DNA of 64,000 nt from Clostridiales bacterium (lineage in GTDB: Bacteria > Bacillota > Clostridia > Lachnospirales > WRAX01): the NCBI GenBank assembly GCA_031265685.1, contig JAISCI010000028.1, positions 31-64,030 of the forward strand. Direction: 5' to 3'. Positions 1-64,000 of this stretch are shown in pieces. The translations under genes and the position numbers were made by a program. Positions within the stretch are counted from its first letter, which is position 1. Each line of letters begins with the position of its first letter. The notes under the pieces are model-generated. The model searched no databases, was not told the origin of the DNA, and was given only the letters and a program-made list of their open reading frames with translations.

Positions 1-28
1 AAAAACGCCGTGATCAGGCGAACTGTGA

Positions 29-86
29 GTAGCGGCTGGCGGATCTTAATTATAATGGGTGGTGGAAATTTCAATTAGCAAATACA
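29..86. repeat. Copy 1 of a ~58-bp conserved sequence; copy 2 is at 30629-30686 in the same orientation
   Basis: The two copies share GTAGCGGyTGGCGGATCTTAATTATAATGGGyGGyGGA...TTTCArTTrrCAAATACA, roughly 85 percent identical by eye. Both lie at the 3' end of a minus-strand ORF. Confidence 0.6.
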
Positions 87-446
87 CGGCGCTGAATATA
101 CCAGTCCGCTGTCCCAAAACAGCGATTGATCGGCAGTCGAAACCACCACGCGATACTCATTGAGCGCTTCACCTTGCTGCTGTGAGTATTGCAAAGTGAC
201 CGTGACCGAAGCGTTGCGCAAAGTTTGATCGGTGGCAATGCCGACAATACGCCATTCCGGAGTGGTCAGGCACGAGAACACGGCCTTGGCGCTTGTCGCA
301 GCGACGCCCGACATGTCATAGGCCGTGACGTCGCACGCGTAATCTTTGCCGTTTGCGAGCGTCCCCGCCGGTATGGTGTGAGCTAAGCGCAGTGTGCTGG
401 TTGTATTGTCGTAAACCGTTCCGTTTGTAGCGGAATCGTAAATCAC
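75..446 (-). CDS. Beta-rich hypothetical protein, possibly a truncated phage tail-associated protein
   Basis: The tracked ORF starts at a GTG. The frame stays open upstream to 587, with AAAGGAGG at 556-563 but no canonical start codon. The T/S/V/Y-rich sequence (TISIRTITPFDAAYDYTVYFDYSGNQ...) looks like Ig/FN3-type phage structural repeats. The 3' end runs into the 58-bp repeat. Confidence 0.35.
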   Translation of the reverse strand: MIYDSATNGTVYDNTTSTLRLAHTIPAGTLANGKDYACDVTAYDMSGVAATSAKAVFSCLTTPEWRIVGIATDQTLRNASVTVTLQYSQQQGEALNEYRVVVSTADQSLFWDSGLVYSAPCIC

Positions 447-1166
447 CAGCCTGTTTTTGACAGATTGGTTGCCGGAATAGTCGAAATAGACTGTATAGTC
501 ATACGCCGCGTCGAACGGCGTTATTGTTCGGATGGAGATTGTTGCTATTGGGGAGCCTCCTTTCGGCGAGCTTGCTCTATGATTTGTTTAACAATTATTC
601 TATATAATTATTCAAGAAATATGTTCTTATTATCTTATTCGGAATAACCCCATTGCGCGGCGTGATTTGCCACGGAGCCTCATCACGCATCATTGCGCGC
701 AGTTTCCAACTACACTCAATGTTATAAAACTGACCTGATCACTCGTATGGCTTCTGCGCAAGAAAAACCATATCTTAAGAAAGACGTACCCAAGCACGAA
801 ATATTGCAAAATGCTCGGAATAGCCTGAATTATTTTATCAATTTCCACTAGTATTATCCCACATATTAGTGTTATCGTTGCCATTGAATGGCCTTGTTTC
901 TGATATGATACACCAAAATATTCCCAACGTCAACAAAAGTCACGCCTTCCCAACAACATACCGCCTGTTCCAATCATTTCCCGCAAACAGCACCAGCACG
1001 CTTTCATTGACGACAAACGTCTGCCCGGTGGCGCAAGAAACGGTGTAGATCGTCCCCTGCATATTGACGGAATATTTGCCCCGCCCAAAACCGCCGTCAC
1101 GCTTCCTTGCCGCGTCACATCGTACGGCAGCGACCGGAGGCGTTCGTTCTATCTTGATCCGCCAAG

Positions 1167-1252
1167 GAATTTTGCGTGAATCATGCAAAATTCATCCAAG
1201 CGAAAATGCTTCGATTCAAGCGAACTTCGCCCAAGTAAACTTCACTTGTTGG
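1167..1252. repeat. Hairpin-module repeat block (X/Y word family)
   Basis: GAATTTTGC-GTGAATCAT-GCAAAATTC is followed by the degenerate words CGAAAATGC, TTCGATTCAA and GCGAACTTC. Confidence 0.7.
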
Positions 1253-1336
1253 CGAGGAGAGCTTCTATAAGAAGCAGGGATACGCGTTCAATGAGGCGGA
1301 TCATCGGGAGTTAAACCGCTTGTTAACGACGGTTGC

Positions 1337-1459
1337 GGATTTTGCTTGGTTCGAAGCATTATCGCGTGACAGAATTTCGCATCGCATTATCGTTTGAACT
1401 ACACGATAATGCTTCGAATAACGCGAAATTCACCCAAGCGATAATGCGATGCAAAATCC
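1337..1459. repeat. Four-stem nested palindrome (X/Y word family)
   Basis: Left arm: GGATTTTGC-10-GCATTATCG-7-GAATTTCGC-3-GCATTATCG. Loop: 11 nt. Right arm: CGATAATGC-10-GCGAAATTC-7-CGATAATGC-3-GCAAAATCC. All four stem pairs are perfectly complementary. Confidence 0.85.
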
Positions 1460-1824
1460 ATAGGCCGGTTCATACTGTCTTATAATGACTGTGAGTTTGT
1501 TCGGGAATTGTACGATGGGTTTAATATGGAGCCTGTCTCGCGGTAAAATAATCTGACAAGCCGGTATGAAAATCGAGAAAATTATAAGGAGTTGATCGTT
1601 TGGAATTACTAATAGTCGATTATTTATAGTAATTATTAGCGTTATTTCGATTCTGTTTGTTGTGTAAAATTGTAACAAATTATATATAAAAACGTTCTAT
1701 GTGTGCAGTGATTTAACGTGCATGTAGAATGTTTTTTCGTTTGTCGGAGAACAAAAAAGTTGGTGTTTTAAGTGGAGATGTTTGAACGTCTTGTTGAACG
1801 CTTACACTGAACGTCAGCCACTTT

Positions 1825-1978
1825 GACCGACGTTTGATGTTGTCGAAGACAACATCTGAATTTTGCTTGAATGAATTTTGCATCGCATTATCGTTTGAAC
1901 GAATTTTGCCTAAAGCCGCAAAATTCTGTCACACGATAATGCTTCGATTCACACAAAATTCATCAAGCCATCTTCTTA
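1825..1978 (+). repeat. G-type palindromic element, copy G1 (end1 to end2)
   Basis: End1 is GACGTTTGATGTTGTCGAAGACAACATC, itself a 9-bp hairpin. The core is made of X/Y words. End2 is CATCAAGCCATCTTCTT. Copies with the same ends occur at 3166-3243 and 5318-5460 in the opposite orientation. Confidence 0.8.
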
Positions 1979-2485
1979 CTCCAAGCCGGGAAATCTCCGA
2001 TCGCCGTCAGAGCGTTCCAAGGTACAGACAGCCTGAGCGGCTATGCCCTCGGACCGTCCCGTGAAGCCCATGCCTTCCTCGGTGGACGCCTTTACGTTTA
2101 CGCGGCGCGTCATCGGGTCGATCCCGAGCGCCGCCGCCACGTTACGCTCCATTTGCGGTATAAACGGCGCAAGCCGGGGCTTCTCGGCGACTATGACCGC
2201 GTCGATGTTGCCGACGAAGTATCCCCGCGCGAAAATCATGCCCCACGCCCGGCGCAGAAGTTCCAGACTGTCTATACCGTCATACGCCGGGTCGTCGTCC
2301 GGGAAAAACCTGCCGATGTCCCCCAAACCCGCCGCGCCGAGAAGCGCGTCGATAACGGCGTGAACCAAAACGTCCGCGTCCGAATGTCCCAGAAGGCCCC
2401 TTTCAAACTCAATCTCAACCCCGCCGAGCACAAGACGGCGCCCTTCCGCCAATCTGTGCGCGTCATAGCCTATGCCTGTACTCAT
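1976..2485 (-). CDS. ispF: 2-C-methyl-D-erythritol 2,4-cyclodiphosphate synthase
   Basis: Translation from the internal ATG at 2485 gives MSTGIGYDAHRL...GHSDADVLVHAVIDALLGA, the typical IspF sequence. The upstream 30 codons of the tracked ORF look non-coding. The stop codon lies at the edge of element G1. Confidence 0.9.
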   Translation of the reverse strand: MSTGIGYDAHRLAEGRRLVLGGVEIEFERGLLGHSDADVLVHAVIDALLGAAGLGDIGRFFPDDDPAYDGIDSLELLRRAWGMIFARGYFVGNIDAVIVAEKPRLAPFIPQMERNVAAALGIDPMTRRVNVKASTEEGMGFTGRSEGIAAQAVCTLERSDGDRRFPGLE

Positions 2486-3165
2486 GTTGATTCCCCTCTC
2501 CAGACTGTCCCCGCTAAGGTGATTCCGCGTCGCATTACCGAGAAATTCTTCAGCCGAGTTTGAGTTTGAACACAACCGGCTTATTAACCGCGGCCGCCTT
2601 CTTGAGCGAAAGGCTCGCTGTTTGGGGACCCCGGGTTGGATGTCGGCGGAGTCGTCGCCGCGGTGATTTCATCTAAACGCGCCCGCCGGAAGAAACCGCT
2701 CTTCCGCTGAAACAACCGACGCGCTTTCGGACGTATCTCGTCGATTCTATCGGCGACCTCAAACGCAAAACCATCCGTGTGCTCGACCAAGTTTTCCTTG
2801 AATATCAGCGTGTTTTCGGTAAAACGCCGAAAGAGTTACCGCTGCAACTCGGCGGACCCGCCGAGTTCGAGGGCGTTTCCGTCGATGTCTGACGTAATTT
2901 CCGACCAAGCTGAGCCGCCAAAAACTCGATCAAGATGAAGCCCGCGCACTCTACCGCGCCGCTGAATCCTCTTCCAGCTCGTCCCTCTTCTTCTCAAAAT
3001 GTATCTCACACGCCCGCCCGCATTGTTATTATAACATATTTATCCGATTATTTCAAGCTTCGCCTGGCCTAAAGACAATCTTCGCACCCCTCCGGGCTGC
3101 CCCGCCAATCCCGGAGCAGTCCGGCAATCACCGTTTCAATCCGCTTCGGCGAGTAATCGGGCGTC

Positions 3166-3243
3166 AAGAAGATGGTTTGATGAATTTTGCGTGAATCGAA
3201 GCAAAATTCAGATGTTGTCTTCGACAACATCAAACGTCGGTCA
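3166..3243 (-). repeat. G-type palindromic element, short copy G2 (end2 to end1)
   Basis: AAGAAGATGGTTTGATGAATTTTGC-GTGAATCGAA-GCAAAATTCAGATGTTGTCTTCGACAACATCAAACGTCGGTC. This is the reverse complement of the G1 termini with a single X hairpin as core. Confidence 0.8.
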
Positions 3244-3523
3244 AAGGCGTCGCCGTAAAACGTCCTTATGAACAATAACCGACAGCAACCGCAGATTTTA
3301 GCAATACAGACATTCTACAACTTCCGCGGAATCGGATTTTCAGCGGCACGCGTACTTCTTACTCGAATAATCGGCAGCAAAGTTAGCTTAAACCCGCGCT
3401 TTGTTATTCGGGCGGGTGATTTTGGGGTTGACATTTACAAAATTACCTCATTCCGCCGATATTATGACGCTTAGCGGCTATAATTACCGGGGTTTTTGGA
3501 GCGGTTACGGGATAGACATAAAC

Positions 3524-3578
3524 AAAAAACCGGAAAGCGGAACAGAGGGCGGATTCGGGATCCGTCCTCTGTTTTCCG
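3524..3578 (-). terminator. Rho-independent terminator after the cotF-like pair
   Basis: A long imperfect hairpin (AACAGAGGGCGGAT-TCGG-GATCCGTCCTCTGTT, extended by CCGGAAAGCGG pairing) is followed on the minus strand by a T6 run. Confidence 0.6.
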
Positions 3579-3598
3579 TTTCTGTTCTCCGCTTTTCG

Positions 3599-3862
3599 TT
3601 ATACCGCGCAGGGCTGTTGCAGATTCGCCTTGATCTGGTTCGACTCGAGCATATCCGAAGACGGCGGTTGGACGTAATAGCCCTTTTCCGAAGCCAGCTT
3701 GTACAGATCATACTGGAACTTCTCGTCGCCGTCGCGCATCTGCTGAAAAGTCATGCGCAGATCCTGATCGTTCGTCTCGGCGATGTTCTTGGCGTAGGAC
3801 GCAAGCCCCGCCTTCACGCCCGAGAGTATGTCCATAACCATGTCGCGTTCGCTCATTTTCAT
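3599..3862 (-). CDS. Spore coat protein, CotF-like
   Basis: 87 aa: MKMSERDMVMDILSGVKAGLASYAKNIAETNDQDLR...EKFQYDLYKLASEKGYY. This resembles the Coat_F domain. Confidence 0.65.
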   Translation of the reverse strand: MKMSERDMVMDILSGVKAGLASYAKNIAETNDQDLRMTFQQMRDGDEKFQYDLYKLASEKGYYVQPPSSDMLESNQIKANLQQPCAV

Positions 3863-3866
3863 CCTC

Positions 3867-4049
3867 CTACAGCATGTCTACTAATTTCTGGGCGGCCTTT
3901 CCCGATTCCTGCGCCGCGCTCGTGAACATCCGGCGCACTTTCTCGTCCTGGCACCTGCCCGCGTATTCGTTCAGCTTACTCGTGGTCGTCTGATGCGCCA
4001 TAACGGTCTCGCGTATCGCGTTTAACTCAGTCTGGCTGTACGTGGCCAT
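3867..4049 (-). CDS. Small spore-coat-associated protein, partner of the CotF-like gene
   Basis: 60 aa: TELNAIRETVMAHQTTTSKLNEYAGRCQDEKVRRMF. It lies 4 nt upstream of the CotF-like gene, an arrangement typical of two-gene coat loci. Confidence 0.5.
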   Translation of the reverse strand: MATYSQTELNAIRETVMAHQTTTSKLNEYAGRCQDEKVRRMFTSAAQESGKAAQKLVDML

Positions 4050-4103
4050 AATAATCGCGTCTCCCTTCCGTTTGGATAGGATTATTTTTGCCCCGGCGCG
4101 CGC

Positions 4104-5087
4104 TCAATATACGTATTTATTGACGTCGTCGACCGTCACGCCGGGATGCAGCGCGATATTAAGCGCGTTGGCGATAATATTCGACAGCCGCTCGACGACC
4201 GCGTCCGCATCCTTCGGAGCGACGAACATGCTTCCGAGGTACGGTTCAAGCAGACGACTGATTATCGCGCTCTTCTCGCGGCGCTCCAGGTTCTCGAGCG
4301 TCTCAAAGAAATCCGCGCCCTCCGGCATCTCCGCCCGCATACTGGAAACGGTGAGATCCAGGGAGTCTGACACGAGCGTCGCGGCGTCGATAACCGTCGG
4401 CACTCCGACCGCCAGAACCTTCCGTCCGAGCGACTTCTCGGTCAGTTCGGCGCGGTAATTACCCATGCCGGAGCCGGGGGCCAGTCCCGTGTCGCTGATC
4501 TGGATTGTGGAATTGAGCCGCGAGGTATTCCTCGCCGCCAGCGCGTCCACGCAAATCACAACCGCCGGGTCGATCGCGTCAGCCACCCCCTTGATTGTGT
4601 CGGCCGTCTCGATGCCGGTGATTCCCATCACGCCCGGCGTTATAGCGGCCACCGGGCGCACTCTCCCGGCAAGTTCCTCCGGGACGGTATCCATGATGTG
4701 CCGGGTCACGAGCGCCTTTTTTATCACTTTGGGCCCGAGCGCGTCCGGGGTTACGCTCCAGTTGCCCAAACCGACGATCAGAACGGTATCGCCGCCGGAG
4801 AGCTTCGCGATCTTGGCGATCTGCCGCGCGAGAATCGCGGCGATTTCCTCGTGCTTATCGCGGTTGTTATCTTTAAGGGCGTCGGATTCGATAGTGACGT
4901 AACTACCTATCGGCTTGCCCATTTTAGCTGAGCCGACGTCGTTTTCGATCTCAATCCATGTAATCTTGATTCCGTCGTTTTCGCGGACATCGACGCCGAC
5001 GCCCGTTTCGCCCGACTCCGCCTTTCGTTCAGCGTTTTCGTTCAATATCTCGGCCGCTTCGACGGCCAGGTCGGTAATCGGTTTCAT
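4104..5087 (-). CDS. gpr: Germination protease (spore endopeptidase GPR)
   Basis: Translation from ATG 5087 (GGGAGGG RBS) gives MKPITDLAVEA...LIVGLGNWSVTPDALGP...VICVDALAARNTSRLNSTIQISDTGLAPGSG, the GPR family pattern. The upstream 109 codons of the tracked ORF translate repeat DNA. Confidence 0.9.
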   Translation of the reverse strand: MKPITDLAVEAAEILNENAERKAESGETGVGVDVRENDGIKITWIEIENDVGSAKMGKPIGSYVTIESDALKDNNRDKHEEIAAILARQIAKIAKLSGGDTVLIVGLGNWSVTPDALGPKVIKKALVTRHIMDTVPEELAGRVRPVAAITPGVMGITGIETADTIKGVADAIDPAVVICVDALAARNTSRLNSTIQISDTGLAPGSGMGNYRAELTEKSLGRKVLAVGVPTVIDAATLVSDSLDLTVSSMRAEMPEGADFFETLENLERREKSAIISRLLEPYLGSMFVAPKDADAVVERLSNIIANALNIALHPGVTVDDVNKYVY

Positions 5088-5269
5088 AGCGCCCTCCCGA
5101 AGGTATTTGTCATTAAAGTAGCTTTTCCCGCGGGAAGGGATTGTATGTGAAATATGTATACGCTGACCTGGGCGTGTTTGAAAACTAGCCCTGACTCCCG
5201 GCCAAGCGGCGACCGCCGCGACTGAAAACGCTTCCCCGCTGTAATTTGTTAACCGACAAATCTGTCGAT

Positions 5270-5514
5270 TAAACAAAAACGCCGTGTACTCCGAGAGTAC
5301 GCAAGTTTTTGGCTGACGATGAAGAAGATGGCTTGATGAATTTTGCGTGACAGAATTTTGCGTGAATCGAAGCATTATCGTGTGGTTCAAACGATAATGC
5401 GATGCAAAATTCATTCAAGCAAAATTCAGATGTTGTATTCCACAACATCAAACGTCGATCAACGACGGGAAATCAGCCGAAAAGACGCCGATTCCATCTA
5501 TGAATACAGGTTCT
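5270..5514. repeat. F-type element, copy F', carrying a nested G-type insertion
   Basis: It shares AACGCCGyGTACTCmGAGAGTACGCAAGTTTTTGGCTGACG and TCAACGACGGGAAATCAGCCGAAAAGACGyCGATTCCATCTATGAATACAGGTTCT with 61680-61780. Those two halves are separated here by about 143 bp. Confidence 0.8.
5318..5460 (-). repeat. G-type palindromic element, copy G3, inserted inside F'
   Basis: GATGAAGAAGATGGCTTGAT...X-6-X-10-Y loop Y-3-X-6-X...CAGATGTTGTATTCCACAACATCAAACGTCG. It is near-identical to the reverse complement of G1. Confidence 0.8.
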
Positions 5515-5758
5515 GAATAGCTGGTCTCAATTATATTGAGCGGTCGATTTTTCGATTATAACGCGCGCCCGTTTTCAGTGATTACAAGAATTCTTTTGCG
5601 GGGGCGGAACTTCTCGCTGATTTTTTGCGTGCGGGTGTTTTTTTCATTTATATTGCCGCCGGGCTCCGAAAGGCGTTCAAGCGAATTTCCATCACGCGAA
5701 AACATGAAAATCGTGTCCGCGCCTGGGAACGGGATAGGCATAAAATCAAATCCCCGCA

Positions 5759-5786
5759 TTGACTTTCACGCGTAAAATGTTATAAT
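5759..5786 (+). promoter_or_regulatory. SigA-type promoter upstream of the ibrA-like gene
   Basis: TTGACT, a 16-nt spacer, then TATAAT preceded by TGT (extended -10). It lies about 27 nt upstream of the start codon. Confidence 0.6.
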
Positions 5787-5812
5787 AAGCTGGAGAATGT
5801 CGGAAGGGGGTG

Positions 5813-7132
5813 ATGTTATTGGCTAAAGTTTACACTGATCAAAATGTGTTCAACGCCTTCATGGACAGAATGGAGTATATATTTTCCAAGTTTGATCACG
5901 TCGTGGTCGCTTTTTCCGGAGGCAAGGATTCCGGCCTGATGCTGGAACTGGTTAACTTATATTACGCGAGGCGCCGCCCCGACGCCAAAGTCTCCGTATA
6001 CCACATCGACTATGAGGGCAATTATCAGTATACCATCGACTACGTATCGCGCTGCATGGGTAAATATCCTTATTTTGACTACTATCACCTTTGTATGCCG
6101 GTTTCGGCTTCATGCGGCGTATCCATGTATCAATCCACATGGATGCCCTGGAATCCGGACGAAAAGGACATCTGGCTCAAGGAACGCCCGCCGGGCGCGA
6201 TAACGCTGGAAAACCACGGCTTCGACTTCTTCAAGGTCGGTATGTCGGACTATGTTTTTCAGACAAAATTCGGCAAGTGGCTTCACAAACGCCGCGGTGC
6301 TAAAAGAACAGCCGTCCTTGTCGGCATACGCGCGCAGGAAAGCCTCAACCGCTATCACGCAGTGACCCGCGACAGCGCCTACCGGATGTTCGGCAAGATC
6401 GCCTACAGCACGCGCGTTTACACGGGTATCTACAATTTTTATCCGCTGTACGACTGGCTGGTCGAGGACATATGGACGGCCAACGCTAAGTTCGGGTTCG
6501 ATTACAATAAACTATACGACCTGTATTATTTGGCGGGCATACCGGTCGTGGAGATGCGCGTAGCCAACCCCTTCCATGAATGCGGAGTGGAAGCGCTCAA
6601 GCTGTTCCGCGCGATCGAGCCGAATACATGGAGCCGGCTGGTCGGACGCGTGAACGGCGCGAATTTCGGCGCGATTTACGGAGGCACGAAAGCGGTCGGC
6701 TACAAGGATATTTCCCTTCCGAAGGGCCACACGTGGAAAACCTACACGGAATTCCTCCTGAACACGCTGCCGTCGCGCACGCGGGAAATATATCGGCGCA
6801 AGTTTGAGACGTCTCTGCGTTACTGGCTTGATAAAGGCGGCGCTCTGCCCGTCAGGGTTGTGAACGAGCTTCGCAAGACGGATATTGTTTTCGAGCGGTT
6901 GGGCAAACCTACCGGAAAACGGAAATACAGGAGCGACCACGAGGTGGTCCGTTTCGCCGAATACCCCGACAGCGTCGATCTGCGGAACTTCCGGTCGCTG
7001 CCCAGTTATAAACGGATGTGCGTGACGATTATGAAGAACGACACGTCATGCCGTTATATGGGGTTCAGCCAGACCAAAGACGAACTGCAGAAAGGAAAGG
7101 AAGCGATGGCCGTATGGGAGAGCCTTATGTAA
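5813..7132 (+). CDS. PAPS-reductase-family ATP pyrophosphatase with a DUF3440-like C-terminal region (IbrA-like)
   Basis: The N-terminus carries the PP-loop VVVAFSGGKDSGLMLELV. The protein is about 440 aa, and its downstream ParB-like partner overlaps it by 19 nt. The exact start is uncertain (GTG 5810, ATG 5813 or TTG 5819). Confidence 0.75.
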   Translation: MLLAKVYTDQNVFNAFMDRMEYIFSKFDHVVVAFSGGKDSGLMLELVNLYYARRRPDAKVSVYHIDYEGNYQYTIDYVSRCMGKYPYFDYYHLCMPVSASCGVSMYQSTWMPWNPDEKDIWLKERPPGAITLENHGFDFFKVGMSDYVFQTKFGKWLHKRRGAKRTAVLVGIRAQESLNRYHAVTRDSAYRMFGKIAYSTRVYTGIYNFYPLYDWLVEDIWTANAKFGFDYNKLYDLYYLAGIPVVEMRVANPFHECGVEALKLFRAIEPNTWSRLVGRVNGANFGAIYGGTKAVGYKDISLPKGHTWKTYTEFLLNTLPSRTREIYRRKFETSLRYWLDKGGALPVRVVNELRKTDIVFERLGKPTGKRKYRSDHEVVRFAEYPDSVDLRNFRSLPSYKRMCVTIMKNDTSCRYMGFSQTKDELQKGKEAMAVWESLM

Positions 7133-7656
7133 GCCCGGTATACAGCGTCATACGCGTTCCGATCGGGAAAATCCAGGCGAACGCGCACAACCCGAACCGC
7201 GTGCCGCCGCCGGAGATGAGGCTGCTCATCAAGTCCATTCTGGAGGACGGCTACACAATGCCTATCGTCTGCTATTATCTGGCGGACGCCGACCGCTATG
7301 AGATTGTCGATGGGTTTCACCGGTATCAGGCCATGAGGCTTTGTCCCGAGATTGCCGAGCGGGAGGGAGAATGCCTGCCCGTGTCCGTGATTGACAAGCC
7401 GCTGACGAGCCGCATAGCCAGCACGATCCGTCATAACCGCGCGCGCGGCGTTCATTCCATTGATCTGATGGTGGACATCGTGGCGAAGCTCGCCGAGGCT
7501 GGGCGGAGCGACGCGTGGATTATGGACAATATCGGCATGGATTCCGACGAGCTGCTGCGGCTCAAGCAGATAAGCGGGCTGGCCTCGCTGTTCGCGGACA
7601 GGGAGTTTTCGCCGGCCTGGGAAAGCGACGCCGTCGCCGGGACAGTCGGAACCTAG
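7114..7656 (+). CDS. ParB-like nuclease domain protein (IbrB-like)
   Basis: Translation from ATG 7114 gives MGEPYVSPVYSVIRVPIGKIQANAHNPNRV...EIVDGFHRYQAM...IRHNRARG, which contains the ParB/Srx-type motifs. It overlaps the 3' end of the upstream gene. Confidence 0.75.
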   Translation: MGEPYVSPVYSVIRVPIGKIQANAHNPNRVPPPEMRLLIKSILEDGYTMPIVCYYLADADRYEIVDGFHRYQAMRLCPEIAEREGECLPVSVIDKPLTSRIASTIRHNRARGVHSIDLMVDIVAKLAEAGRSDAWIMDNIGMDSDELLRLKQISGLASLFADREFSPAWESDAVAGTVGT

Positions 7657-7746
7657 AGCCGAACACTTGGGGCGCCGCCCCGCACCCCGCCCGCTTTCCA
7701 TCCCGAAAGCGGGGCAAAGAACTTTCATTTATGAAGGAGCCGTTAT

Positions 7747-8280
7747 ATGGAAATTAAACTGATTGAGCAAAAGCCGCTGACTACTTTAGCTGTGCGTGAA
7801 ACCGCCTCCGGCGCGGAATTGCCGCGGGTTATCAGCGCGGGCTTCGCGCGGGTGTACGATTATATCGTCAAAACCGGCGCTCAAATCATCGACGCGCCCT
7901 ACGCCGCCTATATAAACATGGCCGGCGACAGCTGGGATATTGAAATCGGATTCCCCGTCGCTCGGGAAACGCCGGAAAACGGTTCGGAAGTTTGCGTGAA
8001 CCAGGCAAACTCCCCAGACACGAACCATCCAGAACAAATGTCAACCTTGATTCCGAAACAGCATGAGATTTTCCCGAGCGTAATCCCGGCGGGACGAGCC
8101 GCCGCCGCGCTTCACAAGGGTTCATACGCCGGTCTGGAAGCGGTTTACGGCGAGCTGTTCAAATGGGTCGGGGATAACGGCCTTAAACAGTCCGGAGCGC
8201 CGTATGACCGCTATCTCAACGACCCGTCGGTTACGCCGGAGGACGAGCTGCTGACTAACGTCGTTATACCGGTAATCTAA
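7747..8280 (+). CDS. GyrI-like small-molecule-binding domain protein with an internal ~26-aa insertion
   Basis: MEIKLIEQKPLTTLAVRE...EIGFPV...IPAGRAAAALHKGSY...YDRYLNDP...VVIPV matches the GyrI-like / AraC effector-binding fold pattern. A GGAG RBS is present. Confidence 0.7.
   Translation: MEIKLIEQKPLTTLAVRETASGAELPRVISAGFARVYDYIVKTGAQIIDAPYAAYINMAGDSWDIEIGFPVARETPENGSEVCVNQANSPDTNHPEQMSTLIPKQHEIFPSVIPAGRAAAALHKGSYAGLEAVYGELFKWVGDNGLKQSGAPYDRYLNDPSVTPEDELLTNVVIPVI
7987..8073. repeat. Hairpin-module sequence embedded in-frame in the GyrI-like CDS
   Basis: 7987-8013 (GAAGTTTGCGTGAACCAGGCAAACTCC) matches 19451-19477 (GAATTTTGCGTGAACCAAGCAAAATTC) at 23 of 27 positions, and the G/C changes fall at paired positions. 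The rest of the insert is degenerate. Confidence 0.6.
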
Positions 8281-8468
8281 TTCCACTTAGAATTTGCGCC
8301 GGATATTTTTTCGAGCTTGCGTGTCCGAATTTTGCTTAGTTCACACAAAATTCTCATCGGAATTTTGCTTGGTTCGCACAAAATTCTCATCGGAATTTTG
8401 CTTGGTTCACGCAAAATTCTTAGGGGCGGCCGAAAATATTCGGCGTCCTTTAGAGTGGAATTAGTATA
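8278..8468 (+). mobile_element. TIR-bounded non-coding element, copy A (MITE-like, no ORF)
   Basis: Left end: (ATC)TAATTCCACTTAGAATTTGCGCCGGATATTTTTT. Right end: CCGAAAATATTCGGCGTCCTTTAGAGTGGAATTAGTAT. Homologous ends occur at 59764-59931 and, inverted, at 18181-18415. It lies between two convergent genes. Confidence 0.75.
8327..8420 (+). repeat. Tandem array of a 33-bp hairpin unit, about 2.9 copies, inside element A
   Basis: The unit GAATTTTGCTTrGTTCrCrCAAAATTCTCATCG starts at 8327, 8360 and 8393. Confidence 0.9.
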
Positions 8469-8482
8469 AATAGGCTGCGCGG

Positions 8483-9649
8483 TTATCTCGCCAGTTCCAG
8501 TATTTGGGCGACATCGGCCCGCGTAAGCGGCGTGCTGGCTCCGATCAGACCGTTTTCCGGCATTTGCGTCATATCGGCGAGTTTGCCCAGCGAGTCCGTC
8601 GGTATGCCCGCCTGCGCGAAGCTGACCGGCATACCGAGACAGCGGAAGAATCCCTTGGTCGCCGCGATACATTCTCTCGCGGCGCCGGCGCCTTCAAGCC
8701 CGAACACACGCCGGCCGTACCGCGCGAACCGGGCTTCGTCGTTTTTGTAAACATATTGCATCCAGGCGGGCATTATCACCGAAAGCGACACTCCGTGCGG
8801 CGTGTCGTACAGCGCGCTCAGCTCGTTGGCTATTATATGCGTAGCCCAGTCCTGCGCCCGGCCGACGCCTAGCGTGTCGTTGTGGGCGATCGCAGCCGTC
8901 CACATGGCTTGGGCGCGCAGCTCGTAGCTGTCCAAATTTTCCAGAAGTTTCGGCCCGAACGACGCCACCGCGGCCATGGCGCCCTCCGCCATATGGTCTA
9001 TAATCCCGAATTCGGCGTCGTTCGTAAAATACCGCTCCGCGATGTGGCTGAACATATCCACAAGCCCGTTCGCCGTTACGGAAGCAGGCAGGCTCCGCGT
9101 AATATCGGGGTTCATTAAAGCCAGCTCCGGCTGTATGAACGGACTGCTCGCCAGCCGTTTTTCTGACGTTTCGGCGTTATTGATGACCATGACGCCGCTT
9201 GACTCGCTGCCGCTGGCCGGATTGGTCAGCAGCGCCGCCACCGGCAGCGCCGCGCGTATCGCGGCCCTGCCGGTAAAGAAGTCCCACACGTCTCCGTCAT
9301 ACGGGACTCCCGCGGCGACCGCCTTCGTATGGTCTATGACCGCGCCGCCGCCGATAGCCAGAAGTCCTCGCGATCCGGCGGCGCGGACCGCCTCGATACA
9401 CTGGTATACGCGGGAAAGGCGCGGGTTCGGCTCCGTTCCGCACATAAACTCGCCCCAGCGGACGCCCGCCGCGTCCAGCGCGTTCTTGACGCCGTCGAGC
9501 AGACCGCCGTCGTAAAGGAACCGGCTTCCGTTGTGGCAGATCGTCACCGCGGTAAGGCCTTTTGCCGCGAGTTCCGCGCCCGCGCGGGCGTCGGCGTGTT
9601 TCCCGAATATAAACCGCGTTTTAAGCGAAAACTCAAAATCCCTCATCAT
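8483..9649 (-). CDS. Iron-containing alcohol dehydrogenase (butanol-dehydrogenase-like)
   Basis: MRDFEFSLKTRFIFGKHA...LAIGGGAVIDHTKAVA...HGVSLSVIMPAWM matches the Fe-ADH family pattern. The start is taken at ATG 9649 or 9646, just after the upstream stop codon. Confidence 0.85.
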   Translation of the reverse strand: MMRDFEFSLKTRFIFGKHADARAGAELAAKGLTAVTICHNGSRFLYDGGLLDGVKNALDAAGVRWGEFMCGTEPNPRLSRVYQCIEAVRAAGSRGLLAIGGGAVIDHTKAVAAGVPYDGDVWDFFTGRAAIRAALPVAALLTNPASGSESSGVMVINNAETSEKRLASSPFIQPELALMNPDITRSLPASVTANGLVDMFSHIAERYFTNDAEFGIIDHMAEGAMAAVASFGPKLLENLDSYELRAQAMWTAAIAHNDTLGVGRAQDWATHIIANELSALYDTPHGVSLSVIMPAWMQYVYKNDEARFARYGRRVFGLEGAGAARECIAATKGFFRCLGMPVSFAQAGIPTDSLGKLADMTQMPENGLIGASTPLTRADVAQILELAR

Positions 9650-9654
9650 AACGC

Positions 9655-10341
9655 TCACAGCCCCCATTTAAGAGCGGCCTCGCGCGCCGCCCGAACAAAA
9701 GCCCGCACTTTTTCCGCGTCTTTGCGGACGCTTCCGTCCGGCAACGCGCGATTGGTACGAGTCATCGAATCCACGCCCCACGGTCTCACCGCCGCTATCG
9801 CCTCGGCCACGTTGTCCGGACCCAGGCCGCCCGCCAGAATGACGCGGCATTTAACCCGTTTGACGATTTTGGCGCACACGTCCCAGTCGTTGACAATACC
9901 CGACGCGCCTATTCCCGATATGTTGGGGTCGGACGAATCCAGTATGAGCGTGTCGCAGAACGAGGCGAAGTATTCGGCCTTATCAACCGCCTCCGGACCC
10001 GTTACGGATATAGCCTGCTCTACCAGGATACCCGGGCATACGCGCCTGATATCGGCGCAAAACGCCGGGTCGGCGGCGTAATTATTGCCGCACAGATGCA
10101 CTACGTCCGGATCGAGCGCCCGCGCCATCTCGTAAATCGGATCCGGCCCGTCGGCGACGGTCAGGGCGACGAGACCGATTCTGCCCCGCGCCGCGTCGAA
10201 AACAGCCCTGCCCTGTTCGAGCGATATTTCTGCGGGCAGTCCGGCGCCCGTTCCGGACGCGACGCCGATATAATCCACCCCCGCGCGGACGCACTCCAGC
10301 GCTTCCTCCACGGTCTGTATAGAATAAATCTGCGTAAACAT
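9655..10341 (-). CDS. Phosphoribosylanthranilate-isomerase-like (TrpF-like) TIM-barrel protein, paralog 1
   Basis: 228 aa: MFTQIYSIQTVEEALECVRAGVDYIGV...VILAGGLGPDNVAEAI...WGVDS. This is PRAI-like, but no other trp genes are nearby. Confidence 0.65.
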   Translation of the reverse strand: MFTQIYSIQTVEEALECVRAGVDYIGVASGTGAGLPAEISLEQGRAVFDAARGRIGLVALTVADGPDPIYEMARALDPDVVHLCGNNYAADPAFCADIRRVCPGILVEQAISVTGPEAVDKAEYFASFCDTLILDSSDPNISGIGASGIVNDWDVCAKIVKRVKCRVILAGGLGPDNVAEAIAAVRPWGVDSMTRTNRALPDGSVRKDAEKVRAFVRAAREAALKWGL

Positions 10342-10376
10342 GGTTAACCGTTCCTCTCCATATATAACATATATAA

Positions 10377-11027
10377 TCAGAAACGCCGCCCCAGCAGCAG
10401 GGGGAACAGCGCCGCGGCGCTCTCGGCCAGATAATCGGGGGACAGCTCGCCGCGGGGGTCGCCGTCGCCGTACAGCGCGCCGATAACCGGCATACCGTTG
10501 GCGCGCGCCGCCTCGACGTCGCCGTAAGAATCCCCGACATATACAGAAACTTTATCGGACAGCTCGTTTTCCATCAGCATCGCCAGAAGCTCGGACTTGC
10601 TGAGGTTCCAGCCGCCGGGGCCGTCCGGGGAGTACCACGCCCGGAAGAACTGGGCCAGCCCCAGCAGGCGTATGAGCTTGTCGGCGGCGCGGAACGCTTT
10701 GTTCGTTACGACATACAGTTCTCGGTTATCGCGCCTCAGCGCCTCGAGCAAATCGACGACGCCCGGATACACCGACGTGTTCTCAAACGCGTTGAGGCTG
10801 ACATAATGCCGGTCAAGCTCGCGCTCAAACACGCCGAATCCCTCGGAGCCGCCGCCAATCTCCCGCCAGATGTCGCGCCTCGGCAGGGCGAGATTGCGCG
10901 CGCAGGCGCGGAACTCCGGAGAGACGCGCCCCCCGGCGCGTGCCGCCGCGTATTCGACCGAACGCCATACGTCCTCGGCGGTATCGGCCAGAGTGCCGTC
11001 GAAATCGAATATAACGGCGTCATACAT
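10377..11027 (-). CDS. HAD-superfamily phosphatase (phosphoglycolate-phosphatase-like)
   Basis: MYDAVIFDFDGTLADT (motif I DxDGT), VVTNK, and GDSYGDVEAA (motif IV). Confidence 0.85.
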   Translation of the reverse strand: MYDAVIFDFDGTLADTAEDVWRSVEYAAARAGGRVSPEFRACARNLALPRRDIWREIGGGSEGFGVFERELDRHYVSLNAFENTSVYPGVVDLLEALRRDNRELYVVTNKAFRAADKLIRLLGLAQFFRAWYSPDGPGGWNLSKSELLAMLMENELSDKVSVYVGDSYGDVEAARANGMPVIGALYGDGDPRGELSPDYLAESAAALFPLLLGRRF

Positions 11028-11044
11028 AAGTCATCCGGCCTCCT

Positions 11045-11157
11045 CATACTAATCCCATTTAGATTTATGGATAAAAATTTTTCAAGCGTCAGCGCGTTCG
11101 CGCGGCTTTAAGCGCGAACTGAAAAATTTTTATCCGTCTTTTGAAATGGGATTAGTA
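11045..11157 (+). mobile_element. TIR-bounded element, sister subfamily, copy D
   Basis: ATACTAATCCCATTTAGATTTATGGATAAAAATTTTT ... AAAAATTTTTATCCGTCTTTTGAAATGGGATTAGTAT. The 15-bp termini are perfect inverted repeats. The right arm supplies the last codons of the EamA ORF. Confidence 0.75.
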
Positions 11158-12089
11158 TTAAGGCAATGGCCGCCCCAGAATACGCCCGCCGTCACCAGCA
11201 GCGAGCCGGCGACCACGGGAAGCGTGATCTTGGCGCCCAGGATAAGCGCCGACGCCAGCACGGAGATTATGGGCAGCATATTCGCGATCGCGACGACAAG
11301 GACGACGTTTCCCCTTCTCATCGACATATTCCAGAAGATCGTCGCGCACAGCGACGATAACAGGATCTGGAACGCCAGCTCTGCGCCGGATTCGATCGGG
11401 TTCAGGATCGAATTGCCTAAGGATTCGCGGCTGAACCCGCGCGAATACAGCTCGCTGCCTGTTTCCGGGCTGAACGTCAGGGCAAGCGCCATAAGCGCCC
11501 CCGCCGCCAGCATAAAATAGCCTACGCCGTCGAAATCCGAGCGGACATGTTCCATATATTTACGCGTCAGTATCGAGAACAGCGCCCACGCCGCGGCGGA
11601 AGCCAGAGCGATCAGCGCGGACGGCAGTATGAAGCCGTCGGAGAGGATGTACGCGGCGTCCTGCCCGTAGCCCCCGCCCCACACGGTTATCGCGGCAGCG
11701 CCCGACGCGCTCAGGGCGAAACTGCCCCAAATCCAGCGGGACGCCTTCTTCTTCAGGACAAGCGGAGTCAGCAGCATCGCGAAGACCGGCCACATGAACT
11801 TTATTACTCCGACGGCCAGAGCTTGCTGGCGCGTCTGCGCGACGGCGGTGGACACGTATGACGAGAGCACGTAAAAGACGTACAGCGCGCCGCAGACAAA
11901 GACGTACCGCCTGGGAAGGGCGCGCATATCCCCCCAGCTCCCGTGACGCAAGCGGGACGCCGCGCAGATCAGCGCGCCGGACAGCAGGTTGACCAGCGCG
12001 CCGGAGGTAAACAGTCCAAGACGTTCCGCCAGCGTGCGGGTAAACGCCCCGCTGACACCCCAAATCACGACGGCCGCCGCGCCCAGCAA
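11130..12089 (-). CDS. EamA/DMT-superfamily transporter
   Basis: 319 aa with about 10 hydrophobic segments and a two-fold EamA-like organisation. The start is TTG. The C-terminal NTNPISKDG is encoded by element D. Confidence 0.7.
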   Translation of the reverse strand: MLGAAAVVIWGVSGAFTRTLAERLGLFTSGALVNLLSGALICAASRLRHGSWGDMRALPRRYVFVCGALYVFYVLSSYVSTAVAQTRQQALAVGVIKFMWPVFAMLLTPLVLKKKASRWIWGSFALSASGAAAITVWGGGYGQDAAYILSDGFILPSALIALASAAAWALFSILTRKYMEHVRSDFDGVGYFMLAAGALMALALTFSPETGSELYSRGFSRESLGNSILNPIESGAELAFQILLSSLCATIFWNMSMRRGNVVLVVAIANMLPIISVLASALILGAKITLPVVAGSLLVTAGVFWGGHCLNTNPISKDG

Positions 12090-12124
12090 TGTATAATTGG
12101 TTTTTATATTTACGCGCCCCCCTT

Positions 12125-12174
12125 AGACCAATCCCATTTTCAAGGACGGATAAAAATCTAAATGGGATTAGTAT
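12125..12174 (-). mobile_element. Minimal copy E of the D-type element, termini only, inverted relative to D
   Basis: AGACCAATCCCATTTTCAAGGACGGATAAAAATCTAAATGGGATTAGTAT equals the reverse complements of the D right arm and D left arm joined at GGATAAAAAT. Confidence 0.7.
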
Positions 12175-13154
12175 CACGGGCAATCGCGCAGGGTCTGGAT
12201 CAGCAGATCCATAAATCCCGGGAAGTCCAGCCGCAGCGCGGCTTCGGCGTTGGGGCGCTCCCCGCGGAAGCCCATGGTCGGGCTTTCGGTTACGTCCGTG
12301 CCCGGCGTTTCGCAGCGCAGATGACGGTAGTCGCAGACGGTCATGCCGCGCGTGAACTCGCCTTTCAGCTCCACGGTTATGTGCATGGGAGCGGCGGTGA
12401 TAAGCTCGGGACGGATCAGCCACGCGACGGCGCAGGCGTCGTGCAGGTTGGCGGCCGGAAGCGAGGCCGCTTCTTTGGACGTACCCAAAAAGAAGTTCAG
12501 CAGATCGACGGCGAACTTGGCCGTTCGGGTCGGAATCTTCGCTATCTCATCGACGCGCTCCCGCGATACGGCGCACTGCCGCGTGAGGTTAACGCCCGAC
12601 ATTTTAATCGGCACGCCGGAGTTAAACACGCGGTACGCGGCCTCCGGATCGACGAAGATATTAAACTCCGCCGCCGGCGTCCAGTTGCCGAAAGTCACCG
12701 AGCCGCCCATGAGACAGATCTCACGTATCCTCCCCGCGATCTCGGGAGCGCGGTTAAGCGCCGCGGCTATATTCGTCAGCGGGCCGGTGGGCACAAGCGT
12801 AACGCCGTCGACGCTTTTCACGGTTTCAACTATAAAGTCCACGGCGTGTTCCTTTTGCGGCGCGGTAACGGGATCGGGCAGCACTGGGCCGTCCAGCCCG
12901 CTTTCCCCGTGGAACTGCGGCGCGGTCACAAGCTCGGCCACCATCGGGCGCGAATGCCCCGCGTACACGGGTATATCGGTCCGGTCTATAACCTCCAGCG
13001 TTTTGAGCGCGTTTTTCGTTACGTTCCCGAGACAGCAATTGCCGCCGATCGTCGTAACGCCCAGCACATCCAGATGGCTCGCGGCGAGTATAATGGCGAA
13101 AGCGTCGTCGTGCCCGGGGTCGCAATCCAGTATTATTTTACGTCTGGCCTCCAT
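12174..13154 (-). CDS. Inosine/uridine-preferring nucleoside hydrolase family protein
   Basis: Translation from ATG 13154 (AGGAG RBS) gives MEARRKIILDCDPGHDDAFAIILA, the N-terminal DxDxxxDD aspartate cluster. Length is about 326 aa. Confidence 0.85.
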   Translation of the reverse strand: MEARRKIILDCDPGHDDAFAIILAASHLDVLGVTTIGGNCCLGNVTKNALKTLEVIDRTDIPVYAGHSRPMVAELVTAPQFHGESGLDGPVLPDPVTAPQKEHAVDFIVETVKSVDGVTLVPTGPLTNIAAALNRAPEIAGRIREICLMGGSVTFGNWTPAAEFNIFVDPEAAYRVFNSGVPIKMSGVNLTRQCAVSRERVDEIAKIPTRTAKFAVDLLNFFLGTSKEAASLPAANLHDACAVAWLIRPELITAAPMHITVELKGEFTRGMTVCDYRHLRCETPGTDVTESPTMGFRGERPNAEAALRLDFPGFMDLLIQTLRDCP

Positions 13155-13171
13155 GGAATCAGCTCCTGTCG

Positions 13172-14158
13172 TTATTTGACGCACTGGCGCCGGCTCGCGC
13201 CGCGGATAAACTCGCTCAGCTGCTCCGCGGTCGGGGTGGCGCGGCCGCCCTTGCGGCTCACTTTGTATCCGGAAACACCGTTGCCCCAGATAAGGCAGTC
13301 ACGGAGGTCGCGCCCCTGAAGCCGCGCGGCGATAAAACCGGCGTTGAACACGTCGCCCGCCCCGACGGTGTCCGTTACGGGCACGTCGAACGGTTTCTCC
13401 TCATACTCGGCGCGGGGCGTCATAGCCACGGAGCCGTCCGCTCCCATCCTCGCTATAACGGTCCGGTCGCCGCGCGCGAAAGAACGCGCGCACTCCCGCC
13501 AGTCGTCATGCTCGGACAGATAATAAAACTCTTCCGGTCCCGAACCCAGCGCGTAATCGCACCATTCAAGCACATCCAGAACAGCCCGCCGGTACCCCTC
13601 GTCCAGCACTCCGTTATCCACGCGCAGGTTCAGATCGAACGAAGTCGGGATACCGAGCTCCTTCGCCCTTTTGAAAATTTCGGCGACGCTCCGCCGGGCC
13701 GAGGTGTCGCTTGTGAGCAGCATACCCGAGCTGTGTATCCATCCGGCGTTTTCGACCGACTTCCAGCAGATTCTGTCGAGATACTGAAACGACTGACGCT
13801 CGCGCGGCCAGCCCCAAAGATACCGCTCGCCGCGCTCGTCCACGAAGGCGAACACGCATACCGTGTTCAGATCCGCGTCCATTATCAGAGCGGACGTATT
13901 CACGCCGGCGCAGCGCAGCTCGTCAACGAGCATACGCCCGTAAGCGTCGTCGCCGACCGTACCCATGAACGCCGTCGGAACGCCCAGCTTGGCAAGCGCC
14001 ATCAGCGTGTTGCCGCACGTGCCTCCGCCGGTCAGTTCCGGATCCGGATACGCGACGCGCCCGTCCGGCGAAATCGCGGGGAACTTAACGATAAGATCCA
14101 CGTTGATGTCGCCGACGACCAGCACGCCGTCTTTCCGTACGCCCTCATAGCCGCGCAT
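13172..14158 (-). CDS. PfkB-family carbohydrate/nucleoside kinase
   Basis: VLVVGDINVDL...GGGTCGNTLMALAKLG...DTVGAGDVFNAGF contains PfkB signatures 1 and 2. The start is taken at ATG 14158, overlapping the upstream gene; the alternative is 14176. Confidence 0.85.
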   Translation of the reverse strand: MRGYEGVRKDGVLVVGDINVDLIVKFPAISPDGRVAYPDPELTGGGTCGNTLMALAKLGVPTAFMGTVGDDAYGRMLVDELRCAGVNTSALIMDADLNTVCVFAFVDERGERYLWGWPRERQSFQYLDRICWKSVENAGWIHSSGMLLTSDTSARRSVAEIFKRAKELGIPTSFDLNLRVDNGVLDEGYRRAVLDVLEWCDYALGSGPEEFYYLSEHDDWRECARSFARGDRTVIARMGADGSVAMTPRAEYEEKPFDVPVTDTVGAGDVFNAGFIAARLQGRDLRDCLIWGNGVSGYKVSRKGGRATPTAEQLSEFIRGASRRQCVK

Positions 14159-14846
14159 TTTGGGCAGCCTCCACAAAAGCCTTTACCTTCGCCATGTCTT
14201 TGACGTTCGTGCCCGACGGGTTATCAAGGTTGGTCAGGCTGTAGGAATCGACGCCGTAGGGCCTGGCCGTCTCGGCGGCGCGGGCCACGTTGCCCGCGGT
14301 AAGGCCTCCGGCGATGATACACGGCACCCGCGTGCTTTTAACAAGATCGCGGTCAATCTCCCAGTCGTGGGCGACACCGGTCGCGCCGATATCCGACGCG
14401 GCGGGAATTTTTGTGTCGATCAGGAAAAAATCGGCGACCGGCTCGTACATCCGGATATACTCGAAAGCCTTCTGTTCTTCCCTCGGCGCGCCGGGGAGGA
14501 CGGGGATGGCCTGCATAATCTTAAGCATGGGGAACCGCTCGCGCAGCTCAGCGGCGCGCCTCGGGCTGATACCGTCGATATCCCCCGAAAGGTGGAGTAC
14601 CTGCGGCAGCGTTTCGAGCAGGTCCTCCGTTATAACGTCTATATCCTCGGATACCGTCAGACCGACCCGCACGGCGTCCGGCTGAACTTTCTCAAATATT
14701 TCCTTCGCCTGTTCGCACGAAAGCTGTCCCGGCGTGCCCTTGATTTTGCCGTAGGAGACGCCGATATGGCGCGCGCCCAGATCGACCACGCCGCGCGCAT
14801 CCTCGACGGAGCGGATTCCGTAGATTTGCACTATGATATTGTTCAT
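14145..14846 (-). CDS. Phosphoribosylanthranilate-isomerase-like (TrpF-like) TIM-barrel protein, paralog 2
   Basis: 233 aa: IVQIYGIRSVEDARGVVDLGARHIGV...CIIAGGLTAGNVARAA...YGVDS. It is collinear with paralog 1, and an ATGA overlap joins it to ecfA'. Confidence 0.65.
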   Translation of the reverse strand: MNNIIVQIYGIRSVEDARGVVDLGARHIGVSYGKIKGTPGQLSCEQAKEIFEKVQPDAVRVGLTVSEDIDVITEDLLETLPQVLHLSGDIDGISPRRAAELRERFPMLKIMQAIPVLPGAPREEQKAFEYIRMYEPVADFFLIDTKIPAASDIGATGVAHDWEIDRDLVKSTRVPCIIAGGLTAGNVARAAETARPYGVDSYSLTNLDNPSGTNVKDMAKVKAFVEAAQNARL

Positions 14847-15658
14847 GCCATTTTCCTCCTTCTCGCCTTCATTGTCTCGACAAGCTCGTCCACGCTGAAC
14901 GCCGGCTTCTCAAAGCCCATGCCGAGCGAAACGCGGCTGATCGGCGGCGGCGACACGAAGCTTTTTTTCAGCAGCTCCGGTTTCGCGAACACTTCGCGGC
15001 TGTCCCCGTCAATCAAAACGCGCCCGTGGCACAGCGCGACGACGCGCGGAAAGTTCGCGGCCACGAATTTCATATCATGCGAAATAGTGACGCACAGCTT
15101 GCCGCGTTTCTCCAAATGACCGATTATCTCCGACAGCCTACGGCTGCCCTCGACGTCCTGCCCGCACGTCGGCTCGTCGAATATGATAACGTCCGGATCC
15201 ATCATCATTACCGAACCGATAGCGCAGAACTTTTTCTGCGTGGCGGTCAGGTCGAACGTATGCGAGTCCAGCTTATCGCCAAGGCCGCACAGCTCGGCGA
15301 TCTCGGGCAGCCTCTTTTGTATGTCCGCGGCTGGGACGCCCACGCGCTCCGGCCCGAACTCAAATTCCTTGCGCACGCTGTTCAGGAAGAGCTGATCGTC
15401 CGGGTTCTGGAACACGTACCCGACGCGTTTCGACCATTTGGCCGTCGATTGTTTAGTGGTTTCCACTCCGTCGATGAGCACCGCGCCGGAGGTGGGAGAC
15501 AAAATCCGGTTGAAGTGCTTTACGAGCGTCGTCTTCCCGCTGCCGTTCTGCCCCACGACGGCGACGGGCGTTACGCCTTCGATCGTAAAGCTCACGCCTT
15601 TTAACGCTTCTTCCCCCGTGGGGTACGTGTGGCGCAAATCCCGTATTTCTATCCTCAT
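14843..15658 (-). CDS. ECF transporter ATPase component (A')
   Basis: Contains Walker A GQNGSGKTT and Walker B IIFDEPT. An ATGA overlap is present at both ends. Confidence 0.9.
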   Translation of the reverse strand: MRIEIRDLRHTYPTGEEALKGVSFTIEGVTPVAVVGQNGSGKTTLVKHFNRILSPTSGAVLIDGVETTKQSTAKWSKRVGYVFQNPDDQLFLNSVRKEFEFGPERVGVPAADIQKRLPEIAELCGLGDKLDSHTFDLTATQKKFCAIGSVMMMDPDVIIFDEPTCGQDVEGSRRLSEIIGHLEKRGKLCVTISHDMKFVAANFPRVVALCHGRVLIDGDSREVFAKPELLKKSFVSPPPISRVSLGMGFEKPAFSVDELVETMKARRRKMA

Positions 15659-16509
15659 ACCGCGATCGCCGCCTTCCCCGCGTTGATGGCTTCCCGCTCC
15701 GTCAGCAGAGCCGGACCGCCGTACATGCCGGCGCCGCTCATCGCCGCGCCGAACCGGGCGTATTCCGGCATATCGACGCCGTGACTCTGGAATATTCCGT
15801 TAAATATGGCGCGCGGGGTGTCGATGGCGAGCAGCTGACCGTCGTTCATGACGAGCACCCGATCGGCGCAACGCGCCACGCGTTCCATATCATGATCCAC
15901 CATAACTACGGTAATGCCGTCTTTATTCAGGCGCTTTACAATATCAAACACTTCTTCGCTGCCGAGGGGATCGAGCTGAGTCGTGCATTCGTCCAGCACG
16001 AGAATCGACGGGCGCATAATAAGCGTGGACCCGATGGCCACCCGCTGTATCTGCCCGCCCGACAGCTCGAGGGGATTTTTTCGCAAAAGCCCCCCAACGC
16101 GTATGGTTTCCGCGATTTCCTTCACCCGGCGCCGCATCTCGTCCCGCGGCGCGCCGATGTTGCACAGGCCGTAGGCAAGTTCTTCCTCGACCGTGCTTGT
16201 CGTGTATGAAATCTGGTTGAAAGGATTCTGGAACACAAGGCCGATCTTGCTGGCCAGGTTCGCTACGCTCGTCCCCTCCGTGTCCTGCCCAAGGACGCTT
16301 ACGCCGCCTTTTTTGGCGCCGCTGAAATAAGACGGTATCAGCCCGACAAGCGCGTTGCACAGCGACGATTTGCCCGCTCCGTTAGGGCCTATGATACACA
16401 AAAACTCGCCGCGCCCGACGGTGAAGCTCAAATCTTTCAGCGCCTGTTTACGCTCCCCGGCGTACCTGAAGCTCAGGTTTTTGACCTCGATCACAGTGTC
16501 CACGCTCAT
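15655..16509 (-). CDS. ECF transporter ATPase component (A)
   Basis: Translation from ATG 16509 contains Walker A GPNGAGKSS, signature LSGGQ and Walker B LVLDECT. An ATGA overlap joins it to the T component. Confidence 0.9.
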   Translation of the reverse strand: MSVDTVIEVKNLSFRYAGERKQALKDLSFTVGRGEFLCIIGPNGAGKSSLCNALVGLIPSYFSGAKKGGVSVLGQDTEGTSVANLASKIGLVFQNPFNQISYTTSTVEEELAYGLCNIGAPRDEMRRRVKEIAETIRVGGLLRKNPLELSGGQIQRVAIGSTLIMRPSILVLDECTTQLDPLGSEEVFDIVKRLNKDGITVVMVDHDMERVARCADRVLVMNDGQLLAIDTPRAIFNGIFQSHGVDMPEYARFGAAMSGAGMYGGPALLTEREAINAGKAAIAV

Positions 16510-17333
16510 ACCCCCAATCCCAGTACCGGGCGCAGCGCCCAGAATACCGCGAATAATACGCACACAATCAAAAACGCCACAAGAACTTTCTTCGCGGCTT
16601 TTTCGCCCGGGGTTAAATACAGCGCCACAAAGCTTGTCGGGCGGACGTCTTTGACGCCGAACCCGCGCGTCTCCAGCGTCATGCCGCGCTCCTGCACGTC
16701 CACAAGGCTGCTCATGACCGTCGGCCCGATAATCGGCAAGAACGCTTTGAACCGCGTGGACATAGTGCCTTCCACCTCTACTCCGCGCGCCGTCTGAGCC
16801 TCCTGGATAACCGCGATGCGGCGCTGGATCTGCGGCACCACGTTAAGGCTGGCCAGCACCAGGTATCCCGCCTTCGAGTTTAACCCGGCGTCCTGCATGG
16901 CCGTCACCAGTTTCCCGGGGTATGTCGTCGTGGTCATAAGATAAAACCCGCCCAGGAATACCAGCAGCGTGCCCACGGTCTTAAACGCGTACACAACGCC
17001 CTCAAGGCCGAGCCGCGCGAAGCCGAAGTCGGCCAGAACCGTCACGTTTTTCGGGCTGTACAGTCCCTGGATAATCAGCAGCATACATGTTATTGGTACG
17101 GCGAAAGCTATGATGAATTTGCTGAACCTTCCCAGCAGCTTAGCCCGCCAGGCCACGCAGAAGAGGAACGCCACCACGGCGTAGGACAGCCACAGGAAAG
17201 GAAAGGCGGCGCATCCGATTCCAAGGCATAACACCCCATAGATTTTCACCATCGGGTGCATTCTGTCGATAGGCGAATCCAGCGGAATGTAACTTGATGT
17301 TTTTTTAGTTTTAATTTTATTTTGTTTCGACAT
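16506..17333 (-). CDS. ECF transporter transmembrane T component (EcfT/CbiQ family)
   Basis: 275 aa and polytopic, with the conserved ARG coupling motif (AQTARGVEVEG). Confidence 0.8.
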   Translation of the reverse strand: MSKQNKIKTKKTSSYIPLDSPIDRMHPMVKIYGVLCLGIGCAAFPFLWLSYAVVAFLFCVAWRAKLLGRFSKFIIAFAVPITCMLLIIQGLYSPKNVTVLADFGFARLGLEGVVYAFKTVGTLLVFLGGFYLMTTTTYPGKLVTAMQDAGLNSKAGYLVLASLNVVPQIQRRIAVIQEAQTARGVEVEGTMSTRFKAFLPIIGPTVMSSLVDVQERGMTLETRGFGVKDVRPTSFVALYLTPGEKAAKKVLVAFLIVCVLFAVFWALRPVLGLGV

Positions 17334-17364
17334 TTCGTCATCTCCCTTCCTTATTTTCGAGTCG

Positions 17365-17409
17365 GAGCCATGGGGTTACCGGACCTGTTCGGGGCGGACC
17401 CCATGGCTC
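17365..17409 (-). promoter_or_regulatory. Intercistronic stem-loop between the S and T genes
   Basis: GAGCCATGGGG (17365-17375) and CCCCATGGCTC (17399-17409) form a perfect 11-bp inverted repeat with a 23-nt loop. No U-run follows. Confidence 0.5.
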
Positions 17410-17442
17410 GTTACAAATCAGAGGCTTATACGGACAATCCGG

Positions 17443-18084
17443 TCACGCGGGCGAGCCGTCCGGGTCTTCCGCGAAATCGTCCGTACCGTCCAGGGAATAC
17501 TGGCTGCGCAGGCGCTTGGGTATGTACTTGAGGATAACGTAGGCGATGGCGAACGCGATAGCCCGGTCGATCAGGTTCTCGATCATGGACGAGGCGAAGA
17601 TGGATCCCAGTATTTCCTGCGTCGCCGCGATCAGCGTCACGGTCAGCAGGGACGATCCGGTCGCGCCCGTCGCGCCGCCGAAAACGAAATACGTCACGCT
17701 GCCCGCCAAAGCCGCCGATACCACGGTGGAGGCGAGCCAGATAATCACGACGCCCCAAATCTTTTTGAACAGCCCCGCCCTCATCATAAACCCGACGACC
17801 AGCGCCACGCCGACGCTGACGACGGAATACGGCAGGTAGACCGGATTGGAGACAAGAGCCAGGAAAATATTAGTAAGCAGACCGACCAGCGCCGCAACCC
17901 ACGGTCCGGCCAGCGCCGCCGAGACTATGGTGCCGATCATATCGAGAAATATCGGCAGCTTGAGATTGGAGGCAAGCATACCGCCGACCAGGTTTATACC
18001 CACCGCGATCGGGATGAGCACGATAGCCTTGACCGAAAACTGATCTTTGATGCCTTGGATAAAGCTTTTCTTGTTTTTGCCCAT
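17443..18084 (-). CDS. ECF transporter substrate-specific S component; substrate unknown
   Basis: Translation from ATG 18084 (GGGAGGA RBS) gives 213 aa with about 6 TM helices in an ECF S-type topology (YkoE/ThiW-like feel). The acidic C-terminal tail is DGTDDFAEDPDGS. Confidence 0.7.
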   Translation of the reverse strand: MGKNKKSFIQGIKDQFSVKAIVLIPIAVGINLVGGMLASNLKLPIFLDMIGTIVSAALAGPWVAALVGLLTNIFLALVSNPVYLPYSVVSVGVALVVGFMMRAGLFKKIWGVVIIWLASTVVSAALAGSVTYFVFGGATGATGSSLLTVTLIAATQEILGSIFASSMIENLIDRAIAFAIAYVILKYIPKRLRSQYSLDGTDDFAEDPDGSPA

Positions 18085-18180
18085 GATTAGTCCTCCCATT
18101 GACATGATTGATACTAATCTCAATTATCCCCTGATTGAGATCAGCGCAATGCATCCCGCGCGGGGATACAATCGTCTGTC

Positions 18181-18415
18181 ATACTAATTCCATTCTATAA
18201 GGACGCCAAATATTTTTTCGGTCCGCTCCTGGAATTGTGCATCGCATTATCGAGTGACAGAAGTTTGCGCGAATCGAAGCATTATCGTGTGGTTCAAACG
18301 ATAATGCGATGCAAACTTCGTCCAAGCGATAACGCTTCGAACCAAGCAAAATTCAGAGCCGCGCGGACGCACGCGCTTAAAGAATATCCGGCACAAATCT
18401 GAATGGAATTAGTAT
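18181..18415 (-). mobile_element. TIR-bounded non-coding element, copy C (inverted relative to A and B) with a four-stem X/Y core
   Basis: ATACTAATTCCATTCTATAAGGACGCCAAATATTTTTTCGG ... AAGAATATCCGGCACAAATCTGAATGGAATTAGTAT. The core at 18232-18354 is a nested palindrome. Confidence 0.8.
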
Positions 18416-18421
18416 CAGCGA

Positions 18422-19153
18422 TTAACGCTCGCTTTCATCTTCCGCTCCGATGTCCGCGACCGCCTGCTCTATGACCGAATCGAGCATCTCGCGGATCGAC
18501 CGCTCACCGAGAGCCGTATCTTTTTCCGCGATGGCTTGGACTATCTTCGTGTGCAGCGCGACGCCCTCCGCCGCGCCGACGGGCGAAAGCGTCAGGCGGA
18601 TGGATTTTTCCACTAACTCGCTTATGGCCTTGCACGCGTTGGAGATCAGCGGGTTTTGTGTCATCTGCGCCAGTTTCAGGTGAAACATCGTGTCGAAATA
18701 GGCGTAAGAGTTATAGTCGGACAGATTATCCCCCATCATGACCGTGTACCGCTTCAGTAGCTCCACATCGCCCGGGCGCGCCCTCTCTATCGCCAGCCGG
18801 ACCGTGCCGGCCTCCAATATCTTCCGATACTCCAGGAGGTTGAGTATGTCTTTACCGCCGGGCTTCGCCACGGAGAGCATCGTCTTGAAATAGTCCCCCG
18901 AGTTAAACTCTTTTACAAAAGATCCCCTGCCTTGCTGAGTCTCGATGAGATTCAGCGCGACGAGCTTTTGCAAAGCCTCGCGCACCGTGATGCGGCTGAC
19001 GCCCAGTTCGCCCGTGAGCTGGTTCTCGGAAGGTATTTTCCTTCCCGGTTTCCATTGCCCCGACGTTATCTTCTCGAGCAGAGTTTCATACACTTGAGTC
19101 CGGGCGTCGTTTTTATCCAAGCCATCTCCCTGAATGAATTCCAGGTTATCCAC
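18422..19153 (-). CDS. GntR-family transcriptional regulator (FadR/FCD subfamily)
   Basis: The start is GTG with an AAAGGAGG RBS. The wHTH is KIPSENQLTGELGVSRITVREALQKL, followed by an all-helical C-terminal FCD-like domain. Confidence 0.85.
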   Translation of the reverse strand: MDNLEFIQGDGLDKNDARTQVYETLLEKITSGQWKPGRKIPSENQLTGELGVSRITVREALQKLVALNLIETQQGRGSFVKEFNSGDYFKTMLSVAKPGGKDILNLLEYRKILEAGTVRLAIERARPGDVELLKRYTVMMGDNLSDYNSYAYFDTMFHLKLAQMTQNPLISNACKAISELVEKSIRLTLSPVGAAEGVALHTKIVQAIAEKDTALGERSIREMLDSVIEQAVADIGAEDESER

Positions 19154-19422
19154 CTCCTTTCCGACTTATAATACAAGTCGAGAAATTATATTATAACTTC
19201 GATATTTGTATTATAAGATAGATTTTTTATTTACGCAATACACGAAACCTACAAACTTTCGAGCGTATTGTTGTGCATATTGCCGCCGCGCGGTTGTCGC
19301 CGTAACCCAGTTGTATTTTCATTTCATAAACTTCGGTAACATCCAAGAAAACGGGCGGTCAGCGGAAATTCAGACTCATAAGCATTAAGGCGCGGCAAGA
19401 AGGCGCGGCAAACGCCGGCCAA

Positions 19423-19512
19423 GAATTTTGCATCGCATTATCGCTTGATGGAATTTTGCGTGAACCAAGCAAAATTCGTCCACGCGATAATGCTTCGAAC
19501 CGCGCAAAATTC
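19423..19512. repeat. Three-stem nested palindrome (X/Y word family)
   Basis: GAATTTTGC-ATC-GCATTATCG-7-GAATTTTGC-GTGAACCAA-GCAAAATTC-7-CGATAATGC-TTCGAACCGC-GCAAAATTC. Confidence 0.85.
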
Positions 19513-19700
19513 CGCAGCCACGGATATTTTGATAAGTGCAAAGAGGATGCGCTTGCGCGGATACGGCGGCGTCTGCCCGGAGGGGCGAAATATTATAACA
19601 TATATCGATCACTAAAGCCATGTATATTTCAATGATTTCATGTACTGAAGGGGCGAAAAGATATAATTTACGTCGCCCCGCCATCCATTGCACATTCCTA

Positions 19701-19729
19701 TTGACAAACGCCGCGCGCCGGTTTATAAT
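19701..19729 (+). promoter_or_regulatory. Consensus SigA promoter of the yceD-rpmF-plsX operon
   Basis: TTGACA (19701-19706), exactly 17 nt of spacer, then TATAAT (19724-19729). Confidence 0.8.
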
Positions 19730-19769
19730 ATTTTTCTGTGACGAATTCCGTGGGCTTGGCGGTGACAGT

Positions 19770-20228
19770 TTGATAGTCGATGTGGAAAAGCTCCGCGCGG
19801 GAGCGCGGCTGGACGTAGCTTTCACGAAAACATACCGCATTCCCGAGGAATACGGTCTGATCGGGAACTCGGCGGACGCGCGCGTAACCGGGCATATCGC
19901 CGAGGAAGCCGGCAGGTACGTTTTTGAAGCGGAGGCTGAAGCGTCGTTCCGGGCGGAATGCTCGCGGTGTCTCACGCCTGTCCGCGCCGGCGCGGCGTTC
20001 AAATTCCGCAGCGTGTTCGCGACCGAGCCTGAAAAGGAAGATTACGACGACGTGTATCCCGTCGCGGATGGCAAAGCCGATCTGTCGGCGGCGGCGGTTT
20101 CTAATCTGCTTATTGAGATTCCCGTCAAGTTCCTCTGCTCGAAGGATTGCAAGGGGCTTTGCCCCGTTTGCGGCGCGAACCTGAACGACGATCCCGGCCA
20201 CGGCCATTCGCCGCCGCAAGACGCCTGA
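19770..20228 (+). CDS. yceD: YceD/DUF177 family protein (large-subunit rRNA accumulation protein)
   Basis: The C-terminal CSKDCKGLCPVCGANLND motif and the position directly upstream of rpmF support the call. The start is placed at TTG 19770 (or GTG 19782) because the consensus promoter lies inside the longer tracked ORF. Confidence 0.75.
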   Translation: MIVDVEKLRAGARLDVAFTKTYRIPEEYGLIGNSADARVTGHIAEEAGRYVFEAEAEASFRAECSRCLTPVRAGAAFKFRSVFATEPEKEDYDDVYPVADGKADLSAAAVSNLLIEIPVKFLCSKDCKGLCPVCGANLNDDPGHGHSPPQDA

Positions 20229-20282
20229 TCGGGGCGCGCGGCGCGAGCGCCATAAACGTTATTTAATGAAGGGGAAATTCGC

Positions 20283-20471
20283 ATGTCTATCTGCCCGAAG
20301 GGTAAAATCTCGAAGGCGCGCCGCGACAAGCGCCGCGCGAACAGCTTTGTCATTCCCGCGATCAGTCTCGTCAAGTGCGCGAAGTGCGGCGAGCTTGTCC
20401 GCGCGCACGCCGCCTGCAAAGTCTGCGGGACGTACAAAAAGCAGACCGTGCTGACCATAAAGGAAAAGTGA
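20283..20471 (+). CDS. rpmF: 50S ribosomal protein L32
   Basis: 62 aa: KGKISKARRDKRRA...CAKCGELVRAHAACKVCGTY, a zinc-ribbon L32. Confidence 0.95.
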   Translation: MSICPKGKISKARRDKRRANSFVIPAISLVKCAKCGELVRAHAACKVCGTYKKQTVLTIKEK

Positions 20472-20479
20472 GCGCGCGC

Positions 20480-21481
20480 GTGAGAGTCGCGCTCGACGCG
20501 ATGGGCGGGGACAACGCCCCCCAAGCGGCGATTGCCGGAGCCGCCGCCGCGCTCTCGGCTTACCCGGAGATAGCGGTGGCGCTGGTAGGTAAATCGGACG
20601 TGGTCAAAAGCGCTCTCTCCGGTCATAGTGCGGACATGGGCCGCATAGAGATAATACACGCCAGCGAGGTTATCGGCGCGGACGAATCCCCGACGGCGGC
20701 TGTGCGCCGCAAGAAGGACTCGTCGATAGCGGTCGGCCTGAGGCTTCTTAAAGAAGACTCGGCGGACGCGTTCGTCTCCGCCGGGAGCACCGGCGCGCTG
20801 CTCACGGGCGCCGCCGTCACGCTGGACCGCTTGCCCGGCGTCGCGCGGCCCGCCTTGGCGACGCTGCTTCCGACCAAGACGGGCGGGCGCGTGCTTCTGC
20901 TTGACTCGGGCGCGAACGTGGATGCGAAGCCGGAGTATCTGGCGCAGTTCGCGGCAATGGGTTCGGTCTACATGGAGCGCGCGGAAGGAGTCTCCAATCC
21001 GCGCGTCGGCCTGATAAACATCGGCGCCGAAGCCGAAAAGGGCAACGCTCTCACGCGGGCGGCTTACGGTCTGCTCGCGGCCCTGCCGGGGATCAACTTC
21101 ATCGGCAACGCGGAGCCGCGGGATATTCCGGCGGGCGTCTGCGACGTAGCCGTCTGCGACGCTTTTGTCGGCAACGTGATCCTCAAATATTCGGAGGGTC
21201 TGGCGGGAGCGCTGATGTCGATGCTGAAGCGCGAACTGATGGCGACGCTGCCCTCGAAGATCGGCGCCGCGCTGTCTAAGGGCGCTTACAAGCGGCTGGC
21301 GCGGGCGTTCGACTACGAGGAGGTCGGCGGCGCACCGTTTCTTGGGCTGACGAAAGTCGTCGTCAAGGCGCACGGATCGTCCGGTGAGAAGGCTTTCAAG
21401 AACGCTTTGGGGCAGGCTCTCCGTTTCGCGTCCTCGGGCGCGGCGGGCGGCTTGGCGGCAAAATTGGCCGAAAGGCAGTGA
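20480..21481 (+). CDS. plsX: Phosphate acyltransferase PlsX
   Basis: Translation from GTG 20480 gives MRVALDAMGGDNAPQA...GNVILK..., the PlsX pattern. An alternative GTG at 20468 overlaps the rpmF stop codon. Confidence 0.9.
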   Translation: MRVALDAMGGDNAPQAAIAGAAAALSAYPEIAVALVGKSDVVKSALSGHSADMGRIEIIHASEVIGADESPTAAVRRKKDSSIAVGLRLLKEDSADAFVSAGSTGALLTGAAVTLDRLPGVARPALATLLPTKTGGRVLLLDSGANVDAKPEYLAQFAAMGSVYMERAEGVSNPRVGLINIGAEAEKGNALTRAAYGLLAALPGINFIGNAEPRDIPAGVCDVAVCDAFVGNVILKYSEGLAGALMSMLKRELMATLPSKIGAALSKGAYKRLARAFDYEEVGGAPFLGLTKVVVKAHGSSGEKAFKNALGQALRFASSGAAGGLAAKLAERQ

Positions 21482-21490
21482 TCGTTTTAT

Positions 21491-21742
21491 ATGGAATTTG
21501 ATGTAACGCGCGGGATATTGGCGCGGCTTCTTGATATTCCGGAAGGCAGAGCGAAAGAGACGATCAAGAAAGAATCGCGCCTGTCCGAAGATCTGGGCGC
21601 GGACTCGTTGGACGTGTACGCCGCCCTCGCCGAACTGGAGGGCGCTTTCGACGTGACGTTTCCGGCCGGCGCGTATAAACGCTACCGCACGGTGGGACAG
21701 ATAACCGAATTCATAAAAAAGGCCGTTGAATACTATGTGTAA
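21491..21742 (+). CDS. acpP: Acyl carrier protein
   Basis: 83 aa with the DLGADSLD phosphopantetheine-attachment motif, located between plsX and rnc. Confidence 0.8.
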   Translation: MEFDVTRGILARLLDIPEGRAKETIKKESRLSEDLGADSLDVYAALAELEGAFDVTFPAGAYKRYRTVGQITEFIKKAVEYYV

Positions 21743-22436
21743 AGAAATTAGCGGTGAATTTAAGTCGCGGATAGGCTATGAGTTTAATGACGGCGCGCTT
21801 CTCGCTCAGGCGCTGACGCACAGTTCCTATTCCAACGAGCGCAAACTGCCCATCAAAAGCTGTAACGAGCGTCTTGAATATCTTGGTGACGCCGTTTTGG
21901 AGCTATCCGTCAGCGACCACGTTTTCTCGGCGTATCCCGATCTTTCCGAGGGCGAGATGACGAAGCTCCGCGCCAGCGTCGTTTGCGAGCCGACGCTGGC
22001 GGGAGCGGCCCGGCGCGTCGGGTTGGGCGCCGCGCTGCGCATGGGACGCGGGGAGGACAACACCGGCGGGCGCGAACGCGACTCGATCCTCTCGGACGCG
22101 TTCGAGGCCGTTATCGGCGCGATCTACAAGGACGGGGGGTTCGGCGCCGCACGGGATTTCGTGAAGCGTCAGCTTACGCCGGATATTGAGACCATGCTGT
22201 ACCGATTCAACGTTGCCGACCCCAAAACTTTCCTTCAGGAACGCATTCAGGCGCGCTCGAAATCGCCGCTCGTTTACACCGTGATTGGCGAAAGCGGACC
22301 GGATCATGACAAGACATTCCGCGTGGCGGTATCGCATTGCGGAAGCGAAATCGGTCGCGGAGAGGGACGCAGCAAAAAAGAAGCCGAGCAGGCCGCGGCG
22401 AATGACGCGCTGAAAAAGGAAGGCGTCGGGGATTAG
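21735..22436 (+). CDS. rnc: Ribonuclease III
   Basis: Contains the signature NERLEYLGDAVLE and a C-terminal dsRBD (GEGRSKKEAEQAAA). ATG 21735 overlaps the acp stop codon. Confidence 0.95.
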   Translation: MCKEISGEFKSRIGYEFNDGALLAQALTHSSYSNERKLPIKSCNERLEYLGDAVLELSVSDHVFSAYPDLSEGEMTKLRASVVCEPTLAGAARRVGLGAALRMGRGEDNTGGRERDSILSDAFEAVIGAIYKDGGFGAARDFVKRQLTPDIETMLYRFNVADPKTFLQERIQARSKSPLVYTVIGESGPDHDKTFRVAVSHCGSEIGRGEGRSKKEAEQAAANDALKKEGVGD

Positions 22437-22446
22437 AGCCGGCGAG

Positions 22447-23154
22447 GTGATTTTTCGCGGGGTATTCGGCGTAAGCTTGTCTAATCTTGGTGCGTTTGGG
22501 TATTTGGCGCTGGCGTTGCTCGTTCCGGTCGCTGCCGCCGCAGGTTACGCCTTTTTGGGGCTGATTCGGAACGGACGGCTTCGCGGGGCGCTTAGGTCGC
22601 TGTTGTGGGGAGCCGGCGGAGCGGTATTGATCGTGTTCTCCGCCGCCTTCGCGGTCGTCGCTATGGACTCGGGCGGGGACCCCGCCCAGCGAAGCGACTA
22701 TGCCATCGTTCTCGGCGCGGGGATTCGCGGCGAGCAACTTTCGCTGCAGCTTCTCGAGAGGCTCACGGAAGCCCTCGGCTACCTCGCGCGTTACCCCGAT
22801 TCGACCGCGATACTTTCCGGCGGCCAAGGCGCGGGCGAGACGATCTCCGAAGCCGAGGCGATGTTCCGATGGCTGACAGACCACGGAATCGAGGCGGACC
22901 GGCTCGTCTTGGAGGACAAATCGACGTCCACGCTGGAGAATATCCGTTTCTCGAAGGCGCTGATACCCGGCGGCGCGACGGTATCCGTAATAACAAACGG
23001 GTATCACGCGCGACGCGCGGCCGAAATCGCGGCGGCGGAAGGCTTGGACGCCCGCGTCGCCGCGGCGGCAAGCCGCAGCGCGTTTATTGGACTCAACTAT
23101 ATGATACGCGAGGCGCTAATCGAGGTATACACAAACTGGCAGTCTCGCCGATAA
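22447..23154 (+). CDS. DUF218 (YdcF/SanA-like) membrane-anchored protein
   Basis: N-terminal TM helices are followed by YAIVLGAGI...ILSGGQG...ISEAEAM...STSTLENI...VITNGYH. Confidence 0.75.
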   Translation: MIFRGVFGVSLSNLGAFGYLALALLVPVAAAAGYAFLGLIRNGRLRGALRSLLWGAGGAVLIVFSAAFAVVAMDSGGDPAQRSDYAIVLGAGIRGEQLSLQLLERLTEALGYLARYPDSTAILSGGQGAGETISEAEAMFRWLTDHGIEADRLVLEDKSTSTLENIRFSKALIPGGATVSVITNGYHARRAAEIAAAEGLDARVAAAASRSAFIGLNYMIREALIEVYTNWQSRR

Positions 23155-23186
23155 AAACGCCCCCGCTGCCGCGGAGGCGTTTTTTG
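23153..23186. terminator. Bidirectional rho-independent terminator between the DUF218 gene and groEL
   Basis: AAAAACGCCCCCGC-TGC-CGCGGAGGCGTTTTTT: a GC-rich stem flanked by an A-run and a T-run. Confidence 0.8.
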
Positions 23187-23209
23187 TCTCTGTAATTCCG
23201 TAATCTGAC

Positions 23210-25128
<1,919 letters not shown>

Positions 25129-25153
25129 GCTTGCCGCCTCCTTTAGAATCTTA

Positions 25154-25180
25154 TCAGCACTCATGACGTGTGAGTGCTAA
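25154..25180 (-). promoter_or_regulatory. CIRCE operator (HrcA binding site)
   Basis: The minus strand reads TTAGCACTC-ACACGTCAT-GAGTGCTGA, against the consensus TTAGCACTC-N9-GAGTGCTAA. Confidence 0.9.
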
Positions 25181-25190
25181 ACCGTTAATT

Positions 25191-25219
25191 ATAATACTAA
25201 TACGCAAGGATATTGGCAA
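25191..25219 (-). promoter_or_regulatory. Probable SigA promoter of groESL
   Basis: The minus strand reads TTGCCA, 17 nt of spacer, then TATTAT, immediately upstream of CIRCE. Confidence 0.6.
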
Positions 25220-25352
25220 GGGCGATATTGGCGGATATACGGGATATATTCGCTAAATATCGGAAATATCCCGCGTTTTATCGCTGTCGCTTTTGAAATC
25301 TCAATATTTCGTTGTGATCTGATCTTTTAACAAAAATTCATATCTAAAACCA

Positions 25353-25381
25353 TTGCTAAAAAAACTCTTTTGTATTAGAAT
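25353..25381 (+). promoter_or_regulatory. Probable SigA promoter of the LCP gene
   Basis: TTGCTA, 17 nt of spacer, then TAGAAT, about 45 nt upstream of ATG 25430. Confidence 0.5.
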
Positions 25382-25429
25382 AAAGATGTGCGTTGTTTCC
25401 ATTCTTAAAATAATTTGAGGTGCATATAT

Positions 25430-26878
25430 ATGGAAAACAGAAATACAAATGTCAACGCGGCGGACAACGGACCGGGCGCTCCGAACGGGAAGGGCGGTCG
25501 TTCCCGCCGCAGGGCTGTCAAATTCCTTATCACCGCCGCTATCAGCGTAGTCGTCTTTATCTCGGTGGTGTTCGTCAGCCTGGCCGCGTTCATCGTCGTC
25601 AACGGCAAGAAGAACGTGTCGCAGCAGGCCGACCGCGGGCCTATCGACATCACCGTCGATCAGCTGCCCGTCGTCAACGGCGCCACGAGGGATCCAGACG
25701 CCGCCGATTCCGACGACGGCGGGGATTGGCTCGGGAGTCTGATCCCCAATTTAATCGAGGCGCCCCGCAAGACCAACGTACTTATCATGGGGACGGATCA
25801 GGGCGGCTTTCTATCGGATGTCGTCGTTTTCGTGACGTTCGATTCGGCGACGAAGAAGATCGACTTTATCTCCATACCGCGCGATACGAAGGTGTACATC
25901 ACCGACGAGCAGTACGAGACGCTTCGCGGCAACGGGTCGCAGATCCACACGACCGGCCCTATCAAGATCAACGAGCTGCACAGCTACGCGGGAGTCAAAT
26001 ACGGCATACCGTACACCAAAGCGAAAGTGGAGGAACTGCTCGGCGTAAGCGTCGATTACACCGTACAGGTGGATATAAAGGGATTCCGCGCCATAGTGGA
26101 CGCCGTCGGCGGTATATACGTGGACGTGCCGTCGCCCGGGCTTTATTATAACGACGCCGACCAAGGCCTCAACATAGCGTTGCCCGCGGGGCGGCAGCTG
26201 CTTACGGGTCGCGACGCGGAAGGGCTGGTGCGGTACCGTCAGCCGGACAAGGGCAAGCCCACCCCCGCGGGGTACGAGCGCGGCGACGTGGCGCGCGTGG
26301 ACATGCAGAAGCGCTTTATGAAGGAGTTCTTCTCGCAGGTGATCCAGCCGGAGATACTGGCTGGCAATATCCCCGCGATTCTCGACGTCATGTATAAATA
26401 TGTCAAGACCGACTTCAACCTCACCGACGTGCCGCAGTACATGACCAGTCTGGACGGTATAAGCGCCGACAACGTGAGCTTCTACACCATGCCGGGCGAA
26501 TCGGTCTACCAGATCGCGTGGTACTATATTCAGGACGTCAGGGCCACGGACGCGCTAGTGGCGCGGACGGCGCTCAATTACGTCGTCTCGGAGGAGGATA
26601 CGTCCGCCCCGAAAGTCCGCGTGTACAACGGTTCCTACACCCCTGTGAAGGGGATCGAGGTGTGCGAATCGCTCGAATCGATCGGCTACGCCGCCGAGGA
26701 CATGGGCGACTGGACGGGCGCGAGGAAGCGCCAGACGATCGTCTACGCGTCCGACGAGTATGTTGGCTCGGCCATCGCTAAGCTTTTTGTCAACGCCAAA
26801 GTGGATACCGCGTCGGACGAGGTGCCCGACGGATACGAGGCCTTGGTAATTGTTGGTACATCCGAGAGTGACGAGTAG
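25430..26878 (+). CDS. LytR-CpsA-Psr (LCP) family cell-wall polymer ligase with a C-terminal LytR_C-like domain
   Basis: An N-terminal TM anchor is followed by VLIMGTDQGG...FISIPRDT...INELHSYAG...GRDAEGLVRYR. Confidence 0.85.
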   Translation: MENRNTNVNAADNGPGAPNGKGGRSRRRAVKFLITAAISVVVFISVVFVSLAAFIVVNGKKNVSQQADRGPIDITVDQLPVVNGATRDPDAADSDDGGDWLGSLIPNLIEAPRKTNVLIMGTDQGGFLSDVVVFVTFDSATKKIDFISIPRDTKVYITDEQYETLRGNGSQIHTTGPIKINELHSYAGVKYGIPYTKAKVEELLGVSVDYTVQVDIKGFRAIVDAVGGIYVDVPSPGLYYNDADQGLNIALPAGRQLLTGRDAEGLVRYRQPDKGKPTPAGYERGDVARVDMQKRFMKEFFSQVIQPEILAGNIPAILDVMYKYVKTDFNLTDVPQYMTSLDGISADNVSFYTMPGESVYQIAWYYIQDVRATDALVARTALNYVVSEEDTSAPKVRVYNGSYTPVKGIEVCESLESIGYAAEDMGDWTGARKRQTIVYASDEYVGSAIAKLFVNAKVDTASDEVPDGYEALVIVGTSESDE

Positions 26879-28022
26879 CGGCCAGGCGCCGGGCATCCTC
26901 TTGACAATTGACAGTCTGCCAACTCCGTGCTACGTCGTTTATGAAGATAAGCTTGAGCGGAACCTGTCCAAGCTCCGGCGCGTAGCCGACGAAGCCGGGT
27001 GCAGGGTGCTTCTCGCGCAGAAAGCGTTCTCGATGTGGGCGATGTATCCGCTCGCCGCGCGTTATCTCGACGGTGCCGCCGCCAGCGGGCTGTTCGAGGC
27101 GCGCCTGTCGAGCGAGGAGATGGGCAAGGAGACCCATGTCTTTTCCGCCGCCTATCGACCCGCAGAATTCCCGGAGATATTATCGTATGCCGATCATGTT
27201 GTATTCAACTCATTCGGGGAGTGGCGGCGTTACCGGGGCGCGGCGCTCGCGGCGGGCGTGTCGCCTGGCATACGCGTCAATCCGGAGCATTCGACCGGGA
27301 GCAATCCGATTTATGACCCGTGTTCCCCGATGTCGCGTCTTGGAGTGACGCGCGCCGAATTCCGCGCGGACGAGATGGATGGAATTTCCGGGATTCATTT
27401 CCACACCTTGTGCGAGCGTAACGCCGACGCACTGGCCGAGACGCTGGCCGTCGTCGAGGCGAAGTTTGGCGAGTTCTTCCCGAGGATACGCTGGATAAAC
27501 ATGGGCGGCGGCCACAATATCACGCGCGCGGATTACGACGACGCGCTCCTCATCAGGACGATCCGCGCTTTCCGCGAGCGGCACGGTTTGGACGTCTACA
27601 TCGAGCCGGGCGAGGCGATCGCTCTCGATGCGGGGTATCTTGCCGCGACTGTGCTTGATATAGCGCGCAACGGCGCGGAAACGGCGATTCTGGACGCTTC
27701 GGCGGCCTGCCATATGCCGGACGTCATTGAGGGACCTTACCGGCCGCCTGTGCTGGGCGGGGCGGCACCCGGAGCGAAGGCGTTCACATATCGTCTGGCC
27801 GGCCCGACGTGTCTCGCGGGGGACGTCGTCGGAGATTACAGCTTCGACGAGCCGCTTCGTCCGGGTTCGCGCGTTGTTTTCGAGGATATGGCGATATACA
27901 CTATGGTAAAAAACAACACTTTTAACGGTATCTCCCTGCCGCCTATAGCCGTCCTTCGCGGCGGCGAAGCGAGGGTTATCCGAGAGTTTGGGTATTCGGA
28001 TTTTAAGGACAGGCTGTCGTGA
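26850..28022 (+). CDS. nspC: Carboxynorspermidine/carboxyspermidine decarboxylase
   Basis: LPTPCYVVYEDKLERNL...LLAQKAFS...INMGGGH...CLAGDV matches the NspC pattern. The start is uncertain (TTG 26850 with a GAGG RBS, GTG 26868, or TTG 26901). Confidence 0.85.
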   Translation: MLVHPRVTSSGQAPGILLTIDSLPTPCYVVYEDKLERNLSKLRRVADEAGCRVLLAQKAFSMWAMYPLAARYLDGAAASGLFEARLSSEEMGKETHVFSAAYRPAEFPEILSYADHVVFNSFGEWRRYRGAALAAGVSPGIRVNPEHSTGSNPIYDPCSPMSRLGVTRAEFRADEMDGISGIHFHTLCERNADALAETLAVVEAKFGEFFPRIRWINMGGGHNITRADYDDALLIRTIRAFRERHGLDVYIEPGEAIALDAGYLAATVLDIARNGAETAILDASAACHMPDVIEGPYRPPVLGGAAPGAKAFTYRLAGPTCLAGDVVGDYSFDEPLRPGSRVVFEDMAIYTMVKNNTFNGISLPPIAVLRGGEARVIREFGYSDFKDRLS

Positions 28023-28024
28023 AC

Positions 28025-28498
28025 TTACTCGCCCTTGCCGTCATTCTCCAGCAGGATCGCCACCCAACGGCCGCCGTCGCCGGGGGCGTACCCCACTCCG
28101 ATCTCGGTAAAATCCTCGGACAGGATGCTCGCGCGGTTGACTTCGGACGCCATCCACGCCGCCACGGCATCCTCCGGCGCGATCTGTCCGGCGGCTACGA
28201 CCTCTCCCAACGCGCGGAATGGTATGTGGAACGCCGTCAGCATGTCGGCGGGCGTGCCGTATCTGAGCGAACGGTGCCCGAGGCGGCCGCTGTCACGCAT
28301 ATCCTCCGCCTTGTACCGCGCCGCGCGCGCCAGCTGCCAGTTGACCACCAGCGGCGGCGCCCCGTATTCTTCCCGGCGGGCGTTGATTTCGTCCGCCACC
28401 CTTTTCTCGGCTTCGCGGGTGACGCTGTCGTCCGCTATGGCCGCGCACATCAGGATCGCCAGCCCCGCCGCCGCGCATACCGCCAGCAATCGTTTCAT
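28025..28498 (-). CDS. Secreted CAP/SCP-domain protein (YkwD-like)
   Basis: Translation from ATG 28498 (AAGGAAGGG RBS) gives the signal peptide MKRLLAVCAAAGLAILMCAA, followed by INARREEYGAPPL...HRSLRYGT...GEVVAAG. Confidence 0.7.
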   Translation of the reverse strand: MKRLLAVCAAAGLAILMCAAIADDSVTREAEKRVADEINARREEYGAPPLVVNWQLARAARYKAEDMRDSGRLGHRSLRYGTPADMLTAFHIPFRALGEVVAAGQIAPEDAVAAWMASEVNRASILSEDFTEIGVGYAPGDGGRWVAILLENDGKGE

Positions 28499-28538
28499 CG
28501 CGTTCCCTTCCTTTATATACAGAGGCTTTTTTGCTATG

Positions 28539-28567
28539 AAAAACCCGGGCACACCGTTGTGCCCGGG
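28539..28567 (-). terminator. Rho-independent terminator of the small ORF 28584-28769
   Basis: CCCGGGCACA-CCGT-TGTGCCCGGG (10-bp stem) is followed on the minus strand by TTTTT. Confidence 0.75.
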
Positions 28568-28583
28568 TTCGGAAACGATGCTT

Positions 28584-28769
28584 TTAGTTATCGCCGCGAA
28601 GCAGGTTCTCGGCATAGTCCTTAAGGCTCGTAAACGAATTGACGTTCGTTCCGCGCTGGTTGATCTGCTCGCGCACATGATCCGGCAGGGAAGAGAAGTA
28701 CTGTCCCGCCTGAGCGTCATTCTGGAGCAGCTCGTTGAGGCTCTTATACTTATCCGGCACTTGATTCAC
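28584..28769 (-). CDS. Small hypothetical protein (61 aa)
   Basis: The ORF is followed by its own terminator. The sequence is hydrophilic (KYKSLNELLQNDAQAGQYFSSLPDHVREQIN) and I recognise no family. The start is GTG. Confidence 0.4.
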   Translation of the reverse strand: MNQVPDKYKSLNELLQNDAQAGQYFSSLPDHVREQINQRGTNVNSFTSLKDYAENLLRGDN

Positions 28770-28969
28770 CCCATTCGATTTCCGAATTTTGAATTCGGGG
28801 GCAGGGCGTCCCCTGCCCGTAACGCTATTATTTGCGGTTTCAGTTAAATTATGCGGGTTTTGTCAATTATCTCTCAGTATTGCCTCTCATCGACTAGAGA
28901 CAGCCGCGCCTGTCTATGATATTATTATTCACATAAATGAAGTAGGAAAAACAGACAGGGGGGCGTAAA

Positions 28970-30409
28970 ATGTTCGATAAAACGATAAGCGCCATGAAAA
29001 ATCGCTTCGCGCCGGGCGGCAAGACAAAGGAAAAGAACCGGAAAGAACAGTTCACCCCCGTGGAATCCCGGATGAAATTCTCGGATGTGGCCGGAAACGA
29101 CGAAGCTAAAGCCGCCGTCGCCGATGTAGTGGACTTTATCCGAGACCCCGGGAAATACGAGCGCTATGGAGCCCGGATGCCCAAGGGCGTCCTGCTGTAC
29201 GGACCCCCGGGTACGGGCAAAACGCTGATGGCCAAAGCCGTCGCGGGGGAATCTGGCGCGGCATTCTTTTCGGTCTGCGGATCGGACTTCGTGCATATGT
29301 ACGTGGGCGTCGGGGCCGAGCGGGTGCGCGCGCTGTTTGGGGCCGCCCGAGAGAAGGGCAAAGCCGTCGTCTTCATCGACGAGATTGACGCGATGGGTAA
29401 AAAACGCGGCGCCGCCCCGGGCGGCGGTTCCGACGAGCGCGATCAGACATTGAACGCCTTGCTGACCGAAATGAGCGGATTCGCGTCGTCCGAGGGCATC
29501 GTCGTTATCGCGGCCACTAACCGGATCGACACGCTGGACGAGGCTCTGCTGCGGCCCGGGCGCTTCGACCGCCAGATCGAGATCGGCCTGCCCGATATGG
29601 ACGGCCGCCGCCGAATTCTCTCGCTCTACGCGAAGAACAAGCCGCTCTCCTCCGAAGTGGATTTGGGCGCGATCGCGCGTCAGACGGTGTTTTTCAGCGG
29701 GGCGATGCTCGAGAATCTGATGAACGAGGCCGCCATATCAGCCGCGAAGAACGGTCTCGGCAACGTACGCGCGTCCGACGTGGACGAAGCGTATTACACG
29801 GTCGTCGCCGGATCCAAGAAAATGAACCGTGACGGTGAGATCGAGCGCGAGCGCCGCGTCACGGCGTATCACGAAGCGGGACACGCGCTGGCCGGCAAGC
29901 TGCTGACGCCCGAGAACAGGATCGCCAAGCTGACGATAATTCCATCGACGAAGGGTGCGGCGGGATTTTGCGTCAGCATTCCGCCGGATCGGATGTTCCA
30001 GACGAAGTCCGACCTGAAAGCTCGCGCGGCTGTGGCGCTAGCGGGAAGGGCGGCGGAGGAACTGACCTTCGGCGCGGATAACGTGACAACGGGCGCTTCC
30101 AACGACATTGAAAAGGCGACGGCGATTGCCGCCGACATTGTGGCAAAATACGGCATGTCCGAGACGTTTGGCCTGGTGTCGCCGGATGCCGCCAGGCTCG
30201 CGTCCGATACGGCGCTGCTCCGCGAAACGCGCGCCCTGACCTCCGAATGCTACGTCGCCGCCAAACGGTTGCTTAACGAGAACATACATATTCTGCGCGC
30301 CCTTGCTGAGGAGTTGCTTACGAAGGAGACTCTCACGGGCGACGAGATTGACGCTATCTGCGATCAGACCGGCAAAGATCAATCCTGTGTATTTACAGGA
30401 GAAAAATAG
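28970..30409 (+). CDS. FtsH-like AAA+ ATPase / M41 zinc metalloprotease lacking the N-terminal transmembrane region
   Basis: Contains Walker A GPPGTGKT, Walker B VVFIDEIDA, SRH ATNRIDTLDEALLRPGRFD and zinc site HEAGHAL. Only about 35 aa precede the AAA module. Confidence 0.85.
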   Translation: MFDKTISAMKNRFAPGGKTKEKNRKEQFTPVESRMKFSDVAGNDEAKAAVADVVDFIRDPGKYERYGARMPKGVLLYGPPGTGKTLMAKAVAGESGAAFFSVCGSDFVHMYVGVGAERVRALFGAAREKGKAVVFIDEIDAMGKKRGAAPGGGSDERDQTLNALLTEMSGFASSEGIVVIAATNRIDTLDEALLRPGRFDRQIEIGLPDMDGRRRILSLYAKNKPLSSEVDLGAIARQTVFFSGAMLENLMNEAAISAAKNGLGNVRASDVDEAYYTVVAGSKKMNRDGEIERERRVTAYHEAGHALAGKLLTPENRIAKLTIIPSTKGAAGFCVSIPPDRMFQTKSDLKARAAVALAGRAAEELTFGADNVTTGASNDIEKATAIAADIVAKYGMSETFGLVSPDAARLASDTALLRETRALTSECYVAAKRLLNENIHILRALAEELLTKETLTGDEIDAICDQTGKDQSCVFTGEK

Positions 30410-30468
30410 TATTTATTCGCGCCGCGCCTGAACAGCGTTTTTGTGCCGAACAATTTAATAAGAATGAG

Positions 30469-30515
30469 CAAACCCGCATGAACACTGCGTTTGCGCGGGT
30501 TTGTTCTTTGCTCTT
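30469..30515 (+). terminator. Rho-independent terminator of the ftsH-like gene
   Basis: CAAACCCGC ... GCGGGTTTG (9-bp stem, 17-nt loop) is followed by TTCTTTGCTCTTT. Confidence 0.6.
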
Positions 30516-30628
30516 TCGCGGCTGCCCACGCGCCTGAATGGTGCCTGAGCTTAGTAAATACCGCATAAGCGCAAATAGTATATGTCAAGCAAAAAATCGG
30601 CCACGACCATAACAAAGCGCAAGTTACT

Positions 30629-30686
30629 GTAGCGGTTGGCGGATCTTAATTATAATGGGCGGCGGATTTTTCAGTTGACAAATACA
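30629..30686. repeat. Copy 2 of the ~58-bp conserved sequence (see 29-86)
   Basis: GTAGCGGTTGGCGGATCTTAATTATAATGGGCGGCGGATTTTTCAGTTGACAAATACA, located 22 nt beyond the stop codon of the FrhB-like gene. Confidence 0.6.
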
Positions 30687-30707
30687 AGCTCGCCGAATGG
30701 CTCGCTT

Positions 30708-31897
30708 TCAGGCGTTTCCCTTCCTTAGCGCCGAGCGCGCCTTCCAGAGAGCGTACCGCGCCCAATTCACAGCCTCCTTCGGCACAAACCGCCGGATCAT
30801 ATTGGTTGCAGACTTTCCCGCCGTCTTTCTGTAAAGCTCGCCGAACGGCTCGCTGTCAAGCCCCGCGAAGAAATCCCCGCGCCGCTTATTTGTGCCGCTC
30901 GAAGCGTATATGCCGTGGTTGAAGGCGCAAGCTTCCCCAACGCTCGAAGCGATTGTATCGCAAAACGGCGCCAATCGCCCAAACAGCTCCTCGCCTTTGG
31001 CGGTATTTACCATGACGAGCGATACGCCCCGACCATCGTCGAAACGCCCGAGCATCTGCCTGCCGCCCCAGAAATCCCCTATGGTCACGTCCGCGCCCGA
31101 GCGAAATCCTTTGGCCGCGCAGTCGCGGCACGACGGCCGCAGGAACAGATTTACCATGAAGCCCAGCATGTACGGCGAATCGTCGTCCCGCTCCGTTTTG
31201 CCGTCAACAACCAGAAGCGTGTCGAGCGCGGTCTGCCAGCGCTTCCGCTTATGCCGGAACGCGAGGCCAGTCGGCGCGGAACCAAAACGCCGCGCCGCGT
31301 CTTTGATGTATTTGTCAAGAACTTTCTGGCTGGGCACGCCATGACATACAAAATCGACAATAGTCAAGCGGTCTCGGTTCACGCTGAATTCCGCCAAAAA
31401 GCGACGCAACCCCAGTGCCTGGCACGGCGTACCAGTGAAGAGGACGCGCTCGCCCCTGTCAAGAAATTCCTTGCAACGGACGTAACTGTCTCCGATGTCG
31501 GACTGTACATATTTGGAACCGCGAAAGCGTGCGTACGATCCATCCGTGACGAAGGAGTGCCGGCAGCGCATTCCGCGCATCTCGCTGCCAAATATTGCCC
31601 CCCCCCTATCATAAAGTCCTCAGCGATCAGCGAGAAAACGCCGCCCGAGGTGGACGCGCCGCGAATGGCGTCGTCTCGGGCTTTAACGCCCCAGACCGAG
31701 ATAGGGCCGCCGCCAAGGGCCAGCGACGCGTACTGGCAAACCCTCTCGCAGATCCCGCACTCGGAGCACCTGTCTTTTGCCGCGACAGGATACGCAAAGC
31801 CCTCTCCGTCGCTTACCATGGAAATGGCCCCATGCGGACACGCTGCCTGGCAGGCAGAGCATCCGCAGCAAGCCCCTTTATTAATTATATCAATCAT
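30708..31897 (-). pseudogene. Coenzyme F420 hydrogenase/dehydrogenase beta-subunit-like protein (N-terminal 2x[4Fe-4S] ferredoxin), interrupted by a frameshift in a G9 tract
   Basis: The N-terminal frame reads MIDIINKGACCGCSACQAACPHGAI...CSECGICERVC...TSGGVFSLIAEDFMIGGG. The C-terminal frame (30708-31580) resumes with ...FRGSKYVQSD...FTGTPCQ...VCHGVPS. One extra G would join them into about 396 aa. Confidence 0.8.
31598..31606 (-). repeat. Homopolymeric tract: C9 on the plus strand, G9 on the coding strand
   Basis: Read directly as ATTG-CCCCCCCCC-TATC. It sits exactly at the point where the frame changes. Confidence 0.95.
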
Positions 31898-33143
31898 CAG
31901 CCAACGCCCTTTCGAGATAATCGGCGGAGAACCGGCGCAACTCGCCCAGCGCGGCGTTGGACGCCGAGAAATCCACTTCCGCGGCGCCCGGCGTCAGCCA
32001 CTTAGACCAATCCCCGGACAGATCCGCCATGCGGTCCATCAGCCCGGTCTGCGACAGCAGCGAGGACGCCCGCTCGTTACGGTAACACGCGACCGCATAG
32101 AACGGGATATTGAAGTTGACGGCGAAAGCCGTGCCATGGAACGAATTGGTCACGACGAACCGCGCGCGGGCCAACAGCTCCACGAACCGCCTGGGATCGG
32201 CCGTGGATTCGTAGCGCGTGGATGGTGAAAGATCCGCCAGAAACCGCTGGTCGATGATAACGGGTGTAAGGCCCAGTATCTTCGCCAGCTTTTTGGCGAA
32301 GCCGTATACGCGCACACGGTTCGACAGCGCGTACACGACAAGCGTATCATCTCGGGATTTCGCCTGATTCACGCAAAATTCCCTTTCGTCCTCAATACCG
32401 AGCGAGGAGAGCCATTCCCCTCGCGTGAGCATCAGCGTCGGGTCAAGCGCGCAGACTGCCTCAATCCCCAGCGCCTCGCGGACTTTCCCGACATGCTGCG
32501 CTTCCCGCACGGAAACGGCGGAGTACGCCCGCAAATAACCCGCGATCCTCTCATTGACGGCTCGGTCGGCGAATTTATAGTTACCGAACGAAGCGGAATA
32601 CGCGACGCGCCTGACACCCTCGGGTAGGAATCCAAGGAAATAAACCGGCGTCACGCCGAAATACATCGGATTCCATATTTGGTCGCTGCCGCTTACCGCC
32701 GCGTCATAACCTGAAAATCCCTCGGCGACGCTTTCCTCCGCATACTCCTGTGTATAGGCTATGTACGTATCCCAAAACCTACGGTAATTCGCGATAAGGC
32801 GACGGCGCTTTCCGTAGTTGACAATATCGGAAACCATCCCGTAGACGCGGTTCATCAGTTCCGGCAACAGCTCGGACTTCTCGAGCTTAGCCGCTCCCCC
32901 GCCGATCTTTTTGCGCGAAAATACGGATCTCACTGTAGAAAAAGCTATCACTATGAATCCGACCCGCACCGGCCTAACGGTAGCGGCGACCATGCCGTGC
33001 CGGTAATCCAAGCACTTTACGTCAAAGCGGCGGCTCAGGCACGCGAACAGCGCGAACTCCTGCAGACTGCCGCCGTAGTTGACGTTACGGCTGAACGTTA
33101 CTAACAGTATCTTCCTCGCGCCCGGCTTCGGATTGTCTGACAA
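31890..33143 (-). CDS. Polysaccharide pyruvyl transferase family protein (CsaB/WcaK-like)
   Basis: ILLVTFSRNVNYGGSLQEFAL...GSDQIWNP...VVTNSFHGTAFAVNFNIPF matches the PS_pyruv_trans pattern. The start is TTG and overlaps the upstream gene. Confidence 0.8.
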   Translation of the reverse strand: MSDNPKPGARKILLVTFSRNVNYGGSLQEFALFACLSRRFDVKCLDYRHGMVAATVRPVRVGFIVIAFSTVRSVFSRKKIGGGAAKLEKSELLPELMNRVYGMVSDIVNYGKRRRLIANYRRFWDTYIAYTQEYAEESVAEGFSGYDAAVSGSDQIWNPMYFGVTPVYFLGFLPEGVRRVAYSASFGNYKFADRAVNERIAGYLRAYSAVSVREAQHVGKVREALGIEAVCALDPTLMLTRGEWLSSLGIEDEREFCVNQAKSRDDTLVVYALSNRVRVYGFAKKLAKILGLTPVIIDQRFLADLSPSTRYESTADPRRFVELLARARFVVTNSFHGTAFAVNFNIPFYAVACYRNERASSLLSQTGLMDRMADLSGDWSKWLTPGAAEVDFSASNAALGELRRFSADYLERALADD

Positions 33144-34107
33144 AGCGCTCGCCCTCCTTGACTATGTTAGTCTCGCGGCGAAGGTAGATCGGGCGGCGTT
33201 TAATCTCCATATATATGCGCGCTATGTATTCGCCGATTATCCCCAGCAGCGATATGACTATACCACCCAGAAACAGCATGATTATTATGGTTGTGGCGAA
33301 GCCGGACGTGACCGCCCCGTAAATCGCCGTCCGGAAAAAGATGAACAGCCCGTACGCGACAGCCGCGAGCACGACGACCGCGCCCAAAATATACGACAGC
33401 CGGAGCGGAGCGGTCGAGAACGCGACAATCCCCGAGACGGCATACTTGAGCAGGGACCAGAACGACCACTTGGACGTTCCGGCGGCGCGCGGCACGTGCT
33501 CATACTCGATCCATTTGACCTTGAACCCCACCCACTCGAATAGTCCTTTGGAGAAGCGCTCCCTCTCGCCCATCGCCAGCATGGCGTCCGCCACCGCCCG
33601 CGTCATCAGCCTGCAATCGCGCGCGCCCGGCTTCAGCTTGACGCTCGAAGCCTTGTTTATCAAGCGGTAAAACATGTTGGCGAAAAAGCTCCTTATGGGC
33701 GGTTCGCCTTTTCGGTCGGACCGGCACAGCGCCACGCAGTCGTAGCCCTCGTCTATCCCCTCCAGCATTTCCGGCAATACGCCCGGCGGATCCTGCAAAT
33801 CGGCGTCCATTATCGCCAGCAAGTCGCCCCGGCTCTCGCTGAATCCGGCGAACAGCGCGGCTTCTTTGCCGAAATTGCGCGAGAACGATATGTAGCGGAT
33901 ACGGTCGTTCCCATGCGTGAACGCCAGTTTCTTTATCTCGGCCAGCGTGTCGTCGCGGCTGCCGTCGTCCACGAACAGGATGGACCACGTGTACGGAAGA
34001 GGCGCCATGTCTTTCGCGAGCGCCTCGTAGAACAGCGGCACGCATTCCTCCTCGTTGTAGCACGGAACGATTACCTCGATATGCCGTTTATTGCTCACGC
34101 GATCCAT
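33085..34107 (-). CDS. GT2 polyprenyl-phosphate glycosyltransferase (GtrB/CsbB-like)
   Basis: IEVIVPCYNEEE...VDDGSRD...MDADLQDPP, followed by two C-terminal TM helices. Confidence 0.85.
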   Translation of the reverse strand: MDRVSNKRHIEVIVPCYNEEECVPLFYEALAKDMAPLPYTWSILFVDDGSRDDTLAEIKKLAFTHGNDRIRYISFSRNFGKEAALFAGFSESRGDLLAIMDADLQDPPGVLPEMLEGIDEGYDCVALCRSDRKGEPPIRSFFANMFYRLINKASSVKLKPGARDCRLMTRAVADAMLAMGERERFSKGLFEWVGFKVKWIEYEHVPRAAGTSKWSFWSLLKYAVSGIVAFSTAPLRLSYILGAVVVLAAVAYGLFIFFRTAIYGAVTSGFATTIIIMLFLGGIVISLLGIIGEYIARIYMEIKRRPIYLRRETNIVKEGERFVRQSEAGREEDTVSNVQP

Positions 34108-35356
34108 CCCCCTTTATTATGTAAATCATATTGATCACGAACACAGCTCCGCCGACCGACGCGACACAGACGGCGATCGCTTCCGGCGACGTCTGATTAT
34201 ACCCCAGCCAGAACGCCAGCGCCGCGCCCGCCACGCTCACCGCGAGCGGAAACCGCAGCCTGCCCCGCGCCACGGCATAGTTCATATTCAGCATATTGAG
34301 CGTCGTCGAAACGCCGATGGCGCACGAATAATTGATGTACCCGACCGCCGATATATACTTTCCCCCTACCAGAATCGACACGATCTGGCCGGGGAACAGC
34401 AGTATCGGCGCCATGAACACGGCGCTGGTAAGCAGGATGTACAGCAGCGCGCGCAGATACAGCGGGACGACCCCGCCCTTGTCCGACATGTTCGACCGGG
34501 AGACCATCGGCAGAAAGACGTTTATGAGCGCCGTAACCGCGAACACCAGTATCTTGCCGAACTGCGCCGCAGAGCCGTACAGCCCGGACACCCCCTCGTC
34601 GAAGCGTAGCCGAACGATGAGTACGTCCGAATACATCATGAACACGACGCACAGGTTGAGCGCGAGCGACGCGCCCAGCAAGCGGCCCCTCCTTACAGAT
34701 TCCCGCAGCCCGCCGATTGCCTCCGAAAACGAAGGCTTGTCCCCGCCCAGCTTACGGCGCAGGGCGAACCATCCGAATACGACGGCCAGCACGCTGCCCA
34801 GCGCCAGGAAGATCAGCATAGCGAACAGCCTGTCCCCGCCCGTCACGAACAGCACGGCGAAGCCTATGCCGGCCACTTTGAGAACGGCCTCGATCATGGT
34901 TATGACCGGCATTATCACGAAGCGCTGCAAACCCTGCGCGACACCCGTAGCGACATAGCGCGGGTACGCGACGGCGACGCACGCGGTCATGAGCGCGCAT
35001 AGCGCCAGACTTCCGACGCTCATAGCGCCGTCGATAACGGGCGACAACGCGAGACCGACGGCAAGCATACCGCACACGACGACAGCCGTAAACACCGCGA
35101 ACCCGGCGACAAACAGCCGCGATCCGCCCCCGCCGGACTCCTTCTCGGACACCGTCTTCGCGACGTACAGCTGAAACGCCTGCCCCGGCACGCCCAAGAT
35201 GAAGATAATGGATATTATCGTATTCAGCAATCCGTAATCCGCGACGGTGAGCGCCCGGGCGGACAGTATCTGGAAAGCGTAGTTGACGACATTAGTCAGC
35301 ATTGAAAAACCAAACAGCAACAGCGAGCGCTTTTCAAAGCTTGCCTCACTCTTCAA
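34088..35356 (-). CDS. MOP/Wzx-type polysaccharide flippase
   Basis: About 12-14 TM helices. The start is placed at TTG 35356, because the longer tracked N-terminus is Arg-rich and overlaps the yfhO 3' end. Confidence 0.7.
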   Translation of the reverse strand: MKSEASFEKRSLLLFGFSMLTNVVNYAFQILSARALTVADYGLLNTIISIIFILGVPGQAFQLYVAKTVSEKESGGGGSRLFVAGFAVFTAVVVCGMLAVGLALSPVIDGAMSVGSLALCALMTACVAVAYPRYVATGVAQGLQRFVIMPVITMIEAVLKVAGIGFAVLFVTGGDRLFAMLIFLALGSVLAVVFGWFALRRKLGGDKPSFSEAIGGLRESVRRGRLLGASLALNLCVVFMMYSDVLIVRLRFDEGVSGLYGSAAQFGKILVFAVTALINVFLPMVSRSNMSDKGGVVPLYLRALLYILLTSAVFMAPILLFPGQIVSILVGGKYISAVGYINYSCAIGVSTTLNMLNMNYAVARGRLRFPLAVSVAGAALAFWLGYNQTSPEAIAVCVASVGGAVFVINMIYIIKGDGSREQ

Positions 35357-38342
35357 GCGGACCGCCCTCTTCCGTCTCGGACTCCTCCGCGCCGACGATA
35401 TATTCGGCGGTGTACGGCAGTTCTTCGGCTGTATCCGTGAATTCCGCGCCGTCGTCCCCGTAAGCGCCGTCAGCCGGTTCCGGCCAGCCGGTCGGATCAC
35501 GCAAATCCTCTATCTCATCCGCCTCCGCGATCTCATCGCGCCCCTTAAACTCTTCGACCGGCGTGACGGGCGATTCGCTCTTCCCGCCCCGGCCCCTTCT
35601 CTTTCTCCCGCCAGGCAGCCTGATGATTGTTTCGCCGAAGAATGTCGCGAACAAAGCTATTCCCGAGACGGCGAACGACTCGGCCAAGCCGTATACGCGG
35701 AACTCAAGCCTTATATCGTGCCGCCCCGCCCGGACGCTGAAAGCCAGGAACGCTTCCGCGACCTTCTCCGTAGCCACCTCCGCGCCGTCCACATAGACAT
35801 GCCAGCGCTTGTCGTAAGGTATCGTCGTAAACATAACGCCGCCTCGGCCGGCGTTGACGAACCCCTCCACGTGAGTGTCGTCGTAGTGCGTAACCTCGAA
35901 CGGACTCCGGGACAGCTCGTCTATCGTCTCAAGGTAGCGCTCCTCGTCCATCTGGAACAGATCGACGAAGAACGTTCCCGATTCCCTCGACGCGACGACC
36001 GCCTCGCGTTCCCTGTCGTACAGTCCGAGCAGGAACAGCGGGTTCTGGCTCTTGGTCTCGTCGAGCGTCCGCTCCACGTACGCCGACTCCGGCTTCAGCG
36101 GGTTCTGGAAAAACAAGCCGAGCACAACCTCGTCTCCGGCTTCAAGTTTCCCCAAGCCGATTATCTCGTTCTGCGTGTTGATCTGTATGCCAGATATATT
36201 TTCCCCATTTATTTTGACATACACGCCTCTGAGATTGTCTATGTTCAGCGTCAGGAACGTCGAACGATTCGCCGGTATCTTAAAACGAAGGTACACATAA
36301 ATATGATCCGTAGTTTTTATGGTCGGCGAAACTTCATAAGTTCCTGAAATACCGTCATCACTCAACTCGACCGAACAGTTGCGGGTATACGCGCTTCCGT
36401 CAGATTTTATCGCGCCAAGGAGCAGATTACCCTCTATGCCCGCCAAAGCTTTCGCGAAGTCATTTTGGGTGCGCTTAGCCGTCTTCATGACGCTATACGG
36501 GTCGTAATCCAGAATATTCTTATCGACGACAAATCCGAGCGGCAATACTTTCGTGTTCTCGTAAAGCGTTACTTTGTCGAACACCGCCGCTTCCTCGTAA
36601 TACTCGGGCGGCTTGTTTCTGTTATACGCTCTGTTTATAGAGTATTTGACCGCGAACACGGAGTTGAGCAGCGGCGTAGGGAAACGATAGTCAATACGGC
36701 TCTGTGTCGCTCCAACTCCCAGATTCCTGCAGAACTCGGTGACGCTTTCATAGCTGATCGCAAACGAGGAAATGGAATTATAACCAAACAAGGATCCTCC
36801 GCTGGATAACCTCTTCGGAGACATATCCGCGCGGTATAAAGCGTCCTCCGCGCCAAGCAACTCGCTTACCTTCTCCATGTCGTCGTTCAGCTCTATAGCG
36901 TACTGCTCCCGTGTAGTCTCAACCATATGAATCTGCATATTCTTCGCCGCGCCCGTAGACACCTCGACAAGCGCTAACGCGAACACGAACCCAAGCAACA
37001 CCTTTCGGCGCTCCGGCACCCTCGACGCATAGTACAGCAACGCTACATATATCAGTATAAATACAAAATTCTCGAACACCGCCGCGACGGTTACGTAGCC
37101 CGAAAGACTCCATGAAACGGCGGGAAACATTATCCATAACAACACAACTCCGCCAAGCATTGCCAATGTCGTAATGCGGAAGCTTTTCAGCGGCACCGCC
37201 TGGATCTTTTCGAAGCTTTGCGCCGCAAGGAACAGCGTGAAGAAGCACATGATGAACAGCACCCTGTGCGGAAAGCCCGTCGGATAGCGCATACCGTTGA
37301 GAACGTAGCCCAGTATGTTGACCGAAGCCGCGAGAATGAGAAACAGCAGAACGCCGCCGTACACCAGCTTCTGTTTTTTGGGTATGGCCGGGTTGACGAA
37401 ATAGAACACCGCGAGCACAAGCGCGAACACTCCGACATATATATTGGGCGTACCGTTCGCGTTGGAGAGCAGAACCGACGGCGCTACGTCGAAGAGATAC
37501 CCTGTGAGCACCTGCGGTATTGAGAAAAAGAATTCCAGCGGGGGTATGGAAGAACCCGCCGAGGCGTACTTGGTGTTTCCGAGCAACAGCGCCGCCGGAA
37601 CCAGCACTACCCCAGCTATCCCAACCGCGAGAACAGACGACACGGCGTATTTGAGAATCGTCTTCCAGTAATACGCGCGGCTCTGGCTCTCCTTAAGGTA
37701 CAGCTCGGCAATGAAATACAGCCCGGAGAAGACGCACAGGAACATCCCGAAAAGATAATTCGTTATGATGGCCGCGCCCAGGACGACAGCGTAAAATTTA
37801 TATTTGCCGTCTTTTATAATATTATCCACGCCGACCGCTACGAGCGGGAGCATCGCTATGCAGGGCAGCCAATAAAACACCACGAAATAAGCCGTCACAA
37901 AAGACGACAGCCCATAAGCGATTGACAGCGCTATCGCGACGATATCCCCGCGCCCGAAGCGTTTCTTCATATAATAAGCGAAGCCCGCCGATATCGCCGG
38001 AATATGTATCAGGTAATAGAGCGAAAAGAATTCCGTTATATATTCGTTACCGAACAGCGGCGCCAGCAATACGAACGGGTTCATCAGCGACGTTATCATT
38101 AGCAGATAATTGTCAACGCCGAACTGCGCCTGCCATGTATAAAAGGGACTGCCGCCCTCGGTGAGTCGGCGCGCCAGCTCGGCTATACGCGGCGCGTACG
38201 ATTGAAACGAGTCGTAGAATAAAACGTGCCTGTCGCCGAACGGATATACCCACGCGAGCATGTAGACGAGAATCACGATCCCCATCGTTATGATATACGA
38301 CAGGAATATTGCCGAGCCGAAAAACCGTTTGAGTCCGTTCAT
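35346..38342 (-). CDS. yfhO: YfhO-family (GT-C type) membrane glycosyltransferase with a long extracytoplasmic C-terminal domain
   Basis: Translation from ATG 38342 gives MNGLKRFFGSAIFLSYII...VYPFGDRHVLFYDSFQSYAP. It has about 13 TM helices, is about 998 aa, and pairs with the CsbB-like GT2. Confidence 0.8.
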   Translation of the reverse strand: MNGLKRFFGSAIFLSYIITMGIVILVYMLAWVYPFGDRHVLFYDSFQSYAPRIAELARRLTEGGSPFYTWQAQFGVDNYLLMITSLMNPFVLLAPLFGNEYITEFFSLYYLIHIPAISAGFAYYMKKRFGRGDIVAIALSIAYGLSSFVTAYFVVFYWLPCIAMLPLVAVGVDNIIKDGKYKFYAVVLGAAIITNYLFGMFLCVFSGLYFIAELYLKESQSRAYYWKTILKYAVSSVLAVGIAGVVLVPAALLLGNTKYASAGSSIPPLEFFFSIPQVLTGYLFDVAPSVLLSNANGTPNIYVGVFALVLAVFYFVNPAIPKKQKLVYGGVLLFLILAASVNILGYVLNGMRYPTGFPHRVLFIMCFFTLFLAAQSFEKIQAVPLKSFRITTLAMLGGVVLLWIMFPAVSWSLSGYVTVAAVFENFVFILIYVALLYYASRVPERRKVLLGFVFALALVEVSTGAAKNMQIHMVETTREQYAIELNDDMEKVSELLGAEDALYRADMSPKRLSSGGSLFGYNSISSFAISYESVTEFCRNLGVGATQSRIDYRFPTPLLNSVFAVKYSINRAYNRNKPPEYYEEAAVFDKVTLYENTKVLPLGFVVDKNILDYDPYSVMKTAKRTQNDFAKALAGIEGNLLLGAIKSDGSAYTRNCSVELSDDGISGTYEVSPTIKTTDHIYVYLRFKIPANRSTFLTLNIDNLRGVYVKINGENISGIQINTQNEIIGLGKLEAGDEVVLGLFFQNPLKPESAYVERTLDETKSQNPLFLLGLYDREREAVVASRESGTFFVDLFQMDEERYLETIDELSRSPFEVTHYDDTHVEGFVNAGRGGVMFTTIPYDKRWHVYVDGAEVATEKVAEAFLAFSVRAGRHDIRLEFRVYGLAESFAVSGIALFATFFGETIIRLPGGRKRRGRGGKSESPVTPVEEFKGRDEIAEADEIEDLRDPTGWPEPADGAYGDDGAEFTDTAEELPYTAEYIVGAEESETEEGGPLEE

Positions 38343-38390
38343 TTGCGCGTGTCCCCCCAATAAAATCTCTATGTGCCTTTTTTAACATCA

Positions 38391-38429
38391 GTCAGTAATT
38401 AACGGGTGCGAAGCCCGTTAATTACTGAC
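38391..38429 (-). terminator. Stem-loop downstream of the SLH gene, a possible terminator or processing site
   Basis: GTCAGTAATTAACGGG-TGCGAAG-CCCGTTAATTACTGAC is a perfect 16-bp stem. No clear U-run follows on the minus strand. Confidence 0.5.
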
Positions 38430-38453
38430 CCGCCCCAAATACGGGCTATAAAT

Positions 38454-39800
38454 TTAGAACCCCAGAGCCGGCGTCTCGTCGTAGAAACCTGCCGCCGTAT
38501 AATCCTCATCCTCATAAGCGCTGTTAACCTTGCCGCTGTTAACCTTGCTGCGGAACGCGAGGGTTTTTTTAGCCGCCTCGGCGGGCGCTTCTTCGGAACT
38601 GCTGACGCCTGAATCAACATCGCTTATCACGCCAAGATCAATCGTGATGGCGACCTTAATCTCGGGATCAACCGGGATTATGACTACCCTAAGTTCCGCC
38701 TCGTTATGCGCGGAAGTGGGCGTGAATTCATCGCCCTCTTCGACAGTTACCCACGTCTGGCCGCCGTCTGTCGATATCTGCCACAGTATCCTGACCTTGC
38801 TGTTGCTCGTCAGGGCGTCCGGGGCTTGTACTGATCCGCTGATTGTGATGCTGCCTATCAGCGCCTCTAACTCGCCCCTCGCTTCCAGCACTTCCTCCTC
38901 GGTGATTATGGACTCCCCGTCCTCGTCCGTAATTTCATTCCCGCCGTCTTCGTACTCTCCAAGTTCCCCCAGATCAATCACATCTACAGGCGGCTCGGAG
39001 GTCGGAACCGGAGCCGACGTAGCCGGAGCCGCTGTCGGAGCCGCTGTAGCCGGAGCCGACGTCGAGGGCGTATCGGTGCTGGGCCTGTGCCAGCCCTGCG
39101 CGCCGCTTCCTCCCCCGCTGCCGGCGGGCGCGGCTGTTGGCGCGCTTGATGCCGGAGCTGTCGGAGCTACCGCCACGCCCGGGGTGGCCAGCGCCACTAC
39201 CAGTATCTCGGCGCGGCTTATCGTGCGCGTCGGACGAAGCGTGTTGTCCTCAGGGTACCCGCCGATTACGCCCGCCCCCACAAGGTAGCGGAAAGCGTTA
39301 GCGTAACGGGACGACACGAGGGACGCGTCCGAGAACCGCGTGATGGAATCCCCAGCTTTGGGGGCGGGGCTTCCCATCAGCGTGTAAAGCCACAGGAACG
39401 CGTCCTGCCGCGTGATGTTGACGCCGGGATTGAAGGCGCCCTTTGACGGCGCCGTTTTGGTTATGTATCCGAACGCCTCGGCGTCCGCCACGATCTGGTA
39501 ATACCAGGCGCCGGGCAGAACGTCGGTGTAGCTGGGCGTGTTTTTCGTCTCCGGCACTTTGTAGTACCGATTGTAAATACTGACAAGCTCTACGTTTGTC
39601 ACCTTATCGTCCGGTCTGAAAAGATCGCCCGTAGTATTGATTATGTCTTTGTCCGCCCCGCTGATGATGCTCGCCTGCGCCCAGTGCCCGGATATATCAT
39701 TGAAAACGGGAGCGCCGGAAGCAATCGGCGACAAAACTAAGGCAAGAACCAAAACCACGCTCAAGGCAAACGATCCCAGGTAAAGCTTTCCCTTCCTCAA
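38454..39800 (-). CDS. Cell-wall-anchored protein with three N-terminal SLH domains, a P/A/T/S linker and an acidic C-terminal domain
   Basis: Translation from TTG 39800 (GGAGAGG RBS 9 nt upstream) gives the signal peptide MRKGKLYLGSFALSVVLVLALVLSPIASGA. SLH motifs follow: FNDISGHWAQ..., YTDVLPGAWYY..., FSDASLVSSRYANAFRYLVGAGVIGGY. Confidence 0.85.
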   Translation of the reverse strand: MRKGKLYLGSFALSVVLVLALVLSPIASGAPVFNDISGHWAQASIISGADKDIINTTGDLFRPDDKVTNVELVSIYNRYYKVPETKNTPSYTDVLPGAWYYQIVADAEAFGYITKTAPSKGAFNPGVNITRQDAFLWLYTLMGSPAPKAGDSITRFSDASLVSSRYANAFRYLVGAGVIGGYPEDNTLRPTRTISRAEILVVALATPGVAVAPTAPASSAPTAAPAGSGGGSGAQGWHRPSTDTPSTSAPATAAPTAAPATSAPVPTSEPPVDVIDLGELGEYEDGGNEITDEDGESIITEEEVLEARGELEALIGSITISGSVQAPDALTSNSKVRILWQISTDGGQTWVTVEEGDEFTPTSAHNEAELRVVIIPVDPEIKVAITIDLGVISDVDSGVSSSEEAPAEAAKKTLAFRSKVNSGKVNSAYEDEDYTAAGFYDETPALGF

Positions 39801-39833
39801 TACAATGCACCTCTCCTGCAATCTCCGTCTGTT

Positions 39834-39935
39834 CGCTCGGAAAAGCAGGTTCGCGACGCCTGATCTCAGGGTGAACGAGTCCGGCTAAAATTCCCAATCC
39901 TTCTAATGTCACGCGGATTGAGCCACATATCTTGA
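39834..39935 (-). repeat. 5'-leader repeat, unit 1 (proximal to the SLH start)
   Basis: About 100 nt, matching 40047-40146. The first 40 nt (CGCTCGGAAAAGCAGGTTCGCGACGCCTGATCTCAGGG) differ at one position. Confidence 0.85.
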
Positions 39936-40046
39936 CTAATTCTCGTGGCGGCCTACCATTAAGAGTATGCCACTTCCGCGTTATCCACCCCCTGCCGAAC
40001 ATAGCTTCACAATATGATACGCCTCTTTTGCGATCATCCGGCCATC

Positions 40047-40146
40047 CGCTCGGAAAAACAGGTTCGCGACGCCTGATCTCAGGGCAAACGGAACCGAATA
40101 AAATCCCCAATCCCGCCAATATCACGATGATTGGGCCGCATCTTAA
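40047..40146 (-). repeat. 5'-leader repeat, unit 2 (distal)
   Basis: A direct repeat of 39834-39935 at a 213-nt period. Confidence 0.85.
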
Positions 40147-40178
40147 ATAAATCCTCATGGTGACCTGCCATCACAATG

Positions 40179-40210
40179 AGTATAACATTTCCACCCCCCC
40201 CCCCTGTCAA
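40179..40210 (-). promoter_or_regulatory. Near-consensus SigA promoter with a G11 tract in the spacer, upstream of the SLH gene
   Basis: The minus strand reads TTGACA-GGGGGGGGGGG-TGGAAATGT-TATACT, with TGT-TATACT forming an extended -10. The spacer as read is 20 nt, against an optimum of 17. Confidence 0.6.
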
Positions 40211-40987
40211 GCAAAATTTCTCAATTTTTCGTGCTGTACACGGATAAGCAAAATGCCGAAATAACGGGATTGCGGGGGGATAGCGGACTATTTTCAGCGT
40301 CTGACGCAATATTAACGCAATAAAAACTATAAACTAACGGCGGCAGAGATGAGATGGAATCAATCGCAAACTTATGACGGGGAACGCGATGGGAGAAATT
40401 GTTGCTATGAGTTACTATAAAACCGCAAAAGCGCCTTAGATAAAAAGCTGTGTATTTCGCCTGCGAACAACAAAAATGATCCTGAAACAAGCGCAACAGT
40501 TATGCAAAATTACGAATTCTCCGAAAAGCGTTGCTGGATAATAGGCACAACTCAGATTAAGCGGTAACGCTACGGGAACAATCACTTGAAAACAGAGGGT
40601 ACGCCCTGGGACGCGCAACTGAATCTACTCGGATTTCATTGAACTGAATCTATACTGACGGATGAAAGATACGCGTAAAAGAAAAACGGCGTTGGTTGGC
40701 GAGCGGAGGCGCCGTAAATTTATACTTTTCACGCCGCCAACATCACGCCAAAGAACGAAACAGACGCTCCATATACCCCGGAGATTCAGCTATTCTGTCA
40801 CCTTCCTAAATATTGGCGGTCGGGGGAATGCCCCAAATTAAGCTTGACATAATCGAGTTAGAAGTGATAGACTATAGAGTTATGGCTGCATGCGAGCTGT
40901 CGGCAGCAATTTCTATCAGATTAGGTCAGCCGCCGACACCAACAACGGACGCCGCCTTATCCGGCGTCCGTTGTTGTAAGTTCTACG

Positions 40988-42331
40988 CTATTGCCGCGCT
41001 TCCAGCTTCACCATGATGGTAAGATTTCCCTTTCCCCGGATCAGCTTCACCTCTACCTCGTCGCCGATCTCGCATCCGCGAACCTCCTGAGTCAGCTGCT
41101 CGCTCGTCAGAATCGGCATACCGTTGAACCCGGTAATGACGTCATTCTCCTCAATCCCGGCCTTATCCGCGGGCGACCCGTCCACAACGCCGCTTACGAA
41201 GGCGCCCGCCGAGGGCAGGTTGTACTGCTTCGCCGTCTCGTCGTTTATCGTCGAGACCGTTACGCCGAGATACGGTTTGTTGATCGAGTCCATAATGCTC
41301 TGGATAATCGGCTGGGCGATGTTCGAGGGGATGCTGTATCCCATGCCCTCCGTGTCAGTCTGCTCGATCTTGGCGGTGTTGATGCCGATCACCTTGCCGG
41401 AGAGGTTGATAAGCGGCCCTCCCGAGTTGCCGGGGTTGATCGCGGCGTTAGTCTGCAGCACCACCAGATCGCGCCCCTCGACCGATATTTCCTTATTCAT
41501 GGCGCTGACGATACCGTTGGTAGCGGTATTGCCCTCACCGAGAGCGTTGCCGATCGCGAGCACCTCGTCGCCGACGCGCAGCCCGTCGGAGTTGCCGAAC
41601 TCCGCTATGACGGCTGTTTCGACGCCCGCCTCCCTGGCGTCGGCCTTGGCCACGGACGCAACCGCCAGATCCTGGGCGGAATCGAAGCCGACAATCGCCG
41701 CTGGGATCGGCTCGCAACCCGAAATAGACACCGATACGCCCGAGGCGTCCTGCACGACGTGGTAGTTCGTCACGATATAATATTTCTGGTCGTTCTCATG
41801 AAACAGTATTCCCGAGCCAAGCCCCGTGGACCGTCCGCCGAAATAATCCCCGAACCCGCCGTAGCCGCCGTACCCTCCGCCCTCGACCGTAGAGACTATC
41901 GACACCACCGACGGCTCCACATTGTCGATGATGGCGGCGTATCCGACGCGCGGTTGGGCGGCCGTATCGCTGACGACGGACGAACTTTGCTTGAATATGT
42001 CGCCCGATACGACCGGGACCGCCGTCGGATCAGGCTCGGGCGCCGCGGCCAGCGCCCCCGGCAGAATCGCCTCCGCGACTCTCTGTCCGAAGCCTACGCT
42101 GAACCCGAAACTCGGCGCCGCTATCAGCGCCGCGACGACGACCAGCGCCAGCGCTCGCTTGAACGTCTGACTGCGGCGCTTGTCGCCGTCGCGCTTGACG
42201 GTCTCCTTATAGAACGGCTCCGGCTCGGGCGGCTCGGCGCTCGCCGGAGCGTAGACCAGCTCGCCGGAGGGCGTTTCTTCCCGTTGTTCCCCAGGGCGCT
42301 CCCCGTCAAACTCATCCTCAAAATATGTCAT
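40988..42331 (-). CDS. htrA: HtrA/DegP-family serine protease (trypsin-like domain plus PDZ), membrane-anchored
   Basis: Contains TNYHVV, DLAV, GNSGGPLIN and a C-terminal PDZ domain. One N-terminal TM helix. Confidence 0.9.
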   Translation of the reverse strand: MTYFEDEFDGERPGEQREETPSGELVYAPASAEPPEPEPFYKETVKRDGDKRRSQTFKRALALVVVAALIAAPSFGFSVGFGQRVAEAILPGALAAAPEPDPTAVPVVSGDIFKQSSSVVSDTAAQPRVGYAAIIDNVEPSVVSIVSTVEGGGYGGYGGFGDYFGGRSTGLGSGILFHENDQKYYIVTNYHVVQDASGVSVSISGCEPIPAAIVGFDSAQDLAVASVAKADAREAGVETAVIAEFGNSDGLRVGDEVLAIGNALGEGNTATNGIVSAMNKEISVEGRDLVVLQTNAAINPGNSGGPLINLSGKVIGINTAKIEQTDTEGMGYSIPSNIAQPIIQSIMDSINKPYLGVTVSTINDETAKQYNLPSAGAFVSGVVDGSPADKAGIEENDVITGFNGMPILTSEQLTQEVRGCEIGDEVEVKLIRGKGNLTIMVKLEARQ

Positions 42332-42345
42332 GCCGTTTCCCTCCC

Positions 42346-43584
42346 CTAAAAGTCAAGCCCCTTGTTTTTGAGCGTAACGGTTACTTCCTGCGCCTGCCTT
42401 CCGCCGCGCGTTATCGAAACCTTCAGCTTGTCGCCGACATTGCTCTTCTGCACGGACTCGGTAAGCTGTTCGGACGTCGCGATAGTCTTGCCGTCGATAG
42501 CCGTTATGATGTCCCCTTGGCGAAGTCCCGCGTCCGCCGCGCTCGACCCGGGCTGCACGTAATTGATATAGACGCCGACCGAAGGCAGGTTGTACATCCA
42601 TTTCAGCTGTTCCGTCACGGTCACGGTCTCGACGCCGAGATAGGGCGTGGACGTTTTGCCGGCGCTAACGATGCTGTCGGCGATCTCGGCCACGGTGTTT
42701 GATGGTATCGCGTACCCCATGCCCTCGATGCCGACCGACGACAGCTTGGCGGTGTTTATCCCGATGACATGGCCGGACGTATCGACGAGCGCCCCGCCCG
42801 AGTTGCCGGGATTGATCGCCGCGTCGGTCTGTATCGTCGTGATCAGCTGGTCGTCCTCTGTCTTGATCTTCTTGTCCACGGCGGAAATGATTCCGAATGT
42901 CGCGGATTTGCCCTCGCCAAGGGCGTTGCCGATCGCGACGACGAAATTGCCGACCTCTATCTTGGATGAATCCGCGAACACCGCCGCGTTGTACTGCCCC
43001 TTGAAGTTTTTCTCCATCTCCGCCTTAGGCGCGGATATAACCGCTATGTCGTTGGACTCGCTGCCGCCGACGTAGTTGGCGGAGACGCTCGTCGTATCGT
43101 CTAGCGAGACCTCGCAGCTGGTGGCGCCGTTGATGACATGGTAGTTGGTCAGGATGTAAACCTTATCGTCGTCCTGCTTGAAAATTATGCCGCTGCCCGC
43201 GCCGCTCGTCTCGTACTGCTGATTGAACCATCCCGCGACCGTCACCTTGACACTGATGGAGACCACGCTCTTCGCGACGGTCTTGTAGATGTCCGAGACC
43301 AGCGCCGCGCCGTCTCCGGACAGCGCGAGATATGTAGGCGCGGAACTATTCTCCGTGACCGTCATCGCCGCCGATACCGACGTGCCGGCAGGAGCGATCG
43401 CCCGTCCCACGGACAGACCTATCCCGAAACATCCGCTGCCGACGGCGACGGTCAGCAGCAGCGCCGTCACGGCTCGGAGCGCCTTCCCGCCGCGGAGATC
43501 CCGCCTGGCCTTCGGCGCGCTCTGGCTCGCGACCGGCACCGCCGGGATGATCTCGTATCCAAAATCGTCGTTGTCGTATACCAT
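42346..43584 (-). CDS. htrA: HtrA/DegP-family serine protease, tandem paralog
   Basis: Contains TNYHVI, DIAV, GNSGGALVD and a PDZ domain. One N-terminal TM helix. Confidence 0.9.
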   Translation of the reverse strand: MVYDNDDFGYEIIPAVPVASQSAPKARRDLRGGKALRAVTALLLTVAVGSGCFGIGLSVGRAIAPAGTSVSAAMTVTENSSAPTYLALSGDGAALVSDIYKTVAKSVVSISVKVTVAGWFNQQYETSGAGSGIIFKQDDDKVYILTNYHVINGATSCEVSLDDTTSVSANYVGGSESNDIAVISAPKAEMEKNFKGQYNAAVFADSSKIEVGNFVVAIGNALGEGKSATFGIISAVDKKIKTEDDQLITTIQTDAAINPGNSGGALVDTSGHVIGINTAKLSSVGIEGMGYAIPSNTVAEIADSIVSAGKTSTPYLGVETVTVTEQLKWMYNLPSVGVYINYVQPGSSAADAGLRQGDIITAIDGKTIATSEQLTESVQKSNVGDKLKVSITRGGRQAQEVTVTLKNKGLDF

Positions 43585-44267
43585 ATCCTGGCCTTCCTCT
43601 CCGATAGTTGGTAAGATCGTATCCTGTTTTTATCTATGGCCTTAGTATACCTCCCGATTTTTACGAATATTAGCGGATTTTGTGTCTAAATTGTAAACAT
43701 TGGGCTCGGATGATTTCTTAATTACAGCGGCGGTGTGGGGAGTGTCAAAATTCAAGCTGCGGTCGTTTGAAAGAAATTGATGAGAGTAAGGGGAAGCCCG
43801 GAGTATTTGCGCAGGCGGGTTTGGCTTGCCGGCTTGCGGTCGGATAGCTTTTGGCTTGGACTTGTACGCGCCTGTGTATTACAATCGAAAAATCGGCCAG
43901 TCAAGTTGTGCGCCAACACAAATGACAGCAAAATAATTATCTATCCTACAAAAACTAATCGTTACAACCCGTTATCCGCCGTTGTTCAGTGTTTAATTAT
44001 GCATTATCAGCGTTTCCCGCCGTTACCGGACCGCTCGTAAAACACGTATTGTCGGCACGTTTTTTATCGCTACAAACGACATTAACCATTCAAAAAGTGT
44101 CTACAAAAACTCGTAGACACTTTCAACCTCATACATTTACCGCCCTCTCAGCCTAGCTCAATTTCCTGTCCGCGATACGGATTACGGCGTCGGAAATCCG
44201 CGGCTGTTCTCACGGTCACTTAAAAGACGCTTCTTTCAATTCTCTTATGGAAATTTCAAACACGCTT

Positions 44268-44373
44268 GAATTTTGCGTGAATTGAAGCATTATCGTGTGG
44301 TTTGAACACGTGAAGCGCCTCAACCCGAGGGCTTACGAACATGACAGAATTTTGCTTGATTCACGCAAAATTC
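44268..44373. repeat. X/Y-word repeat block (partly degenerate)
   Basis: GAATTTTGC-GTGAATTGAA-GCATTATCG-TGTGGTTTGAAC ... GAATTTTGC-TTGATTCAC-GCAAAATTC. Confidence 0.75.
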
Positions 44374-44383
44374 GCTCACCATT

Positions 44384-44653
44384 GTGGCGCACAGGCTGGC
44401 CGCTATCGCCGTGAGTGAGGCCAGGGCGGCGCTGGACGGAGCCGGCGCGCTGAATGCGCCAATTCTACCCGGCGTCTATTCGCTGTCGCCGGTTGCGTCT
44501 GCCCGGCGTGTTCATCCGACGGAAAAGCCGCTGATGAATTTTGCGGGTTCAGGCAAAATTCAGGCGCTTATGCGCGAACTGGTAAAGATTGCTGGCAACC
44601 GCTTTGTACGCGTACGAGGTTTTGACGATTCAAACGCGCCAGAGCGTTGTTGA
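44384..44653 (+). pseudogene. Fragment of an N4/N6 DNA methyltransferase (HPTxKP motif) carrying a hairpin-module insertion
   Basis: ...ARRVHPTEKPL[MNFAGSGKIQ]ALMRELVKIAGN.... The bracketed residues are encoded by GAATTTTGC-GGGTTCAG-GCAAAATTC (44536-44561). The flanking catalytic regions are absent or degenerate. Confidence 0.5.
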
Positions 44654-44692
44654 AGGGGTTCGCAAAATAAGTTGAGGGGGTTCGCAAAATAA
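44649..44692 (+). repeat. Tandem 22-bp direct repeat, two copies
   Basis: GTTGAAGGGGTTCGCAAAATAA followed by GTTGAGGGGGTTCGCAAAATAA. Confidence 0.9.
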
Positions 44693-44862
44693 AAGGGAAG
44701 AAATACCCGGTAGGCAAGATCGAATCGGCGCTTGATGAGTTTGGTTATTTTGGCAAAGTATTTTCTGGGGCATAAAATGCGACTTTATTTATTTTGCGGG
44801 AGGCAACGAAATGGCGACTAAGAGCGTTATGAAAATCGTTACAGTGCGGAGTGAACGCGCCA

Positions 44863-44952
44863 TGAATTTTCGCGGGTTCGAAGCATTATCGCTTGGACGA
44901 ATTTTGCTTGGATCCGCAAAATTCCATCACGCGATAATGCGATGCGAAAATT
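44863..44952. repeat. Three-stem nested palindrome (X/Y word family)
   Basis: GAATTTTCGC-GGGTTCGAA-GCATTATCG-7-GAATTTTGC-TTGGATCC-GCAAAATTC-7-CGATAATGC-GAT-GCGAAAATTG. Confidence 0.85.
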
Positions 44953-45113
44953 GCCTTACCAGACGCTTGCTGGGCGCGTTTGAGAACGGCGAGAAGAGGG
45001 CGGTTAGGCGGACTGAGTTAAGAGGTCCGGTTGTGGACGCAGGGCGCGAGGAGATAGGGCGGCTGTTGGGCGGGGCATGAGATTTGGACAACGATAAGAC
45101 AGCCACTCGATGA

Positions 45114-45284
45114 TTAATGAGTGGCTGTCGGCAGATCGTCGGTTAGCTTTCTGATCCCGCGCCGGATCGCCTCCGCACGGGTCACGCCGGTAAGCTTAAT
45201 GTAACTGCTGAGAGTATTCGCGTCATCCGCGCCTAAGCGGACGAGTACCGGTTTGCTTTTGGGGTCGCTGGTAGGACATCCCAT
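45114..45284 (-). CDS. Ribbon-helix-helix (CopG/Arc-like) small DNA-binding protein; not in the ORF track (56 aa)
   Basis: MGCPTSDPKSKPVLVRLGADDANTLSSYIKLTGVTRAEAIRRGIRKLTDDLPTATH shows a beta-strand / helix / helix pattern. The stop codon overlaps a 10-bp hairpin (ACAGCCACTC...GAGTGGCTGT). The start and RBS are uncertain. Confidence 0.45.
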   Translation of the reverse strand: MGCPTSDPKSKPVLVRLGADDANTLSSYIKLTGVTRAEAIRRGIRKLTDDLPTATH

Positions 45285-45429
45285 TTTTTCATAATTTCCA
45301 ATATAATTTCTCCTTGCAAAGTCGCAATGACCGCGTTATAATGATCTTGGTCTGTGGGGCGATGGTAAGCCCGCCCTAAGTTGTGCTTTAACGGCTTGGC
45401 ACTGTCTGGGCCGTTATTTGTTGTTTGTC

Positions 45430-45576
45430 CTACGCTTTGTGCGTGAGCCAATCCTTTATCCTATCGAACAGTTCCTCGAGATTTTTCGCATCGTGGATGG
45501 CTAACAGTACATCTTTATAAGCACTTTCCCGCGCTTGTTGCACCAATGCTTCGGTTTGATTCATATCGTCTTCCAT
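45430..45576 (-). CDS. Small hypothetical helical protein; not in the ORF track (48 aa)
   Basis: A GAGAGGTGA RBS is followed by ATG. The sequence is MEDDMNQTEALVQQARESAYKDVLLAIHDAKNLEELFDRIKDWLTHKA. It lies upstream of the RHH gene on the same strand. Confidence 0.4.
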   Translation of the reverse strand: MEDDMNQTEALVQQARESAYKDVLLAIHDAKNLEELFDRIKDWLTHKA

Positions 45577-45976
45577 ATGTTCACCTCTCTCGCCGCTTAC
45601 CCAGCTGATAGCGGTTATTTCCGCCTCTTACTTTCTTAGTATATACTTTTGTATCTCAAAAATCAAGTTTTTTAATCTGAACAAAAATTCCATTGATTCA
45701 GTTTGCATTTAAGTATGGCTGACAATTTCAGGCAATCGCCCGAAGCCACAGGAAGTTACGGCGGACAGACTGACAGTGTGTAAACCGTGTCGTTAACGTG
45801 TTACTAACGCCCACCACCGCAAGCCGCTTAACTTTGGCGGGGTTGGCGGGGGTGAAAATTAAGTGAATTGTGTTGTGTGATTTTTCGGGTAAGAAATACG
45901 ATTGGGGAAAATATTATAAAGGTGCTGAGGATCTATCGAAAATCTTTCACTCAATAAAATGATAAAAAACTAAATC

Positions 45977-46005
45977 TTGCAAAAAATCACCGAATGAGCT
46001 ATAAT
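45977..46005 (+). promoter_or_regulatory. Strong SigA-type promoter
   Basis: TTGCAA (45977-45982), exactly 17 nt of spacer, then TATAAT (46000-46005). The next convincing start codon on this strand is the TetR gene at 46423. Confidence 0.65.
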
Positions 46006-46422
46006 AGATTTATCGGTGAACAATATGCGCTAAGATCGCCGAACGGACAAAAGTCTCCCACGCAACGTCTCATTACTTGAAACAATCGGAGTGTTTATCC
46101 GTGGTTTCGTAGTGGATGAGAGCCGGCTGACTATGGAGATGTTGTTGTCTTATACGCTAATGCGGGTATGGGAATTATGGGATTTGATTCCATGCGCTAA
46201 AAAGTCCGCTAAAGTTCAAATGGCGGTAAAAAGGTGCGCTGAACGCGAAAACCCGCGCGCGGTTGCCGTAATAAAGTCCCGCTTGGCTTCGTTTTGTCAG
46301 TTAAAAAATGTTAACGGAGCAAAACATAGTTCGTGATATTATGAGCAATGGGCGCCGTCTTAAAAGGCGGGGCGTGACATAGAATATTATGGAATAATCG
46401 TCGATATGAGGAGCGTATCCCC

Positions 46423-46956
46423 ATGCCTGGTAATTTCAAAAAAGAGGATTTAAGGGTGGTAAAGACTAGAAAAGCGTTGTTCAACGCCCTGACAGCTCTT
46501 TTAGGACGTCGGACGTTCGCGAAGATTTCTGTTTTCGACATATGCGCGGAGGCGTTGGTCAGCCGCACCGCGTTCTACGCGCACTTTAAGGACAAATATG
46601 AATTGCTGGAACTATGGCTGAACGTCACGCGCGAACATGTGGCCAAAGAAATGGCGGACCTCTCGGTTACGGAGATAGGTATCCGCGCGTGCGCGCTGTT
46701 CCGGGAGCGTTTCAACATTATCGAGCGTCTGTTGAAAGATGCGGACAGGGAACAGATGAACATCATGCTGCGCTTCGTGGCGTCCAGTTGCGGACTGCTC
46801 GGCGGACAGGCGGTTGTGTCTAATTTTCTCGCGGGCGGCATCTTCTATGTGGTATACACCCAAACGCTTGAGAATCGAAACGCCTCGGACGAGGAAATAA
46901 TACTCGCGGTGTCGAACGTGTACCGCTTGACGCGCGCTATCGCGGATATGTCCTGA
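46423..46956 (+). CDS. TetR/AcrR-family transcriptional regulator
   Basis: A GAGGAG RBS is present. The N-terminal HTH is VVKTRKALFNALTALLGRRTFAKISVFDICAEALVSRTAFYAHFKDKYELL. Confidence 0.85.
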   Translation: MPGNFKKEDLRVVKTRKALFNALTALLGRRTFAKISVFDICAEALVSRTAFYAHFKDKYELLELWLNVTREHVAKEMADLSVTEIGIRACALFRERFNIIERLLKDADREQMNIMLRFVASSCGLLGGQAVVSNFLAGGIFYVVYTQTLENRNASDEEIILAVSNVYRLTRAIADMS

Positions 46957-46993
46957 AGAAGCGCGGCACCATTAATTTAAGGGGGAAACGAAC

Positions 46994-47896
46994 GTGGAGG
47001 AAAAAATTCGCCGCATTCTGGATGAGACGTCCGGAGCGCTTGGCAACCCTGTCGCTTTTTTCGACACCAGCTACCGTTTGCTGGCGCACACGGATAATCC
47101 CGTAGAGGACGATCCGATTTGGAACGAACTGATCCGCCTGGGTACGTTTTCTCACGAGACAGTTGATTTTTTCAACCGCGCCGGGTTCATTAAAGCCTAC
47201 GCCGAGTCCGAAACCATCGCGCTGATGCGTTCGGATGAGCTTGCGTATGACAGGATCAACGGCAAGATTTTCGACGAAAACGGCGTACAGATTGCCAATA
47301 TATCAATCGTGGCGTGCCAAAAGCCGTTTGAGGCGAAAGACTATGAGATAATCGAAGCCGCGTGCGAACGGATTGCGGAAGCGAACCGCGCCGGCGGCGA
47401 CGACCGCATAACCGAGCAGTTCTTCTCCGAAACATGGCTGATCGAATTGCTGGACGGCGGGCGCCCCGACGCTTTGCCGGACGCTATGACGAGAATTTCC
47501 GCGGGTTTGCGCGTCGCGGTCGTGGACGTATCCCAATATGAGCGCACCGTCACGCATCTGGCTTATTTCCGGGATACGTTCTCTAAACTCCGCTCCGATT
47601 TCTATTATTTCGTCTACCTTAACAGCGTCGTCATCATAATGAGCGGCGCGGATCAAACGGCGGCCGAACTGGAACTGGGAGCGCTCCGCGAATTTTTTGC
47701 TCAATACGATATTTACGCGGGCGTGAGCCAGCCGTTCCATAATATTCTGGAACTGCGAAAATACTATAAACAAGCTATACAAGCGCTGAACCGCGGCGCG
47801 GACGGCAATGCCGGCGGAAATATTTTCACGTACAAGTCGCGCGGAACGAAATCGGACAACCAAGCGGGAGTCGCGGAAAAGCCCGACGGCGTTTAG
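46994..47896 (+). CDS. PucR/CdaR-like regulator N-terminal and middle region without the C-terminal HTH, possibly truncated
   Basis: The start is GTG with an AAGGGGGA RBS. YAGVSQPFHNILELRKYYKQAIQAL resembles the GGDEF-like middle domain of PucR-family proteins. The ORF ends in a low-complexity tail with no HTH. Confidence 0.4.
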   Translation: MEEKIRRILDETSGALGNPVAFFDTSYRLLAHTDNPVEDDPIWNELIRLGTFSHETVDFFNRAGFIKAYAESETIALMRSDELAYDRINGKIFDENGVQIANISIVACQKPFEAKDYEIIEAACERIAEANRAGGDDRITEQFFSETWLIELLDGGRPDALPDAMTRISAGLRVAVVDVSQYERTVTHLAYFRDTFSKLRSDFYYFVYLNSVVIIMSGADQTAAELELGALREFFAQYDIYAGVSQPFHNILELRKYYKQAIQALNRGADGNAGGNIFTYKSRGTKSDNQAGVAEKPDGV

Positions 47897-48515
47897 GGCG
47901 TGTCGGCGCAATCACCCCGGCGAAATGGTTATACTCTGGCGCGGTCGGGGCGGACTCCCCGGCGGGTTTGCGCTCATATTCCAAACCGCTCCCTCATCGT
48001 ATTGTTGAGCAAAGCGCGCGCAAATTTCCGCGGTAAGTTTTGAGGGGACCTCTTCTATACGGTTCAGGGGATCCCCTCTTCCTTCGGTCGCCCGACCAGC
48101 ATGTCAAATACCGCTGACACAACTGATTATTGCGTGACAGAATTTCTGTAAGCCCTCATCAATATTGAGAAAATCTTTATTCATAAATGAGGTCTCATTC
48201 CCTTATCGGACGAACGAAAAAACACGCCATATATATGATTATTAATCGTACATATGGAACGCTTTTACTTGTTTGATAAAGATTTCCTTATACCGAGCCA
48301 AGGTTTACAGTGATGGCTGACTTGAAGCGCGCCGCGCTCTCATGCCTGGATACACGGCGAGTGAAAATCCTTCCATTTTTTATTGATCCTGGACAGCGCA
48401 TGTTAAAACATTAATTACCAGTATAAAACTACTATTAACTGTAAAAATTTATAAGGTGAAAGCGCGCGGGCATGAGGTTCCGCGCGCCAAAAAACAATAC
48501 TTGGGGGCTTGGGGA

Positions 48516-49292
48516 GTGTACGCGAACAAAGTCGAGATATGCGGCGTAAATACGTCGAAACTGCCCGTGCTAAAAAAGAATGAAAAAAAAGAGCTTTTCG
48601 ACCGCATAACCCAAGGCGACAGTGAAGCCCGGAAAGAATATATATACGGCAACCTGAGGCTCGTCCTCTCCGTTATCCAGAGGTTCAACAACCGCGGCGA
48701 ATATATTGACGACATATTCCAAGTGGGGTGTATCGGCCTGATCAAGGCCATAGACAATTTCGATACATCCCACGGCGTGCAGTTTTCGACATACGCCGTT
48801 CCGATGATAATCGGGGAGATCCGGCGTTACCTACGCGACAACAACGCCATACGCGTCAGCAGGTCGCTACGCGATACGGCGTACAAAGCGCTGGCCGCGA
48901 AAGAAAAGCTCACATCTAAGAACTCGAAGGAACCGACGATAGAGGAAATCGCCGCGGAACTCGGTCTGCCGAGGGAAGACGTGCTCTTCGCGCTGGACGC
49001 GATTCAGGATCCTATCTCGCTGTTTGAACCAGTCTATCACGACGGCAACGACGCGGTATTCGTCATGGATCAGGTGTCGGACGAGAAAAACTCGGATACG
49101 AGCTGGCTGGATAACATCTCCCTGTCCGAGGCGATGAAACGGTTGAACGACCGCGAGAAGCACATCCTCAACCTGCGGTTTTTCGAGGGCAAGACACAGA
49201 TGGAGGTCGCCGAGGAGATCGGCATATCCCAGGCACAGGTTTCGCGGCTGGAGAAGAGCGCCTTAAAAAATATGCGAAAATATATAGGGTAA
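48516..49292 (+). CDS. sigG: Sporulation (forespore) sigma factor SigG
   Basis: Translation from GTG 48516 gives NKVEICGVNTSKLPVLKKNEKKELF...GNLRLVLSVIQRFNNRGEYIDDIFQVGCIGLIKAIDNFD...TQMEVAEEIGISQAQVSRLEK. This is near-collinear with B. subtilis SigG. Confidence 0.9.
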   Translation: MYANKVEICGVNTSKLPVLKKNEKKELFDRITQGDSEARKEYIYGNLRLVLSVIQRFNNRGEYIDDIFQVGCIGLIKAIDNFDTSHGVQFSTYAVPMIIGEIRRYLRDNNAIRVSRSLRDTAYKALAAKEKLTSKNSKEPTIEEIAAELGLPREDVLFALDAIQDPISLFEPVYHDGNDAVFVMDQVSDEKNSDTSWLDNISLSEAMKRLNDREKHILNLRFFEGKTQMEVAEEIGISQAQVSRLEKSALKNMRKYIG

Positions 49293-49293
49293 A

Positions 49294-49312
49294 ACGGGCG
49301 CGTATCGCCCGT
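49294..49312. terminator. Short GC hairpin between the convergent sigG and 49318-49788 genes
   Basis: ACGGGCG-CGTAT-CGCCCGT, a 7-bp stem with weak U-runs. Confidence 0.4.
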
Positions 49313-49317
49313 CCGCT

Positions 49318-49788
49318 TTATCCCGCCGCAACCCCGATACTCCGCAAAAACCCCCGCGCAAACTCGTCCGCGGACCGCTCGGCCGCCCGGTCGAGCGAGA
49401 ACGTATGCTCGCTCGATCCCGCCGTGATCTGCGCGGCGCCGTCCTCATACACAATGTTGATGAAAAGCGAGGCGGCGTTCGGGTGGACTTCCGCCAACTT
49501 TTCTTTTGTCAGCGCGAAAACAATCTTCATATATTTCGGGGCGCCCCCCGCGCGCACTATCCCCAGAGCGATTGGCCGCGCGCGCGACCATTTGGTGGGT
49601 TCGCTCCGTACTGCGTCGGACTGATCTTTACCATCCGCGGGCGGCTGATCTTCGCCGCCTTCGATGAAGAACTTAGCGAACGATACCACCGTCGCCTGGC
49701 GCAGCTCGAAGGAATCAAACGCGTCCTCGCGCAGCAGCTTGTTCATCAACGCTTTTACGTCGGCTTTTGGAACGGCGGCGGCAATCAT
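49318..49788 (-). CDS. Hypothetical protein translationally coupled to iorB
   Basis: 156 aa, joined to the iorB stop codon by an ATGA overlap. I recognise no family. Confidence 0.55.
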   Translation of the reverse strand: MIAAAVPKADVKALMNKLLREDAFDSFELRQATVVSFAKFFIEGGEDQPPADGKDQSDAVRSEPTKWSRARPIALGIVRAGGAPKYMKIVFALTKEKLAEVHPNAASLFINIVYEDGAAQITAGSSEHTFSLDRAAERSADEFARGFLRSIGVAAG

Positions 49789-50369
49789 GACCCAACCGCG
49801 TATCCGGCTTCAAACGCGCGGATATTGACGTCCAAAAACCGCTTCGGCACGGACGCCTCGACGGCGGCCAGCCACTCCGCTTTCGAGAAGTCCGCGCGCC
49901 GCGCCGCGAGCAATCCGATCATGACGATGTTGGCGGCTTTCTGGCTGCCGCATTCGGCCGCGATCCCCGCCGCGTCCGCCTCGGCCACGTCGAAGCCCAA
50001 CGCGCGAAGCTTATCCGCTATACCCTCGGGATATTCCGCAACGCCAACCACGACGGGCATAGGGTCAACGCGGCGCGTATTCGTTATGACGGCGCCGCCG
50101 GGCTTTAGGAACGCCGCGCTTCGCAGCGCCTCAAGCGGCTCGAACGCCAAAACGAGATCCGCTCCGCCCAGACCGATGATAGGCGACGATACCGTCTGCC
50201 GCGAATATTTCACATACGTTACGACCGCGCCGCCGCGCTGGCTCATCCCGTGCACTTCCGAAACCTTCACGTCAAACCCGGCGGAGATGGCCGCGCCGCC
50301 CACTACGCGGCTGGCCAGAAGCGTACCCTGACCGCCGACACCCACGATCATTATGTTCGTCCCCGACAT
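49785..50369 (-). CDS. iorB: Indolepyruvate:ferredoxin oxidoreductase, beta subunit
   Basis: NIMIVGVGGQGTLLASRV...SEVHGMSQRGGAV, located downstream of iorA. Confidence 0.9.
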   Translation of the reverse strand: MSGTNIMIVGVGGQGTLLASRVVGGAAISAGFDVKVSEVHGMSQRGGAVVTYVKYSRQTVSSPIIGLGGADLVLAFEPLEALRSAAFLKPGGAVITNTRRVDPMPVVVGVAEYPEGIADKLRALGFDVAEADAAGIAAECGSQKAANIVMIGLLAARRADFSKAEWLAAVEASVPKRFLDVNIRAFEAGYAVGS

Positions 50370-50379
50370 TTCCCCGCTC

Positions 50380-52116
50380 CTACTCCACGCGCCCTATGGC
50401 GCCGAATTTGCACAGCCCCCGGCAGTAATCGCAGCCGACGCATTGCGCCGGATCTATGCGGGGCCGCCCGCTCCGCCGCGATATGGCCGGACAGCCCGAC
50501 CGTACGCAAGCGCCGCAATCGCGGCAATCTTCCGTTATGACACACTTGCCCGTGTACCTCACGCCTTTAAGCAGCGCGCACGGCCTCCGCGCGATGATGA
50601 CCGACGGCTCGTCGGCGTCCAGTTCGGCCTTGATCGCCGCCGCTGTCGCGCCGTCGTCGAACGGATCGACCACCGTGACGCGGTCAACGCCGACCGCGCG
50701 CACAAGCGCCTCCAAGTCGAGCTTTCGCGTCGGCTCGTTCCTCAGCGTCAGCCCGGTGGCCGGATTCTGCTGGTGGCCCGTCATGCCCGTAATCGAGTTG
50801 TCCAGTATGATAATCGTGGACGCGCCCTTGTTATACACTATATCGATCAGGCCGGTGATTCCGGAATGCAGGAACGTCGAGTCGCCGATGACGGCCACGG
50901 CTTTTTTCGAGAAATCGCGCCCGGCCGCCTTTTCCATGCCATGAGCCATCGAAACCGATCCGCCCATGCACAGGCACGTGTCGAGCGCGTTAAGCGGCGG
51001 CAGAGCGCCAAGAGTGTAGCACCCGATGTCGCCCAAAACAGTCAGCCGCATACGGCTGAGGACATTGAAAACGCCGCGGTGCGGGCATCCCGCGCACATG
51101 ACAGGCGGACGCCCCGGAATATTCTCCGGCGGATCCGCGCATACGGCGGGTTCTCCCAGTACAACCGCGCGTATCTCCTCGGATGTATACTCCCCGCACG
51201 GCGAAAAGTCCGTCTTGCCGCGAGCGGCTATTCCCATAGCCCGAACCTCGCGTTCAATAAATGGATCCAATTCCTCTATAATCCAAAGCTCTCCGACATT
51301 CGCGGCGAATTCGCGGATCAGGAGTTCCGGCAAGGGCCAGACCATACCCAATTTCAGGTAGCTGGCGCGTTCTCCGAGCGCTTCCCGGGCGTAGGCGTGC
51401 GCGATACCGGCGGCGATTATCCCGACGGATTTATCGTGGTACTCAATACGGTTAATATCCGCGCCCTCGGCGTACGCCATCGTGTCCGTCACGCGTTTTT
51501 CTACGACAAGATGGCGCAATTTAGCCATTCCGGGCATCATGACGTATTTCATGGGATCCTTCTTATACGCCTTACGTTCCACGCTTTCGCGTTCTCCCAA
51601 CTCAACCAAACTTTGGGAGTGAGACACGCGCGTGGATAGCCGCAGCAAAACTGGCGTGTCGAAGCGTTCGCTCAACTCGAAGGCCAGTTTTGTGAACGAC
51701 TTGCACTCGGCACTGTCCGCAGGCTCGAGCATCGGCAATTTAGCGGAACGCGCGTAATTGCGCGAATCCTGCTCGTTCTGACTCGAGTGCATCCCCGGAT
51801 CGTCCGCGACGACCAGCGCCAACCCGCCGTTCACTCCAGTATAACTTGCCGTGAAAACCGGGTCGGCGGCGACGTTCAGCCCCACGTGTTTCATGCATGT
51901 CATCGCGCGCGCGCCCGCGACCGAAGCGCCTATGGCGGTTTCAGCCGCCACTTTCTCATTCGGCGCCCACTCGGCGTAGAGTTCGGGATAGTCGGCGGCG
52001 CATTCGGTGATCTCCGTCGAGGGCGTCCCGGGGTAACTCGAGACGAACGCCGCGCCCGCCTCGTAGGCTCCGCGAGCCACGGCGGCGTTCCCGAGCATCA
52101 ATATCTTGCCGCTCAT
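50380..52116 (-). CDS. iorA: Indolepyruvate:ferredoxin oxidoreductase, alpha subunit
   Basis: 578 aa. GNAAVARGAYEAGAAFVSSYPGTPSTEI, a TPP-binding GDIGCYTLG...GDSTFLHSG, and a C-terminal 2x[4Fe-4S] region CxxCGxC...CxGCxxC. Confidence 0.9.
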   Translation of the reverse strand: MSGKILMLGNAAVARGAYEAGAAFVSSYPGTPSTEITECAADYPELYAEWAPNEKVAAETAIGASVAGARAMTCMKHVGLNVAADPVFTASYTGVNGGLALVVADDPGMHSSQNEQDSRNYARSAKLPMLEPADSAECKSFTKLAFELSERFDTPVLLRLSTRVSHSQSLVELGERESVERKAYKKDPMKYVMMPGMAKLRHLVVEKRVTDTMAYAEGADINRIEYHDKSVGIIAAGIAHAYAREALGERASYLKLGMVWPLPELLIREFAANVGELWIIEELDPFIEREVRAMGIAARGKTDFSPCGEYTSEEIRAVVLGEPAVCADPPENIPGRPPVMCAGCPHRGVFNVLSRMRLTVLGDIGCYTLGALPPLNALDTCLCMGGSVSMAHGMEKAAGRDFSKKAVAVIGDSTFLHSGITGLIDIVYNKGASTIIILDNSITGMTGHQQNPATGLTLRNEPTRKLDLEALVRAVGVDRVTVVDPFDDGATAAAIKAELDADEPSVIIARRPCALLKGVRYTGKCVITEDCRDCGACVRSGCPAISRRSGRPRIDPAQCVGCDYCRGLCKFGAIGRVE

Positions 52117-53408
52117 TCGCCGTTCCCCCTTAAATCCAGGACGCGCTTCGCCTTGCCCGCCGTCCGCTCAATCGATTTCGGCTCACGCAAGACGACGCGT
52201 ATATCCAAGCCCAACACTGAATGTATCTTTTCGCGCAGAGTCCGCTCAAGCGCCTCGAGTTCGGAATAACGTTCCAGCAACGCCGGGTCGTCCACTTCCA
52301 CGTGTACCTCCAGGTTGTCGAAGCGTCCTTTTTTTGTCACGACCAACTGATAGTATGGACTGATGTGCTCCATGCCGATTACGACGGACTCGACCTGACT
52401 AGGATACACGTTGACGCCCTTAATGATGAGCATGTCGTCGGTGCGCCCTTTCACCTTCGCCATGCGAAGGCTCGCGCGGCCGCATTCGCAACGCTCGGGG
52501 ATAAGCCGGGATATGTCGCGGGTACGGTACCTGAGAAGCGGCATACACTCCTTATTGATCGTCGTTATGACGAGTTCGCCCTCGGCACCCGGCGGCAGTA
52601 CCTCCAGCGTGTCCGGATCGATGATCTCACAGATGAAATTATCTTCATTAATATGCATTCCGCGCTTACACGGACATTCGCCGGATACGCCCGGGCCTCC
52701 TACCTCCGACAGCCCGTAATTTTCCAGTGCCAGCACTCCAAGCTTGCCCTCAATCTCGGCGTTCATCGAGAGCGTGTGCCCCTCCGCGCCAAGCAAACCG
52801 TATTTCAGCGTCAGATCGTCCTTAGACATTCCGTGCTCGGCCAGCGCGTCACCAAGGTGGATCGCGTAAGAAGGCGTCGCGATCAGCGTAGTGACGCCGA
52901 AATCCCTCATTATCATGAGTTGCTTCGCGGTGTTGCCCGACGAGATCGGGATCACCGCCGCGCCGACCCTCTCCAGCCCGTAATGCAAACCCAGCGCTCC
53001 TGTGAACAGGCCGTACCCGAACGATATTTGCGCGGTGTCGCGCTCGGTAACGCCCGCCATCGTTATGATGCGCGCCACGCATTCACTCCAGGAATCCAAG
53101 TCGGCGGCGGTATAGCCGACTACGGTCGGCTTGCCTGTAGTTCCGCTGGAGGCGTGTACGCGAACGACACGTTCTTTCGGTACAGCAAAAAATCCAAACG
53201 GATAGTTGTCACGCAGATCGGATTTCGTCGTAAAAGGCAATTTCCTCAAGTCGTCCGGAGTATGTATCACGTCCGAATCAAGCCGCTCGCGGTAGAACCG
53301 CACGCCGCCGGCATGCGCGACAGTAGCCTTCAGGCGCTCCAACTGTATCGACCGAATGTAATCCCGCGAACCCAATTCTATGCTTTCATTCCAAATTTTA
53401 TCGGACAT
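52113..53408 (-). CDS. paaK: Phenylacetate-CoA ligase family protein
   Basis: HASSGTTGKPTVVGYT is the AMP-binding motif. Length is 431 aa, and an ATGA overlap joins it to iorA. Confidence 0.85.
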   Translation of the reverse strand: MSDKIWNESIELGSRDYIRSIQLERLKATVAHAGGVRFYRERLDSDVIHTPDDLRKLPFTTKSDLRDNYPFGFFAVPKERVVRVHASSGTTGKPTVVGYTAADLDSWSECVARIITMAGVTERDTAQISFGYGLFTGALGLHYGLERVGAAVIPISSGNTAKQLMIMRDFGVTTLIATPSYAIHLGDALAEHGMSKDDLTLKYGLLGAEGHTLSMNAEIEGKLGVLALENYGLSEVGGPGVSGECPCKRGMHINEDNFICEIIDPDTLEVLPPGAEGELVITTINKECMPLLRYRTRDISRLIPERCECGRASLRMAKVKGRTDDMLIIKGVNVYPSQVESVVIGMEHISPYYQLVVTKKGRFDNLEVHVEVDDPALLERYSELEALERTLREKIHSVLGLDIRVVLREPKSIERTAGKAKRVLDLRGNGE

Positions 53409-53483
53409 TGCCCAGTCTCCTCATTCAAATCGGAGATTGGCATATCACCAATCTCCGAAATTCGAATCGTCATTCGGTTCGTG

Positions 53484-55568
53484 TCACGCTTCGTTTTCGG
53501 AATCTTGCGGATTCACACAAAACTCCTCCGATTCGTACTCGGATTCCCGCTCGGCGTCATAAGCTTCGCGTTCCGCGTCGGCAATGGCTCGATCCGCCAG
53601 CTTCTTCGAGAGACTCAGTTTTTTCTTCTCTACGTCAACGTTCGTAACCTGCACCCGCACGAACTGACCAAGCTCCAACTCATCCTCGGGCTTTTCAATG
53701 CGATGCTCGGCGATCTGGGATATGTGGACAAGGCCATCAATGCCATCGGGAAATTCAATGAAAGCGCCGAAGGGCACGAGACGCACTACTTTGCCCTCGA
53801 CAATAGACCCGACCGGATACCGTTCCACGGCGGAATACCACGGATTGTTCTCCTCCGTGCGCAAAGACAGCGAAATCTTTTCCTTATCGCGGTTGATGTT
53901 AATGACCGTAGCCGTAACCTCGTCGCCCTCGCTCAACGCGTCCGAGACGTGTTTGACACGGTTCCACCCCAACTCGGAGATGTGGATAAGCCCGTCTACG
54001 CCGCCCAGATCGACAAACGCGCCGAAATCCGCGATACGGCTCACCTTCCCCGTCACAACGGCGCCAATGTCGAGCGCGTTGAACACAAGCTCTTTCTTCT
54101 CGGCGGCCTGCCTGCGCGCAAGTTCACGCCGGCCCGCGATGACGCGGCGCTTGGATTTATCCACCTCAAGGATATTGAAATCCAGCTCCTGACCGACATA
54201 GGCTCTCGTGTCCTCTACATAACGCCCGGCAATCTGGCTCGAGGGCACAAAAGCCCGAACCTCGTTGATAACCGCGATAAGCCCGCCTTTGACCGCGTCT
54301 ACGACTTTTCCCGTAAAGACACTCTTCTCCGCCACGGCCGCCTCAAACTCATCGAGACTCTTCTGGCTGTCAACGCGCTTCTTCGAGAGCAGGACGTTTC
54401 CCTCGCCGTCGTTGACCCTGATGACAAAGACATCTATCTCGTCGCCGGGTTTAACATAGTCGGCGGGATTCTTGTTCGGATCATCGGAAAACTCAGAGCG
54501 TTGTATCAGCCCGTCGGACTTGAAACCGATATTGACCGAAACCTCGCCGGTCGGGGTGACGGAAATAACCGTACCTCGGATGTAATCGCCTGTATGTAAA
54601 GTGACCAGCGATTCGTTCAGCATCTGCTCAAACTCCGCCTCAGGCACGACGTCAACGCTCGCCTGGGCAATTTCGACATCCGGCGCGCCGCTGTCTTCGG
54701 CGCCTTGTCCGTTGGGGTTCTCAAATTCGCTCATCAGTCTGACAGCCTCCTTTATTATCGCCGGGGGCGTGGAAGCCCCCGCTGTGATACCAATTATATC
54801 CGGGCGGCAAACCGCCGCCCATTCGCGTATCCCGGAAAGCGCCTGCCATATATCCTCTCCAAAGAATACCCGATCCGAGCGTTCCGCGCAAACCTCGGCG
54901 AGCTTCCGCGCGTTTGAGCTGTCGGCGTCGCCAAGTACGACCATAGCGCCGCATTCGGCGGACAACCGCGCGGCTTCGTCCTGCCGCGCGCGCGTAGCGC
55001 CGCATATTGTCTCGCGGCACTCGACAGCAACACCCCTCGCGGACAAAACTTCGGCTATTTCCGCGTACGTGCCGTGTCTCAGCGTGGATTGCGCGAGCAG
55101 TACGCATTCGCCGACATCGGACAGATCGCTCGCCCGCGCTTCATCCGCCGAACCAAAGACGACAGCGCGGCCAGCCCAGCCGATAATCCCGATTACCTCG
55201 GGATGACTCGCGTCCCCGGCGACGATAACCGTCTTGCCGGACACCGAAGCTTCTCGCGCCAATCGTTGGATACCCGCGACGAACGGACATGTGCAGTCAA
55301 TAATATCGACGCCGCGTTTACGCAAATCTTCGTAAACCCGAGGCGGAACGCCGTGACTGCGTATCGCGACGCGCGACCCAACCGGAACGTCCGCCGCCGT
55401 CCGAGCGACACGAACGCCCAATCCCGCCAACCCTTCCGTGACGCGTCTGTTGTGGATGACGCTGCCCAACGTATATATCTTGCCTTTACGCGCTTCATTA
55501 TATACACGCCGCACGGCGGAGCGGACGCCGCCGCAGAAACCGGCGGACATCGCCAGCGAAACTTTCAC
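53484..55568 (-). CDS. ispH: Fusion of 4-hydroxy-3-methylbut-2-enyl diphosphate reductase with 30S ribosomal protein S1
   Basis: The N-terminal IspH part ([17 protein letters not shown]) is followed by four S1 repeats (e.g. [64 protein letters not shown]). Confidence 0.9.
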
Positions 55569-55694
55569 GGCATATCAACTCAATCTTGTTTCATCTCTAT
55601 ATAATACAACTACCTGACACCATAGTCAACAACTTTTTCGGTAGAAAGTCAAATGTTCTAATGTTCTGACATTTTCCCAATATTTTCTTGTTTG

Positions 55695-56282
55695 CTAACT
55701 ATTGCCAAGATTGATAATATCGGACATAATCCGCTCGGCCATAGCCGATATCTCCGCCGAGCCAACGCGCCCGCCCGCCCAATCCGAAAAGTCCACAGGC
55801 TTGCCGAAATCGATAAAAACGCGCGAAAACGGGCGATAGCTCGCCCGGATGAGCACAGGTACGACCGGAGCGCCCGTGCGGTTCGCGAAAAGCGCCGCGC
55901 CGCCCTTCGCCTGATCAGCGGCCAAGCCGCTCTCATACATACGGTGTCCTTGTATAAATATACCGAGAAGCCTGCCGCCCTTAACCGATTTGACGCCGGC
56001 GCGGAACGCCTTTATATCGGAAGCGCCCCGGTCGATCTCAATCGCGCCGAGTTTGCGTAACGCCCAAGCCGCAATCCGGTTCCTGAATAATTCTTTTTTA
56101 GCCAGAAACACGATCTTCCGGCGAACGACCACTCCCAGCGCGATAGGATCCGCCGCGGAGACGTGGTTGGAACATATGATCGCGCCGCCCTCCGACGGTA
56201 TATTCTCAAGCCCCGTTACGCGGAGCCGGTAGACGGCGTGAAACCAAACCCAGACTATCGCTCTGCCGACCGTATACAGCAT
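55695..56282 (-). CDS. plsC: 1-acyl-sn-glycerol-3-phosphate acyltransferase
   Basis: Contains the NHVSAADP (HX4D) motif. 195 aa. Confidence 0.85.
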   Translation of the reverse strand: MLYTVGRAIVWVWFHAVYRLRVTGLENIPSEGGAIICSNHVSAADPIALGVVVRRKIVFLAKKELFRNRIAAWALRKLGAIEIDRGASDIKAFRAGVKSVKGGRLLGIFIQGHRMYESGLAADQAKGGAALFANRTGAPVVPVLIRASYRPFSRVFIDFGKPVDFSDWAGGRVGSAEISAMAERIMSDIINLGNS

Positions 56283-56283
56283 G

Positions 56284-56955
56284 TCAACCGCCCCGCTTTT
56301 CCTCGATTATAGCAGCCGCCGCCGCCAGTACTTCGTCGGCGGACATCGCGCTCGTGTCTATTTCGACGGCGTCCGCCGCTTTCGCCAGCGGCGAGTGCGC
56401 CCTGTGAGTGTCGGCGTAATCCCGGCGCTCAATCTCGCTCAGCGTCTCCGCCGGATCCGACGCTATGCCCTTCGCGGCGTTCTCCGCCGCGCGCCGCGCC
56501 GCGCGAATCCCGGCGCCGGCCGTCAGGAAGAGCTTTACTTCCGCGTCCGGCAAAACAACGGTGCCGATGTCGCGCCCATCAAGCACTACGTCGCGCCCGG
56601 CGGCTATCGCCCGCTGCCGAGCGACCAGTTCCTCACGGATCGCCCGAACCTTGCCCGCCGCGCTGGATGCGTGATCGCCGTCCGGAGTCCGAAGTACCGG
56701 CGTAAAGTCGCGCTCGTTGATAAAAACGCGCTGGCCGTCCGCGCCGAGTTCCACGCGTATATCCATCCCGCGGAGCGCTTCGACTGCCGCCGCGTTATCC
56801 GAGAACGCGGCCCCAAGACCGATCAGGTACAATCCGCAGGCGCGGTACATCGCGCCAGTGTCCAAATGCAGGAAGCCAAAACGCGCCGCCAGCCCCTTCG
56901 CCAGCGTCGATTTGCCGACCCCGGACGGACCGTCTATCGCGACCTTAAACCCCAC
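56284..56955 (-). CDS. cmk: Cytidylate kinase
   Basis: IDGPSGVGKSTLAKGLA...LDTGAMYRA. Confidence 0.95.
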   Translation of the reverse strand: MGFKVAIDGPSGVGKSTLAKGLAARFGFLHLDTGAMYRACGLYLIGLGAAFSDNAAAVEALRGMDIRVELGADGQRVFINERDFTPVLRTPDGDHASSAAGKVRAIREELVARQRAIAAGRDVVLDGRDIGTVVLPDAEVKLFLTAGAGIRAARRAAENAAKGIASDPAETLSEIERRDYADTHRAHSPLAKAADAVEIDTSAMSADEVLAAAAAIIEEKRGG

Positions 56956-58161
56956 CGACGATTCCCCTTCCTATGGCTTCGCCCGCCGCCCAGCCCGTCG
57001 CGAACGCGATCATCAGATTGAATCCGCCCGTCACGGCGTCCAGATCGAGCGTCTCACCGACGAAGTACATCCCCGGCGCGATTTTCGATTCCATCGCGCG
57101 CGGATTGACCTCGTTCGCGGACACGCCGCCGCGCGTTATGATCGCCTCGTCGAACCCGGCCTTGCCGGATACCGATACTCTAAGTCCTTTGAGCGCCGCG
57201 ACAAGCGCCGATCGCTCCGCTCGCGTAACGCCGTTTATCCGGCGCTCGGACGCGATCCCGGCCTGTCCCAGAACCGCCGGGATCAACCGCGCCGGAAGCA
57301 GATCCGTCAGCGCGTTCGCGGCGGTTTTGTTCTTATACAGCCCGAAGTCCCGCAGCGCGCGGGCGTCCAGCGCTTCCGGGGTCAGTGCCGGCTTTAGGTC
57401 TATGAAAAGCTCCGCCGCGCCGTCCGGCATATGGGCGCTCGCGGTAAGTATGATCGGGCCGGAGACGCCCTTCGCCGTGAACAGCATCTCGCCGAACCCG
57501 GAATACGCCTCACGGCCGCCCGACCTCAGCGACACGCGGACATTCCGCAGGCTCAGCCCTTCCGCGTCCGCTATCCACGCGTCGTCCGACAACAGCGGCA
57601 CGAGCGACGGCGATAGCCGCGAGACCGTGTGTCCGACGGACTTCGCGAAGCGGTACCCGTCTCCGGAGGAACCCGTCGCGGGATAACTCCTGCCGCCTGC
57701 CGCGACGACCACCGCCCGCGACGGAATCATCCGCCCTCCGACCGTAACGCCGCCCGGACGCGCGTCCGCGGCGCGCGTATCCGTCATAATCCTGACACCG
57801 TTAGCCCGGCAGTACCCCGCGAGGGCGTCCGCGACGTCGGAGGCTCTGTCCGACGCGGGGAACACCCTGTTTCCGCGCTCTGTCTTAAGCGGTACGCCAA
57901 GCCGCTCGAAAAACGCCATAATCTCCGACGGAGGGAAGCGCCGGATCGCCGAGTTGAGAAAACTGCCGTTCGAGACGCAGTTCGCGACGACCGTCTCCGG
58001 CGGGCAGTTGTTGGCGATATTGCAGCGACCCTTGCCCGTTATGCGCAGCTTGCGCCCCAGAAGAGCGTTGCGCTCGATGAGCAGGACTTCCGCGCCCAGC
58101 TCGGCTGCCCGACCGGCGCACACCATTCCGGACGCGCCGCCCCCAATCACTATGACATCCG

Positions 58162-58165
<4 letters not shown>
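56945..58165 (-). CDS. HI0933-like NAD(P)/FAD-dependent flavoprotein (BaiN/aminoacetone-oxidase family)
   Basis: VIVIGGGASGMVCAGRAAELG...ITGKGRCNIAN...FVGETLDLDAVTGGFNL. Confidence 0.85.
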
Positions 58166-59748
<1,583 letters not shown>

Positions 59749-59763
59749 TTCGTCGTCTCCTTC

Positions 59764-59931
59764 ATACTAACGCCACTTAGATTTGCGCCGAATATTTTTT
59801 TGAGCTTGCGTGTCCGCGCGGATCTGAATTTTGCCTGGAAGAATTTTTCTTGATCACGCAACATTCTATCGCGCAAAATTCCAGGCGCGGACCGAAAAAA
59901 TATTCGGCGTCCTTTAGAGTGGAATTAGTAT
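59764..59931 (+). mobile_element. TIR-bounded non-coding element, copy B
   Basis: ATACTAACGCCACTTAGATTTGCGCCGAATATTTTTTTGAGCTTGCGTGTCCG ... GACCGAAAAAATATTCGGCGTCCTTTAGAGTGGAATTAGTAT, with an internal X hairpin at 59826-59881. It lies between two co-directional genes. Confidence 0.8.
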
Positions 59932-60449
59932 CAGATGTCGGCGGGGCGGTAGATCCCGTCGCCGTATACTGCGATTATGGAAGCGTCAACTATATCGCCG
60001 CTGATCGTCAGCGCCGCGTAGGTTGGCGCGGGGAAACCTCTCGGCCGGGACAGGCTGCCCGGATTGACCGTCAGGAGACCGCCGCCGCGCTCGATCACCG
60101 GGAAATGCGTATGACCGAAGAGACAGACGTCCGCGCCGCGCTCCAAGGCGGCGTAATACAGCCGTGTCGTGTCGCCCGCCGATACGCCGTACCGATGTCC
60201 GTGCGTCATAAAAACGACATGCCCGTCCGCCGGGATGGCAAGCCAGTCCCGATACGCCGGATCGCTCCCGTCACAGTTGCCGCGAACGGCGAACACCTCC
60301 GACCCCGGCGCGGCGGACGCCGCCGCCAGCGAATCCGGCGCGCAGTCCCCCAAGTGCAGAATCATATCGAACCCGCCCCGCGCGGCGCGGATTATCTTCA
60401 CCAGCGACGACGTTTCGCGGTGCGTGTCCGATACCACGAGAATTCTCAC
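59931..60449 (-). CDS. YfcE/MJ0936-family metallophosphoesterase
   Basis: The start is GTG. MRILVVSDTHRE...LHLGDC...GNCD...HGH...GHTH. Confidence 0.85.
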   Translation of the reverse strand: MRILVVSDTHRETSSLVKIIRAARGGFDMILHLGDCAPDSLAAASAAPGSEVFAVRGNCDGSDPAYRDWLAIPADGHVVFMTHGHRYGVSAGDTTRLYYAALERGADVCLFGHTHFPVIERGGGLLTVNPGSLSRPRGFPAPTYAALTISGDIVDASIIAVYGDGIYRPADI

Positions 60450-61039
60450 GGCGATCCGCCCGCGATCCTGGCCAGCATTTTTCGCAGCGCCTTCCCGCGG
60501 TGACTCACGGCATCCTTCTCGGCGGGGGAAAGCTCGGCGGCGGTTTTACCCAGCTCCGGGATAAGAAAAATCGGATCGTAACCGAAACCGCCGCCGCCCG
60601 ACGGTTCTTTCGCGATAACCCCGGCGACCTCGCCCGTTTCGGTTATGACGGTCCCGTCCGGCGCGGAGAGCGCGATGACGCAGACGAACCGCGCGCCGCG
60701 CCCTTCCTCCCCCGTGCCCTCAAGCAACCGGATGATTTCGGCGTTCTTTACCGAATATGGCGTGTCCTCGCCCATGAACCGCGCGGACAGCGCGCCGGGC
60801 GCTCCGCCCAGATAATCGACGCAAAGCCCCGAATCATCGGCCAGCGCGTACCGCCCGGTCGCCCGCGCGGCGGCGAGCGCCTTGATCGCGGCGTTCTCGG
60901 CGAACGTCGCTCCGTCCTCCGCTATATCAAGGTCGGCGCCCGCGTCTTTCATCGACACGAAAGCGACGCCCGAACCCGCGGCGATACGGCGTAATTCTTC
61001 CAGCTTATGGGCGTTACCGGTCGCGAATACATATTCCAT
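60446..61039 (-). CDS. rdgB: Non-canonical purine NTP pyrophosphatase (RdgB/HAM1)
   Basis: FATGNAHKLEE...GGFGYDPIF...SHRGKAL. Confidence 0.9.
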   Translation of the reverse strand: MEYVFATGNAHKLEELRRIAAGSGVAFVSMKDAGADLDIAEDGATFAENAAIKALAAARATGRYALADDSGLCVDYLGGAPGALSARFMGEDTPYSVKNAEIIRLLEGTGEEGRGARFVCVIALSAPDGTVITETGEVAGVIAKEPSGGGGFGYDPIFLIPELGKTAAELSPAEKDAVSHRGKALRKMLARIAGGSP

Positions 61040-61042
61040 CGC

Positions 61043-61594
61043 TTACGCCCCCGGCTCGATAAGGCCGTAGCCGTCGGAACGCCTGTAGACCACGTTCACC
61101 TCGTCGGTGTCGGCGTTGCGGAATACGAAGAAACCGTGGCCGAGCAGTTCCATCTCCATAACGGCCTCCTCGGGATCCATCGGCTTGATCGAAATCCGCT
61201 TGGATTTGCGTATGACAGGCTCGTCCGGTTCGTCGTCGTATGGCTCTGCCTGGAACGCGAACCGCAACTCTTCCTTCGCGGCGGAGGCCTGCAACGCTCC
61301 CCGGCGCGCGCGGTCGCTCAGCCGCTTCTTATATTTGACCATCTGTCTGTCCAGGGAATCCACCACTATATCGATGGCGGCGTACGCGTCCCGCGCGGAC
61401 GCTTCGGCGCGGAGAACGCGCTTTTTCAGCGGCACGGTTATCTCCACCTTGAAATCAATCTTGCCCGAAGACAGCGTAACAAATATCTCGCTGTTTTCAG
61501 GCAATACGCGCGAAACGCGCCCGATCTTCTTCTCAACCTGCTCCTTCACGCGTTCGGATACCGCGACGTTCTTGCCGGAATAATTAAATTTCAT
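61043..61594 (-). CDS. hpf: Ribosome hibernation promoting factor, long form
   Basis: MKFNYSGKNVAVSERVKEQVEKKIGRV... plus the C-terminal dimerisation domain KPMDPEEAVMEMELLGHGFFVFRNADTDEVNVVYRRSDGYGLIEP. Confidence 0.9.
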   Translation of the reverse strand: MKFNYSGKNVAVSERVKEQVEKKIGRVSRVLPENSEIFVTLSSGKIDFKVEITVPLKKRVLRAEASARDAYAAIDIVVDSLDRQMVKYKKRLSDRARRGALQASAAKEELRFAFQAEPYDDEPDEPVIRKSKRISIKPMDPEEAVMEMELLGHGFFVFRNADTDEVNVVYRRSDGYGLIEPGA

Positions 61595-61614
61595 AAAATC
61601 GCCCTTCCTTATTT

Positions 61615-61780
61615 AGAACCTGTATTCATTAGTGGAATCGGCGGATTTTCGCGATGATTTCCTGCCGGGCGAGGAAGCGGAAAACGCCGCGTACTCAGAG
61701 AGTACGCAAGTTTTTGGCTGACGGTCAACGACGGGAAATCAGCCGAAAAGACGTCGATTCCATCTATGAATACAGGTTCT
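61615..61780. mobile_element. F-type inverted-repeat element, the uninterrupted copy
   Basis: Left arm AGAACCTGTATTCATTAGTGGAATCGGCGGATTTTCG and right arm CGAAAAGACGTCGATTCCATCTATGAATACAGGTTCT are ~37-nt imperfect inverted repeats. There is an internal 8-bp hairpin, GCGTACTC-AGA-GAGTACGC. The right arm encodes the last 6 codons of the DUF4330 gene. Confidence 0.75.
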
Positions 61781-62258
61781 TAGAATGCACATCGTCAATA
61801 ATACCCTGGACGACGATCCAGCGCGTCATGAACGGTATCTCCGATCCGGCCTTCAGCTCGTAGTTGCCGCCGGAATAATACGCCGCGCCGGTCTCTCGCC
61901 CCTCCGTCTCTATATCGACATAAACCGTGATAAGATCCGGAACCGGCGCGAAAACGACGCTGCCGTCCTCCAGAATCGTGCGCTGCTCAAACTGTTCCTG
62001 CCGGACGCCGGCGATAGCGCCGATCGCCTCCTCGGTCTTGCGGTCGAAGCAGAGGTCGCCCGGATGATAGTAATCAAACGTGAACGCGCGGACGCCCTCG
62101 ACGCGCAGGGTGTAGACGATCGTCGCCCTGTTCTGGCCGGACGCGGTCTCGGGGGATGTAAATTTATAAATCCCGCCGGCGATCACCCCGAGGACGACTA
62201 TAAGCACGAATATATCGATAAGGCTGACATTACCGAACAATTTGCCCTGTTTTATCAT
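61764..62258 (-). CDS. DUF4330-like membrane-anchored protein
   Basis: The N-terminus GKLFGNVSLIDIFVLIVVLGVIAGGIY forms a TM anchor. It is a paralog of the upstream gene. Confidence 0.6.
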   Translation of the reverse strand: MIKQGKLFGNVSLIDIFVLIVVLGVIAGGIYKFTSPETASGQNRATIVYTLRVEGVRAFTFDYYHPGDLCFDRKTEEAIGAIAGVRQEQFEQRTILEDGSVVFAPVPDLITVYVDIETEGRETGAAYYSGGNYELKAGSEIPFMTRWIVVQGIIDDVHSKNLYS

Positions 62259-62261
62259 TCC

Positions 62262-62744
62262 TTAGTCCTCCCGCAGTTCGACGATGTAGCCCGTGCCGGC
62301 GTATCCCTTGCCTTTTATGCTCGTCTCGCGGCCGATCTTGACGGCGATCTCCCCGGCGTATATCGCGCGCTCGTTCATAACGCCGTCCGCGGCTATTTCC
62401 ACCCTGACGGTTTTCCTCCCCGGCACGACCGATTTAACGTATGCCTCCGTCCGCGAGTCCCAGTTGTTCAGAACGTACTCTTCGGGCCGGACGTCCGACA
62501 CCTTACCGAGGTAGTACCCTTTTACGCTGTCTTTTATGTCGTCGCCGACGCGTATCTTGCCAATAAACTCGTCCGTGACGTCGTTCAGCTCGACGGTGAA
62601 ATGGATCGGCCCGCGCTCGCCGCCAAGCGCCCCGCCCGAAACATACCGCCACGCGACGAACCCCGCCGCGGCAACGGCCAGAATTATGATAATATCCAAG
62701 AGGTTAAGCGCGCCGAACAGCCTGCCGTCCCTGACAATTTTCAC
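62262..62744 (-). CDS. DUF4330-like membrane-anchored protein
   Basis: The start is GTG. GRLFGALNLLDIIIILAVAAAGFVAW forms a TM anchor. It overlaps the stop codon of the upstream ligase-like gene. Confidence 0.6.
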   Translation of the reverse strand: MKIVRDGRLFGALNLLDIIIILAVAAAGFVAWRYVSGGALGGERGPIHFTVELNDVTDEFIGKIRVGDDIKDSVKGYYLGKVSDVRPEEYVLNNWDSRTEAYVKSVVPGRKTVRVEIAADGVMNERAIYAGEIAVKIGRETSIKGKGYAGTGYIVELRED

Positions 62745-64000
62745 GCGGTATCCTCCTTCCCCGAAATCGGCGCCCCGGCGGACATCGCCGCCATCAGCCA
62801 GAAAAACATCACTACGCGATAGTTGAACCAGACGTTATCCGTAAGCCCCTGAACAAGAAAACCGAACATTCCCGCGGCGGCCGCGGCAAGCACCGCCCCG
62901 GCGCGGTCCCTTCCGCCGACGCGCGCCCGCGAGAATATATCCTTAAAGAACACCGCGAGAAACGCCAGTAGCGCGATCAGGCCCCATACGCCCGTATCGA
63001 TTATCACCTGCAGGAACAAGTTGTGCGAATGCGGCGCGTTGACGGCGTTGTAGGCGTACTTGCCGTATACGTATATGAAGGTTTTCGTGCCCATACCTAT
63101 ACCGATCGGCCAAAACACGCCGATCATAGTAAGCGACGCCATCCAGATATTGACGCGGTAGCTGGTCGAACCGTCGGACATATTGCCGATCGAGGTAAAC
63201 CGCTCGATTATGTCCGGAGGCAGTATGAACGGCGCGGCCAGCAACGCCGGTACCGCCAGCCACACAAGCCGCCTGTCGTACACGAGCGCGAACAGCGCCA
63301 GCGCGGCCAGCAGCCCAAGCCACGCCCCGCGCGACTGCGTAAGCGCCATGCAATACGCCGAAAGCCCAAGCGCGGAGACCACCAGCAGCTTGTTAAGCGG
63401 CCTTTTGAAGAAGTACAGACCCGCGAACGACGCCGTCACCGAGAAGATCAGGAACTCGCCCAGCACGTTCGGGTTCTCGAGCGTCGAGTATACGCGGTTA
63501 GCCGACCCGAACATATCCTCGTCGAGCCAGGCCTCGTTGACGGCGAAGCTGCCCGTAAGTTTCTGGTATATGCCGTAGAGCGACACCAGCGCCCCCGCCG
63601 CGACGACCAGCGACATGACGGCGCGCAGACGGTTCTCGGTGTTAAGGCAGTGCCGCGCGGCTATATATAACAGTATGAACAGGACGTATGTCGAAACCGT
63701 CACGGCGCTGTCCACGGGAAAGTATGACAGCGCGGCGCCGGCAATCATTATCAGCGCGAACAGCAGGGCGAACAAATCCTGCAGCCGGAAGGCGAGCCGC
63801 GCCTTGCCCGTCGCCATCAGCTGAACCGCGAACGCGAGAACCGTCAGCGCCGATATGGCCAGCATTATCTTGGTCGGCAGTATCGCCGCGAAGAATACCG
63901 ACGCGTATACGCCGATAAGCGCCAAATCGGTCTCCCGGGAGAGCGACAGCAGGGCGCTGGACGAGGACAGACGCTCGAGCTTTGCGGACGACGCGGCGAA
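62741..64000 (-). CDS. O-antigen ligase / Wzy_C-domain polytopic membrane protein; the 5' end probably lies beyond the window
   Basis: Ten or more TM helices, with a loop containing PHSHNLFLQVIIDTG. The reading frame stays open from TTG 63925 to the window edge. Confidence 0.7.
   Translation of the reverse strand, partial: FAASSAKLERLSSSSALLSLSRETDLALIGVYASVFFAAILPTKIMLAISALTVLAFAVQLMATGKARLAFRLQDLFALLFALIMIAGAALSYFPVDSAVTVSTYVLFILLYIAARHCLNTENRLRAVMSLVVAAGALVSLYGIYQKLTGSFAVNEAWLDEDMFGSANRVYSTLENPNVLGEFLIFSVTASFAGLYFFKRPLNKLLVVSALGLSAYCMALTQSRGAWLGLLAALALFALVYDRRLVWLAVPALLAAPFILPPDIIERFTSIGNMSDGSTSYRVNIWMASLTMIGVFWPIGIGMGTKTFIYVYGKYAYNAVNAPHSHNLFLQVIIDTGVWGLIALLAFLAVFFKDIFSRARVGGRDRAGAVLAAAAAGMFGFLVQGLTDNVWFNYRVVMFFWLMAAMSAGAPISGKEDTA

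What the first reader, a model, noticed from the sequence alone, without database searches (positions are those of the whole stretch)
1337..1459. Fixed 3-nt versus 10-nt linker asymmetry gives strand-specific bulges in every multi-stem copy
Between an X word and a Y word the linker is either 3 nt (ATC, complement GAT) or about 10 nt (GTGAATCGAA, TTGGTTCGAA or GCGAATCGAA, and their complements). In every multi-stem copy, a 3-nt linker on one arm faces a 10-nt linker on the other:
- 1337-1459 reads X-10-Y-7-X-3-Y / Y-10-X-7-Y-3-X.
- 18232-18354 reads X-3-Y-7-X-10-Y / Y-3-X-7-Y-10-X.
- 5338-5427, 19423-19512 and 44863-44952 follow the same rule.

Folded, this produces conserved bulges on defined strands. 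The long linker contains ATC, so pairing leaves bulges of 4 nt and 3 nt.

Strand-asymmetric extrahelical bases are the features read on folded single strands by integron integrases at attC sites and by HUH/Y1 enzymes at REP or IS200/IS605 ends. By analogy, these elements may be substrates of a single-strand-specific enzyme. They could also be structured RNA modules.
Basis: partly seen in the sequence, partly recalled or inferred. Interest (0 to 1): 0.55.

Follow-up and report, generated by a model that had tools for sequence, protein, structure and literature searches.

The report
Nested mini-hairpin repeats with off-centre joints
An uncultured Clostridiales genome carries a previously uncatalogued family of tiny palindromic DNA repeats that sit inside one another like onion layers, and the fixed 3-versus-10-base asymmetry most likely marks where one hairpin sits in another's loop rather than being a separately evolved recognition feature.

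Summary
All 8 complete X/Y junction pairs in the window (X = GAATTTTGC, Y = GCATTATCG) put a 3-nt linker (ATC/GAT) opposite a 9-10-nt linker (KYGRWTCGAA). Both strands fold into long hairpins (z -3.7 to -6.7).

Two details fail:
- Only 3 of 8 long linkers contain ATC, so the usual feature is a 3x10 internal loop, not 4+3 bulges.
- The asymmetry is fixed relative to the element, not to a genome strand.

The elements are modular. A 27-nt X hairpin and a 29-nt Y hairpin nest in each other's loops, at the centre of two larger repeats whose cores differ between copies. For every junction type, the two linkers minus 3 nt equal the uninterrupted loop length of the outer hairpin (10, 11, 9).

Two near-identical host copies differ by a clean 29-nt indel, a 3-nt tail plus an X hairpin. 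It has no duplication and no flanking repeat. One X hairpin lies in an in-frame insertion in a gene, and another lies on a prophage-like contig.

Best reading: a new REP/BIME-like family of nested hairpin modules, with the asymmetry a by-product of off-centre nesting. No transposase or integrase is in the window and no outside copies were found. The enzyme, and a function for the bulges, remain untested.

The parts
1337..1459 (.). 123-nt four-stem element, X-10-Y-7-X-3-Y-11-y-10-x-7-y-3-x (the reported copy)
   Evidence: DNA fold -31.8/-32.8 kcal/mol, z about -6.
18232..18354 (.). Second 123-nt four-stem element, in opposite orientation to 1337. It has the same 10/3 layout but its 7-nt linker pair is inverted. 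It lies at the centre of host repeat F2.
   Evidence: (I1, 82%).
5338..5427 (.). 90-nt element X-6-X-10-Y-11-y-3-x-6-x, the core of host repeat F1 copy B
19423..19512 (.). 90-nt element X-3-Y-7-X-9-x-7-y-10-x
44864..44950 (.). Three-stem element X*-9-Y-7-X-8-x-7-y-3-x*, with a compensated 1-bp insertion in the outer stem
1858..1961 (.). 104-nt element X-6-X-3-Y-7-X-8-x-7-y-10-x, the core of host repeat F1 copy C. It has one unmatched X on the left arm.
1901..1929 (+). 29-nt unit (X hairpin + TGT; on the other strand ACA + X hairpin). It is present in F1 copy C and cleanly absent from copy B, where the Y loop is intact (TGTG|GTTCAAA).
   Evidence: I2 ends at 1900, I23 starts at 1930; prefix 32 + insert 29 + suffix 78, with no duplication and no flanking direct repeat.
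3182..3209 (.). X hairpin whose loop is the 10-nt long linker (GTGAATCGAA), the core of F1 copy A. It is either the unfilled state or a deletion between AAGCA repeats.
1167..1229 (.). X hairpin followed by a right arm only (x-7-y*-10-x*): a truncated multi-stem copy
   Evidence: D4, 83% to 19450-19512.
44268..44307 (+). Truncated copy: left arm X-10-Y plus the Y loop, with the right arm missing
   Evidence: D2, 93% to 5353-5392.
8327..8419 (.). Three tandem X hairpins (33-nt period), the core of host repeat F2
   Evidence: (D1).
59826..59881 (.). Nested X-in-X element (X-6-X-8-x-6-x), the core of host repeat F2
44347..44373 (.). Solitary X hairpin
44536..44561 (.). Solitary X hairpin (8-nt loop)
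32355..32381 (.). Solitary, degraded X hairpin (7 of 9 pairs)
7984..8064 (+). 81-nt in-frame insertion (27 aa) in a GyrI-like gene. It begins TCG + X hairpin (7987-8013; 23/27 identical to the hairpin at 19451).
3166..3246 (+). Host repeat F1, copy A. Conserved flanks: AAGAAGATGGYTTGAT ... AGATGTTGTCTTCGACAACATCAAACGTCGGTCAAAG.
   Evidence: (I5, I11).
5322..5462 (+). Host repeat F1, copy B
   Evidence: (I2).
1821..1977 (-). Host repeat F1, copy C
   Evidence: (I2, I5, I11).
8270..8470 (+). Host repeat F2 (about 200-nt palindrome with ATACTAATTCCA...TGGAATTAGTAT ends), copy with core XxXxXx
   Evidence: (D11, D13, D18).
59754..59934 (+). Host repeat F2, copy with core XXxx
   Evidence: (I9, I15).
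18180..18418 (-). Host repeat F2, copy with the 123-nt core
   Evidence: (I9, I15).

Best explanation
These are members of a lineage-specific family of small palindromic repeat modules, REP/BIME-like in kind. The family is built from two hairpin units:
- X: GAATTTTGC, an 8-10-nt loop KTGRWYCAM, then GCAAAATTC.
- Y: GCATTATCG, the loop TGTGGTTCAAA, then CGATAATGC.

The units lie nested in each other's apical loops and in the centres of two larger palindromic repeats (F1, F2). This gives onion-like multi-stem hairpins.

Each nested unit carries a 3-nt unpaired tail and sits at a fixed, off-centre place in the outer loop. The fixed linker lengths follow from this:
- X in a Y loop: 4+3 and 7.
- X in an X loop: 3+3 and 6.
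- Y in an X-type loop: 3 and 10, or equivalently 7+3 and 3.

The 3-versus-10 asymmetry is therefore the outer X loop displaced to one arm plus the tail. Every copy of the junction module inherits or regenerates it.

Shown: the grammar, the linker arithmetic, one clean 29-nt presence/absence of an X unit, variable cores in conserved host repeats, and compensated stem changes.

Inferred: that units spread by site-specific insertion without target duplication into single-stranded loops, driven in trans by an enzyme not present in the window; and that slippage and inversion between the repeated words reshuffle the layers afterwards.
For: Grammar:
- Only five spacings occur: X-x loop 8-10 nt, Y-y loop 11 nt, Y-X 7 nt, X-X 6 nt, X-Y 3 or 10 nt.

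Linker arithmetic:
- For 14 of 15 junctions (the exception is 44864, 9+3 = 12, explained by a 1-bp shift in its X stem), left + right linker minus 3 equals the uninterrupted loop of the outer hairpin: 13-3 = 10, 14-3 = 11, 12-3 = 9.
- The apparently symmetric 7/7 and 6/6 linkers hide the same asymmetry. In 7 of 7 pairs one linker is NKTG + ACA/ATG/ATA and the other, reverse-complemented, is NKTGRAC-like. Removing 'tail + inner hairpin' rebuilds a Y-type or X-type loop, exactly (11/11) in the 1873 unit.

Presence/absence:
- F1 copies B and C, 96-97% identical in their flanks, differ by exactly ACA + X hairpin (29 nt). There is no duplication and no flanking direct repeat.
- Copies of the same host repeat carry different cores. 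F1 has Xx, XXYyxx and XXYXxyx. F2 has XxXxXx, XXxx and XYXYyxyx.
- A diverged F2-like palindrome at 11046-11158 has no X core.

Evidence against a single master copy:
- The two 123-nt copies share the 10/3 layout, but their 7-nt linker pair is inverted.

Evidence for spread:
- An X hairpin opens an 81-nt in-frame insertion that is absent from the 9 closest homologues aligned; nearly all of the ~120 listed homologues are 149-157 aa against 177 aa here.
- Another X hairpin, with a compensated C-G to T-A change, lies on a prophage-like contig from a metagenome that also holds this organism's proteins.

Stem pairing:
- X stems show double-sided compensated changes at 3 pairs (4 cells). Only 1 of 500 shuffles reaches this. 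There is also one compensated 1-bp indel.
Against: - Everything rests on about 20 copies in one 64-kb window plus one outside hairpin. No genome-wide set and no sister strain could be obtained.
- The direction of the 29-nt indel (insertion or precise excision) is not known.
- The only uninterrupted X hairpin with a 10-nt loop (3182) could be a deletion between AAGCA direct repeats rather than an unfilled site. The boundaries of the Y unit are therefore ambiguous (10|0 or 7|3).
- All eight short linkers are GAT. This fits one founding X/Y junction as well as it fits repeated site-specific insertion.
- The orientation of X units relative to tail and loop is not fully consistent (5 of 6 nested units, with exceptions among solitary copies).
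- No candidate mobilising enzyme lies in the window.
- Nesting seen only in loops could be survivorship, since insertions into stems would destroy the recognisable hairpin.
Confidence: 0.5

Rival explanations
1. There was one ancestral composite palindrome (or very few) that already contained the X-10-Y...y-3-x junction. It was duplicated around the genome. The copies then diverged by slipped-strand deletion or duplication between the repeated words, and by inversion between the inverted arms. On this reading no module is mobile on its own, and the asymmetry is simply inherited.
For: - All eight junction pairs are one module type, with invariant GAT and near-invariant TCGAA.
- Several indels are bounded by direct repeats. 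The 15-nt indel between F1 copies B and C is flanked by the 13-nt repeat GAATTTTGCGTGA. The 76-nt difference between copies A and C is flanked by AAGCA.
- The inverted 7-nt linker pair in 18232 relative to 1337 can be produced by two inversions between inverted arms.
- Truncated half-copies exist at 1167-1229 and 44268-44307.
Against: - The 29-nt X-unit indel has no flanking repeat.
- Several arrangements are not sub-strings of the 123-nt form: X-6-X shells, tandem XxXxXx, and the 8-nt-loop X inside a Y loop.
- X hairpins occur alone in unrelated contexts, inside a gene and on a prophage-like contig.
- The linker arithmetic would be a coincidence.
Confidence: 0.2
2. The elements are functional structured modules kept by selection. 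They could act as RNA (stem-loops in untranslated regions that stabilise mRNA or regulate it). They could also act as DNA sites for a nucleoid or regulatory protein, as BIMEs bind IHF and gyrase. On this reading the asymmetric internal loops and the G.A mismatch are required parts of the structure.
For: - X stems show compensated changes.
- Linker cores (GAT, TCGAA) and the post-stem mismatch are as conserved as the stems.
- Several copies lie 15-130 nt after stop codons.
- The L132 copy starts about 9 nt after a TTGACG-17-TATAAT promoter-like site, so it would form the 5' end of a transcript or an operator.
- Five of six transition mismatches would be G.U on the minus strand (reading).
Against: - No Rfam family matches, even at E <= 1.
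- Copies lie in every intergenic context (convergent, divergent, co-directional, long gene-poor stretches) and in both orientations, 4:4.
- Module content varies widely at homologous positions of host repeats. That is hard to reconcile with one defined structure-function.
- There is no T-run after the hairpins.
- Relatives at 62-74% protein identity lack the elements at the syntenic locus.
Confidence: 0.15
3. One reading: the displaced-loop bulges and the mismatches are themselves the strand-discriminating marks. They would be read on folded single strands by a dedicated recombinase, as in integron attC sites or HUH/Y1 substrates such as REP or IS200/IS605 ends.
For: - Bulges and mismatches are invariant across copies.
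- The 29-nt indel leaves no target duplication, as with IS200/IS605-type 'peel and paste'.
- TnpA-REP needs the stem mismatch for binding and cleavage (PMC3333891).
Against: - No GTAG/CGTC tag and no attC R/L cores at the ends.
- No integrase or Y1 transposase in 64 kb.
- Both orientations occur within one element, so either strand presents both bulge polarities.
- The asymmetry is already explained by the nesting geometry.
Confidence: 0.1

Closest known systems
REP / BIME / REPIN elements of Proteobacteria (with RAYT / TnpA-REP)
   Same: - Short (20-40 nt) imperfect palindromes at high density in intergenic DNA.
- Assembled into mosaics from a few word types, joined by linkers of fixed classes.
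- Conserved stem mismatches.
- Copy content varies between loci (PMC3333891, PMC2817692, PMC3116915).
   Different: - Here the units are nested in each other's loops rather than alternating in tandem.
- There is no GTAG or CGTC end tag.
- No RAYT gene is in the window.
- The host is a spore-forming Clostridiales MAG, and the sequences are unrelated.
Very small mobile dispersed repeats (SDRs) of cyanobacteria (Elhai et al. 2008, Genome Res 18:1484; reference seen, content recalled from memory)
   Same: Units of roughly 20-30 nt, palindromic, found inserted within one another and within other repeats. No known transposase.
   Different: Different phylum and sequences. The paper could not be read here, so the comparison is a lead, not a test.
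Rickettsia palindromic elements (RPEs) and prokaryotic MITEs (review PMC10969869; PMC3733652)
   Same: Palindromic non-autonomous repeats that can lie in frame inside protein-coding genes, as with the 81-nt insertion in the GyrI-like gene here.
   Different: - RPEs are 100-150 bp and CGTC-tagged.
- MITEs have terminal inverted repeats plus target-site duplications.
- The one clean indel here has no duplication.
IS200/IS605 ends and integron attC sites
   Same: Folded single-strand hairpins with unpaired bases. IS200/IS605 inserts without target duplication.
   Different: - No distinct left and right end hairpins.
- No TnpA, TnpB or IntI in the window.
- No attC core sites.
- No cassette array.

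Membership tests
REP/BIME (RAYT-associated) | 20-40-nt imperfect palindrome, many copies, mostly extragenic | tested here: met
   13 X hairpins (26-28 nt) and 3 innermost Y hairpins (29 nt) in 64 kb. All but one are intergenic.
REP/BIME (RAYT-associated) | GTAG (or CGTC) tetranucleotide tag at one end of the palindrome | tested here: not met
   No GTAG, CTAC, CGTC or GACG within 8 nt outside or 4 nt inside either end of 15 elements.
REP/BIME (RAYT-associated) | Cognate RAYT (Y1/HUH) gene, usually flanked by the repeats | tested here: inconclusive
   No Y1 transposase family hit among about 60 ORFs of the window. The rest of the genome could not be fetched.
REP/BIME (RAYT-associated) | BIME layout: units in alternating orientation in tandem, separated by linker classes | tested here: not met
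   Units are nested (XYXYyxyx, XXxx) or in direct tandem (XxXxXx). Linker classes do exist.
Integron attC site | R''/L''...L'/R' boxes with RYYYAAC and GTTRRRY cores at the ends | tested here: not met
   Neither core was found at the ends of any of the 15 elements.
Integron attC site | Array of promoterless cassettes next to an intI gene | tested here: not met
   The elements are scattered among housekeeping genes (groEL, gpr, ispF, pgm). No integrase was found.
MITE | Terminal inverted repeats plus a target-site duplication | tested here: not met
   The stems could count as inverted repeats. The one clean filled/empty comparison shows no duplication: 32 + 29 + 78 nt against 32 + 78 nt.
IS200/IS605-derived element (PATE) | Different left- and right-end hairpins, insertion 3' of a fixed tetra- or pentanucleotide, tnpA/tnpB in the genome | tested here: inconclusive
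   There is a single hairpin type per unit. Nested X units follow KTG (7 of 7 nested junctions), but solitary copies vary. No tnpA or tnpB lies in the window.
Known structured RNA family (Rfam 15) | Match to a curated covariance model | tested here: not met
   No match at gathering thresholds over the whole window, and none at E <= 1 over 1000-8600.
CRISPR array | Direct repeats separated by unique spacers of similar length | tested here: not met
   The only tandem array (8327-8419) has a 33-nt period with 6-nt identical spacers.

The most novel reading that the evidence does not exclude
X and Y are roughly 30-nt 'hairpin plus 3-nt tail' units that are mobile in their own right. An unidentified enzyme of this Clostridiales lineage, specific for single-stranded DNA, would insert them (and perhaps precisely excise them) without target duplication into the single-stranded apical loops of resident hairpins. 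The conserved G.A mismatch and the displaced-loop bulges would tell the enzyme which strand and which layer to act on. This would be a Firmicute counterpart of REPIN/RAYT systems with a nesting mode of growth.
Probability: 0.2. Interest if true: 0.7.

Novelty: new variant of a known kind. Interest (0 to 1): 0.4.

Why it matters
How the smallest bacterial repeats (REPs and similar) multiply is still unsettled. This family has an unusually legible grammar:
- Two words.
- Fixed linker arithmetic.
- A clean 29-nt filled/empty pair.
- Cores that differ between copies of the same host repeat.

With the full genome or the sequencing reads, insertion sites, unit boundaries and orientation rules could be read off directly, and a candidate enzyme could be sought.

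Practical points:
- The repeats break short-read assemblies. The Logan contigs of the same run end inside them.
- They generate spurious ORF calls.
- In at least one case they add 27 residues to a protein.

If the family is only inherited debris, it is an ordinary lineage-specific repeat.

Tried and rejected
- The genome-contig scan used a pattern that was too degenerate.
- The metagenome scan with the 19-mer X-3-Y junction gave 6 chance hits and no clustered words.
- The viral scan gave 3 chance hits.
- blastn of the element against plasmids and phages found nothing.
- Syntenic loci of the nearest relatives (GntR 74% and 62% identical) carry no X/Y words.
- Attempts to extend beyond the window through exact-protein look-ups returned only 1-2-kb Logan contigs that end in the repeats.
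- Cluster look-ups yielded one extra contig, L132.
- Rejected readings: integron attC (no cores, no intI), CRISPR (no spacers), intrinsic terminators (no T-run; the only terminator-like hit is the small F1 hairpin, and its orientations are inconsistent).
- Considered and left open: X as an operator or 5' stem-loop, based on one promoter-adjacent copy on L132.
- The 51 nt that follow the X hairpin in the GyrI-like insertion match nothing else in the window.

Full report
**Source and setting**

The window is a housekeeping region: groES/groEL, gpr spore protease, ispF, phosphoglycerate mutase, an ECF transporter and a sporulation-type sigma factor. It comes from an uncultured spore-forming 'Clostridiales bacterium' MAG with about 58% G+C in its genes.

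The organism has no close relative in the protein collection. Its GroEL has no partner at 90% identity or above. The best GntR homologues are 74% and 62% identical.

**Checking the observation**

I parsed the window with X = GAATTTTGC and Y = GCATTATCG (lower case = reverse complement). It also shows the same rule at 5338-5427, 19423-19512, 44864-44950 and 1858-1961.

- All eight complete X/Y junction pairs put GAT/ATC opposite a 10-nt linker (once 9-nt) of the form KYGRWTCGAA.
- The words are strongly enriched: 16 against 1.0 expected for Y, and 60 against 20.4 for X with one mismatch.
- Both strands of all six copies fold into one long interrupted hairpin, z -3.7 to -6.7.

Three corrections are needed:
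- Only 3 of 8 long linkers contain ATC; 5 have TTC. The general feature is therefore a 3x10 internal loop, and the 4+3 bulge form appears in only some folds.
- 1337 and 18232 are the same 123-nt element type in opposite orientations (I1).
- The eight pairs are one module in two orientations, four on each strand. Both orientations occur inside each 123-nt copy. 'Strand-specific' therefore holds only relative to the module.

**The grammar**

Only a few spacings occur: X-x loop 8-10 nt (KTGRWYCAM), Y-y loop 11 nt (TGTGGTTCAAA), Y-X 7 nt, X-X 6 nt, and X-Y 3 or 10 nt.

For 14 of the 15 junctions the two linkers together, minus 3 nt, equal the uninterrupted loop of the outer hairpin. The values are 13-3 = 10, 14-3 = 11 and 12-3 = 9. 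The exception is 44864, whose long linker is 9 nt because of the 1-bp shift in its X stem.

The apparently symmetric 7/7 and 6/6 linkers hide the same kind of asymmetry. In 7 of 7 pairs one linker is NKTG plus ACA/ATG/ATA. The other, reverse-complemented, is NKTGRAC-like. Deleting 'three bases plus the inner hairpin' rebuilds a normal loop. In the 1873 unit this rebuilds exactly TGTGGTTCAAA.

Each stem is followed by a conserved G.A mismatch (T.C on the other strand) and then a TG/CA pair. This holds in X loops, Y loops and linkers alike (reading).

**Evidence that layers are gained or lost as units**

The X/Y arrays are the cores of two larger repeats.
- F1 has three copies, with flanks AAGAAGATGGYTTGAT and AGATGTTGTCTTCGACAACATCAAACGTCGGTCAAAG. 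Their cores are Xx, XXYyxx and XXYXxyx.
- F2 is a palindrome of about 200 nt with ATACTAATTCCA...TGGAATTAGTAT ends. Its cores are XxXxXx, XXxx and the 123-nt form. A diverged F2-like palindrome has no X core.

F1 copies B and C are 96-97% identical on both sides of the Y loop. They differ there by exactly ACAGAATTTTGCGGCTTTAGGCAAAATTC, which is 29 nt. There is no duplication and no flanking direct repeat.

Other differences do have direct repeats at their edges. A 15-nt indel sits between 13-nt repeats, and a 76-nt difference sits between AAGCA repeats. Slippage therefore also acts.

The two 123-nt copies share the 10/3 layout, but their 7-nt linker pair is inverted. They are not plain copies of one master.

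**X hairpins outside the repeats**

A GyrI-like protein (7747-8280) is 177 aa, whereas nearly all of its ~120 listed homologues are 149-157 aa. In an alignment with the nine closest, the extra 27 residues (81 nt, 7984-8064) begin with TCG plus an X hairpin. That hairpin is 23/27 identical to the one at 19451.

A prophage-like contig from a JGI sample that also holds this organism's proteins carries GAATTTTGT-gtggatcaa-ACAAAATTC. It has a compensated stem change and starts 9 nt after a TTGACG-17-TATAAT site.

**Pairing is maintained**

Among nine distinct X stem pairs, three base pairs show changes on both sides (four cells). Only 1 of 500 shuffles reaches this, and none of the slid controls do. 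The outer stem of 44864 has a compensated 1-bp insertion.

This could come from selection on the hairpin. It could also come from copying of hairpins as units after a change, or from correction of one arm against the other.

**Interpretation**

The most economical account is that X and Y are small hairpin modules, each with a 3-nt tail, that lie at fixed off-centre places in the loops of resident hairpins.
- The long linker resembles a whole X-type loop. GTGAATCGAA compares with GTGAAYCAA, and TTGGTTCGAA with TTGGTTCGC/AC.
- The short linker is the tail.

The 3-versus-10 asymmetry then needs no separate selective explanation.

Several points are not shown:
- Whether units insert or excise.
- Which enzyme acts.
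- Where exactly the Y unit begins. It could be 10|0 or 7|3. The only uninterrupted 10-nt-loop hairpin, at 3182, may itself be a deletion product.

A single founding X/Y junction that was later duplicated and reshuffled by slippage and inversion remains a serious rival. A functional RNA or DNA-binding role is neither supported nor excluded.

**Comparison with known systems**

The family works most like REP/BIME/REPIN mosaics, and like the very small nested repeats described in cyanobacteria. It fails the REP end-tag test (no GTAG or CGTC). Its units are nested rather than alternating, and there is no RAYT in the 64 kb.

It is not an attC site, a MITE with target duplications, a CRISPR array or any Rfam family.

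TnpA-REP requires the stem mismatch of REP for binding and cleavage (PMC3333891).

**Limits**

My one genome-collection scan was wasted on a degenerate pattern. The metagenome, viral, plasmid and phage searches found no copies. The source contig could not be extended. All inferences therefore rest on about 20 copies in one window plus one outside hairpin.

Noticed in passing
window 7984-8064 (gene 7747-8280, + strand): The GyrI-like protein carries a 27-aa in-frame insertion absent from the nine closest homologues aligned; nearly all ~120 listed homologues are 149-157 aa. The inserted DNA starts with an X hairpin. The other 51 nt match nothing else in the window.
   Followed up: partly
window 3166-3246, 5322-5462, 1821-1977: Host repeat F1: conserved flanks, including a small hairpin GATGTTGTCTTCGACAACATC, around a variable X/Y core. 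The small hairpin followed by TGAATTTT scores as terminator-like, but its orientations relative to genes are inconsistent.
   Followed up: partly
window 8270-8470, 59754-59934, 18180-18418; related 11046-11158 and 12115-12177: Host repeat F2: a palindrome of about 200 nt with ends ATACTAATTCCA...TGGAATTAGTAT. Its ends often abut ribosome-binding sites and start codons (for example TTAGTATGAAGGAG-N8-ATG of the phosphoglycerate mutase gene). The copy at 11046-11158 has a G+C-rich centre instead of X hairpins.
   Followed up: partly
all X and Y stems, e.g. window 5381-5391, 19460-19468, 44356-44364: A purine-purine G.A mismatch (T.C on the other strand), followed by a TG/CA pair, sits immediately inside almost every stem, whatever the layer. 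The base next to the Y stem covaries (T-A or C-G).
   Followed up: partly
L132 11862-11936 (JGI sample 3300042643, contig Ga0466704_326001): Prophage-like contig (tape-measure protein, DarT plus a macro-domain protein). It carries one X hairpin with a compensated stem change, 9 nt downstream of a TTGACG-17-TATAAT promoter-like site. It also encodes a 315-aa protein in the same 90%-identity cluster as the 123-aa ORF at window 75-446.
   Followed up: partly
window 29-86, 30629-30686, 5510-5567; 5456-5514 and 61722-61780; 61610-61651: Further short repeat families lie upstream of genes: a 58-nt repeat at 86% and a 59-nt repeat at 97% identity. They are unrelated to X/Y. Intergenic DNA here is a patchwork of repeat modules.
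   Followed up: no
window 447-1975 and 43585-46422: Two long gene-poor, lower-G+C stretches (about 45-48%) hold several X/Y copies, truncated copies and tiny ORFs. They may be decayed mobile DNA.
   Followed up: no
window 44384-44653 and 44811-45080: ORFs that run straight through X/Y elements are annotated as hypothetical proteins in public records (MDR1209106 and a JGI call). They are probably spurious.
   Followed up: no
window 5810-7132 and about 7018-7560: A PAPS-reductase/DUF3440 gene is followed by a gene with a weak ParB_N hit (seen on L131). From memory this resembles the IbrA/IbrB-type pair.
   Followed up: no
window 41317-41575 and 42693-42954: Two tandem paralogous segments (71-73% nucleotide identity) in the HtrA-like protease region. 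My ORF call on the + strand at 40991-42349 is probably wrong.
   Followed up: no
L118, L131 (Logan contigs of SRR14710922): Short-read contigs of the same organism end inside X/Y elements, so the repeats break assemblies.
   Followed up: no

What the first reader, a model, noticed from the sequence alone, without database searches (positions are those of the whole stretch)
5270..5514. Filled versus empty site: a G-type element is nested inside one copy of the F-type element
61680-61780 and 5270-5514 share two conserved blocks: AACGCCGyGTACTCmGAGAGTACGCAAGTTTTTGGCTGACG and TCAACGACGGGAAATCAGCCGAAAAGACGyCGATTCCATCTATGAATACAGGTTCT.

In the 61.7-kb copy the blocks are contiguous (GGCTGACG-GTCAACGACGGG). 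In the 5.3-kb copy they are separated by a complete G-type element of about 143 bp (5318-5460), with both of its characteristic ends.

This is the signature of an insertion event. It gives direct evidence that the G element has been mobile as a discrete unit with defined termini: end1 GACGTTTGATGTTGTsGAAkACAACATC and end2 CATCAAGCCATCTTCTTC. The junctions (GACG | ... GTCG |) show no clear target duplication.

The 5.3-kb copy also lacks the left arm of the F element.
Basis: seen in the sequence. Interest (0 to 1): 0.58.

Follow-up and report, generated by a model that had tools for sequence, protein, structure and literature searches.

The report
Small hairpin repeat inserted into another
A 139-bp gene-less hairpin repeat ("G") sits precisely inside one copy of a second palindromic repeat ("F") in an uncultured Clostridiales genome, which shows that G moved as a discrete unit; this is real, but it is an ordinary kind of event for bacterial miniature mobile elements.

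Summary
Two F copies share two blocks that are 96/100 identical. The blocks are contiguous at 61723|61724 and separated at 5.3 kb by a 139-bp insert (5319-5457, minus strand). The insert has the same two ends as G1 (1828-1979) and G2 (3163-3239).

F is a 166-bp imperfect palindrome. Its two halves align colinearly across the junction, so the empty state is ancestral and G is the insertion.

- All three G copies, and the empty site, have TTGAY immediately 5' of the G left end (about 0.2% per position by chance).
- G ends in a similar pentamer (TTGAC, TT-AC, TTCAT).
- The G interior is a variable stack of two hairpin modules (GAATTTTGC/GCAAAATTC and GCATTATCG/CGATAATGC). These also occur in at least 10 other intergenic clusters and at the centre of a third repeat family (E).

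G has no terminal inverted repeats, a conserved 5' adjacent pentamer and a hairpin near its left end. This best fits a protein-less derivative of an IS200/IS605-type element, or a REP-like element, moved as single-stranded DNA by a Y1 HUH transposase acting in trans.

No transposase lies in the 64 kb, and no relatives were found in any searched collection, so the mechanism is inferred. It is a new family of a known kind, of modest interest.

The parts
5276..5318 (+). F element, 5.3-kb copy, left block. It holds the apex hairpin GTGTACTC-CGA-GAGTACGC plus AAGTTTTTGGCTGACG. The F left arm is absent upstream.
   Evidence: 41/43 identical to 61681-61723. BLAST E=1e-11. Terminator-like hairpin at 5284-5302.
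5319..5457 (-). G3, the inserted G element (139 bp). Read on the minus strand it is CGACGTTT, then hairpin 1, then the nested a/b hairpin, then the tail TCAAGCCATCTTCTTCAT.
   Evidence: Junctions come from comparison with the empty site. Termini are shared with G1 and G2. DNA fold -37.8 kcal/mol, z=-7.2.
5429..5449 (-). G3 hairpin 1 near the left end (GATGTTGT-GGAAT-ACAACATC), 8 nt from the left end of the element.
   Evidence: The stem is invariant in all three copies. The loop differs (CGAAG in G1 and G2).
5337..5428 (-). G3 variable core: a nested hairpin of a-modules (GAATTTTGC/GCAAAATTC) and a b-module (GCATTATCG/CGATAATGC).
   Evidence: Positions 5347-5420 are 93% identical to 18254-18327 (D15).
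5458..5514 (+). F element, 5.3-kb copy, right block including the right terminal arm. Its first 5 nt (ATCAA, which is TTGAT on the G strand) are the target-adjacent motif.
   Evidence: 55/57 identical to 61724-61780. E=4e-18.
61615..61780 (+). F element, full-length empty copy. It is a 166-bp imperfect palindrome with terminal inverted arms of about 29 nt and a terminator-like apex (61689-61707). The empty insertion point is 61723|61724 (minus strand TTGAC|CGTCAGCC).
   Evidence: (DNA fold -52 kcal/mol, z=-10).
1828..1979 (+). G1 (152 bp), preceded by TTGAC (1823-1827) and ending in CTTCTTAC. The stop codon of the ispF-like gene (1976-1978) lies in its last bases.
3163..3239 (-). G2 (77 bp), a short form with a single a-hairpin. 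On its own strand it is preceded by TTGAC (3240-3244) and ends in TTGAC (3163-3167).

Best explanation
G is a protein-less, non-autonomous mobile element of 77-152 bp. One copy, G3, inserted into a pre-existing copy of a second palindromic miniature element, F. That F copy lies upstream of the spore-protease gene gpr, in the chromosome of an uncultured spore-forming Clostridiales bacterium.

Shown directly:
- The insert has defined termini shared with two other copies.
- Removing it restores F.
- The point of insertion is immediately 3' of TTGAC/T.
- There are no terminal inverted repeats and no duplication of variable flanking sequence.

Inferred mechanism:
- G moves like a minimal IS200/IS605-type element (a palindrome-associated transposable element, PATE) or a REP-like unit.
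- A Y1 HUH transposase encoded elsewhere in the genome recognises the DNA hairpins on one strand and cuts 3' of the flank pentamer TTGAY. It also cuts 3' of the similar pentamer at the element's own right end.
- The single-stranded circle is then pasted 3' of another TTGAY that is exposed as single-stranded DNA. Here that site lies in the weakly paired internal loop of the F palindrome.
- The variable core of stacked a and b hairpins is reshuffled by further hairpin insertions, slippage or recombination among the many copies of these modules.

Confidence in the separate parts:
- Discrete insertion of G into F: about 0.9.
- Y1/HUH single-strand mechanism: about 0.45.
For: Insertion:
- Block identities and junctions.
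- The same termini in G1, G2 and G3.
- The two F half-palindromes align colinearly (62/86) with no gap at the junction.
- An independent Logan assembly contig from run SRR14710922 (L056) starts TCAT|CGTCAGCC. This reproduces the G3-right-end/F junction, not the empty TTGAY|CGTCAGCC.

Mechanism:
- TTGAC, TTGAC and TTGAT lie 5' of G1, G2 and G3, and TTGAC lies at the empty site. TTGAY occurs at 0.19% of positions.
- The right termini TTGAC, TT-AC and TTCAT resemble the flank motif. This matches the similar transposon-adjacent and transposon-encoded end motifs described for IS200/IS605 elements (PMC10055086).
- ISDra2 inserts 3' of TTGAT, has hairpins near both ends, and excises without a scar (PMC2806898).
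- A Firmicute PATE consists of 28 nt of left end with one hairpin plus a long multi-hairpin right end, and its left-end and right-end hairpins are unlike each other (PMC7290912).
- G has a perfect 8-bp hairpin 8 nt from its left end and strong folds with z of -4 to -7.
- The target lies in the least stably paired part of the F hairpin.
- Four a-stems carry compensatory double changes at three different stem positions, so pairing is maintained.
- In a second filled/empty pair, the b-loop reads TTTGAAC|CACA in G3 and TTTGAAC[29-nt a-hairpin]CACA in G1, again 3' of a TTGA-type motif.
Against: - There are only three G copies and one filled/empty pair.
- No Y1 transposase, TnpB or any other transposase is present among about 50 genes of the window, and the rest of the genome could not be reached.
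- I could not identify a guide sequence at the hairpin foot that matches TTGAY.
- The right-end pentamer varies between copies.
- The imperfect TTGAY...TTSAY repeat can equally be read as a decayed 5-bp target duplication.
- The core modules also occur without G ends, so part of the pattern could be due to recombination.
- Orientation relative to GC skew is 2 of 3, which is uninformative.
Confidence: 0.5

Rival explanations
1. G is a conventional cut-and-paste miniature element moved by a DDE transposase. It prefers TTGAC as target and duplicates it as 5 bp. On this reading the element proper runs from CGACG to CATCTTC.
For: - G2 is flanked by perfect TTGAC...TTGAC.
- G3 is flanked by TTGAT...TTCAT (4/5).
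- G1 is flanked by TTGAC...TT-AC.
- The empty site has a single TTGAC.
Against: - The termini are not inverted repeats. The only shared inverted motif, TTGATG/CATCAA, lies 6-9 nt inside the ends.
- All three supposed duplications are the same pentamer, so they cannot be told apart from an element-encoded end motif.
- Two of the three are imperfect, although the elements are 96% identical elsewhere.
Confidence: 0.15
2. G is not a transposon in its own right. It is one arrangement within a REP/BIME-like system: the a and b hairpins are the units acted on by a RAYT-like enzyme, or are spread by recombination or gene conversion. The G ends are merely sequences that have been co-amplified with them.
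For: - The a and b hairpins occur in at least 10 clusters, in both orientations, with recurring linkers.
- They form Russian-doll nests, a(b(a A)B)A, and a 3 x 33-nt tandem array at 8324-8422.
- They sit at the centre of E-type repeats.
- The G3 core is closer to the E2 core (93%) than the G1 core is to the G3 core overall (79% with gaps).
- TTGATG recurs at the foot of a-hairpins.
Against: - The filled/empty comparison shows that the whole unit, including both non-palindromic G ends, arrived in F in one piece.
- There is no GTAG-type REP head.
- No RAYT gene is visible.
Confidence: 0.2
3. The arrangement is an assembly artefact of a metagenome-assembled genome, in which repeat-induced bubbles were resolved wrongly. 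Alternatively, the 61.7-kb copy is a deletion derivative of a once-filled F.
For: - The source is a single metagenome-assembled genome (MAG) contig.
- Independent Logan contigs break inside the F arms and the G ends. These are therefore graph repeats, and the interior of the 61.7-kb F copy is not independently covered.
Against: - The two F copies differ at positions next to the junction (A versus G at 5458/61724), so the filled and empty paths are distinct sequences.
- L056 confirms one filled junction.
- Even if the paths were swapped, both states must exist in the sample.
- F's palindromic symmetry shows no G counterpart.
- An exact deletion of G would itself be an excision.
Confidence: 0.07
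4. G (or F, or both) is primarily a functional structured RNA or regulatory DNA module, such as a terminator, a 3' stabiliser, or a guide RNA scaffold (omega-RNA) of a TnpB element. On this reading its spread is secondary.
For: - The F apex is a bidirectional terminator-like hairpin in both copies.
- G1 abuts the ispF stop codon, and F lies between a DUF4330 gene and hpf.
- PATEs often retain guide RNA (omega-RNA) scaffolds (PMC10055086).
- The stems show compensatory changes.
Against: - No Rfam family matches, even at E<=5.
- The G core varies from 1 to 7 modules, unlike a conserved scaffold.
- G copies occur in both orientations relative to neighbouring genes.
- The empty F copy, which would be the predicted TnpB target, is intact.
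Confidence: 0.08

Closest known systems
PATEs: protein-less derivatives of IS200/IS605 elements (for example those of ISDra2, the ISGst elements and the Halanaerobium IS605)
   Same: - No coding capacity, and a length of 77-152 bp.
- No terminal inverted repeats.
- Insertion 3' of a fixed pentamer (TTGAY here; ISDra2 uses TTGAT).
- A similar pentamer at the element's own 3' end.
- A hairpin within the first 29 nt of the left end, and a multi-hairpin right part.
- No duplication of variable flank.
   Different: - No parent IS and no tnpA or tnpB is known.
- No recognisable guide sequence pairs with the pentamer.
- The right-end pentamer is variable.
- The interior is built from hairpin modules that also exist independently all over the intergenic space.
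REP / BIME / REPIN sequences mobilised by RAYT (Y1 HUH) transposases
   Same: - Short conserved palindromic units (27-29 nt) in both orientations.
- Units are joined by recurring linkers into clusters of variable composition.
- Clusters lie in intergenic regions, often at the 3' ends of genes.
- The stems carry compensatory changes.
   Different: - There is no GTAG head.
- The units nest inside each other's loops rather than only lying side by side.
- G carries unique non-palindromic ends.
- The host is a Clostridiales lineage.
- No RAYT gene was seen in the window.
Pneumococcal BOX elements (boxA-boxB(n)-boxC), and their nesting with RUP and SPRITE elements
   Same: - Conserved end modules with a variable number of internal modules.
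- Strongly folded.
- Found in Firmicutes.
- Different small repeat families insert into one another (PMC3049150).
   Different: - BOX and RUP have terminal inverted repeats and target duplications.
- No sequence match to G was found in the collections searched; BOX itself was not compared.
- BOX modules are not self-nesting hairpins.
Classical MITEs with terminal inverted repeats (for example Correia, Nezha, ERIC). This comparison applies to F, the host element.
   Same: - F is 166 bp with terminal inverted arms of about 29 nt.
- The whole element is palindromic.
- It may be flanked by a TTA duplication (61613-61615 and 61780-61782).
- Its apex is terminator-like.
- It sits between genes of an operon.
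   Different: - Only one full copy and one truncated copy are visible, so the duplication and the parent IS cannot be established.

Membership tests
IS200/IS605-derived PATE | No terminal inverted repeats | tested here: met
   The termini CGACGTTTGATG... and ...AAGCCATCTTCTT are not reverse complements. Only an internal TTGATG/CATCAA motif is shared.
IS200/IS605-derived PATE | Insertion 3' of a specific tetra- or pentanucleotide that stays outside the element (the transposon-adjacent motif, TAM) | tested here: met
   TTGAC, TTGAC and TTGAT lie 5' of G1, G2 and G3. The empty F site reads TTGAC|CGTCAGCC. The background frequency is 0.19% per position. This rests on only 3 copies.
IS200/IS605-derived PATE | No target-site duplication | tested here: inconclusive
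   No variable flank is duplicated. However, the 3' terminal pentamer (TTGAC, TT-AC, TTCAT) can be read either as the element-encoded end motif or as a decayed 5-bp duplication.
IS200/IS605-derived PATE | Hairpins near both ends on the same strand | tested here: met
   Left end: an 8-9-bp perfect stem, 8 nt from the end. Right end: the a/b hairpin ends 18-21 nt before the terminus. The two hairpins differ in sequence, which is documented for some family members (PMC7290912).
IS200/IS605-derived PATE | Guide sequence at the 5' foot of the hairpin that pairs with the cleavage motif | tested here: inconclusive
   Inspection of CGACGTTT (between the motif and the hairpin) and of the hairpin feet gave no convincing complement of TTGAY. 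These interactions are partly non-canonical, so sequence alone cannot decide.
IS200/IS605-derived PATE | A cognate Y1 HUH transposase (tnpA), or a parent IS with the same ends, in the genome | not testable with these tools
   None was found among about 50 genes and the small ORFs of the window. The rest of the MAG could not be retrieved. Genome and metagenome scans found no other G copy.
REP/BIME-RAYT | Abundant short imperfect palindromes in intergenic regions, clustered in alternating orientation with linkers | tested here: met
   There are 12 convincing simple a-hairpins (of 16 pattern matches), 3 simple b-hairpins and many nested ones, in 13 clusters within 64 kb.
REP/BIME-RAYT | Conserved 5' tetranucleotide (GTAG) at the foot of the palindrome, and a RAYT gene flanked by REPs | tested here: not met
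   There is no GTAG; TTGAT(G) recurs instead. No RAYT lies in the window, and its absence from the whole genome is not testable.
MITE with terminal inverted repeats (DDE transposase) | Terminal inverted repeats plus a target-site duplication | tested here: not met
   Not met for G, which has no terminal inverted repeats. For F the inverted repeats are present (about 26/29 matches), and a TTA duplication is possible but rests on a single full copy.
Known structured RNA families (Rfam 15, including the IS605-orfB and HEARO types) | A covariance-model match | tested here: not met
   No match at gathering threshold in the whole window, and only noise at E<=5 over G1-G3 and F.

The most novel reading that the evidence does not exclude
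The G, E and 'naked' clusters may be facets of one undescribed, lineage-specific system of self-nesting DNA hairpins in an uncultured Clostridiales lineage. In this system, hairpin units of about 27-29 nt (a and b) repeatedly insert 3' of TTGA-type motifs exposed in the loops of other hairpins, building Russian-doll palindromes. Composite units such as G are then mobilised as single-stranded DNA by a Y1 HUH enzyme. It would be a Firmicute counterpart of REPIN/RAYT with a different cleavage motif and recursive loop targeting.
Probability: 0.2. Interest if true: 0.55.

Novelty: new member of a known kind. Interest (0 to 1): 0.33.

Why it matters
The finding gives a clean, base-resolved insertion event for a previously unseen family of miniature elements, in a deep-branching Clostridiales lineage known only from a metagenome. 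The nearest homologue of its spore protease is 58% identical.

It also predicts a target motif (TTGAY), which points to a single-strand HUH-type transposition system that can be looked for in the full genome.

Practically, these repeats occupy about 3% of the window, break short-read assemblies, supply stop codons to two genes, and carry terminator-like hairpins. They therefore matter for annotation and for understanding gene expression in this organism.

It does not challenge current understanding. Small bacterial repeats inserting into one another is documented, for example in pneumococci.

Tried and rejected
- **Large collection scans with the G left end.** I scanned 185,579 species genomes and the JGI metagenomes with TTTGATGTTGTNNNNNACAACATC. 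This gave 18 and 35 singleton hits in unrelated taxa. None had the adjoining TGAATTTTGC, so they are chance matches.
- **Other collections.** A viral-contig scan for the a-hairpin gave 3 chance hairpins. BLAST of the whole finding region (5270-5514) against plasmids and phages gave no match.
- **Strain comparison.** The exact-protein look-ups that succeeded returned only short Logan contigs from one run (SRR14710922), and these break at the repeats; three other look-ups returned nothing. The closest GPR homologues are 58% identical or less. Their loci (L060, 21 kb; L061, 3.5 kb) contain no clusters of these motifs.
- **Rfam.** Nothing was found at gathering or permissive thresholds.
- **Transposase search.** Pfam scans of about 50 genes and of small ORFs in the gene-poor stretches (1-1800 and 43.6-46.4 kb) gave only housekeeping genes and a weak ribbon-helix-helix hit.
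- **Rejected: F inserted into G.** G is intact and F is split.
- **Rejected: G1 and G2 as the ends of a composite transposon around ispF.** The segment between them holds only ispF and an AraC-like remnant.
- **Not informative:** orientation relative to GC skew, with n=3.

Full report

The 5.3-kb region reads ...AAACGCCGTGTACTCCGAGAGTACGCAAGTTTTTGGCTGACG | ATGAAGAAGATGGCTTGATG...CACAACATCAAACGTCG | ATCAACGACGGGAAATCAGCCGAAAAGACGCCGATTCCATCTATGAATACAGGTTCT. The 61.7-kb region has the same two blocks abutting, GGCTGACG|GTCAACGACGGG.

The blocks are 41/43 and 55/57 identical, with within-window BLAST E-values of 1e-11 and 4e-18. The insert is 139 bp (5319-5457). A CG dinucleotide at both junctions leaves a 2-nt ambiguity.

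The two G end motifs each occur three times in the window, against 0.00 and 0.05 expected from shuffles. A three-way alignment with flanks shows similarity starting and stopping at the same bases in all three copies:
- G1: 1828-1979, plus strand, 152 bp.
- G2: 3163-3239, minus strand, 77 bp.
- G3: 5319-5457, minus strand, 139 bp.

The 5.3-kb F copy lacks the left arm. Upstream of 5276 there is an unrelated, unique small hairpin.

**Direction of the event.** F (61615-61780) is a 166-nt imperfect palindrome. Its DNA fold is -52 kcal/mol with z=-10, and it has terminal arms of about 29 nt. Aligning its left half with the reverse complement of its right half gives a colinear 62/86 match with only 1-nt gaps. 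The insertion point has an ordinary counterpart in the other half.

The empty state is therefore the native architecture of F, and G3 is an insertion. An exact loss of G from a filled F would itself be a precise excision, so G is a discrete mobile unit either way. F cannot have inserted into G, because G is intact and F is split.

One junction has independent support. A Logan contig from run SRR14710922 (L056) begins TCAT|CGTCAGCCAAAAACTT. That is the last four bases of G3 joined to F, not the TTGAY|CGTCAGCC of an empty site. Other Logan contigs end inside the F arms and inside the G2 left end, as expected for repeats in an assembly graph. The interior of the empty copy is covered only by the MAG assembly, which leaves a small residual risk.

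On the G strand the three copies read:
- G1: cacTTTGAC|CGACGTTTGATG...CATCTTCTTAC|tcc
- G2: gccTTTGAC|CGACG...CATCTTCTTGAC|gcc
- G3: gtcGTTGAT|CGACG...CATCTTCTTCAT|cgtcagcc

The empty site reads gtcGTTGAC|cgtcagcc.

The pentamer TTGAY therefore precedes every copy, but it belongs to the target (to F), not to G. TTGAY occupies 0.19% of positions in this window. Finding it exactly at the empty junction, given the motif from G1 and G2, has a probability of about 0.002-0.006.

The last five bases of G (TTGAC, TT-AC, TTCAT) resemble the same pentamer. No variable flanking sequence is duplicated, and the termini are not inverted repeats.

**Anatomy of G**. Reading along the G strand:
- An 8-nt leader, CGACGTTT.
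- A perfect hairpin, GATGTTGT-N5-ACAACATC. The stem is invariant and the loop is CGAAG or GGAAT.
- A long nested hairpin of variable length, bounded by TGAATTTTGC...GCAAAATTCA.
- A single-stranded tail, TCAAGCCATCTTCTT, plus 2-3 nt.

Differences between the copies:
- G1 and G3 are 96% identical over the left 78 nt (I2).
- G1 has an extra 29-nt hairpin (GAATTTTGCCTAAAGCCGCAAAATTCTGT) inside the inner loop: TTTGAAC|CACA in G3 versus TTTGAAC[...]CACA in G1.
- G1 lacks a 15-nt module (TGTCACGCAAAATTC) that G3 has.
- G2 retains only one small hairpin.

**The core belongs to a wider repeat system.** Two 9-nt stem types build hairpins: a (GAATTTTGC/GCAAAATTC) and b (GCATTATCG/CGATAATGC). They occur in 13 clusters in the window, three of them inside G1, G2 and G3:
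- 1164-1460
- inside G1, G2 and G3
- 7984-8016
- 8324-8422, as three tandem 33-nt units
- 18232-18361
- 19423-19512
- 32352-32384
- 44267-44376
- 44536-44561
- 44862-44950
- 59822-59881

They occur in both orientations, with recurring linkers (ATC, GTGAATCGAA, GTGACA, TTGAAT), and nested as a(b(a A)B)A.

A third family, E, has arms ATACTAATTCCACTCTAAAGGACGCCGAATATTTTTTCGG.... Its copies are at 8277-8467, 18181-18418 and 59764-59932, with diverged relatives at 11046-11158 and 12120-12177. The three main copies (8277-8467, 18181-18418, 59764-59932) carry an a...A hairpin of different content at the centre; the diverged relative at 11046-11158 has no a/b core.

Positions 5347-5420 of G3 are 93% identical to the E2 core at 18254-18327 (D15). 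Four a-stems carry double changes that preserve Watson-Crick pairing at three different stem positions: 1337/1451, 1372/1421, 7987/8005 and 18260/18310. Hairpin formation is therefore maintained, either by selection or by arm-to-arm templating. Nested a-hairpins lie 3' of TTGAAC, TTGATG or TTGGAC in b-loops.

G is thus discrete at its ends but mosaic inside.

**Context.** The window is ordinary chromosome of a spore-forming Clostridiales organism. Genes found include ispF, cotF-like genes, gpr, hpf, groEL, plsX, rnc, ftsH-like, htrA-like, an rpoD-type sigma factor, ispH-rpsA, cmk, iPGM, and cell-envelope polysaccharide genes.

The GPR protein is 100% identical to one MAG protein on a 73,765-bp contig, and the next homologue is 58% identical. 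No close relative is available.

Positions of the repeats relative to genes:
- G3 and F lie between the divergent genes gpr (4107-5090, minus) and a DUF3440/PAPS-reductase gene (5810-7132, plus).
- The full F copy lies between a DUF4330 gene, whose last 5 codons and stop codon are inside the F right arm, and the hpf ribosome-binding site.
- G1 supplies the ispF stop codon.
- The F apex (GCGTACTC-AGA-GAGTACGC, flanked by GAAAAC and GTTTTT) looks like a bidirectional intrinsic terminator in both copies.

No transposase or recombinase is encoded in the window, including the gene-poor stretches. Rfam gives nothing.

**Mechanism.** G combines the following features:
- no terminal inverted repeats;
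- no duplication of variable flank;
- a fixed pentamer 5' of the left end that stays with the target;
- a similar pentamer at the element's own 3' end;
- hairpins on one strand;
- no coding capacity.

This is the signature of IS200/IS605-type 'peel and paste' elements and their protein-less PATE derivatives. Three published comparisons support it:
- ISDra2 inserts 3' of TTGAT, depends on hairpins near its ends, and excises without a scar (PMC2806898).
- The flank motif and the terminal motif of such elements are similar pentamers (PMC10055086).
- In a Firmicute example, the left and right hairpins are unlike each other, and a PATE consists of a 28-nt left end plus a long multi-hairpin right end that can carry small inserts (PMC7290912).

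In addition, the target pentamer in F lies in the least stably paired stretch of the F hairpin. That would suit a single-strand target.

Against membership: no tnpA is known, I could not find a guide sequence, the 3' pentamer varies, and there are only three copies. The same data allow other readings. I put the alternatives at:
- Y1/HUH mechanism: about 0.45.
- REP/RAYT-like system in which the a/b hairpins are the true substrates: 0.2.
- DDE element with a 5-bp TTGAC duplication: 0.15.
- Artefact or RNA-function readings: below 0.1 each.

**Comparison and novelty.** Nesting of small interspersed repeats within one another is documented. [quoted passage not shown]

No sequence relative of G's left-end motif, the a-hairpin or the finding region (part of F plus G3) was found in the collections each was searched against: genomes and metagenomes for the G left end, viral contigs for the a-hairpin, plasmids and phages for 5270-5514. 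E and the b module were not searched outside the window. Nothing was seen in 24 kb around the closest GPR homologues either.

These are new, lineage-specific families of a known kind. The self-nesting modular hairpins are the most unusual aspect and deserve a genome-wide census. The specific finding is a well-supported but unsurprising nested insertion.

**Verdict.** The mechanism is inferred, not shown. Interest is modest (0.33).

Noticed in passing
window 1164-1460, 7984-8016, 8324-8422, 18232-18361, 19423-19512, 32352-32384, 44267-44376, 44536-44561, 44862-44950, 59822-59881: A family of 27-29-nt hairpin modules is scattered through intergenic DNA in both orientations: a (GAATTTTGC-loop-GCAAAATTC) and b (GCATTATCG-loop-CGATAATGC). 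They nest inside each other's loops, a(b(a A)B)A. Four a-stems carry compensatory double substitutions. The G interiors are built from the same modules.
   Followed up: partly
window 8324-8422: Three head-to-tail 33-nt copies of TCGGAATTTTGCTTGGTTCACGCAAAATTCTCA, each a hairpin. They sit at the centre of an E-type repeat between a GyrI-like gene and an Fe-alcohol-dehydrogenase gene.
   Followed up: no
window 8277-8467, 18181-18418, 59764-59932; diverged 11046-11158 and 12120-12177: A third repeat family ('E') has long inverted arms of about 45 nt (ATACTAATTCCACTCTAAAGGACGCCGAATATTTTTTCGGTCCGCG). The centre always holds an a...A hairpin, but with different contents in each copy. The diverged copy at 11046-11158 has no a/b core.
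   Followed up: partly
window 61764-61780 and 1976-1979: Repeat ends supply gene ends. The last 5 codons and the stop codon of the DUF4330 gene (61764-62258, minus) lie inside the F right arm. The TAA stop codon of the ispF-like gene lies in the last bases of G1.
   Followed up: partly
window 5284-5302 and 61689-61707: The apex of F is an 8-bp GC-rich hairpin flanked by an A-run and a T-run, a shape typical of a bidirectional intrinsic terminator. In the full copy it lies between the DUF4330 gene and hpf.
   Followed up: partly
window 43600-46420: A 2.8-kb stretch at 47-50% GC has no convincing gene; the only candidate is a weak ribbon-helix-helix ORF at 45114-45284. It contains three a/b clusters. 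Its nature is unknown: a decayed island, or non-coding RNA.
   Followed up: partly
window 29-86 and 30629-30686 (also 3391-3438 versus 30578-30625): A 58-nt direct repeat, 86% identical (GTAGCGGYTGGCGGATCTTAATTATAATGGG...), contains a TATAAT-like box. A neighbouring 48-nt inverted match contains TTGACA. These may be a repeated promoter module or yet another repeat family.
   Followed up: no
window 2576-3160: The roughly 600 bp between ispF and G2 hold no intact gene. The plus-strand frame at 2777-2938 reads like the C-terminal helix-turn-helix of an AraC-family regulator (FLEYQRVFGKTPKELP), so it is probably a gene remnant.
   Followed up: no
window 7984-8016: A degenerate a-type hairpin (GAAGTTTGC-GTGAACCAG-GCAAACTCC) lies inside the coding region of the GyrI-like gene (7747-8280). 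It is either a chance resemblance or an in-frame repeat insertion.
   Followed up: no
L001 1-30, L055 end, L056 1-12 and 2060-2106 (Logan contigs of SRR14710922): Independent short-read contigs of the same organism stop inside the F arms and inside the G2 and G3 ends. These repeats therefore fragment assemblies of this genome. L056 starts four bases inside G3, which hints at a branch in the assembly graph at that junction.
   Followed up: partly

Follow-up and report, generated by a model that had tools for sequence, protein, structure and literature searches.

The window analysed here is a 64-kb stretch of the chromosome of an uncultured, spore-forming member of the Clostridia, recovered as a MAG from which the proteins MDR1209072.1 and MDR1209099.1 are found in NCBI. 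Its genes include those for IspF, a germination protease, Coat F, and an IbrA-like DUF3440/PAPS-reductase plus ParB-like pair, together with Fe-ADH, GntR, PlsX, a sigma factor, and an IspH-S1 fusion. At positions 7747 to 8280, on the plus strand, lies an intact open reading frame for a GyrI-like protein of 177 amino acids. The Pfam family PF06445 covers this product from end to end (profile positions 1 to 154 of 155; E = 2e-15), and an AlphaFold2 model gives it the duplicated beta-alpha-beta-beta fold. In Foldseek, the model matches CTR107 (5kax/9rtm) at 28 to 30% identity, with TM scores of 0.84 to 0.87 when normalised to the target, and, more distantly, SbmC/GyrI (1jyh was also matched) and the effector domains of BmrR/EcmrR. 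The full-length domain match and the fold together point to a CTR107-type, stand-alone effector-binding GyrI-like protein.

How does this protein differ from its relatives? A preliminary description of the window, made from the letters of the DNA, had counted about 26 extra residues in it and taken the reading frame to be preserved. Alignment with homologs sets the number at exactly 27, from S80 to H106, and the frame is indeed open. The comparison set consists of 119 non-self matches drawn from 5.8 billion proteins, almost all of them 149 to 157 amino acids long and the closest approximately 48 to 55% identical to the window protein. In a MAFFT alignment of the 120 matches, the distance between the invariant anchors P70 and G116 is 18 residues in all 119 homologs and 45 in the window protein. 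The gene has therefore received an insertion of exactly 27 codons at a site of otherwise invariant length, and an equivalent-length segment in homologs, which would have made this an ancestral loop, is absent. In an alignment with 19 homologs, the 27-column block SEVCVNQANSPDTNHPEQMSTLIPKQH is unique to the window protein. If the insert is translated, the protein should contain the peptide SEVCVNQANSPDTNHPEQMSTLIPK.

At the DNA level, the insertion occupies 81 nt, positions 7984 to 8064 on the plus strand. Its length is a multiple of three, and the phase in use contains no stop codon. Its GC content is 48% and its GC3 56%, compared with 58% and 67% elsewhere in the gene; neither difference is significant. 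Could it have been created by faulty assembly? The Logan assembly of SRR14710922 (L001) is identical to the window base for base over positions 6652 to 8373 and breaks only in a downstream tandem array. Since this independent assembly contains the same GyrI locus, the insertion is not an artefact of scaffolding or assembly. The preliminary description had also suggested a search for insert-free orthologs in related strains; the databases searched contain no empty-site ortholog, the nearest homolog being approximately 48 to 55% identical.

The edges of the insert were placed by the homolog alignments and by comparing codons with P0002, the closest homolog, in which GGT is followed directly by GAA ATC TAT CCG. 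In the window, the left junction reads GGT followed by TCG GAA GTT T, and the right junction reads CAT followed by GAG ATT TTC CCG, so that both resemble the ancestral GAA-ATY-T. Because the left GAAGTTT and the right GAGATTT each resemble the homolog's GAAATCT, the boundary is ambiguous by a few nucleotides. Two explanations suggest themselves for the resemblance: a 7-nt stretch of the target was imperfectly duplicated, or the site shared microhomology with the repeat arm described below, GAATTTT. GAAGTTT and GAGATTT agree at only 5 of 7 positions, which does not amount to a clean target-site duplication. Nor is the 81-nt insert bounded by terminal inverted repeats belonging to it.

The structural model, computed from a 20-sequence alignment (mean pLDDT, 87; pTM, 0.79), shows where the extra residues go. 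Residues 1 to 71 and 109 to 177 mostly score above 90, while residues 72 to 108 are modelled as coil, with values below 50 from 79 to 99. The insert is thus placed between the strands formed by residues 62 to 71 and 109 to 113, in the connector of the two beta-alpha-beta-beta halves. The GyrI-like core is modelled as complete, and the extra residues as an appended loop that is predicted to be disordered. The surface loop anticipated in the preliminary description accordingly appears in the model as a low-confidence loop of a confidently folded domain.

Where did the 81 nt come from? For the first third, there is a clear answer. Positions 7987 to 8013 on the plus strand form a 27-nt palindromic unit, GAAGTTTGCGTGAACCAGGCAAACTCC, that was recognised by core counts, blastn, assignment to repeat family D1, DNA folding, and a covariance model. 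It matches a hairpin at 19451 to 19477 (plus strand), which serves as the reference non-coding copy, at 23 of 27 positions. Two of the 4 differences, T to G at position 4 and A to C at position 24, fall on stem partners, and the in-gene hairpin still folds; it is also present in the centroid RNA fold. Both the match and the paired substitutions had been reported in the preliminary description, and its further question, whether the resemblance exceeds chance, can be answered by three independent statistics. (i) A 19-nt core occurs 8 times in the window with no more than 3 mismatches, against 0.03 occurrences expected, and the in-gene copy carries a single mismatch. (ii) A covariance model built from 9 non-coding copies (7 from the window and 2 from a related contig, L009), with every coding copy excluded, scores the in-gene copy at 24.3 bits, a window-wide E value of about 0.009. 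(iii) By blastn, the in-gene unit matches a copy at 32350 to 32382 at 28 of 33 positions (E = 1.5e-4).

The recognisable module is in fact slightly longer than the hairpin. The TCG that precedes the unit and the CCA/TCA that follows it are also found in the 33-nt unit of a tandem array, so the module comprises 33 nt, or 11 codons, at positions 7984 to 8016 (plus strand) and codes for (S)EVCVNQANS(P). The leading 27 to 33 nt of the insert are thereby shown to be a genuine copy of a dispersed palindrome of the form (TCG)GAATTTTGC-GTGAACCAA-GCAAAATTC, with a loop of nine variable positions.

This palindrome is abundant in the window. Its arm, GCAAAATTC/GAATTTTGC, occurs 31 times in the 64 kb, in 12 clusters, and the covariance model finds 12 loci at E < 0.01; within the window, all copies but three or four are intergenic. 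The arms are conserved among copies, and the loops vary. The 27-nt unit has a stem of 9 to 12 bp, with DNA folding energies of -6.7 to -9.3 kcal/mol and z-scores of -2.7 to -5.5. Its arrangements range from single hairpins through a 33-nt tandem array to units nested in longer palindromes or forming part of MITE-like composites. The reference copy, for example, lies inside a larger palindrome of approximately 90 nt at 19423 to 19512, and such larger palindromes combine the unit with a second box, CGATAATGC. One composite, at 8277 to 8475, directly abuts the GyrI-like gene. It is bounded by imperfect terminal inverted repeats of approximately 30 bp, starting with CTAATTCCACT and finishing with AGTGGAATTAG, and encloses a tandem array of the palindrome (33 nt x 2.8) at 8327 to 8420. 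At its left end it overlaps the stop codon of the GyrI-like gene, and a sister copy lies at approximately 59765 to 59935. The composite is an insertion separate from the 81-nt insert.

Does the palindrome belong to a family that is already catalogued? Rfam gives no family match anywhere in the window. The REP tag GTAG is found in none of the copies, and CGTC (by way of ...TTCGTCC) is found in only 2 of 14, so there is no consistent tag. No transposase domain, RAYT included, was detected among the 40 window ORFs scanned. Outside the window, the pattern GAATTTTGC-N8-10-GCAAAATTC occurs at at least 92 loci in genome contigs, nearly all of them by chance; the sole relative among the matches listed is the contig already mentioned, L009 (JAITDK010000037), a 5.4-kb contig of the Oscillospiraceae MAG JAITDK01 that carries the palindrome family. 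A loop-specific 21-mer gave 6 matches in metagenome contigs, all of them unrelated chance matches, and neither a scan of viral contigs nor blastn against plasmids and phages recovered the family.

The GyrI-like gene is not the only coding sequence into which the palindrome has found its way. A second in-frame copy lies at 32355 to 32381 on the minus strand (covariance model, 30.6 bits; E = 4e-4), within an ORF at 31890 to 33143 (minus strand) of the polysaccharide pyruvyl-transferase family (PF04230). It encodes EFCVNQAKS, compared with EVCVNQANS in the GyrI-like protein, and shares with the latter both loop orientation and phase. It falls in a loop between W244 and Y271, both of which are invariant; the loop has 26 residues, compared with 14 to 24 (mode, 17 to 18) in 139 homologs, and the copy adds approximately 9 of them. 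The two coding copies have two other traits in common: their final codon is TCC (Ser), where the rest of the family has TTC (Phe), and pair 2-26 of the stem is broken in both. A marginal, diverged third copy is a candidate at 53497 to 53528 on the minus strand (20.3 bits; E = 0.067). It would contribute to the C-terminal tail encoded by the IspH-S1 fusion ORF (53484 to 55568, minus strand; Pfam LYTB and S1) and starts in the same phase as the GyrI copy. Three copies in intact genes that share one of six possible combinations of orientation and phase would be expected by chance with a probability of about 0.03, though the sample is small.

Other copies have been less benign. At 44536 to 44561 on the plus strand, the covariance model finds a copy in the probable remnant of a DNA methylase, HPTEKPL[MNFAGSGKIQ]ALMRELV, which gives a weak match to PF01555 (E = 0.064) only when the 10 hairpin-coded residues are removed. 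In L009, two units of 30 to 34 nt break a phage-type PAPS-reductase gene after the motif GCIGCP, the first bringing in an in-frame TGA and the second shifting the frame. With both units taken out, and nothing else, four phage homologs are colinear with the product. The 13 codons that separate the units correspond to a segment of 11 to 13 residues in these homologs, including the invariant E of an E-F motif, which identifies the units as two insertions that occurred separately, with 39 nt between them, in a gene that is dead. The other phase of the palindrome, AAT-TTT-GCN, is used in the methylase remnant and in unit 1 of L009, both of them in dead or remnant genes. Comparison of these sequences shows a palindrome family that repeatedly enters coding DNA and, taken together, the coding copies make up the spectrum expected of a selfish palindrome: tolerated loops, terminal remodelling, and pseudogenisation.

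What, then, happened at the GyrI-like gene? Very probably, it gained an 81-nt in-frame insertion led by a selfish palindrome of the REP/RPE kind, which has been tolerated as a loop. According to this proposal, the palindrome would be non-autonomous selfish DNA, spread to new sites either through template switching at hairpins or by a transposase that recognises hairpins and is encoded elsewhere. Insertions into coding DNA would for the most part be purged. The GyrI copy would persist because the gene stayed intact and the insertion is frame-neutral, merely encoding a 27-residue surface loop that is predicted to be disordered. Once the copy was in place, drift, together with selection acting on the peptide, would have changed the unit (Phe to Val and Phe to Ser), and one stem pair would have changed in a compensated way.

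A transposition-like arrival from afar is not the only route by which a hairpin might enter the gene. It could have been copied locally, in inverted orientation, from the array 260 to 430 nt downstream, with microhomology between GAAATTT (Glu-Ile) in the gene and the repeat arm GAATTTT priming either a template switch during replication or gene conversion. The array at 8327 to 8420 is certainly close at hand, in an element abutting the stop codon, and its units are opposite in loop orientation to the in-gene copy, as inverted copying would have it. TCG precedes the unit in gene and array alike, and both junctions resemble the homolog's GGT GAA ATC T. A perfect inverted repeat that flanks the insert, described below, is also of a kind that quasi-palindrome correction produces. 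Set against this, the best nucleotide match to the in-gene unit is not the adjacent array but the distant coding copy at 32350 to 32382, and the insertions in the pyruvyl-transferase gene and in L009 took place with no array next to them.

The remaining 51 nt of the insert, at 8014 to 8064 (plus strand), bear on the same question. They code for a hydrophilic, Pro-rich peptide and have no significant similarity to the repeats. Compared with all repeat clusters in the window and in L009, they reach a Smith-Waterman score of 13, with 11.0 ± 1.7 for shuffled sequences; blastn against the window at word size 7 returns nothing; and the covariance model finds no second, degenerate unit in the insert. 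Against the reverse complement of the array flank, the P value is 0.07, which is no match and counts against a local origin, and against the flank's sister copy it is 0.38. The preliminary description had seen in the tail a likeness to the unit junction of the array. It is true that the 12-mer GCATGAGATTTT lies only 2 edits from that junction, a point in favour of local copying, but about 1% of random 12-mers come as near, so that the likeness is not significant alone and is suggestive at best. By similarity, a repeat origin is demonstrable for 27 to 33 of the 81 inserted nucleotides, or about one third. On balance, a local templated event seems unlikely, though it deserves to be taken seriously.

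Selection of another kind might also have kept the hairpin in place, as a cis element: the GAATTTTGC arms could be a binding site for a protein, or the mRNA could form a functional stem-loop. Constant arms around variable loops are what such a site would show, the T-to-G and A-to-C changes in the GyrI copy preserve a stem pair, and the hairpin survives in the centroid RNA fold. Yet one compensated pair is anecdotal, pair 2-26 has been lost from both coding copies, and Rfam offers no match. Furthermore, tandem arrays, nested palindromes, and the disruption of a gene in L009 typify selfish repeats and not operators. A cis-acting role is therefore improbable. Other identities considered for the repeats were rejected: a CRISPR-like array, in view of "spacers" of 6 nt; operator sites, in view of the tandem arrays and the gene disruption; and, for the insert, an intein or intron, in view of its 81 nt and open frame.

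One feature of the locus does not follow from simple insertion of a selfish palindrome. The insert is bracketed by a perfect 11-bp inverted repeat, with a left arm, CGCTCGGGAAA, at 7959 to 7969 and a right arm, TTTCCCGAGCG, at 8070 to 8080. The window contains seven perfect inverted repeats with arms of 11 bp or more and a spacing of 60 to 140 nt, and this is the only one in a coding region; the other six are intergenic, and several of those lie inside recognised repeat elements. Since the codons of both arms can be aligned with the homologs, neither arm is an obvious part of the insert. In the gene without the insert, they would form a stem of 11 bp around a loop of 18 nt, which is where the insertion falls. 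The DNA of the closest homolog has no equivalent inverted repeat. There are three possible readings: a preference of the palindrome for hairpin loops, quasi-palindrome correction after insertion, or the looping out of the insert by an RNA stem. In connection with the first, copies elsewhere are likewise nested in larger palindromes.

The last of these readings can be taken further, to a bypass or removal of the insert at the RNA level that would yield a mature protein without it. Apart from the singularity of the repeat among the coding sequences of the 64 kb, its recommendation is that the arms pair in both the minimum-free-energy and the centroid RNA structures, although the z-score of the fold is only -1.9. 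But why would a cell bypass an insert that is open and in frame? Nothing requires it. The arms themselves code for conserved flanks (A72 to E74 and F109 to S111) and would be unwound during translation, there are neither matched take-off and landing codons nor a stop codon, and no such flanking stem was found at the pyruvyl-transferase copy. RNA-level bypass thus has very little to recommend it. Still less credible is an ordinary, lineage-specific loop expansion that resembles the repeat by chance, with which the unremarkable GC and GC3 of the insert would agree: it is effectively refuted by the core-count, covariance-model, and blastn statistics, the recurrence of the 9-codon module in a second, unrelated gene, and the invariant length of the site in 119 homologs.

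Insertion of a selfish palindrome, the preferred reading, has precedents in several bacterial systems. Rickettsia palindromic elements (RPEs), to which the preliminary description likened the insert, are described in PMC10969869, citing Ogata et al. 2000/2002, as palindromic repeats of approximately 100 to 150 bp that are restricted to Rickettsia and sit in frame in unrelated genes at fold-compatible positions. The window palindrome resembles them in lying in frame in unrelated and apparently functional genes (GyrI-like and pyruvyl transferase), in fold-compatible positions, with a recurring peptide. It differs in the length of its unit, 27 to 33 nt, and in its host, a spore-forming member of the Clostridia, whereas RPE hosts are obligately intracellular and have reduced genomes. 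Unit length and host make membership in the RPE family implausible, and the likeness holds as one of analogy, in which form it gains from the same-phase copy in the pyruvyl-transferase gene and the gene-interrupting copies in L009.

Intragenic REPs appear to offer an even closer parallel than RPEs. As described by Di Nocera et al. 2013 (PMC3733652), these are imperfect palindromes of 20 to 40 bp, present in high copy number and mostly intergenic, that occur as singles, dimers, and clusters. When intragenic, they add up to 20 to 30 residues, sometimes twice per ORF, and neutrality has been argued for those located in linkers or loops; the GTAG/CGTC-tagged super-families are found predominantly in Proteobacteria (PMC3733652). 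Within the 64 kb, the window palindrome is similarly short, imperfect, stem-loop forming, dispersed, mostly extragenic, and clustered. Unlike REPs, it has no consistent GTAG/CGTC tag, which excludes it from the tagged super-families, and its stem is AT-rich, whereas REP stems are typically G-C-rich. Also unlike the tagged REPs, its host is a Clostridia MAG, with no RAYT among the 40 window ORFs.

Bacterial MITEs provide a third comparison, since intragenic ERIC and the Coxiella elements QMITE1/2 make translational fusions (PMC10969869, PMC5896051). The composite at 8277 to 8475 is MITE-like in having terminal inverted repeats and, like the Coxiella QMITEs found at the 3' ends of genes (PMC5896051), it supplies or overlaps the stop codon of the GyrI-like gene. 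The 81-nt insert itself shows no terminal inverted repeats of its own, and the 7-nt duplication at its edges is imperfect. Overall, the reading given in the preliminary description is upheld, with two corrections: a repeat origin is demonstrable for one third of the insert, and the likeness between tail and array junction carries little weight. The untagged, AT-rich palindrome family of this Clostridia lineage is new, but the phenomenon that it exemplifies is already known elsewhere.

Why does another case matter? In-frame palindromic insertions are a means by which selfish DNA lengthens protein loops without killing the gene, and most of the documented cases are those of Rickettsia and of a small number of REP families, mainly from Proteobacteria. 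The 64 kb examined here contain two clean in-frame cases in unrelated genes and in the same phase, a C-terminal candidate, and a copy in a gene remnant, to which a relative adds a gene that two units have inactivated. Should copies prove equally dense across the genome, the lineage would offer a snapshot of the life cycle of such elements, from neutral loop through C-terminal remodelling to pseudogenisation. For annotation, a practical lesson is that unusually long loops in small domains of otherwise invariant length can be repeat-derived.

A broader idea follows the same line. Though the odds are rather against it, the untagged palindrome of 27 to 33 nt could have colonised coding genes across its lineage (gut Clostridia/Oscillospiraceae) on a scale like that of RPEs, with a preferred phase of GAA-TTT-TGC (E-F/V-C-V-N) and perhaps also a preference for the loops of pre-existing hairpins, as hinted at by the 11-bp inverted repeat and by the nesting in larger palindromes. 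If that were true, two to four intragenic copies in every 64 kb would add up to dozens in a whole genome, and the lineage would provide a tractable, non-rickettsial system, in an unreduced genome, for the study of selfish palindromes that create protein loops.

The palindrome, the dispersed AT-rich hairpin repeat of 27-33 nt found in the GyrI-like gene, lies within other genes as well. The polysaccharide pyruvyl-transferase gene (31890-33143, minus strand) contains a hairpin at 32355-32381 that is in-frame, encodes EFCVNQAKS, and is read in the same phase as the GyrI-like copy. It lengthens the W244-Y271 loop of the protein by about 9 residues; this loop is the longest in a comparison among 140 homologs. 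At 44536-44561, a hairpin codes for a 10-residue insertion in a short methylase-like ORF with an HPTEKP motif (44384-44653, plus strand), in a phase differing from that of the GyrI-like copy. From its sequence, this ORF looks like a DNA-methylase remnant; it matches PF01555 weakly (E 0.064), and only after the 10 hairpin-coded residues are deleted. The surrounding region, 43.6-46.4 kb, has few genes and many repeats.

What about the ends of genes? In the IspH-S1 fusion protein (ORF 53484-55568, minus strand), the C-terminal tail is encoded over a palindrome-like stretch, 53497-53528, a marginal and diverged copy to which the covariance model built from non-coding copies gives 20.3 bits (E 0.067). 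Because this is the DNA beneath them, the final ~13 residues, together with the stop codon, may be of repeat origin.

Insertion is disruptive in L009, a contig with the same palindrome family from a related Oscillospiraceae MAG (JAITDK010000037.1, Nm470_bin129). Here a phage-type PAPS-reductase gene is interrupted by two palindrome units of 30-34 nt each (2775-2875), 39 nt apart. One unit brings in a TGA, and the other shifts the reading frame. The stretch separating them consists of native PAPS-reductase codons. The units differ from each other solely in an inverted central triplet (AAC/GTT).

The window carries other dispersed repeats of 50-60 nt, at 29-86, 5510-5567, and 30629-30686, together with the pairs 5456-5514/61722-61780 and 3199-3249/5417-5467. 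Pairs are 86-97% identical with no obvious palindromic character, and some adjoin palindrome clusters, forming longer mosaic units. A second terminal-inverted-repeat family, with the ends GGGATTAGTAT/GGAATTAGTAT, emerged from the repeat search of the window (families D11/D12) at 8431-8470, 12138-12177, 18379-18418, and 59895-59934. A perfect 15-bp inverted repeat (11046-11060/11144-11158) belongs with it, and these termini suggest several related intergenic MITE-like elements.

Directly upstream of the GyrI-like gene, with zero overlap, is an IbrA-like (PAPS_reduct plus DUF3440) and ParB-like (IbrB-like) gene pair (5810-7656); palindrome clusters at 5.3 kb and 8.3 kb lie on either side of this block. 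The 81-nt GyrI-like insert is itself flanked by the arms of a perfect 11-bp inverted repeat (7959-7969/8070-8080), the sole one of its class within coding DNA in the 64-kb window. A MITE-like composite, with palindrome units inside, occurs at 8277-8475 and at about 59765-59935; its imperfect ~30-bp terminal inverted repeats read CTAATTCCACT... at one end and ...AGTGGAATTAGTAT at the other. The left terminus of the copy 3' of the GyrI-like gene overlaps the last codon and TAA stop of that gene, which has therefore been struck twice by the palindrome repeat family.
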